Positions 1 to 64,000 of a DNA stretch of 64,000 nucleotides are shown in pieces. How positions within the stretch are numbered: position 1 is the stretch's first letter; every line of letters starts with the position of its first letter. Under the pieces are notes generated by a model. That model worked only from the letters and a program-made list of their open reading frames with translations. It was not told the origin of the DNA and ran no database searches. A program made the translations under genes and the position numbers. This DNA is from Macrostomum hystrix (taxonomy: Eukaryota > Animalia > Platyhelminthes). Location: positions 4,092,001 through 4,156,000 of the forward strand of contig CATNEN010000030.1 of the NCBI GenBank assembly GCA_950097015.1, given 5' to 3'.

Positions 1-3000
1 GACACCTGCTTTGGCCGGTCTCTGGGTGCCTGGCCGCCTTCGCAATGGGCATTCAGAAATTAAAGCCTTTAATTCCTAAATACATAAATTCAGAAAGAGA
101 AAGCTAGCCTATATGACTTCAGGTAGAGAAAGCTAGACTATATGACTTCGGGTAGAGTAAGCTAGCCTATATGACTTCAGGTAGAGTAAGCTAGACTATA
201 TGACTTCAGGTAGAGAAAGCTAGCCTATATGACTTCAGGTAGAGAAAGCTAGACTATATGACTTCAGGTAGAGAAAGCTAGACTATATGACTTCAGGTAG
301 AGAAAGCTAGCCAATATGACTTCAGGTAGAGAAAGCTAGCCTACAAGACTTCAGGTAGAGAAAGCTAGCCAATATGACTTCAGGTAGAGAAAGCTAGCCA
401 ATATGACTTCAGGTAGAGAAAGCTAGCCTACAAGACTTCAGGTAGAGAAAGCTAGCCTACATGACTTCGGGTAGAGAAAGCTAGCCTATATGACTTCAGG
501 TAGAGAAAGCTAGCCTACATGACTTCAGGTAGAGAAAGCTAGACTATATGACTTCAGGTAGAGAAAGCTAGCCAATATGACTTCAGGTAGAGAAAGCTAG
601 CCAATATGACTTCAGGTAGAGAAAGCTAGACTATATGACTTCAGGTAGAGAAAGCTAGCCAATATGACTTCAGGTAGAGAAAGCTAGCCTACATTACTTC
701 AGGTAGAGAAAGCTAGCCAATATGACTTCAGGTAGAGTAAGCTAGACTATATGACTTCAGGTAGAGAAAGCTAGCCTATATGACTTCAGGTAGAGAAAGC
801 TAGACTATATGACTTCAGGTAGAGAAAGCTAGCCAATATGACTTCAGGTAGAGAAAGCTAGCCAATATGACTTCAGGTAGAGAAAGCTAGCCAATATGAC
901 TTCAGGTAGAGAAAGCTAGCCAATATGACTTCAGGTAGAGAAAGCTAGCCTATATGACTTCAGGTAGAGAAAGCTTGACTATATGACTTCAGGTAGAGAA
1001 AGCTAGCCTATATGACTTCAGGTAGAGAAAGCTAGCCTATATGACTTCAGGTAGAGAAAGCTAGCCTACATGACTTCAGGTAGAGAAAGCTAGACTATAT
1101 GACTTCGGGTAGAGAAAGCTAGCCAATATGACTTCAGGTAGAGAAAGCTAGACTATATGACTTCAGGTAGAGAAAGCTAGCCAATATGACTTCAGGTAGA
1201 GAAAGCTAGCCTACATTACTTCAAGTAGAGAAAGCTAGCCAATATGACTTCAGGTAGAGAAAGCTAGCCAATATGACTTCAGGTAGAGAAAGCTAGCCAA
1301 TATGACTTCAGGTAGAGAAAGCTAGACTATTTGACTTCAGGTAGAGAAAGCTAGCCTATATGACTTCAGGTAGAGAAAGCTAGACTATATGACTTCGGGT
1401 AGAGTAAGCTAGCCTATATGACTTTGGGTAGAGAAAGCTAGACTATATGACTTCGGGTAGAGAAAGCTAGCCTACATGACTTCAGGTAGAGAAAGCTAGC
1501 CTACATGACTTCAGGTAGAGAAAGCTAGACTATATGACTTCAGGTAGAGAAAGCTAGACTATATGACTTCAGGTAGAGAAAGCTAGCCAATATGACTTCA
1601 GGTAGAGAAAGCTAGCCTACAAGACTTCAGGTAGAGAAAGCTAGCCAATATGACTTCAGGTAGAGAAAGCTAGCCAATATGACTTCAGGTAGAGAAAGCT
1701 AGCCTACAAGACTTCAGGTAGAGAAAGCTAGCCTACATGACTTCGGGTAGAGAAAGCTAGACTATATGACTTCAGGTAGAGAAAGCTAGCCTACATGACT
1801 TCGGGTAGAGAAAGCTAGACTATATGACTTCAGGAAGAGAAAACTAGACTATATGACTTCAGGTAGAGAAAGCTAGCCTACATGACTTCAGGTAGAGAAA
1901 GCTAGACTATATGACTTCAGGTAGAGAAAGCTAGCCAATATGACTTCAGGTAGAGAAAGCTAGACTATATGACTTCAGGTAGAGAAAGCTAGCCAATATG
2001 ACTTCAGGTAGAGAAAGCTAGCCAATATGACTTCAGGTAGAGAAAGCTAGCCAATATGACTTCAGGTAGAGAAAACTAGACTATATGACTTCAGGTAGAG
2101 AAAGCTAGCCAATATGACTTCAGGTAGAGAAAACTAGACTATATGACTTCAGGTAGAGAAAGCTAGTCTACATGACTTCAGGTAGAGAAAGCTAGACTAT
2201 ATGACTTCAGGTAGAGAAAGCTAGCCAATATGACTTCAGGTAGAGAAAGCTAGCCTACAAGACTTCAGGTAGAGAAAGCTAGCCAATATGACTTCAGGTA
2301 GAGAAAGCTAGACTATATGACTTCAGGTAGAGAAAGCTAGCCAATATGACTTCAGGTAGAGAAAGCTAGCCTACAAGACTTCAGGTAGAGAAAGCTAGCC
2401 AATATGACTTCAGGTAGAGAAAGCTAGCCAATATGACTTCAGGTAGAGAAAGCTAGCCTACAAGACTTCAGGTAGAGAAAGCTAGACTATATGACTTCAG
2501 GTAGAGAAAGCTAGCCAATATGACTTCAGGTAGAGAAAGCTAGCCTACATTACTTCAGGTAGAGAAAGCTAGCCTATATGACTTCAGGTAGAGAAAGCTA
2601 GCCAATATGACTTCAGGTAGAGAAAGCTAGACTATTTGACTTCAGGTAGAGAAAGCTAGCCTATATGACTTCAGGTAGAGAAAGCTAGACTATATGACTT
2701 CGGGTAGAGTAAGCTAGCCTATATGACTTTGGGTAGAGAAAGCTAGACTATATGACTTCGGGTAGAGAAAGCTAGCCAATATGACTTCAGGTAGAGAAAG
2801 CTAGCCAATATGACTTCAGGTAGAGAAAGCTAGACTATATGACTTCAGGTAGAGAAAGCTAGCCTACATGACTTCGGGTAGAGAAAGCTAGACTATATGA
2901 CTTCGGGTAGAGAAAGCTAGCCTACATGACTTCAGGAAGAGAAAACTAGACTATATGACTTCAGGTAGAGAAAGCTAACCAATATGACTTCAGGTAGAGA

Positions 3001-6000
3001 AAGCTAGCCTACATGACTTCAGGTAGAGAAAACTAGACTATATGACTTCAGGTAGAGAAAGCTAGCCAATATGACTTCAGGTAGAGAAAACTAGACTATA
3101 TGACTTCAGGTAGAGAAAGCTAGCCTACATGACTTCAGGTAGAGAAAGCTAGACTATATGACTTCAGGTAGAGAAAGCTAGCCAATATGACTTCAGGTAG
3201 AGAAAGCTAGCCTACAAGACTTCAGGTAGAGAAAGCTAGCCAATATGACTTCAGGTAGAGAAAGCTAGCCAATATGACTTCAGGTAGAGAAAGCTAGCCT
3301 ACAAGACTTCAGGTAGAGAAAGCTAGCCTACTTGACTTCGGGTAGAGAAAGCTAGACTATATGACTTCAGGTAGAGAAAGCTAGCCTACATGACTTCGGG
3401 TAGAGAAAGCTAGACTATATGACTTCAGGAAGAGAAAACTAGACTATATGACTTCAGGTAGAGAAAGCTAGCCTACATGACTTCAGGTAGAGAAAACTAG
3501 ACTATATGACTTCAGGTAGAGAAAGCTAGCCAATATGACTTCAGGTAGAGAAAACTAGACTATATGACTTCAGGTAGAGAAAGCTAGCCTACATGACTTC
3601 AGGTAGAGAAAGCTAGACTATATGACTTCAGGTAGAGAAAGCTAGCCAATATGACTTCAGGTAGAGAAAGCTAGACTATATGACTTCAGGTAGAGAAAGC
3701 TAGCCAATATGACTTCAGGTAGAGAAAGCTAGCCAATATGACTTCAGGTAGAGAAAGCTAGCCAATATGACTTCAGGTAGAGAAAGCTAGCCTACATGAC
3801 TTCAGGTAGAGAAAGCTAGCCTACATGACTTCGGGTAGAGAAAGCTAGACTATATGACTTCAGGTAGAGAAAGCTAGCCTATATGACTTCAGGTAGAGAA
3901 AGCTAGCCTATATGACTTCGGGTAGAGAAAGCTAGCCTATATGACTTCAGGTAGAGAAAGCTAGACTATATGACTTCAGGTAGAGAAAGCTAGCCAATAT
4001 GACTTCAGGTAGAGAAAGCTAGCCTATATGACTTCAGGTAGAGAAAGCTAGCCTATATGACTTCGGGTAGAGAAAGCTAGCCTATATGACTTCAGGTAGA
4101 GAAAGCTAGCCTATATGACTTCAGGTAGAGAAAGCTAGCCTATATGACTTCGGGTAGAGAAAGCTAGCCTACATGACGTCAGGAAGGTGAAGCTAACCCT
4201 CATGACTTCAGGATGAGGACGATAGCAAGTCAGCAAACACTCACCAGCAAACTCGAGGTCCTGATACCAAACGAGTTTTCCAACGTAGGTGTCCATGAGT
4301 GCCACGGGAACACCCTGAAATCCTGATTTTTAAAGCAATCTGGCTGTAGGACGCGAAGTTGTCATTGTTGACTACGCCATAGCGAATTCAACCAAAAATT
4401 GAGTCTCGTGACAATGGGGTTAAACTGTTCACCTCTGATTTGATAGGCGATTCCGTTTGAAAGGCGGTCCCCATTTTCGTCAAGCTTCACACGCCCCTGA
4501 AATGCACAAGCATTCATTTATTGTTCACGCTAAAGTAGCTCGAGTCAGTGCTTTTTGTGCACAGCTCACAGTGAGGCCAATAAAGTCCAACGCCCTGATA
4601 TTCTTGAGAAGTTCGGCCTTAAATGGACTGCTCTCGAGATCCAGCGTTGTTGAGTAGGCGTACTTCATCAGCGTCTTGTTCAGCGCGATGGCTGCGGCGG
4701 CTACAGCGTCAGCTCGAGTGGCCAGGGCACTCATTGCGACGCTCTCGTTCACAAGGTACGGGTGCTGATTCAGGAAGCTTGCATAGAGACTGCCGATCGA
4801 CTGTTGACAAAGAGAGTGATGTCACACTATGCCATACAGTGATCTCACACTATGCCATACAGTGATGTCACACTATGCCATACAGTGATGTCACACTATG
4901 CCATACAGTGATGTCACACTATCCTAGAGAGTGATATCACAGAATCCCAGAGCGTGATGTCACACTATCCTAGAGAGTGATGTCACACTATCCCAGAGAG
5001 TGATGTCACACAATCCCAGAGAGTGATGTCACACAGTCCCAGAGAGCGATGTCACACTATCCCAGAGAGTGATGTCACACAATCCCAGAGAGTGATGTCA
5101 CACAGTCCCAGAGAGCGATGTCACACTATCCCAGAGAGTGATGTCACACAATCCCAGAGAGTGATGTCACACAGTCCCAGAGAGCGATGTCACACTATCC
5201 CAGAGAGTGATGTCACACAATCCCAGAGAGTGATGTCACACAATCCCGGATAGTGATGTCACACAATCCCGGATAGTGATGTCACAGAATCCCAGAGAGT
5301 GATGTCACACTATCCCAGAGAGTGATGTCACACTATCCCAGAGAGTGATGTCACACTATCCCAGAGAGTGATGTCACACAATCCCGGATAGTGATGTCAC
5401 ACAATCCCGGATAGTGATGTCACACAATCCCGGATAGTGATGTCACACAATCCCGGATAGTGATGTCACACAATCCCGGATAGTGATGTCACACAATCCC
5501 GGATAGTGATGTCACACAATCCCGGATAGTGATGTCAAGTTTATCAAACCAACGTTAGTTCTCTACTCAAGCTCCTTGAAGAAGTGTATCAATGTCTGAG
5601 AGCATAATGAGTCTCAAGTAAAAAAGCGAGTAAAGTCTGTCTCACTCGCTACGTGCCGAGTTACTTAACATTAAGTCTTACGAAGCCCAACGGGTGTAAT
5701 CTGGGATCACTGACTGCAAACAATTATCTTTCTGCTTTAGACCAAAACCTGTACGCCCGTACTGCAAGGGCACTAACAATTCGAGTTTTGAAAGTATTTT
5801 TACACAAAGTTTTCCTTGCAAATGAACAGACATTTTTATCGTAAAGTACAGGTCAGTCGCTTTACGCCGTAAGAAATTAGATCACCGTTCAATGCAGAGG
5901 TGAGGTTTTGCTTTAACGTTTGTTTTTTTAAGAGGAAAATGCAAAAAGAAAATATGGCTACATCTCAACGTCAATATTTTGAAAAAATTGATTAAAGTAA

Positions 6001-9000
6001 AGCGAAAACCCTTGCAACAGTAAATTTAATTTTATACAATATAACAAAGTGCACGCAAACTAAAAGAAAACAAAAAACATCGTTGTTTGACTCTCCATGA
6101 TCTTTATTCCGCTTAGTTGTAACCGCCTGATGGAACATCGGATAGCAGTCAAGATCCTGAGGGAATGGAGGATAGCAGCCAAGATCCTGAAGGAATGGAT
6201 GATAGCAGCCAAGATCCTAAAGGAATGGAGGATAGCAGCCAAGATCCTGAAGGAATGGATGATAGCAGTCAAGATCCTGAAGGAATGGAGGATAGCAGTC
6301 AAGATCCTGAGGGAATGGAGGATAGCAGTCAAGATCCCGAAGGAATGGAGGATAGCAGTCAAGATCCTGAGGGAATGGAGGATAGCAGTCAAGATCCCGA
6401 AGGAATGGAGGATAGCAGTCAAGATCCTGAAGGAATGGAGGATAGCAGCCAAGATCCTGAGGGAATGGAGGATAGCAGCCAAGATCCTGAAGGAATGGAG
6501 GATAGCAGTCAAGATCCTGAGGGAATGGAGGATAGCAGTCAAGATCCTGAAGGAATGGAGGATAGCAGTCAAGATCCTGAAGGAATGGAGGATAGCAGTC
6601 AAGATCCTGAGGGAATGGAGGATAGCAGTCAAGATCCTGAAGGAATGGAGGATAGCAGTCAAGATCTTGAAGGAATGGAGGATAGCAGTCAAGATCCTGA
6701 AGGAATGGAGGATAGCAGCCAAGATCCTGAAGGAATGGAGGATCAGTTCCTCAATCAGACACCAATCAGTTTCCATCGGGCGGAGAATCGAACTCTCAGC
6801 CTCTCTAACCACTGGGCTACAGTCCCCAGTAGACTACTGTATACCCTTCAAAACAGAAGCCATTCGGCTCTAGACTCACCACTTGGCCCAGTCCTGTCTC
6901 ATTGCCAGACACGACCATGTCGGAGGTGAAGTACAGCGAGCCCTCGGAGCCCTCAGCGAGCATCCGTCTGCTGCACGTGTCCAGGCCGTTGGGCCCGAAG
7001 GTTCGGGTGAAGCCCAGCTGGATCCAGAAGTAGCGCGGACCGACAGCGTTGTTCATCTTCAGCTGGAATGGCCGGTCACGTGCCCCAGGTATTGACAAGA
7101 GAAGAGAGGAGGAAGGAAGAGGAGGGTGAGATGGAGAGGTGGGTGAGGAGTAGAGATGGTGAGAAGGAGAGGTGGGTGAGGAGGAGAGGTGGGTGAGGAT
7201 TAGAGATGGGTAAGAAGGAGAGGTGGGTGAGGAGGAGAGATGGTTGAGGAGGAGAGGTGGGTGAGGAGGAGAGGTGGGTGAGGAGGAGAGGTGGGTAGGT
7301 GGGTGAGGAGGAGAGGTGGGTAGGTGGGTGAGGAGGAGAGGTGGGTAGGTGGGTGAGGAGGAGAGGTGGGTAGGTGGGTGAGAATGAGAGGTGGGTGAGG
7401 AGAAGAGGTGGGTGAGAAGGAGAGGTGGGTCAGGAGGAGAGGTGGGTGAGAAGGAGAGGTGGGTCAGGAGGAGAGGTGGGTGAGGAGGAGAGGTGGGTGA
7501 GGAGGGGAGGTGGGTGAGGAGGAGATATGGGTGATCAGCAGAGGAAGGGAAGCAGAGCATAATCTAACTGCTCGTAAACTAGCTGTTATGCAAGCTCACC
7601 AGACACTCAAATTTAATCCCGGTTTCAACGTTTCCGGCGCGAACAACGATAAAGATGCGAATGCCCATGTCCTGAAAGTTTTAGTAGTGCATGTTATATT
7701 CTTGGTACTTTTGAATTTTCTCTGAAATCAGACTACTCATCACTTTGAACTCGTCTACGAAGGTGGTATAATTTTTTTATATGGGTATGATACAGGAGTC
7801 ACACGAGTATGACCCATTTGACCTAGCTCTAGTCACATTGAATGGCTAAGTAAGCATTGCGGGATTGTAGTCTGTGAAATAGCGGTGAGTAGGCTAGGCG
7901 GTAGTTACCAACAGTCTTTTGAGAGCAGATAGCGGGTCCAGCTGGTAGATTGCTTTGCCAATAATGCTGATGTTATTTTTGGGTAGAAGCACCTCCAGCT
8001 GCTGAGTAATCTGGAAATGTTTTTAATTTTGAGTGCTAGATTTTTTTGAAAGTTACTCAATAAAGTTCAATCTACTGTTGATTGAATTTCAGGCGGCCTC
8101 ACAGCGTAAACCCCATCGTAGTCGCTGGAGAGCAGGCCCACATTGAACCAATTGTAGCGCTTGAGTATCCGGATCACTCCCATCAGGTAAAGACTGTTTG
8201 AAGTGCCGACACGTGAGAAGTACGGATAAAGCGACTTGTCAGCCAGAGCTGGTGACGTCACAGTTGCGGCTATCTGTGTTCGGTTGAGCAAACACTCTGC
8301 TCAAACAGCCCAGGATATTCTGGCACGTGACAAACAACTTACTTACTACAACTACTTATTAAAACTACTTATTACTACCAAAACTAGCTACCAGCTACTA
8401 GCAACTAAGTAGCTACCAAGTACTAGCTATCAAGTACTAGCTACCAAATACTATCTACCAAGAACTAGCTACCAAGAACTAGCTACCAAGAACTAGCTAC
8501 CAAATACTAGCTACCAAGAACTAGCTACCAAATACTAGCTACCAAGTACTAGCTACCAAGTACTAGCTACCAAGTACTAGCTACCAAGTACTAGCTACCA
8601 AGTACTAGCTACCAAGTACTAGCTACCAAGTACTAGCTACCAAGTACTAGCTACCAAGTACTAGCTAACAAGAACTAGCTACCTAATACTAGCTACCAAG
8701 TACTAGCTACCAAGAACTAGCTACCAAGAACTAGCTACCAAATACTAGCTACCAAGTACTAGCTACCAAGAACTAGCTACCTAATACTAGCTACCAAATG
8801 CTAGCTACAAAATACTAGCTACCAAATACTAGCTACCAAGAACTAGCTACAAAATACTAGCTACCAAATACTAGCTACCAAGAACTAGCTACCAAGAACT
8901 AGCGAAACCAAAAGATACTAAGAGCTGGACAAACTTGAACACATGGATAGCGATCGAGAAAAAGAACAACTCCGGCAACCTGTGGCAGGTAGTAGTAGGA

Positions 9001-9431
9001 ACCGGCAAGGTTGGAGAGCACCACTGCCTGGTTTGAGTAGGTCGGGCCGAAGAGCAGCGCCTTGTTAGGCGGGCTTAGGTAGCCATCATTGAATTTTCGC
9101 AGAGCGCTGCCCTGAAGTTCCTGACGACATGACAGGGACAAATATGAATGAAATCTCGTTGGAATTTCCTACAAACTAGGAAAAGCGGAATAAAGCTCAC
9201 CTGGTTAGCGCACTGGAAAGTGGTCTCAAGGCGGAATGTATAGTTGAAATTGGACTGAGCTGTCAAATTGTTCACATAGGCAATTGCGAAGGTGTAATAT
9301 TCTATGTCAAATCTAGCCGTGTCATTTACCGAGCAGACAACCAGAGTGTGCACGACAGTCCGATTGTCTACCTGAGCAAAAGCACCTGTGGCTGCCACTA
9401 GAAGAAAGAGCAGAAAAGTACTTGTCATCAT
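1..9431 (-). CDS. Class C GPCR of the GABA-B type (signal peptide plus Venus-flytrap/ANF-receptor ligand-binding domain); the 7TM part lies beyond the left edge
   Basis: Hand-built model with canonical GT-AG sites and consistent phase. Exons: 9431-9201, 9120-8980, 8273-8103, 8010-7909, 7671-7600, 7062-6880, 4800-4570, 4496-4433, 4322-4245, 37-<1. Translation: MMTSTFLLFLLVAATGAFAQ...LLFGPTYSNQAVVLSNLAGSYYYLPQ|IAATVTSPALADKSLYPYFSRV...LKRYNWFNVGLL...DMGIRIFIVV...GPRYFWIQLG...RADAVAAAAIALNKT...FIGLT|GRVKLDENGDR...WYQDLEFAGGQAPRDRPKQV. The motif order follows GABA-B receptor ectodomains, including the GG-x-P-x-D linker with no cysteine-rich domain. Confidence 0.85.
96..4185. repeat. 29-bp minisatellite, about 140 units, filling intron 9 of the GPCR gene
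   Basis: Unit GAGAAAGCTAGCCTATATGACTTCAGGTA with recurrent variants (GACTAT, CCAAT, CTAC). Confidence 0.98.
4812..5537. repeat. 23-bp minisatellite, about 31 units, in GPCR intron 6
   Basis: Unit GTGATGTCACACTATCCCAGAGA, grading from ...TATGCCATACA at the left to ...AATCCCGGATA at the right. Confidence 0.95.
6130..6745. repeat. 30-bp minisatellite, about 20 units, in GPCR intron 6
   Basis: Unit AAGATCCTGAAGGAATGGAGGATAGCAGTC; it generates spurious repetitive ORFs on both strands. Confidence 0.97.
7100..7545. repeat. Purine-rich GGA/GGT simple repeat in GPCR intron 5
   Basis: Imperfect (GGTGGGTGAGGAGGAGA)n. Confidence 0.9.
8384..8903. repeat. 14-bp minisatellite in GPCR intron 2
   Basis: Unit CTAGCTACCAAGTA (variants ...AAGAA, ...AAATA). 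Confidence 0.95.
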
Positions 9432-9715
9432 GACAAGCTTCGACTTCGGTGTAAATCCAAATCTCAAGATTTCTTGTGAACTTAAAAACAGTACTGTCCA
9501 ATCTGATGCTGAGAAGCACACTGTGATAAAATCGCTAAAATATGAGCTCCCAAAGCCTGAGTTGTCCTTGACACGTGAGTAGGCAAGGCTCTGATTGGCT
9601 GGTTGACTTTTAGCGAATTGGCAACGCGAAAAAAACGAGAGAGACAACATTGGATGGCTGAATTAATGATTTATAAGTGAAGACTAGTCTGCAAGCTCTG
9701 GTCTATTGTGAATAG

Positions 9716-12700
9716 AATGCCAGGCTGCTGATTAAAATGCCAAGCTGCTGATTGAAATACCAAGCTGATGATTGAAATGCCAAGCTGCTGATTGAAATGC
9801 CAAGCTGATGATTGAAATGCCAAGCTGATGATTGAAATGCCAAGCTGATGATTGAAATGCCAAGCTGATGATTGAAATGCCAAGCTGATGATTGAAATGC
9901 CAAGCTGCTGATTGAAATGCCAAGCTGATGATTGAAATGCCAAGCTGATGATTGAAATGCCAAGCTGATGATTGAAAGGCCAAGCTGATGATTGAAATGC
10001 CAAGCTGATGATTGAAATGCCAAGCTGCTGATTGAAATGCCAAGCTGATGATTGAAATGCCAAGCTGATGATTGAAATGCCAAGCTGATGATTGAAATGC
10101 CAAGCTGATGATTGAAATGCCAAGCTGATGATTGAAATGCCAAGCTGCTGATTGAAATGCCAAGCTGATGATTGAAATGCCAAGCTGATGATTGAAATGC
10201 CAAGCTGATGATTGAAATGCCAAGCTGCTGATTGAAATGCCAAGCTGATGATTGGAGTGCCAAGCTGATGATTGAAATGCCAAGCTGCTGATTGAAAGGC
10301 CAAGCTGATGATTGGAGTGCCAAGCTGCTGATTGGAGTGCCAAGCTGCTGATTAGAGTGCCAAGCTGCTGATTGGAGTGCCAAGCTGCTGATTGAAATGC
10401 CAAGCTGATGAATGAAAGGCCAAGCTGATGATTGAAAGGCCAAGCTGATGATTGAAATGCCAAGCTGATGATTGAAAGGCCAAGCTGATGATTGAAATGC
10501 CTAGCTGATGATTGAAATGCCAAGCTGATGATTGAAAGGCCAAGCTGCTGATTGAAATGCCAAGCTGATGATTGAAAGGCCAAGCTGCTGATTAGAGTGC
10601 CAAGCTGCTGATTGAAATGCCAAGCTGATGATTGGAGTGCCAAGCTGATGATTGAAATGCCAAGCTGCTGATTGAAATGCCAAGCTGATGATTGGAGTGC
10701 CAAGCTGATGATTGAAATGCCAAGCTGCTGATTGAAAGGCCAAGCTGATGATTGGAGTGCCAAGCTGCTGATTGGAGTGCCAAGCTGCTGATTAGAGTGC
10801 CAAGCTGCTGATTGGAGTGCCAAGCTGCTGATTGAAATGCCAAGCTGATGATTGAAAGGCCAAGCTGATGATTGAAAGGCCAAGCTGATGATTGAAATGC
10901 CAAGCTGATGATTGGAGTGCCAAGCTGATGATTGAAATGCCAAGCTGCTGATTGAAAGGCCAAGCTGATGATTGGAGTGCCAAGCTGATGATTGAAATGC
11001 CAAGCTGCTGATTGAAAGGCCAAGCTGATGATTAGAGTGCCAAGCTGATGATTGGAGTGCCAAGCTGCTGATTAGAGTGCCAAGCTGCTGATTGGAGTGC
11101 CAAGCTGCTGATTGAAATGCCAAGCTGATGATTGGAGTGCCAAGCTGCTGATTGGGGTGCCAAGCTGCTGATTGGGGTGCCAAGCTGCTGATTGGAGTGC
11201 CAAGCTGCTGATTGGAGTGCCAAGCTGCTGATTGGAGTGCCAAGCTGATGATTGAAATGCCAAGCTGATGATTGAAATGCCAAGCTGATGATTGAAAGGC
11301 CAAGCTGATGATTGAAATGCCAAGCTGCTGATTGAAATGCCAAGCTGCTGATTGGAGTGCCAAGCTGATGATTGAAATGCCAAGCTGATGATTGAAAGGC
11401 CAAGCTGATGATTGAAATGCCAAGCTGATGATTGAAATGCCAAGCTGCTGACTGAAATGCCAAGCTGCTGATTGAAATGCCAAGCTGCTGATTGGAGTGC
11501 CAAGCTGATGATTGAAAGGCCAAGCTGATGATTGAAATGCCAAGCTGATGATTGAAAGGCCAAGCTGATGATTGAAAGGCCAAGCTGATGATTGAAATGC
11601 CAAGCTGATGATTGAAAGGCCAAGCTGATGATTGAAATGCCAAGCTGATGATTGAAATGCCAAGCTGATGATTGAAAGGCCAAGCTGCTGATTGAAATGC
11701 CAAGCTGATGATTGAAAGGCCAAGCTGCTGATTAGAGTGCCAAGCTGCTGATTGAAATGCCAAGCTGATGATTGGAGTGCCAAGCTGCTGATTGAAAGGC
11801 CAAGCTGATGATTGGAGTGCCAAGCTGCTGATTGGAGTGCCAAGCTGATGATTGAAATGCCAAGCTGATGATTGAAATGCCAAGCTGATGATTGAAAGGC
11901 CAAGCTGATGATTGAAATGCCAAGCTGCTGATTGAAATGCCAAGCTGCTGATTGGAGTGCCAAGCTGATGATTGAAAGGCCAAGCTGATGATTGAAAGGC
12001 CAAGCTGATGATTGAAATGCCAAGCTGATGATTGAAATGCCAAGCTGCTGATTGAAATGCCAAGCTGCTGATTGAAATGCCAAGCTGCTGATTGGAGTGC
12101 CAAGCTGATGATTGAAAGGCCAAGCTGATGATTGAAATGCCAAGCTGATGATTGAAAGGCCAAGCTGATGATTGAAAGGCCAAGCTGATGATTGAAATGC
12201 CAAGCTGATGATTGAAAGGCCAAGCTGATGATTGAAATGCCAAGCTGATGATTGAAATGCTAAGCTGATGATTGAAAGGCCAAGCTGCTGATTGAAATGC
12301 CAAGCTGATGATTGAAAGGCCAAGCTGCTGATTAGAGTGCCAAGCTGCTGATTGAAATGCCAAGCTGATGATTGGAGTGCCAAGCTGCTGATTGAAAGGC
12401 CAAGCTGCTGATTGAAAGGCCAAGCTGATGATTGGAGTGCCAAGCTGCTGATTGGAGTGCCAAGCTGCTGATTAGAGTGCCAAGCTGCTGATTGGAGTGC
12501 CAAGCTGCTGATTGAAATGCCAAGCTGATGATTGAAAGGCCAAGCTGATGATTGAAAGGCCAAGCTGATGATTGAAATGCCAAGCTGATGATTGAAAGGC
12601 CAAGCTGATGATTGAAATGCCTAGCTGATGATTGAAATGCCAAGCTGATGATTGAAAGGCCAAGCTGCTGATTGAAATGCCAAGCTGATGATTGAAAGGC

Positions 12701-15700
12701 CAAGCTGCTGATTAGAGTGCCAAGCTGCTGATTGAAATGCCAAGCTGATGATTGGAGTGCCAAGCTGATGATTGAAATGCCAAGCTGCTGATTGAAATGC
12801 CAAGCTGATGATTGGAGTGCCAAGCTGATGATTGAAATGCCAAGCTGCTGATTGAAAGGCCAAGCTGATGATTGGAGTGCCAAGCTGCTGATTGGAGTGC
12901 CAAGCTGCTGATTAGAGTGCCAAGCTGCTGATTGGAGTGCCAAGCTGCTGATTGAAATGCCAAGCTGATGATTGAAAGGCCAAGCTGATGATTGAAAGGC
13001 CAAGCTGATGATTGAAATGCCAAGCTGATGATTGGAGTGCCAAGCTGATGATTGAAATGCCAAGCTGCTGATTGAAAGGCCAAGCTGATGATTGGAGTGC
13101 CAAGCTGATGATTGAAATGCCAAGCTGCTGATTGAAAGGCCAAGCTGATGATTGGAGTGCCAAGCTGATGATTGGAGTGCCAAGCTGCTGATTAGAGTGC
13201 CAAGCTGCTGATTGGAGTGCCAAGCTGCTGATTGAAATGCCAAGCTGATGATTGGAGTGCCAAGCTGCTGATTGGGGTGCCAAGCTGCTGATTGGGGTGC
13301 CAAGCTGCTGATTGGAGTGCCAAGCTGCTGATTGGAGTGCCAAGCTGCTGATTGGAGTGCCAAGCTGATGATTGAAATGCCAAGCTGATGATTGAAATGC
13401 CAAGCTGATGATTGAAAGGCCAAGCTGATGATTGAAATGCCAAGCTGCTGATTGAAATGCCAAGCTGCTGATTGGAGTGCCAAGCTGATGATTGAAATGC
13501 CAAGCTGATGATTGAAAGGCCAAGCTGATGATTGAAATGCCAAGCTGATGATTGAAATGCCAAGCTGCTGATTGAAATGCCAAGCTGCTGATTGAAATGC
13601 CAAGCTGCTGATTGGAGTGCCAAGCTGATGATTGAAAGGCCAAGCTGATGATTGAAATGCCAAGCTGATGATTGAAAGGCCAAGCTGATGATTGAAAGGC
13701 CAAGCTGATGATTGAAATGCCAAGCTGATGATTGAAATGCCAAGCTGATGATTGAAAGGCCAAGCTGCTGATTGAAATGCCAAGCTGATGATTGAAAGGC
13801 CAAGCTGCTGATTAGAGTGCCAAGCTGCTGATTGAAATGCCAAGCTGATGATTGGAGTGCCAAGCTGCTGATTGAAAGGCCAAGCTGATGATTGGAGTGC
13901 CAAGCTGCTGATTGGAGTGCCAAGCTGATGATTGAAATGCCAAGCTGATGATTGAAATGCCAAGCTGATGATTGAAAGGCCAAGCTGCTGATTGAAATGC
14001 CAAGCTGATGATTGAAAGGCCAAGCTGCTGATTAGAGTGCCAAGCTGCTGATTGAAATGCCAAGCTGATGATTGGAGTGCCAAGCTGCTGATTGAAAGGC
14101 CAAGCTGATGATTGGAGTGCCAAGCTGCTGATTGGAGTGCCAAGCTGATGATTGAAATGCCAAGCTGATGATTGAAATGCCAAGCTGATGATTGAAAGGC
14201 CAAGCTGATGATTGAAATGCCAAGCTGCTGATTGAAATGCCAAGCTGCTGATTGGAGTGCCAAGCTGATGATTGAAAGGCCAAGCTGATGATTGAAAGGC
14301 CAAGCTGATGATTGGAGTGCCAAGCTGATGATTGAAATGCCAAGCTGCTGATTGAAAGGCCAAGCTGATGATTGGAGTGCCAAGCTGATGATTGGAGTGC
14401 CAAGCTGCTGATTAGAGTGCCAAGCTGCTGATTGGAGTGCCAAGCTGCTGATTGAAATGCCAAGCTGATGATTGGAGTGCCAAGCTGCTGATTGGGGTGC
14501 CAAGCTGCTGATTGGGGTGCCAAGCTGCTGATTGGAGTGCCAAGCTGCTGATTGGAGTGCCAAGCTGCTGATTGGAGTGCCAAGCTGATGATTGAAATGC
14601 CAAGCTGATGATTGAAATGCCAAGCTGATGATTGAAAGGCCAAGCTGATGATTGAAATGCCAAGCTGCTGATTGAAATGCCAAGCTGCTGATTGGAGTGC
14701 CAAGCTGATGATTGAAATGCCAAGCTGATGATTGAAAGGCCAAGCTGATGATTGAAATGCCAAGCTGATGATTGAAATGCCAAGCTGCTGATTGAAATGC
14801 CAAGCTGCTGATTGAAATGCCAAGCTGCTGATTGGAGTGCCAAGCTGATGATTGAAAGGCCAAGCTGATGATTGAAATGCCAAGCTGATGATTGAAAGGC
14901 CAAGCTGATGATTGAAAGGCCAAGCTGATGATTGAAATGCCAAGCTGATGATTGAAATGCCAAGCTGATGATTGAAAGGCCAAGCTGCTGATTGAAATGC
15001 CAAGCTGATGATTGAAAGGCCAAGCTGCTGATTAGAGTGCCAAGCTGCTGATTGAAATGCCAAGCTGATGATTGGAGTGCCAAGCTGCTGATTGAAAGGC
15101 CAAGCTGATGATTGGAGTGCCAAGCTGCTGATTGGAGTGCCAAGCTGATGATTGAAATGCCAAGCTGATGATTGAAATGCCAAGCTGATGATTGAAAGGC
15201 CAAGCTGATGATTGAAATGCCAAGCTGCTGATTGAAATGCCAAGCTGCTGATTGGAGTGCCAAGCTGATGATTGAAAGGCCAAGCTGATGATTGAAAGGC
15301 CAAGCTGATGATTGAAATGCCAAGCTGATGATTGAAATGCCAAGCTGCTGATTGAAATGCCAAGCTGCTGATTGAAATGCCAAGCTGCTGATTGGAGTGC
15401 CAAGCTGATGATTGAAAGGCCAAGCTGATGATTGAAATGCCAAGCTGATGATTGAAAGGCCAAGCTGATGATTGAAAGGCCAAGCTGATGATTGAAATGC
15501 CAAGCTGATGATTGAAAGGCCAAGCTGATGATTGAAATGCCAAGCTGATGATTGAAATGCCAAGCTGATGATTGAAAGGCCAAGCTGCTGATTGAAATGC
15601 CAAGCTGATGATTGAAAGGCCAAGCTGCTGATTAGAGTGCCAAGCTGCTGATTGAAATGCCAAGCTGATGATTGGAGTGCCAAGCTGCTGATTGAAAGGC

Positions 15701-16081
15701 CAAGCTGATGATTGGAGTGCCAAGCTGCTGATTGGAGTGCCAAGCTGCTGATTAGAGTGCCAAGCTGCTGATTGGAGTGCCAAGCTGCTGATTGAAATGC
15801 CAAGCTGATGATTGGAGTGCCAAGCTGCTGATTGGGGTGCCAAGCTGCTGATTGGAGTGCCAAGCTGCTGATTGGAGTGCCAAGCTGCTGATTGGAGTGC
15901 CAAGCTGATGATTGAAATGCCAAGCTGATGATTGAAAGGCCAAGCTGATGATTGAAATGCCAAGCTGATGATTGAAATGCCAAGCTGCTGATTGAAATGC
16001 CAAGCTGCTGATTGAAATGCCAAGCTGCTGATTGGAGTGCCAAGCTGCTGATTGGAGTGCCAAGCTGCTGATTGGAGTGCC
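9716..16081. repeat. 20-bp satellite array, about 318 units, with variant units and higher-order structure
   Basis: Unit CAAGCTG(A/C)TGATTG(AAAT/AAAG/GAGT/GGGT)GC, plus a rarer ATTAGAGTGC variant; register is kept across 6.4 kb. Confidence 0.99.
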
Positions 16082-16747
16082 GATCTATTAGTTTGACACT
16101 CCAAATTAGTTGGCAACATCATTCAACTTTAAAGTTGGCAGTCAAATCATCTTGGTCCTTTAATCGGTGAATTACGAGCTAAGAAATGTTTCATGAAAAT
16201 GTTTTTGTGTGACTAAACGCAATCATGCTTGTGCTATAGTTACGTGCAAAAAAATATCACCGTTAATGAAAAGCTATCATTAAGACTGGACAAAGGCAAT
16301 TTTCTTAAAAAACACAGCTCATAACCTAGAATACAAGTGCTGATTTGATATTCATTGCGATTCTTACTTGCACATTCTCCCAACCGATGACGCAATTAAA
16401 ATTGTAGATGAAAATACAAGCATATTCTGAATAAAAAACTCAAACGTATGCATAACGAGCTACTAATAGGCCATTGGTGTGGAAAACTTGTGAAAACACA
16501 AAAAGACGAAAAGGAAACTTAAAAAATGTGATCTCACTGCGGCTGTACCTGCTTAAAGCATCATTTAACGCACGAGAAAAAAATCAGTTTTCACAAAATC
16601 TGACAAACTTTCTCTCAAAGCGAAAGTAATTGCGATTGTCCACTGCAACGAAGACTCAAATACTCGTAATACCCTAGCAGTGACAAATGTGAAGTGAAGA
16701 AACTGGATCGTAGTTTTGGAACTGACTCGATAGAGAGAGACAAACAG

Positions 16748-16812
16748 CTATTGATTCTGCTGGCGCCCTTTGTACTCGCCTAAGAAGCTTCCATCTTCAT
16801 TGAACTTGTCCA
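16748..16812 (-). CDS. Orphan terminal exon encoding an L1CAM-type ankyrin-binding motif (paralog A tail)
   Basis: Acceptor aattgcag followed by TG GAC AAG TTC AAT GAA GAT GGA AGC TTC TTA GGC GAG TAC... = (M/V)DKFNEDGSFLGEYKGRQQNQ*. Same phase as, and homologous to, the terminal exons at 22849-22922 and 28491-28576. Confidence 0.8.
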
Positions 16813-17079
16813 CTGCAATTGAAACAGAAAAAAATATTTCCTTACAATTAGATTATTGGGACATTATGACAGGTAAAATATAAACATACTCTTATATCTC
16901 GTCTATGAAATTGGCGTAAGTACGAGCGGTGTCCCAAAAATAGTGGGAAAGCTCGATGCACAGGCTAAGTAGTAAACAACATTTATTGAAACTCACGTCA
17001 CTGACAAATAAATATTCAACTGTTCAAAAGCTTTTTGAATCAATTAAAAATGTCAATTTATTTAAAAGTTATGGCTAAA

Positions 17080-17821
17080 ATTATAACAAGGAGTTAGGGA
17101 TAGAGTCAAGGCCCCAGCCCAAGTTTGTCCAAGATGTCGACAAGAAGCTCAACGCCAAGATGTCGCAATGTGGCATGGCATCCTGCCCGGACATGCTGAA
17201 GGCCACCCTTATCCGCTGCCTGCCGAGCGAGCTCCGCATTGCGCTGTCCGGTTTCCAGAAGGAGACGCCGGAGAAACTGGCAGAGATCGCCGACTTCATG
17301 GTCAGCTACCACAACACGGTGGTGGGTTCCGTTAGCGTCGTAAAACCACAACCGTCGCCGATGTACAACGCCTGGCCGAAAGAAGAGCCTCAACGCCGAC
17401 AGCTGCTGCCTCCGGGTAGCCTCGCACCATTCAAGCCTGGACAGCGTCCAGTCATCTGTCGAGCGTACGTCTACTACGGCGATCGGGCACGTACCTGCCG
17501 ACCGTGGTGTCGTTTCCGCCGGCCCCGGGGGACAGGCGACCGCGGATCCTTGACAACCACGAGATAACGCTAGCTCAGTCTATGGCTGAGTCACCGACAC
17601 GCCAGTCGTCAAACTAGAAGGCAATGCCCAACCCGCCGCAGTCAGTAGTGGACCACCCTCGGCGGCGAGCAAGAAATTCCTGATGTCAAAATCGACAGCC
17701 AATACTACCCGTTCCTAGTCGACACTGGCGCAGCGGTATCGATAATTCCGCAGAAACAATTCCACTGGGACCTTCAGGAGACCGGTTTTCGCCTTACCAC
17801 CGCCACAGGTGCACCAGTCCA
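17080..17821 (+). mobile_element. Internal fragment of a Ty3/gypsy LTR retrotransposon (gag C-terminus plus aspartic protease), degenerate
   Basis: Gag-like ...LKATLIRCLPSELRIALSG...PEKLAEIADFM...ICRAYVYYGDRARTCRPWCRF (17160-17567), then protease YPFLVDTGAAVSIIP...LTTATGAPVQL (DTG at 17721). There are stops between gag and protease, no LTRs are seen, and the protease is cut off at about 17821. Confidence 0.85.
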
Positions 17822-18502
17822 GCTGATCGTAACAACTATTTGGGGATCAATGAATTGAAAGCTGGAAAACGAATCGCTTGTACTCGAAGAATTCGTCTGG
17901 ATCAGGAAGTTGATTGCGTCATCTGTTAGAAATCGTTGATAATAGTTGTCAATGATGACACCTGGCTTATTAACAGTTAAACTTGATTTGCTGATTGCAT
18001 TCAGATTGTATACAAAAAGACTGTTGGACGAAATTAATCCACTAGTAAAATCCACACGAACTTGCAGCTGAACATTCTGAGAAAAGGCTGTGTCGTAGGT
18101 TTGCATGGAGTCAAGAAGTGTGAAGTGGTAGTCGACACCTTCTCTACCGCTCACCTTACCGATGGTAAATGGCATTGTGCTGCCACAGTATTGAGTACTC
18201 AACTGAACACTGTCGAGTGCTACGTCCACACTAGCACTAGAATCTGAGCACTTGTATTTTAGAATCTTGAAACCGGAGCTGCTGCTGACGTCACCTCCGA
18301 TGTTGATCCGGATAATGAGTTTCTTGTCCTTGTTAAGGAAGGCCAGCTTATTTGAGACGCCAACTTCCCAGACATCGTCCCACGAGAGCATTATATTGTT
18401 TGACTGTGAGTAGACGAACTGCGGCGACTTTTGAGCACAACTGACAGCCAGCAGTGCCGCTAGCAAAGCAATGAGAAGCAATAGGCTCTTGCTCTGAGAC
18501 AT
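17774..18502 (-). pseudogene. Truncated paralog A of the L1-tail receptor family (signal peptide plus N-terminal domain only; pseudogene or secreted form)
   Basis: 242-aa open frame, about 98% nucleotide identity (by eye) to the first ~230 codons of the gene at 25719. Homology ends at about 17821, where gypsy protease sequence begins; the last ~15 codons and the stop come from antisense transposon DNA. ATG at 18502 is directly preceded by a tttcctttag acceptor. Confidence 0.8.
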
Positions 18503-18790
18503 CTAAAGGAAATATTGGTTCGTGAGTTCGTACGAGTTATTGCTGCATTGTTAAATATGTGCACACAGTGAGGATGCCTGCTAAAAAACTCTTCAGGATG
18601 TTTGCTCTCATGCACTATAGAGGTCTGATATATTTTTTTAACGATTAACTTTTGAAAAGGGCGTTTCAAACAGGTGTTTGGTTTTCACAGTTCAGTCCCA
18701 TAACCGTTGATAGGCCTCGCTATGTTTCCCTGGGAAAAGACTATGGGGATTTTTAAATACCCGCTGCCGCTGCCTGCTTCACGACAGCTC

Positions 18791-20294
18791 CCAAATCGAT
18801 TGACCGATTTTCGTAGAAATCCAGCAATTGAAAAATCCCCGCCATTTATGTAACTTTCAAAGCCGACCGACGTCAACATCGACGAGATATTCAGCGATTC
18901 TTGTCGAAGACCCTGTTGATAGGGACAACCAACATTTAAGCAATTTAATCCTTAGTGAAAAATCTGGCTATTAAAGAATTGTTTTTCATTGTCTATGGCC
19001 TGAAAATGGGTCTATGGAGCAATCATTTGAGAATCTGGGCGCGCTATGAATCCTTTCCATATATGTGCAAGCCTTAGACCATAGAAAATAACAGATTTTA
19101 TGAGACAAACAGATATGGCAGACAAAGAAATTAGCGAGCAGAGCACTGATGAAAGTTTTGCTACAGCCGAAGATGCAGTGGATGAGCAGAATCCTGCAGG
19201 GCGAGAACCCTGTCGCCAGATGAGCAACGAAAAATACGACCTGATTGTCGCTGCCATCGAGAGAGGTGATAGTGCTGAGCACATTTCACGATGGCTGGAC
19301 GTAAAGAGAAAAGAGTAAACAGTGTATCTTTGAAATCACGTGAATCAAAAAAAAAATCCTGTGAAATCACGGGACGCCGGAACCGCGCACGACGGGGTGG
19401 AGATCGAGCATCGAAACTGGAAGAGCAACACATCCAACTGCTTCCTTCATCACTGGATAGCAATCCTCTCAAGACGATGAAAGAGTTGCGATGCAAGCTG
19501 ACTGACACCTATCCAGTTTGAGCTGACCTGGCAGGTTGTAGTACTGCCTCCATATTCTCCATTTCTGAACCCGACCGAGTGTGCGCATTCTTATTTGAAG
19601 GCGGCCATAAAGCGGCAACTTGCGCAGGCACAGATGCAAATCGAATTGGACAATCCACCGCCAGAGACAACACTGCTCGAGTGGCGCGTACTTGTTCTTC
19701 ATCGAATTGCGGAGGAGGCAACGGCTGAGATCACAGTAGCCAAATGCGGTGGCTGGTTTCGGCAGATGCTTCGCTTCATCCCGCGCTGCTTAAACGAGGA
19801 AGAAATTCTCTGAAAATTGATCGGGTCGGATTTCAATCTGTCCAACACTGTTTTGAGAGAACAACACGATTGTATATCGCTTGTATTGTATACACGCTTG
19901 TATACACGATTGTATACACGCTTATACTGTATGCCATGGTTTTGCCTTTCCCTGTTTTCATTGGTTGCTCTGTAGTAAGTTTTTATGTCAATCGTTTTAG
20001 ACGTGCCATCTACGAGTATTTGCAGACATTGTTTCAGTGAAGCTATTCATATTCATCAACACAAAAATATACGAGCACTGTGGAAAGCATTCATAGCGCG
20101 CCCAAATTCGCAAATTCATTGCTCCATAGACCCCTTTCATGCCATAGACAATGAAAAGGAAGTCTTTAACAGCTTGATTTTTCTACTAAGGATTAAATTG
20201 CTTGTTACTTTGCTTAATTGTTTTAAAAAATGCTATATTATTGAACCAATAATTCATGTGGTGGACATTGACGAAAATGGGTCAATCGGTTTGG
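18791..20294 (+). mobile_element. Internally deleted IS630/Tc1/mariner-family DNA transposon with long imperfect terminal inverted repeats
   Basis: 18938-19070 is the reverse complement (roughly 85%) of 20080-20203, and 18791-18814 matches the reverse complement of 20271-20294. Inside are frameshifted HTH pieces (...GGDRASKLEEQHIQLL...NPLKTMKELRCKL) joined directly to LPPYSPFLNPTE (19544-19579), the last catalytic motif of DDE_3 transposases. Exact outer ends and TA TSD were not resolved. Confidence 0.85.
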
Positions 20295-22848
20295 TATCAA
20301 GCTAAATTATGCATCTGCATAATTGATTCCCAACTGTGCTACAGTCGGAAATTCTATTCAGGTGGGAAAGCACAGCCTATATAAATAATGAGAAAGGATG
20401 ACGGCGGCCTTTTGTACTCAGAATTCCACAGGGATTATGGAAGCCATGCATCACTCAGCCTATCTGTAGCTCGTATAGCTCTGTATTGGGACAGATTTAG
20501 CAAAACTGTCTGGAAAAGTACACCTGCACGCAATAAAATACTAAAATACTAGCGCTGCCCTAGTTCTGTGGGAGGGCTTGGGAATAGGAGGTCTGCGGTT
20601 TCCCGTGCACGCTCACCTCCGCTCGCCACCCCCTCCTCTTTCTCTCTCTCGTTCCAGCTGTCTGCGCACTGAGTCATATTGCACGCCATGGTGCAATCGC
20701 TTCGGTTCGGAAGAAGACTGGCAGAATATCGCTCAAATGCTCCCTCAAATGCTCCTATTATAAGTAGAGCACAGTCCGTCGAATACTCCGGATGGTGTTA
20801 GCATTGTGGCAGCACACTTTCTCTACTTAGATGGCACATCTAGGACTGTTTTTTCTTCATGCGTTTGCCTTCAACTTAGAAGCGTAAATTTGCTCTTTGT
20901 GTCTCAGTCGTCAAGACTAGGATACGCTATGTTGACTAAGTTAGACATTCCTCATAGAGACTTAGAGAACTTACACTTACACTTAGAGAACTCCCCATCC
21001 CTAAGTTAGGACCCCAACGGGGAAATTTGTCAATCCTAGCCTGACTACCAGGTTGTGTCCACTGCGAAGACGCACCAGTGTTGAGGCCGGTAAAATCCTC
21101 TCTGAGTCTAGCGTTCCTGTCTTGGTTATTTTACCAATTGTGTGTGCCACGCTACCACAGGTACAACAATACTTATTAATTGGATTGACGATAAATATTT
21201 AATTCAACGAGAGGTTTGTAACAATATGCGAAGCTTAATAGTAAGTCAATACCTATTGGCGACAAACTTGCGGAGCACAATAATTATCCAGCAAATTTGG
21301 TGCGTCACGCTCTGCTCTGGCAGTCACAGACAATGCGTACGGACAATGGCTTCAGCTACTACGCCAAGCTAGGTTGTATGAGTATAGATGGCATAATGAG
21401 ACCTACCCGATGCTAGGAAATCAGAAGCGGCTACCTCATCATTTATCCTGCCTAGGCTGTCCCAACACCAGCCAGCGCAGCTTCCGCACGTCCGCCCGCT
21501 TGTGAGCTAAACAGCCTGATATATACCTACCGCGCAGCCAAGGTTTATTCAATTGCACTTCCACTGCGTCTGATGTCGCATTAAGAAAAAACCATAGCAG
21601 AACCTAAGATACTTTCGCTAAACCGAAGCAATTAGCTTTTTTATTGCGCTTTTAACTGGCTTAAAACCCAGTTGACTTCTAAAATTAGGGACTCGCGCAA
21701 ATAAAAAAGAAAAAAATATTTTATTTTATTAAGCCAGATTATTGCGAGCTAATTTAAATAAATGAGCACAGCAAGTGGAAAACACTTGACAGCAATAACA
21801 AGAACAACTGTAGAAGCCGAATAAAATTGAAAAAATCCATACTGTCAAATATGTATGTCGTTAAGTCATATAGTAACGATGATTAAATGAAATTTTAAGG
21901 TCATTTAGTGCTCAATAAAAAATGTAAATACTAAAAATAATTATCAATAGCTACTAATAGCGAGCAGCAATTTGTGTTGTACACGATTTGAAATACACTC
22001 GAATAAAAAATGATTCAAATGATAAAAAAGGACAAATAACATCCATCGTCTGTGTACTCACAAAAAGAAATTTCTGCAAGGACTGGAAAATTGAAATCAA
22101 AGAATTGTGTACAATATTAGAGAAAAAACTATTATTAAAATTACTCGACCAAAACCTTCAAAAGCCTCAGTTTCAGCTACAGGGTCATTGTGTCAAAGAT
22201 GGTGTTTAAAGATCAGAAAAAGCCAGTAAAATGAGCTAGCAATAAATTCATGTTGTATAATGGACTGAATAAAAAATCACAAACAAGGCTAAAACAACCC
22301 AGCGCTGTCATTAGGACTAGACGCTGAGGATAAAGTTTGAGCGGATAAAAACACATTGGATAATTAGAAAGCGAATCATCAAATAGCATGCTTAAATCAG
22401 TTTTAAATACAATGATTGGATTGATTGGATTCCGCTAAAATAAAGAAAGCGAAAAAATAGATCGTGCAATACAATATGGATAAAGTCTAAACGACAAAAA
22501 TAGCGAAAAAATCATCAAACTTTGGCAGCAGAAATCAAAGCTAAGCGCGATTCAAATACTGTGCAAAATCAGCTTCAAAAATTGATTTGAGAAGCGAATA
22601 AATATAGTAAATTCGATTTAAGCATTGGCTAAAAATGAGAGCAGTCATGCGCCGCAGACAGGCTCCACGACTAGAAATAGTCTAAACACAAAAACAATCG
22701 ATTAGACTATTGTTGTCTTTGGTGTTTCAGAGCTAGAAAAAAAACATCAGGGTTGTCTCTACGATAATCGCAACTTACTAGTGTTCGATTGCAAAATTGA
22801 GTTCTTCCATTTCTTGCTTTTACCCAAAACGTTTAAACGTTGCCTCTA

Positions 22849-25719
22849 CTATTGCTTCTGGTTTTGCTTGTCTCCGTCGTGATATTCACCCAAGAAGCTG
22901 CCATCTTCGTTGAACTTGCCCACTGCGAATAAATATTCACAAAACGGAAGTTATGTAATGCAAAATTGTACAGAAATGATACTACTGCAAAATTTTACAG
23001 ACCAAAAAACCTATTCTGAGTTCGAAAAATGTTTCAAAAGGATGAAAAACCCGATACGTGAACCCAAAAATGAAGTATTCGAAAACTCACTGTCTAGTTC
23101 GTCGTCTTTGTATTCGTCCAATTCCTTGTCGTCACGACTGCCGATAGAAACGGCAGAATTCAGTGAAGCCCGTCTGCCATGCATTGGAGCTTCTTCAAGC
23201 GGCTGGTACTCTTTAAAGTGCTCCTCCTTGGCCTCCAGATCAGGGTTATTGCCCTGCTGGCGCTCCTTCTCATCCACCATGTAAGTTTGACCAGAATCTT
23301 TTCGGATAAGGAGAACGAGCAAAATGATGGCGATAATTACGATAAGAACAGCTAGACTGATTCCAGCAATGAGGCCTGCGCTGGCACTGGTTGGTTGCTG
23401 CGGGACGTCGCTAATCCACTCAAAGCCAAGGCCCATGCTCAACTCGCTCAGTTGATTGCCGATGTCGAAGTCGGTCGAGTAGAAGCACGTCTTGTCGGCT
23501 CGGCAGTCATATCCTCTGAAGGACACAGAGGGCTGCCCGTAGCGCTCCTTGTGCAAGCGAAGATTAGAAACTTTCGAAACATCGACCTCCTTGAACCCGA
23601 AGTTAAAAACTGGCGTCAATGTCTTGTACCTCTGCAATATCTCAATTACATTCCGGTTGCGAGTAGGCAACACTTTGAACAGTAGGCGATTCGTCACTGG
23701 ATCAAACAGTGATTCAGAAATTTCCTTTGCATGGATGCTGTGGATGTTCTCGAGCAGCTCGTCGTCGATTCTAAAATAGGCAGTGACCTTGATACCAGCC
23801 TTTTTAAGCGAATGAGTCAGGTCCGAATTCAGTGAGATCTCAAAGATGCCACCTCGTTTGTTGGAACATTTTTGCACAGAACAATCCTTGGCAAACGTTC
23901 GATTGAAGCTGAGAATCGAAGGCCTTTTTAGGAATATAACATTGCTGCTGCTCTGAACACTGTACGATGGAAGTCCAACCTTGTTTGCGTCGGCAGGGCT
24001 CACTTCTGCGTTGCAAACAAGTCGATGAGTGAAGTTCAAGTAAGTGGAAGGATCCGAATACGGAACCCTTGATATAGTCAAGTTAAGGGTCTTTGTTTCA
24101 TTCTGAGAAGTAATTGACTGACTGACTGTAGAATCAGACGATGAGAACAGACTGTTAAACTGTGGTAAGTCGAGTTTCCTCCATTTCTGCTGCGCATCGG
24201 AAATAGTGTGAAATTCCGGAGCGATGCTGACTCTGTCCATATTAGTGAAGTAGACCGTGCAGTTGTAGGATAGTGTCTCATTCTCCATTGCATAAACAAC
24301 TGATGGTAAGTCGCCTGACACGATCTGACCTTCGTTTTCATGTAACCTGGTGAGAAACTGTGGCATCGAGACTATTTTCACGTCAAAAGTGAAGCTTTTT
24401 CCGCCAGCCTCGCACCTGTATGCACCTGAGTCACTTTCAAATAGTTCAGGAAGAAATTCAATGAGGTTGCCTTTTTTGAAAATTCTCAGTCCTTTATAAG
24501 ATTTCCAATCATCGGTGCTACTTGGCACAAGACGCTGATTACCATGGTAGAAACTGTATGGTTGAGTGGGATCATCACAGATGATTGGACACACTAGCGG
24601 AGTGTAGTCCATGCCTGCAAAGATCCTTACTGACTGTGATGTACTCGTACCAACAAGAGAACACTGCCGCAGCATAGATCCTCGCGGCAGATAACTCACA
24701 AGGCTTGTCGGTATTATATGCTTCACCTCATCAATTTTCCTATATGCTCGGGTCTGACCAGCCAAGGACGTCAAAGAACAGATAGCAATCTCTTTGGAAT
24801 GCATGTTTTTAAAAAATCTATACATTTCTGTCGTAAGAGCGTGAGTTGAGTAATACAACTTCCCATCGTCCAAGCTCAAGGCCCAGTGCGTGAGCAGATT
24901 AATATTCTTCGGGTTAATCTTTGAAAAATAGTTGACAAACATGGAGATAAAGGGCGAACTATATGATTGGCAGTCGCCAGAATCAAACTGCAACATGGCG
25001 CCAATATTTATTTTCGCTTTGATGAATGCTGGTGCAGAGCTGATCATAGCAACAATTTGGGGATCAATGAACTGAAAGCTGGAAAACGAATCGCTTGTAC
25101 TCGAAGAATTCGTCTGGATCAGGAAGTTGATTGCGTCATCTGTTAGAAATCGTTGATAATAGTTGTTAATGATGACACCTGGCTTATTAACAGTTAAACT
25201 TGATTTGCTGATTGCATTCAGATTGTATACAAAAAGACTGTTGGACGAAATTGATCCACTAGTAAAATCCACACGAACTTGCAGCTGAACATTCTGAGAA
25301 AAGGCTGTGTCGTAGGTTTGCATGGAGTCAAAAAGTGTGAAGTGGTAATCGACACCTTCTCTACCGCTCACCTTACCGATGGTAAATGGCATTGTGCTGC
25401 CACAGTACGGTGTACTCAACTGATCACTGTCGAGTGCTACTTCCACACTAGCACTAGAATCTGAGCACTTGTATTCTAGAATCTTGAAACCGGAGCTGCT
25501 GCTGACGTCACCTCCGATGTTGATCCGGATAATGAGTTTCTTGTCCTTGTTAAGGAAGGCCAGCTTATTTGAGACGCCAACTTCCCAGACATCGTCCCAC
25601 GAGAGCATTATATTGTTTGACTGTGAGTAGACGAACTGCGGCGACTTTTGAGCACAACTGACAGCCAGCAGTGCCGCTAGCAAAGCAATGAGTAGCAATG
25701 GGCTTTGGCTCCAAGGCAT
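22849..25719 (-). CDS. Paralog B: type I membrane protein with a novel Ig-containing ectodomain and an L1CAM/neuroglian-type cytoplasmic tail
   Basis: Exon 1 25719-23091 (ATG after an attgcag acceptor; donor A|gtgagt) and exon 2 22922-22849 (attcgcag|TG GGC AAG...TAG). Features: signal peptide, I-set-like Ig strand DSGAYRCEAGG, second Ig-like unit (NCTV...LVCNAEV), TM AGLIAGISLAVLIVIIAIILLVLLI, tail RKDSGQTYMVDEKE...FKEYQPL...ELDEYKDDELDMGKFNEDGSFLGEYHDGDKQNQKQ*. Confidence 0.9.
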
Positions 25720-28490
25720 CTGCAATAAGAATCAGAAAATGTAGTAAGTACAGATTTTGCTAAAATAGATCAATAATAAAAAGTTGACTAAAGATGTAAG
25801 CATCTGCTAATCATATGACTAGATAAATTAGGTCCTGTTTCTACTTTGATAGAGCACTCGTGCTCTTTTGTTGTTATTTTTGAGTGGCGCAGATATAAAA
25901 ACGAAAACTAAACACAAACTAAAACTCTTTACGAACTAAAAGAAGAACTTTTTACATTTATGTAAGAAAAAAATTATACTTGACCAACGTGAACAATTTG
26001 TGGTATTACAAACTGTAGTGAATTAACTTTTTTTCTTTTTTTCAGCGCAGCATTTTTAAGCGGACATTGCGGAGATGGTGTCACCGACTGCATAGCGATG
26101 ACACGGTGATAAGCTAAACAAAGAGGTAAAAAGTGGATAATTACTACAGGGATTAGTCGAAACGACATTAGCAAAATAAAGCTGCTTTTGAAGGAAATTT
26201 CAAATAGTTAAGTTGCAGTTCAAAGTATACACCTTTAAAAGGTTGGATTTTAGTTGCAAAAAAGAGGGACAGAAAAAATTAACCATTTGACAACATAGCG
26301 CAGGCCAATGAAAGCTGGAAAGCAGGCTTATAAAACATTGACTCGCAAAGAAAAAAGAGAGCGCAGCGAAAAACCGCATTCGAAATATTATAGCCTACAA
26401 ATACATATATATATATATATATCGTACAAGTTCTCAGCTTCGCACTCAGCTCCGATAAAAAGTGCCGTGTCAGGAACACCAGTCCGGAAACTTTTGCAGC
26501 ACCCCTCGTACTTACAGATTAAATCAGGCAAAACTAATAAGGAAACACAGGGCAAGCGTATAATAATAGATAAGAATTTTTAATCCAGCCAAAGTAGGCA
26601 ACAGCTGGCAATGGAAAGTGGGCTCATCAGCATGACACGTCCGCCCTTCCTACATCAAGCTATTAACGGAAATGTAATTAATTTCTACCAACCCTATGAT
26701 GCTTCTGGCCGTTAGGAAGCTGTGATGTACGTTGATTTTTAAGCAAGGAAAGGCGAAGGAAGGGCTTTTGAAAAATAATAAGCGGTAACTATGAATACAC
26801 TGATGTAGACTGAAATATGCGTTTACAATCTAAACCAAGCCGATGTTAAACTGCTTGACAACCGTATGCTCACAGAAGAAGTTAAAAATAGCTAGAACTA
26901 ACAGATTTAAACGCTTTATTGCTTGTAGCCCAATAATTAGAGCTTCGGACTTAATTAGATCTTAAACAAGACACTAAATTTATTCAGGTTACCCAGCTTC
27001 AAGAAATTTGCTTTAGCATTAGCTGGGGTAAAAATTCTGGTGACCCAGTCCATAGGCTGAACAGGTGTCATTTCTGTGGGCCCAACTGGGTAAGGTGCTA
27101 TAATAATTCATTCTTTCATTTTTAATGGCTTAAATGAACCCAATTTAGGGCAGTATAAACGCATGTGCAGGGGTAGCAAATTTACAATATGCTTTTTAAA
27201 GAAGCGGCAAAAAAATTAAGATAAAAAAACTGAAATTTTATACGGACTGAACAAGTTTTCTATGAAGTCCAATCAATGAATTCAGCATTGACAATGACAA
27301 TGACCGGGACTAACTGTAAATAGTAAACAATGCTAGCGAAATTTAAAAAGTAAAAAAGCGACAGAAAAAGCGATAACTTTAGTTTGTGATTATAATAGTA
27401 CATAGAAATTGTACTTAACGGCAACTGTGGAGACGCGAGAAAAAAACTATTTTTTGCTTTAAAAAGCGACCAACATTACACTATACTAGATATGCTATTA
27501 AATGTTTTACTCGTAGTTGCATAGTTGAACAGAACTAATAACAGACAAATTGCAGTTTCAAATTCAACAAAATTTGCAATTCGAAAAAACGACTCGCATT
27601 GATTGCACACAGAGTAGCATAGTATCGCATTGTGCGTGTGTGTGTGTGTGCGTGGTTGCTCAGCTCGCAGCGCCCTAGCAAAGCCAGTCTGTACGCAGTC
27701 ACGACAAGTAAAACCCCATCCATTTAAGGAAAGGTCTTCACAAAAACGCAGCTACAGCCCCAGAAATGAGAGAGAGAGAGAGACCTTGGTTTCCTAGAAA
27801 AAACTTAGTCCGTTCAAACCCCCCACACACATTCCCAAGCACAAGCCCGGGAGGCAGGCTGATTGTGCGCGCACACACATACCAAACACAGCATACGAAA
27901 GCCAGTGAAGGGAAGATGCTGATATGTATGTAGTACGTGTACACACACATGCATGTATTTAGCTTGAACTAGTCTATACTTACTAGCAGGCTAGGGGCAA
28001 AGTCAAATATCCATAGATTCAGTTCACATGTATATACGAGCATTATATTATAATTTATAATTTAACTGCGAATTTAGTTTCAATTTTTTACTGTGGCAAG
28101 TGTGACACTAAACCACACACACGCAAACACACGCAGATGCAGCAGACCTATTTGACTTCAGTTTGTAACAAGAAATTAAAAATAAAAGCAACTAACCCTT
28201 TAAAATAACATGAGATTTCAACAATCCTCTTTTTTTAGCACAAATATTGCGAGAGATATGCGAGGTATAAGAGAAAATGTTTCTTTTGCTCAGACTGCAT
28301 TAAATATGCAGTCGATATGAAATAGATAGTTTGCGAAACAAGCAAATTGAGAGCTATAATAATAATGCGAAAATAAACTAATGTTGTTTAAACTTTGCTT
28401 TCTTAAAAAAACGAGCAATTCACTGCCTATGTAATCAGTCACCTGTCACTTTATCATATGATATTTGCCTTGCATGTAGATTTTTTACTT

Positions 28491-31400
28491 TTAAACCTGG
28501 TGGGCGTTGAAGGCGTCGCGTCGGCGAGCATCGGTGGAGTAGTCGCCAATGAAGGAGCCGTCCTCCACGAACTTAGCTGCAAAATCGGATTTTGTTTAGT
28601 TTTGTATGCATTTGTGTGGGAAAAATTGCTAACTCATTGCCAATCTGTGTGAATTACAACCAGACAAACCCCGCGCACAAGAAGAAGGTGAAGCCAGGTA
28701 AGAGATAACAGATAAGAGATAACGGGCCCATAATTTACTGTGCCTAGGCCCAGTTGAAAGGACGCTGCACCAACGGAAGGGCTTATCTAAAAAAGCGAGC
28801 CAAATGCTATCCGAACAAAATGCTAACTTGCCAAGATCAATGCGCTCGTAGCTTAGTTCACTGCCATTTGGGACAGCAAAACTGCCATAAATTTCTACGA
28901 AACTAAAGTCTGGCTTCTTTCAATACTTCGCCATTCACAACCTCTTTAATATATTCTGCAAAAAAAACAAGAGGCCCACAATAATGGTCTGCCAAGCAAT
29001 TATTTTAGGCATATTTAACGTAAAAACGCTAATGGGGATTTCTAAACACGTGACCGAATCTTAAACCACGCTCGTACCGAAAGGCAAGTCATTGTCAGGG
29101 TCCCACGGTGGGGACACACAATAAAGTATTTTTACAACAAATGTCGTGTTTAACCCTCCTCCTGACCCAAGGCTAATTGTAATTCAGCCCACACTCACTG
29201 CAGTCGATGTCATCGTTGCCATACTCCTCCAGCTCCTGGTCGTCTTTACTAGCAGCAGAAATGCTGGATCCCATAGACAGCCGACTGGCTTTTAGTGGGC
29301 CCTCTTCTGGTCTCTGGTACTCCTTGAACTGCTCCTCCTTGGCCTCCTGCTCTGGATGGTTGCCCTGTTGGCGCTCCTTCTCGTCCAACAGGTAGGTCTG
29401 GCCGGTGTCCCGACGCAGCAGGAAGACAATAAGTACGGCAATGATTAGCAGCAAAACAATCGCTAGTATGATGCCAACAATAATGCTGGAGCCAGCCCTG
29501 GTTGGTTCGTTGACAACTGGCTGATCTTTGAACTCTAGACCGAGCATGAGGCCCTGGAGTGTGCTATTGGCGTCAAAATCAGTCGAATAGAAGCATAAAT
29601 CATCGCCACGGCAGTCGCGAACGCCGGCTACAAGATCCGGCTGGCCGTATCGCCTCTTATCGAATACTAGATTGGGCGCCTTGCTGCCTTCCTTGTAGCG
29701 AAAGTTAAAAACCGGGGTCAACGTCTTGCGCATCTGCAGCTCTTTTAGCACCTCTGGTTTGGTGATCGGATTAACCTTGAAAGTTAGCTTGGTGGACGCA
29801 TTGTCGTAAGAAATCTCGGCAACGCCGGGCGCATTCAATACTTTGACGAACTCCTGATAAGCTTTGTCAATCTTGAAGTAGCCCGTCACCGTCACGCCGA
29901 TTGAGGTTAGATAGGCGACAAGGTCCGGCTTGAGGGAGAACTGGAAGTATGCACCCTGCGCGGCGGTGCAAGATTGTAATGAGCAGTTCTTTGCCATGCT
30001 GAAGCTGCTCAGTAAAGGACGGCTAAGGAAGAAAACATTGCTGCCACTATTCACACTATAGGACGGCATGCCAATTTTCTCGGCGACTGACGTGGCCACC
30101 GACACCTCGCACACGGCGCGGTGGGTGAAATTAATCATTGGCGCAGTCTTGGCAGGCGGCACCCTGCCGATTTTGTAAGTGAGCGTTAGGGACTCTGCCT
30201 GTGACGTTGGTGTTACCGATAGTGGCTTGTCGCCAGAACTAGGTGCTACTATTGAATTGAAATCGACCAGATTGAACTTGCCCCATTTTTCGCCGTCCTT
30301 ACCTAACTTGCCCCATTTGTCGTCACTATAACTATAAAACACTGGAGTGATAAAAGTAGAATTCGCATCGGTGACATATGCAGTGCAATTGTACAGTAGA
30401 CCTTCGCCCTCCATGGCGTATATAGTCGATGGCAAATAGCCAGAAATCACTGACGAGCTAGGAGAAGCGAATAGAGGCATCGAAATCACCTTAGTGTCAA
30501 ACTGGAATTTCAAACCACCAGTCTCGCACCTGTAAACGCCGGAGTATCTATTATCTAAAGTAGGAGGAAACTCGATGACGTTGCCCATATTTAACACTCG
30601 AATCCCATTCACCGACGAAGGGACCGAAATCAGTCTCTTTTCGCCGTGGTAGAAACGGTACTCCTGATTTGGATCGTCGCATATGATCGGACAAACAAAC
30701 GGAGTATAGTCCATACCAGAAAATATAGTCACAGACTTTTTAGCTGAGTCAACGATTCTGCAACTCGGATTTTTGCTGCTAAGTGACGGGTAAATGAATT
30801 CACTTTTGTCTATCTTATTAGTAATACTAAATGACAACTCGTACGGCTGATGCTCGCCTGCAATCGAGAGAAAACTGCAAATACTATGTTGAGGCGAAGT
30901 ATTTTTAGCGTGGAATTTACGCATTGCTGAGCTGAGGCCATAGCGCGAAAAGTGCAGTAGGCCAGTCTCCGTGTCCAAGTTTATGTGCTTCAACAGATTC
31001 TGGTTCTGATCGTTTAACCTCGAATTTTTGTTGACAAAAAGTGAGGCTCGAGAACTTTGATAATTTTCGCAGAAGCCGGAATCGAAGTAAACCATGGCGC
31101 CAATGCTGATCTTTGATTTAAGAAAATCTGGAGCATTTTTTATCATTCTGATTATGTCAGGATCAAGAAACTGAATACTAGTAATATTTTCGGGCATCTC
31201 CATTCTCTGCAGAAAGCTGACAGCTGCGTCTGTCAGAAACGGTTTTTCCATCTTTTTAAAGACATTTAAATTCCATATGAACAGGCTGTTGGATACAATC
31301 TTGCCAGACGTGTGCTCTACATGCACTTGCAGTTCGATTTTGTCAGTAAATGCGTGTGAATACGACAGGCTGGATTCCAGCAGAATGAACTCAAACTGTT

Positions 31401-31734
31401 TGTCACTTCTTAGAGTAATCGAAAATGGCATTGCATCAGAGCAGTAAATTTCAGGTTTACTTATTTTCAATGATTCCAAGTCCATGCCGGACATCTCAGC
31501 GCCCGGGTGGCACTTAAAGTGGAGACTCCTACTAACATTTCCTTCAACTACAATTTTTATGATCAGCCGCCTGTTAGTATGTAAAAATGCCAGACAATTG
31601 GGGGAGCCAACTTCCCAGATTTCATCCCATATCAGCATGACTTTGTTGGTCCGTGAATATTTAAATCTTGGTTTTTCATATGCTGCTATAGTGACAGCAA
31701 TGATGCAGAATAATGTGCCATACCTGAACAACAT
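28491..31734 (-). CDS. Paralog C: type I membrane protein with a novel Ig-containing ectodomain and an L1CAM/neuroglian-type cytoplasmic tail
   Basis: Exon 1 31734-29199 (cacttcag|caatcATG; donor A|gtgagt) and exon 2 28576-28491 (attttgcag|CT AAG TTC...TAA). Colinear with paralog B along its whole length (YSGVYRCETGG; TM IIVGIILAIVLLLIIAVLIVFLL); tail RRDTGQTYLLDEKE...FKEYQRP...LEEYGNDDIDCTKFVEDGSFIGDYSTDARRRDAFNAHQV*. Confidence 0.9.
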
Positions 31735-32555
31735 GATTGCTGAAGTGAAATGTGAAAGACAAATGTATATTAGGTCAAATAAAAACAATTTTGTAAGGTC
31801 TGAACCAACACAGGTAGGTTAGGGTGATTTCAAGGAAATTCAAATTTGGGTTTTGATCTTTTTTCAATTTTGCAAATTTCTGATTTAAACAAAACTCTTA
31901 AAAGCATTCAAAAATAGATTCTTGGGATTTTATTATGTGCAGAAATATTTTTCAATGACAGTACATGATTACGGCTTATCTATAAAAAGTCCATAATCTG
32001 CAATCATTAGCATAAAATTTCTCCGTAACAATAACAAAAAATATGGCTACAAAAAAGCTGCTCCAGTCATATGCTGTAACCATAACTGTCATTACAGTGG
32101 AACACTATGTAGTTTAGATTGAAAAGAAATATACATATTTTAGTTTTAAGAGAAAACAATATAAATATAGAGGATATAGAGGAAACAATTTAACTTCATG
32201 CATCAGTAAAACTATTTTTATTAAAAAACTTCAAATGATATAAAGTAGGCTAGCAGTTTAAGCTTCATGCATCAGTTTAACTAGGCCCTATTCTTATTAA
32301 AAAACTTTAACATTTAGATATTATATTTAGAAAAAATTGTACAATATATTTTCAAAATTAAACTACTTTTCTACAACTTTGTGAATATTTGTTACTATAC
32401 TATTTAGCTAGTAAGAAAAGTTACAAAAAATACATAAGCAAATAGATGCAAAAAGCCATCCAAGTAGGCCTAGTGTCCAAAGCTAAAAAATGGAGAAATA
32501 TTTTATCTTTAAGAATAAAGGATAATAAAGCATTTTTAATATGGCTAGGACTAAA

Positions 32556-32671
32556 CGTTAGCAACATTTTACCAGGTGGTAAAAACCGCTAACTTCACTG
32601 CAGGGTAATGTGTTGACATTACTATGCCATAAAGTTAGTGGTTTTTACAGCGCGGTAAAATGTCGCTAATG
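32556..32671. mobile_element. Small inverted-repeat element (MITE-like hairpin)
   Basis: CGTTAGCAACATTTTACCAGGTGGTAAAAACCGCTAACTT pairs imperfectly with AAGTTAGTGGTTTTTACAGCGCGGTAAAATGTCGCTAATG; no TSD was established. Confidence 0.5.
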
Positions 32672-33698
32672 TACACCTAACTAATATTATTTGAATAAAC
32701 TAGATTAGCTTGGTTCCTAATTAATTTCAATAGGAATAAAAATGGAGACAATATTTGTATTATTCAACAGCTGTATAGCTACTTAGATCATAAACGAAAG
32801 AATGTGAAATACCTGTATTAGATAAGGTATAAGTACAATACTAATGCGAGGAGCAAAATATATATGTACATAGATGCAGATGCACATAGATTTTTCAATT
32901 AAAAAGTAATTTTGACTATTGATAGATTTTTCAAATGATAAAAAATCTAATATAAATGAGTACTAAACAAAATGTTACAGGCAGCAAAAAGTTCCTTACA
33001 ATGCTAGATAAAAATATACTGGTTTTGTTAAAAAATATTTTAAATTGACTGTTGTAACACTTAACAGTGTCAATACTCAATAGGTAAGGCCTGTACATGA
33101 GTAAAATAAAAAAATTAGTTCTTTGCATTGACAAACGGCATTATTACGGCATACGAGCAATTCGTATGACACTAGCTAAGACACATGTTTATAGAGAATT
33201 GTAAACGTGTTAAAGATGCTTCAGGGTACGTAAACTTTAGAAAAGTACTGGAGAAAGCTTCGTTCCCTAAAATAAAAGAAAAAATTGAAGGAAGTACTTC
33301 GATAGGTCGTTCTCAATTATTGGGTTCTTTGTTTTGAATTAAAAAACATTAAGCTTTCGCATTAAATTAACTAAATTTTAATGTGCTGCCAGTCAATTCG
33401 GCGACAGGATAATTCGGCGACAACCAATTTGGCGACAAGTCAGTTCGACGACAAGTAGGCCTATATAGCTATTATTAAACTGGACAAAAAAGCCCTTTCG
33501 AAAACCTCTGTCTGCCGCTTGCTAAGATAGAAATTTATAAAGTAAAACAAATTTGTAATTTTAATTCCATTTTAGCTTAGTTTAAATTACTGATACTAGA
33601 ACGCTAAGACATAGTTAGAAGCAGAGAGCGTATGCACCAGACGAAACTATATGAATTTGTTTATCTAAACCGTAAAAAACAAATACGATTTACAGATG

Positions 33699-33879
33699 AA
33701 TGAATTAATAACATGAAGAAAAAACTATGCCTTCCTTGGCATGAGGTCAACAAACAAGACAGAGTTAAACCCATACTATGTCTAGTAAGGTTTAACACAC
33801 ACACATGGTTTAACTCTGTATTGTTTGTTGACCTCATGCCAAGGAAGACATAGTTTTTTCTTCATGCTATTAATTCATT
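33699..33879. repeat. Long near-perfect inverted repeat (~75-bp arms, ~30-nt loop)
   Basis: Left arm AATGAATTAATAACATGAAG...CAGAGTTAAACCCAT versus the reverse complement of the right arm: 3 mismatches and 1 indel. Confidence 0.92.
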
Positions 33880-34155
33880 AATATACATTAAGTAGCCTTA
33901 ATAATTTAAAAGAACATGTTCTCGGAACAAAGAACATGTTCGGATTTGCCTATTAGGCGACCGTCGCACATGTTCGATTACTGTTTCTTAGACCCTATCT
34001 CTGTCAACACGGGTGTCATGTTATTAATTCATTAATATACATTAAGTAGCCTTATTAATTTAAAAGAACATGTTCACGGAACAAAGAACATGTTCGGAGT
34101 TGCCTATTAGACGACCGTCGCGCATGTTCGATGTAGCCTAAGAGTCGTCAACACG
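33864..34155. repeat. Direct tandem duplication of about 150 bp abutting the hairpin
   Basis: TATTAATTCATTAATATACATTAAGTAGCCTTA...GAACATGTTC...GTCAACACGG occurs at about 33868 and again at about 34022. Confidence 0.9.
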
Positions 34156-35443
34156 GCTGCCAATTATTATCCTCTAACCATTGGCAATCTGTTCAGTCCT
34201 TTAAGGCTCCCAATGGATAGAAATTGCCCAGTCTCCACGCACGTATGGCACTCACTCTGGAATTTCCTTTCTTAATTTGGATTTTATCCCCTGCTTCAAT
34301 CTGGTTATTAACCTTCCTTTCTTTATTCAATTTGACTCTGAGAAATAATCAACACAGAACTCAATTTCAATCTAATTTAATACACGGCTATTATTCAGGG
34401 GCCTTTAGCCAAAATGTCAAGGTCTGCCTTTTTTGCCTCCGCGAGCGGTTATATTTATGTTCCCCGTCCCCACAAGGGAGAGGGGAGAATGTTAACACTT
34501 TAAAAAAACCCTTCGAGTAAAATAAATGTTTTGGCAGGAATTTGACTTAAAATTTATACGGTATTAAAGTTACTGGGTCTGCCTCACTTGTAACTTATTG
34601 TTAAAAGAATATGATATTTTAGTTAACCTTAGAAAACTGTACTGTATTCATGTGTAAGATATCAATGTGTAAAATGTAAGATGTGCGTATTTTCGTGAAA
34701 TTATGTCCCTGCACCTACAGTATATATTTTTAAATCGGTAGGGCTTATTCACATTTTGTACAGCTAAAGTAAAAAGGAAGTGCAAAGGATTGTCCTTCGT
34801 TTTTGTTCTTATTTCGATTGACGGTTTTTTGTTTCTGTTGTAAGCTGCAAATTGGCAAAATATTTTAATCCATAGACTATAGGCCTAGTCTATTACTTTA
34901 CTCTGATGACGATATTAAATTATCATCTATCATGAATCAATGCTATTTATCTAATGTACAATTTTCATGTGTTTTTATGGCTACTAAACCAGGCTTAAAA
35001 TTCTCAATATTAGTGAGAGTGATATACTGATAATGATAAGAGTGTTTAAATAAGTGGAAAATGTTGGACATTACAACATATGATAAGCGGCATTCTTTCC
35101 AAAATCATTGTTAAGCAGTTTTTTTCTGAAAAGTTTCATTTTAAATCAATGCAACAATTTCGAATTTTGATTACATTGATTGAATTTCTTGGCACTTAAT
35201 GAACTGGGGCTGCTTCTGGTGTTCTAGGGAACTTGTCAGTTGCAAATGTTCAGTGCGGGGGGATAAAAGCAAAATGTTTGACACACTTAGCAGTGTCTAG
35301 ACCTATGGCCAATAGGGAAGATCTGGTTAGTGGGTGGGGAAGTATTAGGCCTAGCACTTCTGCTAACATGCTGTACTAATTTTCTACTGTTAACTAGGGG
35401 GCCTTACACATACTTAAAGTCTATTAACACCATGCCACTACAA

Positions 35444-35998
35444 CCATAGTCCGGATCATGCTGGACTTACGCCGGAGGAAAAATCCAACATTTTTGGCAC
35501 TTACGCCAGACTTACGCCAACCAAAAAAAGGTCCCTCTGACTTACGCCACCCAAAAAAGGTCCTTCACAGTTCTTGTTAATCGGTGATTAATTAAATTCA
35601 GAAGTTGCAACTGTTTAAAAATCTCACAAGTTGCAAATTCTGAATCAAGTATCAAAGTAGGCATCTTAAAGCTAAAAAAACTTTTGCTATCCTACAATAG
35701 ATATTCTGCTATCTCATTTATACGAACTGCAATATTTTAATGAACTTTGTTTTAATGCTGCTCCTTAACATCATAATTAATGCAAATGTGTTATGTTCTA
35801 TAGTGATACATTTGATCGTGAATGATCTCATTTGTGCTAACATTTATGCCACTTGATTTATGCCATGTACTTATGCCAAGCACTTAGGCCAAGGCACATT
35901 TTGGCCTATACTTACGCCAAGCACTTACGCCAGCCTCCGATCCCAAACCAGATTTACGCCGGAGATCTCCCGCATAAACGACATGATCCGGACTATGG
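35444..35998. mobile_element. 555-bp non-autonomous DNA transposon (MITE) with an 8-bp TSD; hAT or P type
   Basis: Perfect 17-bp TIRs CCATAGTCCGGATCATG (35444-35460) and CATGATCCGGACTATGG (35982-35998), flanked by the direct repeat CACTACAA (35436-35443 and 35999-36006). The subterminal motif ACTTACGCC is repeated near both ends. Confidence 0.93.
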
Positions 35999-36430
35999 CA
36001 CTACAAGAGGCCAAGCAGCAAGTTGCAACACTGTCATTTATTGTGGATCCTTTGCTGAATTAAGACACAATCCTGCAGAATTTGGGCACAACATTTGACA
36101 CTCCTCATATACTTTTTGTTTTATTGTTTCAAAATGTTTTCCCAAACATTTTTTGTATTGATTTAAAATTAAACTTTTCAGAGAAGCTGTTTAACAAATG
36201 ATTTTAAAACATTGCCAACATGAGCAAAATCTGATAAACAAAGCTGCATGTATTTATGACATGCTTATGTAAAATAGCAGATTTGAATGTATAAGTGTAA
36301 AATGTAAAGTAAGATAATGTAAATATAAATATAAAGTGTAAAAAACAGGAAGTAACAATTAAAAGTAACAACCATTACTATTATTTTAGTTTTTCATTTT
36401 TTGTTACTAAATGGTAGGGGTCAGACAATA

Positions 36431-38570
36431 ATAATAATAATAATAGTTACACTCCACGCCGACCACAGAAGTGGCCAAGAGGGGGGAGCATCCAAACTCG
36501 CGTTTCAGTGCCAGGTCTCTGACGTGCTTCACGCCTGCCGCCTGGCTGGGTGCTCGGGCGTCTTCAAAAAGGCGGTCAATATAGCGGGCTGTTCGTCCCT
36601 GGCCACGCCTGCGCGGTCCCTGCGAGGTCCACAGCAGGACATCCTGCAGCGGCTCTGGGCAGTAGGCTTCGGCGCGGATGACATGCCCGGCCAGCCGCAG
36701 TCGCCGCTGACTCAGCAGGACAGAAGGCCGTGTTAGGCACGCACCCTGGTACAGGGACTCGGTTGTCTCGCTGCCAAGGCCGCGGCGGGCGCCGAAAGCG
36801 GCGCGAACTAGGGCCGCATGCGCCGCGTCGAGCTGCGCCTCGAGTGCCCCAGTCATCGTCCAGGTCTCAGCATTGTACAAGAGGGCGGTCTCGACAACTG
36901 CTTGGAACAGCTGGGACCTGGCGCCGTTCGACAGGGCCTCGGAGAGTAGCACCGCCCGCACAGAACGGTAGGCGGCCCAGGCCTTGCCGCGTCTTCTCGC
37001 CAGGTCGTCGCCTACGTCAGGCACCAGTCCGCCGAGGTAGACGAACTGACGGCACTTCGGGAGCATGGTCCCGGGGCCGTCACCGTCTCTTAGTCGAATC
37101 TCGGCAGGTAGGTTTTGCGGCACCGTCAGCACCTCGGTCTTCATGGCGTTGATAGCGAGGCCGACCCTCGCCGCCGCCACAGTCAGGCCATCCAGCAGCC
37201 GTTGGGCGCCTTTGGCCATTGTAGACAGCAGGGCAAGGTCATCCGTGTAGCCGAGGACAGACAACTTCTTCTCCGGGTGCCGTCGACTAGTGCGTCTTTG
37301 AAGCAGAAAACCGTCCTCTGCAGTCGGCAGGCCGGTCCTGAGCACCCAGTCCATCACCAGCACGAAAAGAAAAGGCACCAGGGTGTCACCCTGCAGCACT
37401 CCGGAGGTAGTGCTGAACGGGTCCAACGGTCCGTCTGGCGTCGCTACCACAGCAGTGGTGTCCTGATACAGTGCCATGATGGCGGAGATCAGCTGCTGTG
37501 GTATGTTGTAGGCACGGAGCACATGAGGCAGCGCGCCGCGGGCCACCGAGTCGAAAGCTTTGAGAAAGTCAACAAAGATGACGACAAGGCTTGACTGGTG
37601 GATGCGCGCCTCCTCGATGATGCGACAGAGGGCCAGGATCTGATTCACCGTGCTGCGATGGGGCCGGAACCCATTCTGCTCGTACCACAGAAACAAGTCC
37701 AGCACAGGTTGAACCGTGCTAACAGCACCCGGTTGAACAGCTTCGCGGCACAGGACATGAGCAAGATCCCGCGATGCTCCTTCTTCTTTGTAGTGCCCGG
37801 CTTCTTTGGGATGCCGACGATGGTGGCCTGGGTCCACTCGCGGGGCAATGGCTGGGCCTCCCGCCAGGATGCCGTTCATCACGCGGGCCACCTCGGTGGC
37901 AACCCTTGTGACTCGCAGTGCCTCTACAGGGACCTCATCCGGACCAGGGGCGCGGCCTCCCGGTGCCCTGTGGGCGAATTCCACAATGTCGGTGCTGGTC
38001 ACTGGACTGGTGTCGAAGTCCTCCTGCCGCGGTAGCGCCACCTCGGGGGGCAGCGGCATCTCGTTCGGCAGAGTCGGCGGCGGCGCGTTGACAATGGCGG
38101 CGAAGAAGGTGCGCAGCTCGTTTCAGCACTCCTCGGCAGTATCGCCAGCCAGGTTAAGCGCCGCTTTCATTTTGCGACCGGTGAGGGCGTTTACAACGGG
38201 CCAGACGACCCTGTTCTGCCGTTCAGGCCCGACAGAGGTGACAGCACGGATCGCGTCGTCAACAGCGGCTTTCTGTCGACTTGCGTAGGCGTCTGCCAGG
38301 ACTTTCTCGGCATCGGATGTCGGTCGCCTGGCTCGCTGCAGCTGCTCGACAGTGCGGCGGGCCTCACGTACCTCCGGGTCGCTCGCCCAAACTGGAAGTT
38401 GCCGTGACGCGGGTTCCATAAGTGGCAGAGTCTTGGCAGCGGCAGTGGCAATGGCTGAGTTAATTGTGCTGTAGTCCGGCACCTGCGCTAATCCCAGGGC
38501 GGTCACGAAGGCGTACGCAAACCTGCTGCGGGTGCCTGGGTCTTGCAAGGCGCGGAAGTACCTTCTTCTA
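36431..38570 (-). mobile_element. 5'-truncated RTE-type non-LTR retrotransposon (reverse transcriptase domain), inactive
   Basis: RT motifs EQNGFRPHRS, FVDFLKAFDSV, GVLQGDTLVPFLF, YTDDLALL, FVYLGG, RRLRLAGHVIR. In-frame stop near 38123 and frameshifts around 37715-37850. (TAT)n 3' tail at 36428-36444; 12-bp TSD GGTCAGACAATA at 36419-36430 and 38571-38582. Confidence 0.93.
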
Positions 38571-41500
38571 GGTCAGACAATATCTTGATCATTGAGATCT
38601 TGGCACTTTTTTCAATCTTAATCTTAGGTTCAAAATGTCAAAAAAAGTTCCAGATTTATTTTTATTTAATTTTTTTCTACAGTTGTACTTTTGTAAACAA
38701 TTTTTTAAACAAAATTTTACAAAACCACTTGCTTTCTGTCAATTATATTCTGGCCCTGATTTAGTTTAGAGTGCTGTCAGGAGTTGTAGCATGGTGTATG
38801 CTGACTTAGTCTATAGGGATCAAAGTCACCTGGTGAAAGTCCTTTGCACTCTCACTTTCTTTCCACAATGGGGTCCAAGATTAGTAGTTTCATTTGGAGG
38901 ATTAAGGCAGAATTTTGGGACTTCAGGAGTGTATTTAAGGAGCCTTAGGTAGACTTCGGGTAGACTTCAGGTGAACTTTTAGGGTGGATTTTGGGCGGTT
39001 TATTGGGGTTTCAAAGGGGTCATATATAGGGTAGATTTGGGTGAAGAATGCTGATGAGTGGTCATTCGGAGTGGATTGGGAAGTTAAATGGATTTATCCA
39101 TTTATTCCTATCAGAAAATGACTAAGGAAGTTGGTAGCAAACAATTCTGGAGCAAAATGGGGAAAGTTGGTAGGAAGCAGAATCGCTTACAGGTTGTACA
39201 GATCATACCAGTTGTCCTTCTAAAATTTATTTCTCTCTGTATTTATACACAGAAATTGGGGTGGGTACATGTTATGCTTAAGTACACACATATAACAAAT
39301 AAAGTTGTGAATTTTTCAATAAGTAAGCCAGCATGTGAGGAATAAACGGGGATATAAAGATCCTAATTATTTGCTGCATCACATGAAAATATTACTATGT
39401 ACATTGTTTTCTTATCATGAAACATTCAGTTCAAAAGTATTAAAGTTATTTTCACCAAAACCATTCCATATGGGATTTTTTTGGCATGTGCCACTGCGGG
39501 ACACATACCAAAAATCTGCTGCATGCTGTGTATGTGGCGTATCACTGCCCAAGACCCTGTTGCATGCAATAGTTTTCCCCAAAGAACAGCATCTTTGACA
39601 GTATGGATCAAATCTAGAAAATCTCAAGTGCTGATGTCAAGTCTCAAAAATCTCAAAGTGATGATGTCCGACCCCTACCAAATGGTAAGTAACAACCACT
39701 GTCAAGAAGGTGTCCTTCATGCCAGAAGTTTCTGGCATGCATTAGCCCTTCATAGTTTATTGGCGTACATATTTAGCATTATAAAAAATCAAATACAAAA
39801 ATATTTACCAAGTAGAAAGATAAATTTGAAGACAGAATATGTCCATAGAACCATATAGTGAATGCCCACTGGTCTTTTTTCAAATTTATTATGCTTGCAA
39901 ATTGTTTTTTAATTATTATTGCAATGGCCTCAAGGTTAATGGTATCCCTATTTTCTCTAAGTTTTGTTTGATTACTCTTAAACATTTTTCAAATTCTACA
40001 TATCTCTCATGTGATATGTGAGGCATTAAATGTGGGTAATACAGCACATGTGATAATATCTCTGTGCATATATTATGCAAATTTTATGTAGTCCATCAAG
40101 GCTACATAAAATTATGTAATACTTGAGCCTCACAAGTGTGACACCCCCTAAGCTACGACTCTAAGTGCTACTGAATTGAACTGTTGTGATTTGAGTTGAT
40201 TTGAATTGAATTAATGTCAATTCTAGTGTAGTGAGCAAAACAAATTGGTGTACTTGGTGTACTTTTGCCAACAAAAACTCTGGTGTACACTGGACACCAT
40301 CCTGATGTCGTAGGCCTCTGTCTTATTTCTTACTAAACTCTAAATTCCTTGCCTGGAAATGTTTTTAAATTCGCATTTCATGTTTCAATTTACTATTTCT
40401 ATTTTATATATTACTTTAACAAGTATTCAAATAGCTTTTAATTGCGCTCACAAATACTCCTGCATGCATGCCTTTTAGATTTCCCTTTTTTATTAGATCC
40501 CTTCTTTGTGCGGGATTCCCCCTGTATATTCTCCCTTTTTATCTCCCAATGCATGCCTAAATATTGCCAAATATTGAATTATTGTTTTATTGTTTTATTG
40601 TTCTATTTTCTATATTAGTAAATTATCCCGATCGAATCGCTTGTAAATTTTTAATTAACTCGGTCAAATATATTTTAACATTCAGCGGTAGAGTTTCTTG
40701 AAACTGATCCGCGCCCCAGTCCTTCGGGGATTCGTTTTAACAACAAACTCTAAATTCCAATAATGCCAATCCTACTGCCGTCACCAAAGTTGTCCTAGGG
40801 CTATTTTACAATATCTAATATCTCACTGAATGTCACCAAAGTTGTTGTAATGTTTATAAACTTTTATTCAAATTCGCTCTACAAACTTTCTTAATTCAAA
40901 TTGGTAGCGTTATGTATCTATTCTGGTAGCGTTATAATATGGCCGACTTCTATTTACTTCTTTATTTATAACTTTACTATATTATTCCTATAAGTACCTT
41001 GTATCAATCTTTATCCGTCTTTATCCATCTTTATTAGTCTTTATACGTCTTCAGTCCGTCTTTAATTCAATTTTCAGTCAGTCTTAGGCTTTACCAGTGT
41101 ATCTAGATTTACAGCTCTTCTATTTACTCTGTTTACTTCTCTCTTGCAATGTCTCTTTCTCAAATGACTTCAACACGAATACTTCACGTTTCATGCTTTT
41201 TCAATCTGAACTCTTTTTACTAACCGAGGTTGTCCGAGTTAATTTTCTCTTTATTTTGCTCGTGTATTTATAGTATTTCCTCGCCTCTTCTCCTCCGCGA
41301 CTTCAGTATAACAATTTTATTTTTGGTTCAGATAAACAAACAGTGCATTAAAACAGTTTGTAAAGTAAAACAAAATAATAATATTTCGCGGGAAATGATT
41401 TCTAAGAAAACGGGGCCCTACCTCACTGACAGCAGAGTAACAATTGTTATTGCCAAAATTTTGTTACTTTTTTAGTAGGGTTACAACTTCATGGCTACAT

Positions 41501-42236
41501 AAAAATAGTAGTAATAATAATAATATAAAACCAGTTGGTACTATTTGAAAGTGTATATGTGTATTCGAATCATATTGAGTGCCCAGGGCATTCATGCCAA
41601 ATGCTGCTGGGCCTCTGCCTCCAGAGTCATGGCCAATGCAACCAAGTCCCTTCGGACCTGGCCCTCCTCACCAGCCGACGGAGCAGAAGTGCCAAGGCCA
41701 AGGGCAAACTCTAACACTGACTGACTGTTTTATGGCTGACTTGCAGGGGCTGGGTCTCAGCCCCAGGCCACAGCTGCCTGCCCCTCCTGTCTGTTTCGCA
41801 AGCACGTGTGCGCAAGAGCTCATTAGCTCCTGCGAGTCTCTATTTATGTAACTATTGAATGCCTAAATTATTAAGCTTGTTTTAATCACCATAATTAAAA
41901 CAATTAGGCAAGTTTTTTGTTTAGATTAGCTATTGGCCTATATAAAAGCTTGAGATAAGTAATTTGGGCAAACATATTGATATTGGCTTGGCTAGCTGGC
42001 AAATACTTTATGCCTTGTATGTGAGTTTTTCATGAGTACATCTAGGTCTACAAAAAGGAAAAATGAAAATATGAACTAAGAGGCTATTTAAACAAAAGTT
42101 TTCGACTTTTTTTACATAAAAATGGCCTAACAATCAAAATGAGTGACTAGCTAACTATTGCATTGAGAGTTGTGTATGTATAATACCTGCACAATAGTCC
42201 TAATGAAGTTGATTGCATTCTTTGCAGCCATCCGTC

Positions 42237-42773
42237 ATGTCTCTGATTGGTCGCCTATTCCTTAGCCAATCAGCTGCTGCCATTGGCCGTTCACTTTTTC
42301 ACTCCAGTCCAGCTAGCCTGGCTAGCAAGCGGCCATGGAATCTGACTCGCCTGAATCACGTAGCCATTGTTGTTCCAGACATCAAAGCCTCCAGCGAACT
42401 ATTTAGCAAGGTGTTCGGCGCCAAGGTAAGCGCACCTGAGGACCTGCCTGAGCACGGCGTCACAACCGTGTTCGTTGAGCTGGACAATTGCAAACTGGAG
42501 CTGCTGCACCCGCTTGGTCCGGACAGCCCTGTGGCCAACTTCCTGGCTAAGAACAAGGCCGGCGGCATTCATCACATCTGCGTAGAGACTGACAACATCT
42601 CCGCCGCCATCGCCGACCTGCCCAAGTACAAGGTGCGCGCCCTGGGTGGCGAGGCTAAAACTGGCGCCCACGGCTATCCGGTTGTGTTCCTGCACCCAAA
42701 GGATGTCAACGGTGTGCTCACCGAGCTTGAGCAGCCGGACGAGGAATGGAAGAAGAGTCACGCCAAGAAGTAG
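42237..42773 (+). CDS. MCEE: Methylmalonyl-CoA epimerase, mitochondrial; intronless
   Basis: MSLIGRLFLS... presequence, then WNLTRLNHVAIVVPD, LPEHGVTTVFVELDNCKLELLHPLG, KNKAGGIHHICVE, GAHGYPVVFLHPKDVNGVLTELEQ (metal-binding His/Glu residues intact). ATG at 42237 follows a tctttgcag acceptor. Confidence 0.96.
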   Translation: MSLIGRLFLSQSAAAIGRSLFHSSPASLASKRPWNLTRLNHVAIVVPDIKASSELFSKVFGAKVSAPEDLPEHGVTTVFVELDNCKLELLHPLGPDSPVANFLAKNKAGGIHHICVETDNISAAIADLPKYKVRALGGEAKTGAHGYPVVFLHPKDVNGVLTELEQPDEEWKKSHAKK

Positions 42774-43519
42774 AATTGATTTTAGGAAGGCACCCCCTGT
42801 CTGCTTGCCGAAAATGATTACAGAATTAACCAAGTAGTATACACTTAGCTACTTGTTGTGTTTTTTCGACCAACGCGAATTCCACCCTAGCCAACGCTAG
42901 TATTAGTTATTCAGCATTAGTTATTAGTTATAGCAGCCAAGATACTGAGGAAATCAAGGAGAACACACTCCTATCTTAACAGATATATAAAGTGTATAAA
43001 GTCATTACGAGTATGGATCGGCCATATATCAATTTATGTATATCCTAAAAATTCATAAAATATAGTATTTACTACTCTTTAAGTTTTTTTGTAATCTTGA
43101 GAGTTTGCAGACATTAACAGACATTAGTCTGTTATTGCTTGTTGTAGTTTGCTATAGACATAAATTGTCTATCACCATTTGCAGAAATCTCTAGAAGCCT
43201 TAGTCTCATTTTGTGATAAGAAATACTATAACCTCCAATTCGCTTCAATTTAACTTCACCATCAGACGATACTCATTTTGCTGCTCTCTATCTGTACACT
43301 CACAGTACATTGTGGATTTTTTATAAATACGAGTCGTATTTCGTAGATTTCGCTTATAAAAGTATCATTTTAAATCCAGCTTCGCTTAAATTGTCTTTAC
43401 TTTGCTAATGGCTACTATTAGGTACTCTAGTTTTTACTTTCATAAACCTTCATAAGGATGAAAATAAAATCATTACTTTATAATTATTTAGTAGAGGTAT
43501 TTATCAGTTAAACATTAGT

Positions 43520-43772
43520 AACGACCCACTAATGTAGCAGCGACCCACTAAAGCACCTGTTATGTAGCAGCGACCCACTAAAGCACCTGTTATGTAGCAG
43601 CGACCCACTAAAGCACCTGTTATGTAGCAGCGACCCACTAAAGCACCTGTTATGTAGCAGCGACCCACTAAAGCGCCTGTTATGTAGCAGCGACCCACTA
43701 AAGCACCTGTTATGTAGCAGCGACCCACTAAAGCGCCTGTTATGTAGCAGCGACCCACTAAAACACCTGTTA
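43520..43772. repeat. 30-bp minisatellite, about 8 units, upstream of PPP6C
   Basis: Unit TATGTAGCAGCGACCCACTAAAGCACCTGT. Confidence 0.95.
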
Positions 43773-43856
43773 GGTAGCGGGGATGGAAACGAATGCAGCT
43801 ATTAAGATAAATTGCGCTAATAAACAGTTCCAGGTGACACAGAGGCCTATAAAATA

Positions 43857-46778
43857 ATGAGCGAACTGGACAAATGGATCGAGATAGCTCGCGACTGCAA
43901 GTACCTGCCAGAAGGCGACCTGTACAAGTTGTGCAACTACGTTAGCGATCTGCTAATCGAAGAGTGCAATGTACAGCCAGTCAGGACGCCTGTGACAGTG
44001 TGCGGCGACATTCACGGCCAGTTCTACGATCTTTTGGAGCTGTTCCGCACTGGAGGAGAACTGCCCAACACTAACTATGTGTTTCTAGGAGACTTTGTTG
44101 ACAGGTGCTGGGGCCTTTGCACACATTTTTTGGGGCGTCAGTCTCATCATGAGATTCTGAAGGTGTCAGTCTCATGGTGAGAATCTATAATACGTCAGTC
44201 TCATGGTGGGATTCTGTGACTGTGAAGTCAGTTTCGTGGTAAGATTCTGTAATAAGTCAGTCTCATTGTGAGATTCTGTTAGAAGTCAGTTTCATAGTGA
44301 GATTCTGTTAGAAGTCAGTTTCATAGTGAGATTCTGTTAGAAGTCAGTTTCATAGTGAGATTCTGTGGAGTCTCAGTCTCATGGTGAGATTCTGTCGAGT
44401 CTCAGTCTCATGGTGAGATTCTGTGAGAAGTCAGTCTCACTATTCAGTTGAAGTAAAAGTCGCGTGCGTCGCATTGCAGAGGCCACTACTCCCTGGAGAC
44501 ATGGACCTACCTGATGGCCCTGAAGGCCAAGTACCCGGACCGCATCACTCTACTGCGCGGGAATCACGAGTCCCGCCAGATCACCACAGTCTATGGCTTC
44601 TATGACGAGTGCATCAATAAGTACGGCAACGCCAATCCTTGGAAGGCCTGCTGCCGAGTGTTTGACCTGCTGACAATTGCCGCCTTAATTGATGAGTCCA
44701 TCCTCTGTGTGCACGGCGGCTTGTCACCTGAGATTCGAACTCTCGACCAGGTTTGCGGAATAGTTTGTGCTTGTTGGCCACTGACTTCACCTGATCCTTC
44801 ATTGAACCACTGACTTCACCTGATTCTTCATTGAACCACTGACTTTCACCTGATTCTTCATTGGGCCACTGACTTTCACCTGATTCTTCATTGAACCACT
44901 GACTTTCACCTGATTCTTCATTGAACCACTGACTTTCACCTGATTCTTCATTGGGCCACTGACTTCACCTGATCCTTCATTGGACCACTGACTTTCACCT
45001 GATCCTTCATTGGACCACTGACTTTCACCTGATTCTTCATTGAACCACTGACTTCACCTGATTCTTCATTGGGCCACTGACTTTCACCGGATCCTTCATT
45101 GGGCCACTGACTTTCACCGGATCCTTCATTGGGCCACTGACTTTCACCTGATTCTTCATTGAACCACTGACTTCACCTGATTCTTCATTGGGCCACTGAC
45201 TTCACCTGATTCTTCATTGGGCCACTGACTTCACCTGATTCTTCATTGGGCCACTGACTTCACCTGATTCTTCATTGGGCCACTGACTTCACCTGATTCT
45301 TCATTGGGCCACTGACTTTCACCGGATCCTTCATTGGGCCACTGACTTTCACCGGATCCTTCATTGGGCCACTGACTTTCACCTGATTCTTCATTGGGCC
45401 ACTGACTTTCACCTGATTCTTCATTGGGCCACTGACTTTCACCTGATTCTTCATTGGGCCACTGACTTCACCTGATTCTTCATTGGGCCACTGACTTCAC
45501 CTGATTCTTCATTGGGCCACTGACTTTCACCTGATTCTTCATTGGGCCACTGACTTTCACCTGATTCTTCATTGGGCCACTGACTTTCACCTGATTCTTC
45601 ATTGGGCCACTGACTTTCACCTGATTCTTCATTGGGCCACTGACTTTCACCTGATTCTTCATTGGGCCACTGACTTCACCTGATTCTTCATTGGGCCACT
45701 GACTTTCACCTGATTCTTCATTGGGCCACTGACTTTCACCTGATCCTTCATTGGGCCACTGACTTTCACCTGATTCTTCATTGGGCCACTGACTTTCACC
45801 TGATCCTTCATTGGGCCACTGACTTTCACCGGATCCTTCATTGGGCCACTGACTTTCACCTGATTCTTCATTGGGCCACTGACTTTCACCGGATCCTTCA
45901 TTGGGCCACTGACTTTCACCTGATCCTTCATTGGGCCACTGACTTTCACCTGATTCTTCATTGGGCCACTGACTTTCACCTGATTCTTCATTGGGCCACT
46001 GACTTTCACCTGATTCTTCATTGGGCCACTGACTTTCACCTGATTCTTCATTGGGCCACTGACTTTCACCTGATCCTTCATTGGGCCACTGACTTTCACC
46101 TGATCCTTCATTGGGCCACTGACTTTCACCTGATTCTTCATTGGGCCACTGACTTTCACCTGATTCTTCATTGGGCCACTGACTTTCACCTGATTCTTCA
46201 TTGGGCCACTGACTTCACCTGATTCTTCATTGGGCCACTGACTTCACCTGATCCTTCATTGGGCCACTGACTTTCACCGGATCCTTCATTGGGCCACTGA
46301 CTTTCACCGGATCCTTCATTGGGCCACTGACTTTCACCTGTCAGTGACCCCAGTGATCCACCATTTGTCCACGAAACATCCGCAGATTCGCACCATAGAC
46401 CGGCAACAGGAGATCCCGCACAAGGGCCCATTCTGCGATCTGGTCTGGAGCGATCCTGACGATGTCGACGCGTTCGCCATGTCGCCCAGAGGCGCCGGCT
46501 ACCTGTTTGGGCCTCGCGTTACCTCAGAGTTTATGAACGCCAACCAATTGAAACTGATCTGCCGCGCCCATCAGCTGGTGCAGGAGGGCTACAAGTTTGT
46601 ATTTAACGACTCCCTGGTAACTGTCTGGTCCGCGCCTAACTACTGCTACAGGTGCGGCAATGTGGCAGCCGTGCTGGCCCTTGACAGCGCCGGCGGCAGG
46701 GAGCCGAAGCTGTTCAACGCTGTGCCGGACGATCAGCGCACGGTGCCGGATAAGATCACAACGCCGTACTTCCTGTGA
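43857..46778 (+). CDS. PPP6C: Serine/threonine protein phosphatase 6 catalytic subunit (303 aa)
   Basis: Exons 43857-44104, 44480-44750, 46386-46778 (912 nt, GT-AG, in phase). Motifs [29 protein letters not shown] and C-terminal TPYFL; the N-terminus [16 protein letters not shown] and [16 protein letters not shown] match PP6 rather than PP2A or PP4. Confidence 0.96.
44135..44440. repeat. Degenerate ~29-bp minisatellite in PPP6C intron 1
   Basis: Unit approximately AGAAGTCAGTTTCATAGTGAGATTCTGTT. Confidence 0.85.
44778..46345. repeat. 29/30-bp minisatellite filling PPP6C intron 2
   Basis: Unit CCACTGACT(T)TCACCTGATTCTTCATTGGG. Confidence 0.97.
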
Positions 46779-47107
46779 TGCGCTAAAATAAGACTGTCCC
46801 TTAATTCTAACTGCGGATTGGGTACATTGTGGGCTGGTCCGCTAAGGGTAACTGTGCACTTTTGTGATTGTTCCCTCACTGAATTTTATCTAATTAATTG
46901 TTTGCCGCTAATTATATTTACACATTAACTGTTTCGCCACTGGATCGCAGTCTTTGAAATGATTTAGGCTCTAGGCTTATTTGGAATGACAAGGCCATCT
47001 TTAATTCACTTGGTCTATTATTGATCATGACTTATTATGCTGTGTTGTCATAAACTAACTGCTTGATCATTGTTCATATTGATCGGACATTGATCATGTT
47101 GTTAAGG

Positions 47108-49322
47108 CATCAATCAGATTGGTCGGTCATGGATCATGCTGGTCGGTCATGGATCATGCTGGTCGGTCATGGATCATGCTGTTCGGTCATGGATCATGCT
47201 GGTCGGTCATGGATCATGCTGGTCGGTCATGGATCATGCTGGTCGGTCATGGATCATGCTGGTCGGTCATGGATCATGCTGTTCGGTCATGGATCATGCT
47301 GGTCGGTCATGGATCATGCTGGTCGGTCATGGATCATGCTGGTCGGTCATGGATCATGCTGGTCGGTCATGGATCATGCTGGTCGGTCATGGATCATGCT
47401 GTTCGGTCATGGATCATGCTGGTCGGTCATGGATCATGCTGGTCGGTCATGGATCATGCTGGTCGGTCATGGATCATGCTGGTCGGTCATGGATCATGCT
47501 GGTCGGTCATGGATCATGCTGTTCGGTCATGGATCATGCTGGTCGGTCATGGATCATGCTGGTCGGTCATGGATCATGCTGGTCGGTCATGGATCATGCT
47601 GTTCGGTCATGGATCATGCTGGTCGGTCATGGATCATGCTGGTCGGTCATGGATCATGCTGGTCGGTCATGGATCATGCTGGTCGGTCATGGATCATGCT
47701 GGTCGGTCATGGATCATGCTGTTCGGTCATGGATCATGCTGTTCGGTCATGGATCATGCTGTTCGGTCATGGATCATGCTGGTCGGTCATGGATCATGCT
47801 GGTCGGTCATGGATCATGCTGGTCGGTCATGGATCATGCTGGTCGGTCATGGATCATGCTGGTCGGTCATGGATCATGCTGTTCGGTCATGGATCATGCT
47901 GTTCGGTCATGGATCATGCTGGTCGGTCATGGATCATGCTGGTCGGTCATGGATCATGCTGTTCGGTCATGGATCATGCTGTTCGGTCATGGATCATGCT
48001 GGTCGGTCATGGATCATGCTGGTCGGTCATGGATCATGCTGTTCGGTCATGGATCATGCTGGTCGGTCATGGATCATGCTGGTCGGTCATGGATCATGCT
48101 GGTCGGTCATGGATCATGCTGTTCGGTCATGGATCATGCTGTTCGGTCATGGATCATGCTGTTCGGTCATGGATCATGCTGTTCGGTCATGGATCATGCT
48201 GGTCGGTCATGGATCATGCTGGTCGGTCATGGATCATGCTGTTCGGTCATGGATCATGCTGGTCGGTCATGGATCATGCTGGTCGGTCATGGATCATGCT
48301 GGTCGGTCATGGATCATGCTGTTCGGTCATGGATCATGCTGTTCGGTCATGGATCATGCTGTTCGGTCATGGATCATGCTGGTCGGTCATGGATCATGCT
48401 GGTCGGTCATGGATCATGCTGGTCGGTCATGGATCATGCTGGTCGGTCATGGATCATGCTGGTCGGTCATGGATCATGCTGTTCGGTCATGGATCATGCT
48501 GTTCGGTCATGGATCATGCTGGTCGGTCATGGATCATGCTGGTCGGTCATGGATCATGCTGTTCGGTCATGGATCATGCTGGTCGGTCATGGATCATGCT
48601 GGTCGGTCATGGATCATGCTGGTCGGTCATGGATCATGCTGGTTGGTCATGGATCATGCTGGTCGGTCATGGATCATGCTGGTCGGTCATGGATCATGCT
48701 GTTCGGTCATGGATCATGCTGGTCGGTCATGGATCATGCTGTTCGGTCATGGATCATGCTGGTCGGTCATGGATCATGCTGGTTGGTCATGGATCATGCT
48801 GGTCGGTCATGGATCATGCTGGTCGGTCATGGATCATGCTGGTCGGTCATGGATCATGCTGTTCGGTCATGGATCATGTTGGTCGGTCATGGATCATGCT
48901 GGTCGGTCATGGATCATTCTGGTCGGTCATGGATCATGCTGGTCGGTCATGGATCATGCTGGTCGGTCATGGATCATGCTGGTCGGTCATGGATCATGCT
49001 GTTCGGTCATGGATCATGCTGTTCGGTCATGGATCATGCTGGTCGGTCATGGATCATGCTGGTCGGTCATGGATCATGCTGGTCGGTCATGGATCATGTT
49101 GGTCGGTCATGGATCATGCTGGTCGGTCATGGATCATGCTGGTTGGTCATGGATCATGCTGGTCGGTCATGGATCATGCTGGTCGGTCATGGATCATGCT
49201 GGTCGGTCATGGATCATGTTGGTCGGTCATGGATCATGCTGTTCGGTCATGGATCATGCTGGTCGGTCATGGATCATGCTGGTCGGTCATGGATCATGCT
49301 GGTCGGTCATGGATCATGTTTG
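47108..49322. repeat. 20-bp minisatellite, about 110 units
   Basis: Unit G(G/T)TCGGTCATGGATCATGCT; source of the three long spurious ORFs at 47063-49390. Confidence 0.98.
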
Positions 49323-50059
49323 TGAATCATATAATAACAACATATACTAAGTTTAGAATCAGAGTTCCTTTACTGTACGTGCTACCCTAAGTAGTTTGGG
49401 CTTGGAACATCAGGCTCTTATGAGCTGTCTTTTTCGCGTTTCTCATTTCTCGCTCTTGTCGAGATTCTCAAAAAATCCATCATTTCATTTCATTCTGAGC
49501 TATGATGAATTATATTTTGCTTTTATCAATACTGATTACTGACAGTAGTCGCGCGTGTTTGTTATAGCATGCCTTCTCTCTCTATTCGATTCCTTGTTAA
49601 ACTGGAATGTCAAAATAGTGCGTTAGTTTTGACCGGGCCTGTTTTCTATATGAATATAGATGAAAGTAGTTGCTTTCTGATTTGATGTGAGGCACTGCCT
49701 CTAATGCGCTGCTTAACACTCTCACAACTGTGGCTATTTCAGCTAATCTGGATCTGGTATCAACTGATTAAACTTGACTCTGAACAATTGATAAGTAACT
49801 TACAAAAAGGCTAAAGAGTAATGTATTTTCAGAAAGTTTTTGAGTACTTTTTTAGTTTCTTGATTTATGGTGTCTCTTATTGACACACTCCTCTTATTAT
49901 ATGATAGTGTATAAATCCGTCATTCACCAACAATAAGATCGGTCTTAAATGATTTCCGTTAACAGTAGATTTTCCACCCTGGGACCACGGGGGGTATTTC
50001 AAATACCCACTACTTAATCTATTTATTCTAAACAATCATAGCCGACATGCTTACATTAT

Positions 50060-51777
50060 GAGTAGCTTCAATCCTAGAGGAAGCTAGTGGATAGCTTCAA
50101 TCCTAGAGAAAGCTAGTGGATACCTTCAATCCTAGAGGAAGCTAGTGGATAGCTTCAATCCTAGAGAAAGCTAGTGGATACCTTCAATCCTAGAGAAAGC
50201 TAGTGGATAGCTTCAATCCTAGAGGAAGCTAGTGGATAGCTTCAATCCTAGAGGAAGCTAGTGGATATAGCTTCAATCCTAGAGGAAGCTAGTGGATAGC
50301 TTCAATCCTAGAGAAAGCTAGTGGATACCTTCAATCCTAGAGAAAGCTAGTGGATACCTTCAATCCTTGAGGAAGCTAGTGGATAGCTTCAATCCTAGAG
50401 GAAGCTAGTGGATACCTTCAATCCTAGAGAAAGCTAGTGGATAGCTTTAATCCTAGAGGAAGCTAGTGGATACCTTCAATCCTAGAGAAAGCTAGTGGAT
50501 AGCTTTAATCCTAGAGGAAGCTAGTGGATACCTTCAATCCTAGAGGAAGCTAGTGGATACCTTCAATCCTAGAGAAAGCTAGTGGATAGCTTTAATCCTA
50601 GAGGAAGCTAGTGGATACCTTCAATTCTAGAGGAAGCTAGTGGATACCTTCAATCCTAGAGGAAGCTAGTGGATACCTTCAATCCTAGAGAAAGCTAGTG
50701 GATAGCTTTAATCCTAGAGGAAGCTAGTGGATAGCTTCAATCCTAGAGGAAGCTAGTGGATAGCTTCAATCCTAGAGGAAGCTAGTGGATACCTTCAATC
50801 CTAGAGGAAGCTAGTGGATACCTTCAATCCTAGAGGAAGCTAGTGGATACCTTCAATCCTAGAGGAAGCTAGTGGATACCTTCAATCCTAGAGGAAGCTA
50901 GTGGATAGCTTCAATCCTAGAGGAAGCTAGTGGATAGCTTCAATCCTAGAGGAAGCTAGTGGATACCTTCAATCCTAGAGGAAGCTAGTGGATACCTTCA
51001 ATCCTAGAGGAAGCTAGTGGATACCTTCAATCCTAGAGAAAGCTAGTGGATAGCTTTAATCCTAGAGGAAGCTAGTGGATACCTTCAATCCTAGAGGAAG
51101 CTAGTGGATACCTTCAATCCTAGAGAAAGCTAGTGGATAGCTTTAATCCTAGAGGAAGCTAGTGGATACCTTCAATCCTAGAGAAAGCTAGTGGATAGCT
51201 TTAATCCTAGAGGAAGCTAGTGGATACCTTCAATCCTAGAGAAAGCTAGTGGATAGCTTCAATCCTAGAGGAAGCTAGTGGATACCTTCAATCCTAGAGG
51301 AAGCTAGTGGATAGCTTTAATCCTAGAGGAAGCTAGTGGATACCTTCAATTCTAGAGGAAGCTAGTGGATACCTTCAATCCTAGAGGAAGCTAGTGGATA
51401 CCTTCAATCCTAGAGAAAGCTAGTGGATAGCTTTAATCCTAGAGGAAGCTAGTGGATGCCTTCAATCCTAGAGAAAGCTAGTGGATAGCTTTAATCCTAG
51501 AGGAAGCTAGTGGATAGCTTCAATCCTAGAGGAAGCTAGTGGATAGCTTCAATCCTAGAGGAAGCTAGTGGATAGCTTCAATCCTAGAGGAAGCTAGTGG
51601 ATAGCTTCAATCCTAGAGAAAGCTAGTGGATAGCTTCAATCCTAGAGGAAGCTAGTGGATAGCTTCAATCCTAGAGGAAGCTAGTGGATAGCTTCAATCC
51701 TAGAGGAAGCTAGTGGATAGCTTCAATCCTAGAGGAAGCTAGTGGATAGCTTCAATCCTAGAGGAAGCTAGTGGATA
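50060..51777. repeat. 29-bp minisatellite, about 59 units
   Basis: Unit GCTTCAATCCTAGAG(G/A)AAGCTAGTGGATA. Confidence 0.97.
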
Positions 51778-52364
51778 GTGGATTTGTTCGCTATTTTATT
51801 CCTTTTTAAATAGACACTCAAATGTTTCATTGATAAATCAGGTCCTTACATATCTCACCGGATGATTCGTAGACTTGTAATCCCTATTCATTTTTACTTA
51901 TTCATTATTGTATATTTTGCGAGGCTCAAAAGATCGTATGGGACAATATTGATGGGATCAGAATTGCTTATTAAGCCGCACGTGAAGTCTGACAGGTAAT
52001 ACTATATTTAATACCTAAAGCAATTAGTCGAATTTTCCTGTCAGTTTGCTTGGTGCAAAACAATGTCGACAGACGGATCGGGTGGCATTTGCGTGCGCGA
52101 GCTTAGATCCAGGACGGCGATTCTCGTTGATAGAAAATGAAGCCGGTTTCCTATGCATTGTATGTTCCAGCTTACCAGTAAAAAGGGATCGATTTCGTAG
52201 GCAAACAAGTTTCTTCGTTTCCATCGACGCCCCCTCAAATTTTTATTAATGAATTGTGATTGTGGGGTCAGTTACAGTGAGATAGGTTTGTGCTTTGCTT
52301 TATTTACGTGCAGAATTTTCGCTCTACACATATCGCTATCTCGCGAAATCGAAGGAATGCGTAT

Positions 52365-52975
52365 TATCGATAACTCTGGGATTAGGAATGTGTATGATTG
52401 ATAACTCTGGGATTAGGAACGTGTATTATCGATAACTCTGGGATAAGAAATGTGTATGATTGATAACTCTGGGATAAGAAATGTGTATGATTGATAACTC
52501 TGGGATAAGAAATGTGTATGATTGATAACTCTGGGATAAGAAATGTGTATTATCGATAACTCTGGGATAATAAATGTGTATGATTGATAACTCTGGGATA
52601 AGAAATGTGTATTATCGATAACTCTGGGATAAGAAATGTGTATTATCGATAACTCTGGGATAAGAAATGTGTATGATTGATAACTCTGGGATAAGAAATG
52701 TGTATGATTGATAACTCTGGGATAAGAAATGTGTATGATTGATAACTCTGGGATAAGAAATGTGTATGATTGATAACTCTGGGATAAGAAATGTGTATTA
52801 TCGATAACTCTGGGATAAGAAATGTGTATGATTGATAACTCTGGGATAAGAAATGTGTATTATCGATAACTCTGGGATAAGAAATGTGTATGATTGATAA
52901 CTCTGGGTTAAGAAATGTGTATGATTGATAACTCTGGGATCAGAAATGTGTATGATAACTCTGGGATTAGGATTT
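52365..52975. repeat. 31-bp minisatellite, about 19 units
   Basis: Unit GATAACTCTGGGATAAGAAATGTGTATGATT (variant ...TATTATC). Confidence 0.95.
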
Positions 52976-53931
52976 GTATTTTTGAAAATGTTGAACAGGG
53001 AATTTACTGTCGGCCGTTAAGCTACATTTAATATCTTATTGGGACACAATTAAGCATGTTATAAAATAGGCACGCAGGTTGGATAAGCTTTTCCAATGAC
53101 ATTCCAGACATGTCATTTGCCCAATCGAAGTTTTATTTGCATTTTACAAGCGGTTTACAATCGGCTGTACACTAAAGACAACAGAAATGCACAAGAATGC
53201 GACAAGACGCATGTGGCCAAAGTCAGCCGGCATGGTTACACAGAGAAAATATCGATCCAGCTCGTATAGAATGCAAAAGCCGAATTAACATAACAAAATA
53301 GCGGATACAATCGACGTCGTTAATCGCAAAAATCAAACTGAATTGCCCGCGGAAAAAAAAGAATGGAAACAGTGCCCGGGAAAAGACTTTCTACGAGCTA
53401 TGATTATAACGTTGGCATGCAGACGCATTTAGGATTTTTGCTAACCGAGATTATGTAAAATGCTGACATTAATTAGCAATCAAAAACATAACATTCGCGT
53501 CTATGTAAGTAAGCGTCCAAGTGTAGGTATTCTAAGCAGCACCATCATGAGTTATTGACTTCAGTAATTATTGATTCATTGAAAGAACCCAATGAACAGA
53601 TGAAACGCAGTTGTAAATATTCAACACAGGTTAAAAAGACAGCCGCAGTTCATGACGCGCGCGTGACTTGTATAGTGCAACTCCAGAAACAGTTTCAAAA
53701 ATTTGCTTGTGAATTTTTTTGTTTAATTTTGCTAACGCCCACACGGCTGGAGGTGTGGCTACAAACTATACAAACTATATCGAACCAACTGAAAAGCTGA
53801 CTAAAAACGATGTCATTTGTTTAAAATAGCACGCGCCAAATCTTACCTGGCAACATGCAGAGAAGAATGTGTGGCTTGAAAGCTCAGCATGCAAGGGGCA
53901 TCGATATGAATAAGGTATATGCATGATAGCG

Positions 53932-55224
53932 TTAGCTGCAGCTGCTGCTGCTGTTGACCCGCAACTCGCAGATCTCAGTGTAGGGCGGCGGTGGATTCTC
54001 GAGGTCCTGCCGCTGCTGCTGCTGCGCCTGCTCGTAAGTCGGAGGAGCGGCAGTTGCAGTTGCGTCAGACGCCAGCGGCTGTTCTCGATAGCTGGGCAGA
54101 ATGAGGTCTGTGGGCGACACGACATTAATACTCTCCGCACAGCTCAGCGACAGAAAGGAGCCAGTCCGCTCCCGACTTCTTCGGTCCCGCCTGCGCCTCC
54201 GCCCGTTGCCTCCGCTGTCGTAGTCCGTGTCCTCCGCTCCGTTGTCAAAAAAGTCGTCGTCGTTTTCACTGGCGCTGCCACCACCGCCACCGCCGAAGTA
54301 GCCGAGCAAAAATCGGAGGCGCAGCTCACAGTCGCCAAAATCGATACCCAGACGAGACCTTAGCGAGTCGACACGGCGACCGATAAAAGCCCAGAGCCTG
54401 GAACAATGACCGCACAGGCGACAGCCGTATGCGGCCACAATGAGGCACATGAGCAAGAAGGCGCACACCAGAAGACTGTTCCACATTCGCTTCGTTGTTA
54501 GGCCACTTTCGTTAGCCAGGTCGCTTGGCTGGGCTGACATCGCTGCAGCTGGGTAGCACAGAGTTCTCCGGGCGCTGTCGCCGCCGCTGCCGCTAGGACA
54601 CGGGGGACTGGCAGCAGTTGAGCTGCACCATGCCGAGCATGGCCGGATCGGCGAGGGCCAGGAATCGCCGGAGCAGCGGCACTGGCAGGTTGCCACGCAC
54701 TCGGGTCCGATGCAGTCCAGGCCGATCCGTTCGAAATCTGGTGGACATTTTGCGCAGCCGCCAATTTTTGAGGCCACGGCACAGTCGCTCGGGTTCAGGA
54801 TGTTGGCGCAAGCGAAGTCACGCATGACCGTGTAGCTGCCCTTCGAACTCTTCGGCCCCTCTCGTTCTAGGTGAGCGCAGACGCAGCTGACGCCGGTGAG
54901 CGACCAGCACAGATCAATGCCGGCCTGCAGAGTTCGCTGCTGCCGGCTGCTGCGGTTGAACAGGCGCTGCACCAGGCGCTTCCTGGCGGGCAAGGACGCA
55001 TGCGCGGCCAGATCGGCCAGGCCGAGATCGCCTTTTGCGAGTCGTTGCAGAACTAGGTCCGCCGGCTGAGAATCGATTTCTTGCAGAGCTTGATGATCTG
55101 CATCATCGGGTCGCTGCAGGTTCGACCGCTGCTGCTGCTGGCGACTCGAGTTGCCCAGTTTACAGAGCAAGATAGCCAGAAGTAACAGAACTCCGGAGGC
55201 TGTTGTCAATCGTGCTGTTAGCAT
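53932..55224 (-). CDS. Single-exon type I membrane protein: signal peptide, Cys-rich ectodomain, TM helix, cytoplasmic tail with PY motifs; family not recognised
   Basis: 430-aa ORF with GC-rich coding-like composition; hydrophobic N-terminus SGVLLLLAILLCKLG; dense Cys cluster; TM LLVCAFLLMCLIVAAYGC; tail motifs LPSY, PPTY, PPPPY. Confidence 0.8.
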   Translation of the reverse strand: MLTARLTTASGVLLLLAILLCKLGNSSRQQQQRSNLQRPDDADHQALQEIDSQPADLVLQRLAKGDLGLADLAAHASLPARKRLVQRLFNRSSRQQRTLQAGIDLCWSLTGVSCVCAHLEREGPKSSKGSYTVMRDFACANILNPSDCAVASKIGGCAKCPPDFERIGLDCIGPECVATCQCRCSGDSWPSPIRPCSAWCSSTAASPPCPSGSGGDSARRTLCYPAAAMSAQPSDLANESGLTTKRMWNSLLVCAFLLMCLIVAAYGCRLCGHCSRLWAFIGRRVDSLRSRLGIDFGDCELRLRFLLGYFGGGGGGSASENDDDFFDNGAEDTDYDSGGNGRRRRRDRRSRERTGSFLSLSCAESINVVSPTDLILPSYREQPLASDATATAAPPTYEQAQQQQRQDLENPPPPYTEICELRVNSSSSCS

Positions 55225-58200
55225 TTGCCGTTTGTCAAAATATCTCAGATTGGTAAATTTTCGATTGCTCTCAAGTCCTCAGTCATTAACTGCTCTTGGC
55301 AAATACGTCTCTTGTTGTTGTCAGCGCTGCTTTGTCTACATCACTGTGTATAGGCTCGCTTATGCAGCCAAAAGGAGGTGAGGTTGCAGGGTGCCCTCAG
55401 AAAGTGTTCCCTCAGAGAAGCGGGTGCAGGGATTGGGTGCTCAAGCATGGGATGCGGGCAATCACGCCTCGACTCAAATATGGGTGGACTCAGTGAAGCA
55501 GCTCAGATCTCTTCTTTTGCTTATCACAAATCATCTGTCTCCCTTCAGAGCTAGCAGGCTCAATCTTCTCTCTTGTCTTTCGTCTCCCTCACGGCCTGCC
55601 CGCCTTTCGCGACCTCATGTGCTACTCAGCCGCAGCTAGCCAATAGGATTGCAGCTGGTGAGAAAGTACAATGAGGGTGGTACGGTAGTTTTCTCTGTCC
55701 TGCCTCCACGGCGTGTACTCAGTTACGCTTCATTCTTCATCGTCATCTCGAAGCTCCCAAGCAGTCTCTGCGTATTCATTGACATCCCTTCCCACTGCTG
55801 TCTTCCCCACCTACCGAGTCCCTTTTCTTCGCGTGCGCGCGCGTGCGTGAGCTGTTTTCCCGTCTCCTTCTCGTCTTCTGCCGTCTCGTTGGGCAAGTCA
55901 TTCCTCCTCTTTCCTAAGCTCGCGCCAGCCAAATATTTCTCCCGTGCACCCTTCCTTCCCTCTTCTCTCCTTTCCGCATCCTTTCTCTCTATGGGTTTCG
56001 TCTGCAAGCAGCCACACCGGAGAGGGGAAAAATCGCGTGAGGCGCGATCCCTCTCCGCTGCTATTAGAGCCGCTGGCTAAAAAATGCAGGGGAATCAAGC
56101 AGCGGCTAGCCAGGGCGGAGCTGAGCGGCGGGCGTGGCCATCCCAGCAACAGCGGCCTGCTGAGACCCGGCCATCCCCAAGTCCTCTCCGCAATACCTTC
56201 ACTCATCTGCAGCCACCTCCCCCCTCACTCCGTTTTCAACGAGCCTGCAGCCGCAGTGACAATGACAGCAGGCGATCCCAAATAGCTTTCTAGCTGCCGG
56301 CTCATCTGCGTCCCAGCGAAGCCAGTCTTTGAGTTACAGCAGCTGTGGGCGCATGGCGTGGGGCGGGGATAAGTTGAAGGTGCAAATTAAGGCGGCGCTT
56401 CTACTTCCAAATAGAGAATGTTCTTCTTGCTCGTCTTGAGCAGGTGGGCGCTGAAAATTTCAAGTCTGCATGGAAGCTCTTCTTTTGCAGGATAATTAAA
56501 TAGACTCACGCAGGAAGCTTCTATATAGTTTGTGCATTGGTTCCGTCGATCGGTCTTTTTCTGATTTCCAACGCATTTTAACTCCGGGATACTTTAGGTT
56601 TGAACCAACTTGAAGCATTTGGCCAATTTTTTTGAGATTATATCTGCTTGGATTGATCTAAAATAGCCCAAACCAGTAAGTAATCTGCTTATTATAAAAA
56701 TACTATAAAAATATTAAAGACATAGTCTGCTCAAAATAGTATTTTCATGCTGTTAAAACTGAAATCTGATTCATTGTGGCTTACTTTAACAAATATTTTT
56801 GTCGAAAAAAGTGCAGATTCGGTTTAGTGTTGTTTCCGTAAAGCGTTGGGTCATCAATGAAATAACTTACTCGTATTTTAAGGTGCAATCACTGAATTGC
56901 AGATTACAACTGATTCCTTTTTAACCATTCGCGATTAGCATGTGAATGTCCCGGAATAATACAGGAAATTTACATTATAATTTGTTGGCCAGTTTTTTAG
57001 CTAGGCGAAGTTACTCCGGTAAAATGTAGAAAAAAACAAAAACTCTACCTTTTCTTTTTACATAGGAAATAAAAACAAACATTTTGAGCAAAATAGTTTT
57101 GTCCAAGTTTATTAGGCCTATCTGTAATCTTAAATCTCTGAAAGATTATGCATTGCATAGCTGTCTCGTTTTAACTTCAGATAACCATTCAATATTTGAT
57201 CGGGTCTCAGACGCTAACGGGCATGCTAACTGCTTAAACTATCTATATCTAGATCTCATAAACTTTCATAACATTCTTTGCCTTACAAATTGCAGATTAA
57301 TTATAAAACTGGAAATATTTTAATTTAGGCATGTTGTTAGACACATATCGTTCTTTTTAGAGATGTTTTTAGAGATGTTTATTTCCGACTGAGATTTAAT
57401 ACTTTTATTAACTGCTTAAACATGACAATCTATAAAATTTGAAACTTCAAGTTATTTAATATTAGGCTTATGGTGATATACATAAATATGACATCATTTC
57501 ATTGAAAATGTGCGATACATGATGCAAGTACACCAATTTAGAAATTCAAAACAATTTTTTATTCATACTAATCAAATAAAGTAGGTTAATGTGTATAGAC
57601 AGCTTATCGTAAAAACTGTTTAATCAGATATAAATATATTTTTAATTGTCAGCCTTGCCAGCTATGAAGGGATTCGAGGTAGAGCAAAAACATACACTGC
57701 TTGTGTTCAAGTTCTGTTCTAATATGTTCTATATTTCGGAGACTAATAATTCAAAAATTATCTTATAACTAACTCATAAACATCTTTAGTTATTTTCTTT
57801 TATCTACTTATTATTACAAATTCGAATTGGTACCATTATATATTTTATATGGTAGCATTATATGTTCAATATGGCCAATATTTATCCTTTTCATTACTTG
57901 CACTGGGATCTTACTGTATTTATTTCTATATTCCTTTTTTACTCTTTATCTTTTACTATTTATACTATTTACTCTTTTTTACTCTATTTGTCCCTCTCTA
58001 TCTCTCTTTATCAACCTTTATCATTTTCTATTAAGTTTTTTCACTTCTTGAGGTACTCTTTATTGCTCTTCAGTTATTTGTCAGTCCGTCTTAGGCTTCA
58101 CCAGTGGATCTAGGGTTACTGCTTTCCTCCTTTCACTGTACTCACTTCTCTTTCTCAATGTTTCTTGAAATTAATTTTTAAGACAAACACCCATCTTCCA

Positions 58201-59739
58201 TTTCCTCCACTATACTAAAAATGAAAATCTTGCTTGCTTGGTTGCTTGTAATTGATTTTCTCCCAAATGGCTCAACCAATTTTCACCATTTCTTCACCAA
58301 AAGATGCCAAATGTGGGCACACTTATACACATATTTTTATTAAGCTTAACTTTATTGCTAAGGGGATTAAATATTTGAAAAACTTGAAAAATGCTTTCGA
58401 AAGGATTTTTAATGCATTCAATCAGAGCCAGTTTTGTCAATGTGCATTCCACTGCCAATTTTAATGATTGCATCAGGGCCAGGGATCGCAACACCCCCTA
58501 GATGACTGAGTTAGAAGCCTACACAATCTGGACACAAATTTGAAATAAATGTACACAATCTAAGTGTACTCTATTTGTACAAAGCCAGAACTTTGAGAAT
58601 TCATTTTATAAGGCTACTTTTTGCATCCACAATCCAACAGTCGGAGTAGCCTATGTGTAGGCACTAGGAATAGGTTAGGCTAGGCGAAGTGTCCTTGGTT
58701 CAACTCTTCACTGCATCAAAAATTTAAATTAATTGTCAGTCAGTAGTGATGAATGCGAAGCAAATTTTGTAAAATTAATTTTGAAAATAAGGGGGAAACT
58801 TTTAATTCACTTTTGCATGGCAAAACCCGAGTTTGAATCCTGGCAAAACGAGAGTTTGAATCATAGCCAACCAGAGTCTGAATCATGGCAAAACCAGAGT
58901 TTGAATCATGACAAAACCCGAGTTTGAATCATGTGTTGTGGTTCACCTACATGTGCAGGTAGGCCTACAGCTAGGTTGGGTAAGCTGCCACTCCCCAGGT
59001 CCCCTGAAAAGCGCGCTCGACCCCCGTCCGGAGGAATGACAGAGAAACTCACAGTATCTCGGCTGATGCAACAGTTAGTAGCCGGTCGGTTTTATTTGTA
59101 CTAAAATAGACAGTCTCTTAACACCTGCAAAATAGACAGGTGGGCAGACGAGGTTAGCAGGGTCTAATTAACTGGGCACAACTATATAGCTAGGTTGGCA
59201 CCACAGAACTCCGGGCTTTAGCGACAAAACAAACAGGGGGTGGGGTAAGGCGGGTGAGATGTATACTGTCTAACAAAAGTTCTTGTACGGTTGCTTCTGT
59301 TGCTTCTAGTATCCATAATTTCCATCCGATTCAAATGAAAATTAGTGCAAATGAAAGCTGGGAATCTCTGCAACATTTTCTGTTTCACCGTATTTTTTTA
59401 TTCTGGAGTGGCTCGGAACAGCTTGCACAGACAGGTCGAATAAAAAAGTGACAGAATGACATAGAGCAAGCAGTCTATGGCCAACTTTCTTCACGCGCTG
59501 ACAAACTCCACAGAGTGCCTAGGAAGCCTTCTGTCGATCGATCGCTCTGTGTGTGGGGTTTGCTTTACTTCTTCACAGATAATCAGATATATTATGAACA
59601 GAAGGTAAACAAAAATGTAACACGGAAATTCTGGCAAAATCATTCACATCAGGGAAAAGCAAGGGAAGCAGTAATAATGATATCAAAATGAGCTGGATTC
59701 ATTAGTATCGTGTTGCTCCTCCCTGTGCAGCGATGACAG

Positions 59740-59905
59740 CCTCGCATCGAGATCGCATGGATCGAAGCACTCTGCGCATAGTGCTGAACAGTAGATTTTG
59801 GCACGACGAGATGGTTTGCAATCCTGCCAAGCGACCAGCCTGCGTCCTCTCGAAGCGAAACGATTCTCCAACGAATTTCTTGGCTCAACTGGGGGATCAT
59901 TGTCA
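59740..59905 (-). mobile_element. Relic of a Tc1/mariner transposase N-terminal HTH
   Basis: PQLSQEIRWRIVSLREDAGWSLGRIANHLVVPKSTVQHY fits the paired-like HTH of Tc1/IS630 transposases; no catalytic domain or TIRs were found. Confidence 0.55.
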
Positions 59906-60480
59906 ACTGGGGGATCATTATAGCTTCAATAAAGCTGAAAATACAGCTGCTAAAAAGTATATACTAGACGAATTAAATATATTTCTCCCATCTGAAGGGG
60001 GGCAAAACTTGCTAGTTATTATTCTGAATTTATACCAGTGAGAAAAACTTTGTTTTTTAGTCTACCTTTTACTCGTGTATTTATACTAAAAATGTCATTT
60101 CCTCCTTATCTCCGCAACTTCATTATTTTCAGTGCATACGAACATATAGGTACATTCAAACAAATTTTTACGTGTATTTAGACAAAAAGTAATATTTTTT
60201 TCGAGGTCAAATCAAATACACACAGATTTATCGACAAAAATTTGTAAAAGTATTCTGAACATTTATGTGTTGTCAGTTCTGGCACAAAAATATTTCTTTT
60301 ACTAAGAATGAAAATTTAACTTCCAATACTTTTTATATATTAATAGCGAAAGTTTAAGAAGTCAGAAGTTACTTTTTTCTGTTATTGACTTAGCGGCCTA
60401 AGGGTTATTAAAAAGGCTTTAACGATGCCCAACACTGCTGACATCAGCTTAAAAATGCCACTTGCCATTGCAGAGCCGCC

Positions 60481-63270
60481 ATGTTGGCCACAATTCTTGC
60501 CCGCGGCCCCTCTGCCATCCGCCATTTGGCCACAGGGCGGTGGCAGCAACACTGCGGACTCTGCACTTACGAGAATGTGGCATCAACTGCCATGGTCTAC
60601 GAGTCAGTATTTCGCCAGTCTGTCCACAGTCCCGAGGAATTTTGGGCCGAGCAGGCCAGCAAGCTGTCGTGGAAGACCAAGTTCAAGAAGGTGCTGGACC
60701 ACCGGGACCCAATCCGACCGCGCTGGTTCACCGGCGGCGAGTTGAACACCACCTACAACTGCCTGGATCGGCACGTGGAGGACGGATTCGGCGATCAGGT
60801 GGCCGTGATTCACGACTCGCCAGTCACCAAGTCTATCGCTCGCATCACCTACAGCGAGCTGCTAGATCAGGCTGCCAGATTTGCTGGCTACCTGGCCAAG
60901 GAAGGCGTGAAGCGTGGCGACCGAGTGCTAATCTACATGCCCATGGTGCCAGAGACCATGGTGGCCATGCTGGGCACCGCCCGCATCGGCGCCATTCACT
61001 CGCTGGTGTTCGGCGGCTTCGCTGCCAACGAGCTGGCCGCGCGCATCGCTCACGCCAAGCCGAAGGTAGTGGTCTGCGGCTCGTGCGGCGTTGAGCCAGG
61101 CCGCACCATCGACTACAGGGTGATCTTGCGCGACGCTCTGGCCATGGTGAACGGTGGCCAGCACAATGTCTCCCGGGTAGTGCTGTTCCAGCGCCAGGGC
61201 GGCCTGCCTCTCTCTGAGCCGGAGCCCGGCTTGGACGCCGACTGGGCCGAGGCTTTGGCCTCGTCCAGGCGTCACGATGCTGTGCCAATAGAAGCTAACG
61301 AGCCTGTGTACCTGCTGTACACCAGCGGAACAACTGGCTCGCCCAAAGGCGTGGTCCGACCCTCGGCTGGCCACGCCGTGGCGCTGAACTTCTCCATGAA
61401 CGCGCTCTACGGCCTGGATCCCGGAGACGTCTGGTGGGCGGCCAGCGACTTTGGCTGGGTGGTTGGGCACTCGTACATCTGCTATGGCCCCCTGCTGCAC
61501 AGGAATACCACCATTATCTACGAAGGTTAGTTGCTTGCATCACACCTGTTTTAGGTCGCATCTATTGAGCAAGGAAGGGGGTGAGTGGCAGAGTGGTTAA
61601 CGCGATTCCGCGGCGAGGCCACATTCATTTCGGGCGCTGCCGCGGAGAAAAGGCTTGGGGGCCTGTCGTGCAATTTACGCCATTGAGGGCCAACCTCCAA
61701 GGCATAGTGAGTGTACACTGCCTGACGATGTGAAAGTCAGGGCAGATGTACACGCATGTGTGAGCGTGTGCCTGCGTACAGTATCTGTGTGCGTGTGTGC
61801 TCAGGAGTTAGCGGAATGGGCAGAATTGCCTCCTCACTGGCTGCGGGTCTAGTGTCACCAAATGATGTGCCATTGCCTGTCACTATATCTGCGACTTACT
61901 TCCAAACTGACCAAACACACGATTAAGAAGCCAAAATTCTTTGTACGAGCTACTTTGCACTACTCTGATGATCACATAGCTATTCACAGAAGATCTGACC
62001 TCTAATTATAACTAACTAATTTGGTCTCCCTTCTCCTCAACTTGATTTACTTGTATCACCCTACTTTTCTCTCTCTCTTTCTTTCCTTCTTGTGTTTTTG
62101 CACTTTTGTGTCGTATGTTTAACCCACATTACAGACGCACGAGATTGTGTGGCGCCAGACCCCACCCCACCTACACCAGACAGTCTTTTAGATGGTCTCT
62201 ATGACGATCACGTGTCGTGCATTTTCATATACTTTTCGCTCAGTGGCCTGGACTAGCTAAATGTCTTTTTAGTTAGCGTTCTACTTATGCAGTACAGCAT
62301 TGCTTTGGTAAACACTGGCCGGGTAAGGAACGACTGGCTTGAAATACAGTCCGGTTTGACTGACAGGTGGACTCAGTTATGAGTTAGATTGTCTTACTGA
62401 CTCTAAGCTCTACGGGATTGTCTCTGTTCCCAATTGTTGCCCAGTTCCTCCAGCTATCTTCTCTGTTCCCAATTGTTGCCCAGTTCCTCCAGCTATCTTC
62501 TTTGTTCCTTAGTTCAACTGTTTCCCAGTTCCTCCAGCTATCTTCTCTGTTCCTTAGTTCAACTGTTGCCCAGTTCCTCCAGCTATCTTCTCTGTTCCTT
62601 AGTTCAACTGTTGCCCAGTTCCTCCAGCTATCTTCTCTGTTCCCAATTGTTGCCCAGTTCCTCCAGCTATCTTCTCTGTTCCCAATTGTTGCCCAGTTCC
62701 TCCAGCTATCTTCTTTGTTTCTTAGTTCAACTGTTTCCCAGTTCCTCCAGCTATCTTCTCTGTTCCTTAGTTCAACTGTTGCCCAGTTCCTCCAGCTATC
62801 TTCTCTGTTCCTTCGTTCAACTATTGCCCAGTTCCTCCAGCTATCTTCTCTGTTCCTTAGTTCAACTGTTGCCCAGTTCCTCCAACCATCCGTCTGTCAT
62901 GTCCATTGCAGGCAAACCGGTGGGCACGCCGGACGCGGGCCAGTACTATCGGGTCATCAAGCAGCACGGGGTGCGCGCCATGTTCACGGCGCCAACAGCG
63001 CTGCGCGCTATTCATCGCGCCGATTCGCACGATGCCTCAAGCGCGCCCTACCGACCGTTGGACAGCCTGCGCCACGTGTTCGTGGCCGGCGAGCATTGCG
63101 ACGTTGAGACTCTTGCTTGGGCCAGACGGCTATTCCGAGTGCCAGTCTATGACCACTGGTGGCAGACGGAGACTGGCTGGCCAATCACATCCGTCTGTGT
63201 GGGCCTTGGCGACGACAACATGCCGCCCGCTGGCTCCGCTGGCAAACCTGTGCCCGGCTTCCATGTTCAG
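60481..63270 (+). CDS. ACSS3: Acyl-CoA synthetase short-chain family member 3 (propionyl-CoA synthetase-like), mitochondrial; exons 1-2, continues beyond the window
   Basis: Exon 1 60481-61525 (G|gttagt) and exon 2 62912-63270 (ccattgcag|GC AAA CCG). Motifs WFTGGELNTTYNCLDRH, GAIHSLVFGGF, YLLYTSGTTGSPKGVVR, WWAASDFGWVVGHSYICYGPL, EG|KPVGTPDAG, VFVAGEHCD, DHWWQTETGWPIT. Confidence 0.93.
61578..61800 (+). mobile_element. Possible tRNA-derived SINE in ACSS3 intron 1
   Basis: GGGGTGAGTGGCAGAGTGGTTAACGCG carries a Pol III A-box (TGGCNNAGTGG); GC-rich stem CCGCGGC...GCCGCGG; 3' hairpin at about 61710-61753, then a TG-rich tail. No good B-box and no TSD seen. Confidence 0.35.
62415..62885. repeat. 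Composite 39/45-bp minisatellite in ACSS3 intron 1
   Basis: Units TTGCCCAGTTCCTCCAGCTATCTTCTCTGTTCC(CAATTG or TTAGTTCAACTG). Confidence 0.92.
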
Positions 63271-63329
63271 GCGAGTTCCATTGGTTGTTTGTGTCAACTG
63301 GGAACTCTTAACTAATCCAAACAATACTG

Positions 63330-63862
63330 CTAAGATTGGGATTCGAGATCGCCAATGTGGAACTTCGGTTTCTCATTCGGGATTGGAATTCAGGGATCGA
63401 AGATTCGGGTCAGATCCGGATATCATTGATTCGGGTTCGAATATCATAGATTTGGATTCGGAGATCAGAGATTCGGATTCGGAGATGAGCGATTTGGATT
63501 CGGGATTGAGATTCGGATATCATAGATTCAGATTCGGAATTGAGATTCGGAGATCAGAGATTCGGATTCGGGATTGAGATTCGGATATCATAGATTCGGA
63601 TTCGGGATTGAGATTCGGATATCATAGATTCGGATTCGGGATTGAGATTCGGATATCATAGATTCGGATTCAGAAGCATAGATTCGGATTCGGAAGCATA
63701 GATTCTATTCTGATTAGGAGATCATAGATTCGGATTAGTAGATCATAGATGCTTATTATGAGATCATATATTCGGATTAGGAGATCATAGATTCGGATTA
63801 GTAGATCATAGATTCGGACTAGGAGATCATAGATTCGAATTAGGAGATCATAGATTCGGATT
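63330..63862. repeat. Degenerate GATTCG-rich tandem repeat in ACSS3 intron 2
   Basis: Recurring GAGATTCGGATATCATAGATTCGGATTCGG and GGAGATCATAGATTCGGATTA units. Confidence 0.85.
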
Positions 63863-64000
63863 TTTTATATTTTGGTGTCTGTGGCGGCCGCCAGTCCATG
63901 GACTGTGTAGCTCTGTACACAGTTTTTGATGGGCCGCGCAATATCTTCGGCTGTGGTACGAGTGAATAAATGTGCCATGTTTGAGTTAGGTGTGATTTCT

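Follow-up and report, generated by a model that had tools for sequence, protein, structure and literature searches.

A tandem pair of genes in the flatworm Macrostomum hystrix for probable L1/neuroglian-class adhesion molecules with a compact, heavily modified ectodomain

Two adjacent genes of Macrostomum hystrix, here called G1 and G2, probably encode functional, compact, and very diverged adhesion molecules of the L1/neuroglian class, in which an L1-type cytoplasmic tail follows an ectodomain predicted to consist of five Ig-like domains. Canonical members of the L1 family have six N-terminal Ig domains and three to five FnIII domains in an ectodomain of about 1,100 residues. The predicted architecture of G1 and G2, with five Ig-like domains and no FnIII in about 760 to 780 residues, falls outside this definition. 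They are nonetheless not a new receptor class; their orthologues in M. lignano already carry an automatic Bravo_FIGEY annotation.

The window is the whole stretch of DNA analyzed, 64 kb in length. A six-frame motif scan of it returned three matches to F-x-EDGSF-x-G-x-Y, all on the minus strand, and these are exactly the segments (FNEDGSFLGEY twice and FVEDGSFIGDY once) that a sequence-only reading of this DNA had placed in small exons of three same-strand paralogs. Two of the paralogs are intact genes, G1 (25719-23091 plus 22922-22849) and G2 (31734-29199 plus 28576-28491), with uninterrupted reading frames for about 900 and 873 residues, respectively. The third copy is broken, and what remains of it is a 5' fragment (G3) and an orphan mini-exon. 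In both intact genes, one exon encodes the ectodomain, the transmembrane helix, and most of the tail. Minisatellites and transposon remains surround the gene cluster. The features are as follows.

23091..25719, minus strand: G1 exon 1, an open reading frame of 876 codons plus 1 nt
25719, minus strand: G1 ATG, abutting the trans-splice acceptor AG (25721-25720)
25186..25650, minus strand: G1 D1, residues 24-178; all-beta, with conserved C85-C106; Ig1 position in the predicted horseshoe
24676..25185, minus strand: G1 D2, residues 179-348; seven strands and five helices in the model; predicted Ig2 position in the horseshoe
24352..24675, minus strand: G1 D3, residues 349-456; clearly recognizable as an Ig domain, I-set-like, C377/C381...G-x-Y-R-C436
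23923..24351, minus strand: G1 D4, residues 457-599; Ig-like, carrying one insertion, C487...C569
23395..23922, minus strand: G1 D5, residues 600-775; membrane-proximal, an Ig-like core of ~95 residues with ~80 residues of helical insertions
23302..23373, minus strand: G1 transmembrane helix, residues 783-806; a hydrophobic stretch and a helix in the model
22923..23090, minus strand: G1 intron, 168 nt, GT..AG, phase 1; interrupts the ankyrin-binding region
22849..22922, minus strand: coding part of G1 exon 2; completes a Met codon, then GKFNEDGSFLGEYHDGDKQNQKQ and a stop
22914-22882, minus strand: FNEDGSFLGEY motif of the six-frame scan
29199..31734, minus strand: G2 exon 1, an open reading frame; 44% identity to G1 over its full length
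31734, minus strand: G2 ATG, with a candidate trans-splice acceptor 5 nt before it
28577..29198, minus strand: G2 intron, 622 nt, GT..AG, phase 1; its position matches that of the G1 intron
28491..28576, minus strand: coding part of G2 exon 2; completes a Thr codon, then KFVEDGSFIGDYSTDARRRDAFNAHQV and a stop
28571-28539, minus strand: FVEDGSFIGDY motif of the six-frame scan
17774..18504, minus strand: G3, a partial copy of the 5' end of G1 that arose by recent duplication
16748..16812, minus strand: orphan mini-exon of FIGQY type, its acceptor intact; DKFNEDGSFLGEYKGRQQNQ, then a stop
16804-16772, minus strand: FNEDGSFLGEY motif of the six-frame scan

Exon 1 of G1 encodes a signal peptide, the five predicted Ig-like domains, the transmembrane helix, and 70 residues from the start of the L1-type tail. 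The topology is type I and single-pass, given by a hydrophobic N-terminal leader ending in ...VSCA/QK and by one transmembrane helix (783-806). What G3 retains, from the acceptor and ATG through the signal peptide and D1 into the beginning of D2, has 97% nucleotide identity to the G1 5' end over 684 bp (17821-18504); homology runs out at about 17821, and a stop at 17774 closes the frame. It is a dead partial duplicate, not a gene. The pN/pS between G1 and this fragment is 0.62, and the M. lignano locus has no counterpart of it. The orphan mini-exon, 86% identical to that of G1 over 44 bp and without similarity in its flanks, is a leftover of an older copy.

The sequence-only reading was right about the tail, a true cytoplasmic domain of the L1 family (Bravo_FIGEY). 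Scored without the mini-exon against a cut-off of 23.8 bits, Pfam Bravo_FIGEY (PF13882) matched G1 at 34.3 bits (E 5.5e-8, ORF residues 809-882) and G2 at 37.0 bits (E 7.9e-9). Two full-length relatives from M. lignano, P0001 and P0002, reached 56.7 bits (profile positions 1-86) and 60.9 bits (1-84). Like L1CAM, neurofascin, NrCAM, CHL1, Drosophila neuroglian, and C. elegans LAD-1/SAX-7, the proteins described here are type I molecules with juxtamembrane G-x-x-Y-x-V-x-(D/E)KE and F-x-EY motifs, an acidic D-x-x-L-x-x-Y, and the segment F-N-E-D-G-S-F-I/L-G-x-Y. The juxtamembrane motif, here G-x-T-Y-x-[VL]-x-EKE, occurs at two sites (23292-23263 and 29403-29374), each followed by FKEY, so the earlier assignment of both motifs to both intact genes holds. 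The mini-exon motif can be aligned with the neurofascin segment in PDB 7xce, and the crystal structure of neurofascin with AnkG shows F1202, E1204, F1208, and Y1212 of that segment to be critical for contact with the ankyrin repeats (PMC9396398). F, E, F, and Y stand at the neurofascin spacing in all three mini-exons, and all four ankyrin-contacting residues are thus kept in G1 and G2, whose tail, judged by its sequence, probably couples to ankyrin. It departs from L1 in that the Q of FIGQY is E or D and in that an intron lies just ahead of the F-N-E-D segment. Word-indexed pairwise searches with the tail alone recovered family members only and reached no canonical L1.

Both genes are transcribed and spliced, with high contig depth. 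RNA-derived contigs skip 22923-23090 in four of four runs, which joins 22922 to 23091 in G1. A contig of 3.7-3.9 kb spans 23091-25720 with 0 mismatches, and its loose end at 25720 equals 25 nt from the 3' end of the Macrostomum spliced leader (SL); G1 transcripts are therefore SL trans-spliced right at the ATG. For G2, the X2 contig has a 20-nt loose end at 28576 that matches 29199-29218 at 20 of 20 positions, and the X6 and X7 contigs link 28576 to the G2 tail across exactly 115 intervening letters, which correspond to 29199-29313. Hence both phase-1 junctions proposed from the letters (23091/22922 and 29199/28576) are canonical GT..AG joints used in RNA, and transcripts joining the mini-exons, whose absence would have counted against the gene models, are present for G1 and G2.

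The ectodomain is far less transparent. The one clear Ig domain noted earlier is D3; D4 is weakly recognizable by sequence, and no other ectodomain domain is. Residues 22-348 and 598-778 gave no signal in Pfam, PDB profile searches, or language-model features, and Pfam scans at E up to 10 with D1-D2 and D5 of all family members gave no consistent family. Profile-profile comparison among the five domains (hhalign) yielded probabilities of ~1% or less throughout, D3 versus D4 included, and so has no discriminating power here. Language-model look-alikes of the whole ectodomain were generic Ig clusters, all <0.9; those of D1-D2 alone were noise (0.59). An AlphaFold model (pLDDT 76.8, pTM 0.70), built from 11 sequences, predicts five heavily modified Ig-like domains. 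D1 is modeled as all-beta by DSSP at a pLDDT of about 80. D2 to D5 have conserved Cys pairs with Ig-like spacing (C250-C314 in D2); D5 is bracketed by C613/C618 and C739/C745 and contains an invariant motif, DCR-D-x-x-CFYSTDFD. In D1, D2, and D5, insertions of 50-80 residues, mostly helical, are predicted to mask the sequence signatures. L1 differs in this respect: three of the five domains here would contain sizeable helical insertions, and no Ig signature can be read from their sequence.

Domains D1 to D4 are predicted to fold back into the horseshoe used by L1, neurofascin, contactins, hemolin, DSCAM, and sidekick. Modeled residues 24-598 form this four-domain horseshoe and superpose on ~95% of Ig1-4 of neurofascin, contactins, hemolin, sidekick, and DCC at ~5 Å rmsd (for neurofascin, 374 of 390 residues aligned at 4.9 Å); a Foldseek-independent scan of 48,161 chains returned the same top families. 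Four-Ig arrays of extended shape are a poor fit (Robo1 Ig1-4, TMt 0.27). A four-Ig protein of 420 aa in the ESM Atlas matches at TM 0.68, and the structure given in AFDB for a family member of 17% identity is consistent with the model (TM 0.64 over residues 4-596). Alignments with two AFDB cluster representatives, of 890 aa (E 4.7e-28) and 782 aa (E 2.6e-18), extend along the entire model. The structural Z is 12 for the four domains versus 10.7 for D3 alone. Because D1 and D2 have no sequence link to Ig domains and no PDB match maps to either alone, their assignment rests on one AlphaFold model. For D5, Foldseek gave nothing significant, and a wide structural search placed Ig domains in all of the top 50 rows and FnIII in none. 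An SEA or ferredoxin-like fold, prompted by the beta-alpha-beta-beta-alpha-beta order of D5, was rejected because the same search gives Ig only. The absence of FnIII domains stated in the sequence-only reading agrees with the lack of any Pfam fn3 match and of any FnIII in the model; the ectodomain has no room for further domains. That reading had also proposed structure prediction as a check against a degenerate 6Ig-5FnIII array. The model is no such array, yet the ectodomain still resolves into Ig-like domains, five in number. The horseshoe is common to several IgSF families, and the tie to L1 is the tail only.

The tandem pair is syntenic with M. lignano, where contig NIVC01001207.1 carries a G2-like gene followed by a G1-like gene in a one-to-one relationship with ours. 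BOX15_Mlig011430g1 (P0001) is 67% identical to G1, and its upstream neighbor is 63% identical to G2. The orthologues share the tandem order, the two-exon structure, and the mini-exon, whose 27-residue peptide in G2 is identical at 27 of 27 positions. Orthologue dN is 0.22-0.25 with saturated dS, falling to a dN of 0.023 for the transmembrane helix plus tail of G2; the pair is under purifying selection. It is old, not a rapidly turning-over array. Identity between the paralogs is flat over the domains (36-47%), with no hypervariable domain. Diversifying selection, which the sequence-only reading had supposed, is unsupported because of this flat profile and a dN of ~0.2 with saturated dS. Near-identical transcripts of related samples differ by 11 nonsynonymous versus 6 synonymous changes. 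Positive selection was considered for these and for the pN/pS between G1 and G3, and rejected, since such small numbers fit relaxed constraint and orthologue dN/dS is well below 1. The family in M. lignano includes at least six transmembrane-bearing subfamilies at 50% identity, together with the tail-less relatives P0007, P0008, and P0010. The orthologues of G1 and G2 are recorded as hypothetical proteins and bear automatic UniProt names, either "Bravo_FIGEY domain-containing protein" or "Neurofascin/L1/NrCAM C-terminal domain-containing protein." In the literature searched, four M. lignano locus tags from the family are named in no paper, and L1 in Macrostomum or planarians is not discussed. 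Among 1.84 billion representatives, no sequence homologue was found outside Macrostomum.

It had been proposed that these genes encode lineage-specific receptors in which a new, diversifying, non-L1 recognition module acquired an L1 tail, with roles in allorecognition, gamete recognition, or immunity. The silence of residues 22-348 and 598-778, the multicopy tandem family, and the 11-to-6 changes among transcripts speak for such a module, and lineage specificity stands insofar as sequence relatives occur only in Macrostomum. The novelty of the ectodomain does not stand, as the model gives Ig-like domains throughout and an L1/contactin-type horseshoe resembling a degenerate N-terminal half of the L1 ectodomain. 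The flat paralog identity, the orthologue rates, and the age and one-to-one conservation of the pair also argue against it. Nor does the gene structure hint at exon shuffling, since a single exon holds the ectodomain, the transmembrane helix, and the greater part of the tail. No evidence points to allorecognition, gamete recognition, or immunity, and we consider a new recognition module improbable. Decaying or nonfunctional duplicates with residual motifs, as the broken G3 and the surrounding minisatellites and transposon remains might suggest, are refuted for G1 and G2 by their intact frames (~900 and 873 codons), by abundant spliced transcripts, SL-capped for G1, and by orthologues kept under purifying selection, including the invariant G2 mini-exon.

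An ectodomain of contactin, DSCAM, sidekick, DCC, or hemolin type could instead have captured an L1 cytoplasmic domain secondarily, giving L1-like function without descent. Among the best structural matches to modeled residues 24-598 are contactins (GPI-anchored), hemolin (secreted), sidekick, DSCAM, and DCC. They lack the Bravo_FIGEY tail, their Ig domains are recognizable by sequence, and most have FnIII domains; G1 and G2, with a transmembrane helix and tail, are unlike the tail-less contactin/hemolin type, to whose description P0007, P0008, and P0010 come closer. No intron separates the ectodomain from the transmembrane helix and tail. We know of no horseshoe family other than L1 with a Bravo_FIGEY tail; therefore, one origin of ectodomain and tail is simpler than capture. 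Annotated Bravo_FIGEY proteins of similar size in a tapeworm and in schistosomes further suggest that the form is ancient in flatworms and not a chimera of recent origin. In Schistocephalus solidus A0A183SHS7, residues 1-22 are a signal peptide and 769-792 a transmembrane helix (PMC12090676), versus 783-806 in G1; it shares the automatic Bravo_FIGEY annotation, a comparison made by annotation alone. The Schistosoma "BF" marker gene (4164 nt, seven exons) is likewise automatically annotated as Bravo_FIGEY. These fluke and tapeworm proteins show no similarity to G1 or G2 by phmmer. On balance, tail capture is unlikely, and diverged L1-class molecules remain the preferred reading.

A broader extension of the L1-class reading is tentative. 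Across the flatworms, a compact, FnIII-less form with five Ig domains may have replaced the canonical 6Ig-5FnIII L1, its domains drifting past sequence recognition. In Macrostomum, this form might then have radiated into the at least six transmembrane subfamilies and the tail-less, horseshoe-only relatives, the latter as functional analogues of contactin and hemolin, so that together they would constitute an independently evolved L1/contactin-like adhesion system.

The Ig1-4 horseshoe of L1, neurofascin, contactins, hemolin, DSCAM, and sidekick serves trans binding. In G1 and G2, the predicted horseshoe would mediate homophilic or heterophilic cell-cell binding; upon clustering at contacts, the unphosphorylated F-x-G-x-Y segment would recruit ankyrin and thereby spectrin, and tyrosine phosphorylation of this segment would release ankyrin. 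A fasciclin II-neuroglian chimera still brings ankyrin to cell contacts, indicating that an L1 tail remains functional when the adhesive ectodomain comes from another protein (PMC2133023). As in L1, ERM proteins and adaptors may bind the juxtamembrane G-x-T-Y-x-V-x-EKE and FKEY(QPL) segments.

To our knowledge, the L1 ectodomain plan of six Ig plus three to five FnIII domains has been regarded as fixed in animals ranging from nematodes and flies to humans. In the G1/G2 family, the tail with its ankyrin-binding segment persists, as does, apparently, the Ig1-4 horseshoe, whereas Ig6 and all FnIII domains have been dropped. If confirmed, a minimal L1 would consist of the horseshoe, one spacer domain, a transmembrane helix, and the FIGQY tail. 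As this case shows, structure prediction can resolve "orphan" flatworm ectodomains, and, again if confirmed, the family would provide couplers of adhesion to the cytoskeleton to test in Macrostomum, a regeneration model tractable by RNAi.

The window is animal DNA with a G+C content of ~41-45%, and between 16.7 and 31.8 kb it carries two long minus-strand open reading frames (23011-25725 and 29173-31788) and a third minus-strand frame of 242 codons at 17774-18502. According to a six-frame scan of the whole window, the FIGQY-type motif F-x-EDGSF-x-G-x-Y occurs three times, always on the minus strand (16804-16772, 22914-22882, and 28571-28539), which bears out the three sites located by the sequence-only reading; the juxtamembrane motif G-x-T-Y-x-[VL]-x-EKE occurs twice. 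That reading had counted three paralogs, of which two, G1 and G2, are complete and share 44% full-length identity:

25719-23091 plus 22922-22849, minus strand: G1, ~900 aa, with a canonical GT..AG phase-1 intron in the sequence
31734-29199 plus 28576-28491, minus strand: G2, 873 aa, with a canonical GT..AG phase-1 intron in the sequence

The third copy, G3, is not a gene but a 5' fragment and a diverged mini-exon, the small last exon that encodes the motif. Its homology to G1 is limited to 17821-18504 (97% nucleotide identity, equivalent to G1 residues 1-231), and the reading frame closes at 17774. Divergence is greater in the mini-exon at 16812-16748 (86% identity to that of G1 over 44 bp), whose flanks are unrelated. 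The DNA that takes the place of the G3 body (16813-17820, with 18600-20300 also noted) is unique within the window, and the plus-strand frames there and at 19100-19813, upstream of the fragment, have no Pfam match; these are likely the decayed remains of a mobile element.

RNA contigs from four public runs, placed on 22880-28879, agree with the junctions predicted from sequence for both genes (23091/22922 and 29199/28576). Contigs from all four runs skip the G1 intron (22923-23090) exactly, and contigs of 3.7-3.9 kb from two runs cover 23091-25720 with no mismatch. For G2, a 20-nt loose contig end at 28576 matches the sequence ending at 29199, and two contigs link 28576 to the tail, the 115 letters in between being 29199-29313. 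Past 25720, G1 transcripts continue into 23-25 nongenomic letters (ACTGCGAAGACTCAATTTATTGCAT in minus-strand orientation) that correspond to the 3' end of the published 35-nt M. lignano spliced leader (PMC8629364), a leader conserved genus-wide in Macrostomum (PMC10468722); thus, G1 is trans-spliced at the AG immediately 5' of its ATG (25720-25721). The DNA is from a species of Macrostomum. Similar AGs lie directly 5' of the ATG in G3 (18503-18504) and 5 nt 5' of it in G2 (31739-31740), and both are candidate trans-splice acceptors. Once the leader is joined to G1, its terminal ATG stands in frame, directly 5' of the genomic one. The 2.8 kb separating the G2 stop from the trans-splice site of G1 is also largely covered by contigs (25976-27624 and 28102-28490), at a depth of 24 versus 127-149 on the G1 exon; these could derive from a G2-G1 polycistronic precursor or outron, from a long G2 3' UTR, or from library DNA carry-over. 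Run X1 has, besides spliced RNA, a contig that spans the G1 intron. If the intron were read through, the protein would stop 29 unrelated residues beyond ...DDELD and lack the FIGQY segment; this contig possibly represents an ankyrin-blind isoform or simply unspliced RNA or DNA.

The assignment of the tails to the L1 family holds. Pfam Bravo_FIGEY matches G1 at 34.3 bits and G2 at 37.0 bits with the last exon left out of the query (cutoff, 23.8 bits), and in the full-length M. lignano relatives P0001 and P0002 it scores 56.7 and 60.9 bits over nearly the entire profile. In the PDB, the tail matches a single sequence, the neurofascin part of a fusion with ankyrin-G (7xce), in which ...FNEDGSFIGQY aligns residue for residue. 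The critical contacts in that structure are F1202, E1204, F1208, and Y1212 (PMC9396398), and all four equivalents are kept, with the same spacing, in each of the three mini-exons. A Drosophila fasciclin II-neuroglian chimera retains the ability to recruit ankyrin at cell contacts (PMC2133023), so an L1 tail requires only an adhesive ectodomain. Pfam Syndecan also gives weak matches to the transmembrane (TM) helix and the R-R-D-x-G-x-x-Y segment of G1, G2, and the M. lignano relatives (28.4 bits in P0003 and 29.9 bits in the fused model P0039; cutoff, 25.2), probably a compositional or short-motif resemblance.

The ectodomain had been described as unfamiliar, with one clear and one probable Ig domain and an unassignable remainder. 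At the sequence level this is accurate: residues 22-348 and 598-778 retrieve nothing from Pfam, PDB profiles, or language-model features. Queried with the ectodomain, an exhaustive phmmer search of 1.84 billion representatives matched 15 proteins, nine of them from M. lignano (P0001-P0008 and P0010; identity from 67% down to 24%) and the others confined to residues 350-477, an Ig domain; no homologue by sequence was found outside Macrostomum in this search.

The structure model gives a different picture. The AlphaFold2 model of G1, built from an 11-sequence family alignment, has five compact domains (mean pLDDT, 76.8; pTM, 0.70). In a Foldseek search of the PDB, the top-ranked proteins are contactin, CNTN2, neurofascin, DSCAM, sidekick, DCC, hemolin, and axonin-1, with target-normalized TM scores of up to 0.59 for four-Ig horseshoes versus 0.27 for extended arrays such as Robo1 Ig1-4. 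A Foldseek-independent scan of 48,161 chains returned identical leading families; those in the ESM Atlas agree, with a 420-aa four-Ig protein at TM 0.68, and the AFDB model of a family member with 17% identity agrees over residues 4-596 (TM, 0.64).

Table. G1 model residues 24-598 compared with Ig1-4 modules (aligned/target residues; rmsd; Z)
CNTN4: 363/378; 5.2 A; 12.4
CNTN5: 366/380; 5.1 A; 12.4
Hemolin: 370/391; 5.1 A; 12.2
Neurofascin: 374/390; 4.9 A; 12.1

Conserved cysteine pairs with Ig-like spacing are present in D2 (250/314), D3 (377 or 381/436), D4 (487/569), and the membrane-proximal D5 (613 or 618/739 or 745). D5 modeled separately is confident (pLDDT, 84.7; pTM, 0.82), and alone it has no significant Foldseek match. 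In our reading of the model, the ectodomain would comprise five Ig-like domains, with D1-D4 forming the horseshoe and D1, D2, and D5 enlarged by mostly helical insertions of 50-80 residues.

The M. lignano contig NIVC01001207.1 carries an 890-aa Bravo_FIGEY gene upstream of P0001, the G1 orthologue, on the same strand. It is 63% identical to G2, with a mini-exon peptide identical at 27/27 positions, and P0001 is 67% identical to G1. This shared adjacency means that the tandem pair is older than the split of the two species; the M. lignano locus has no counterpart of G3. Sequence comparison does not uphold the suggestion of a diversifying module. Identity is flat across domains (36-47% among eight TM-bearing members), and over all domains dN against the orthologue is 0.22 for G1 and 0.245 for G2 (0.023 for the G2 TM plus tail), with Nei-Gojobori dS saturated for both pairs. 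Purifying selection, not diversification, acts on an old, diverged family. Near-identical contigs from two runs labeled as other organisms differ from the window at 17 single bases between 23300 and 25348 (11 nonsynonymous and 6 synonymous), counts too small to change this conclusion. They also share an in-frame 9-nt deletion at 23567 (G1 residue ~718, in D5); their source is a sister species or strain, or else another allele.

At least six subfamilies with a TM helix are present in M. lignano, and several of them lie in adjacent gene pairs. The species also has tail-less relatives, which end after D4. These (P0007, P0008, and P0010; 20-28% identity) have no D5, TM helix, or L1 tail, and P0008, which ends in a short hydrophobic stretch, may be GPI anchored. 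As horseshoe-only relatives, they would be reminiscent of contactin and hemolin beside L1.

On either side of the gene cluster lie very large minisatellite arrays (89-16074, 43532-52956, and 62421-63862; periods of 14-31 bp), including a 29-bp unit in 142 copies (89-4212) and a 20-bp unit in 318 copies (9716-16074); they yield long spurious ORFs. Other features of the window are as follows:

36407-38059, minus strand: RVT_1 ORF of a LINE-type element, 550 aa (E, 9e-22), in a G+C-rich patch
42213-42773, plus strand: glyoxalase-fold protein (Glyoxalase_4; E, 3e-22), methylmalonyl-CoA epimerase-like
53932-55224, minus strand: Cys-rich predicted membrane protein, 430 aa, no Pfam match
60481-61530, plus strand: acetyl-CoA-synthetase-like first exon (ACAS_N plus AMP-binding)

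Overall, the ectodomain is best explained, on the structure model, as a degenerate L1-type Ig horseshoe with one extra Ig-like domain. Canonical L1 proteins have a 6Ig/FnIII architecture, which G1 and G2 lack; yet they share the defining tail of L1 and would work as L1 does. Two AFDB cluster representatives (890 and 782 aa) align with the full length of the model, and these matches are much better than those of generic IgSF proteins. A Schistocephalus solidus "Bravo_FIGEY domain-containing protein" is listed with residues 1-22 as signal peptide and 769-792 as TM helix (PMC12090676), and the Schistosoma "BF" marker gene is on record with 4164 nt and seven exons. Together, these records suggest, rather than demonstrate, that a compact L1 is the norm in flatworms.
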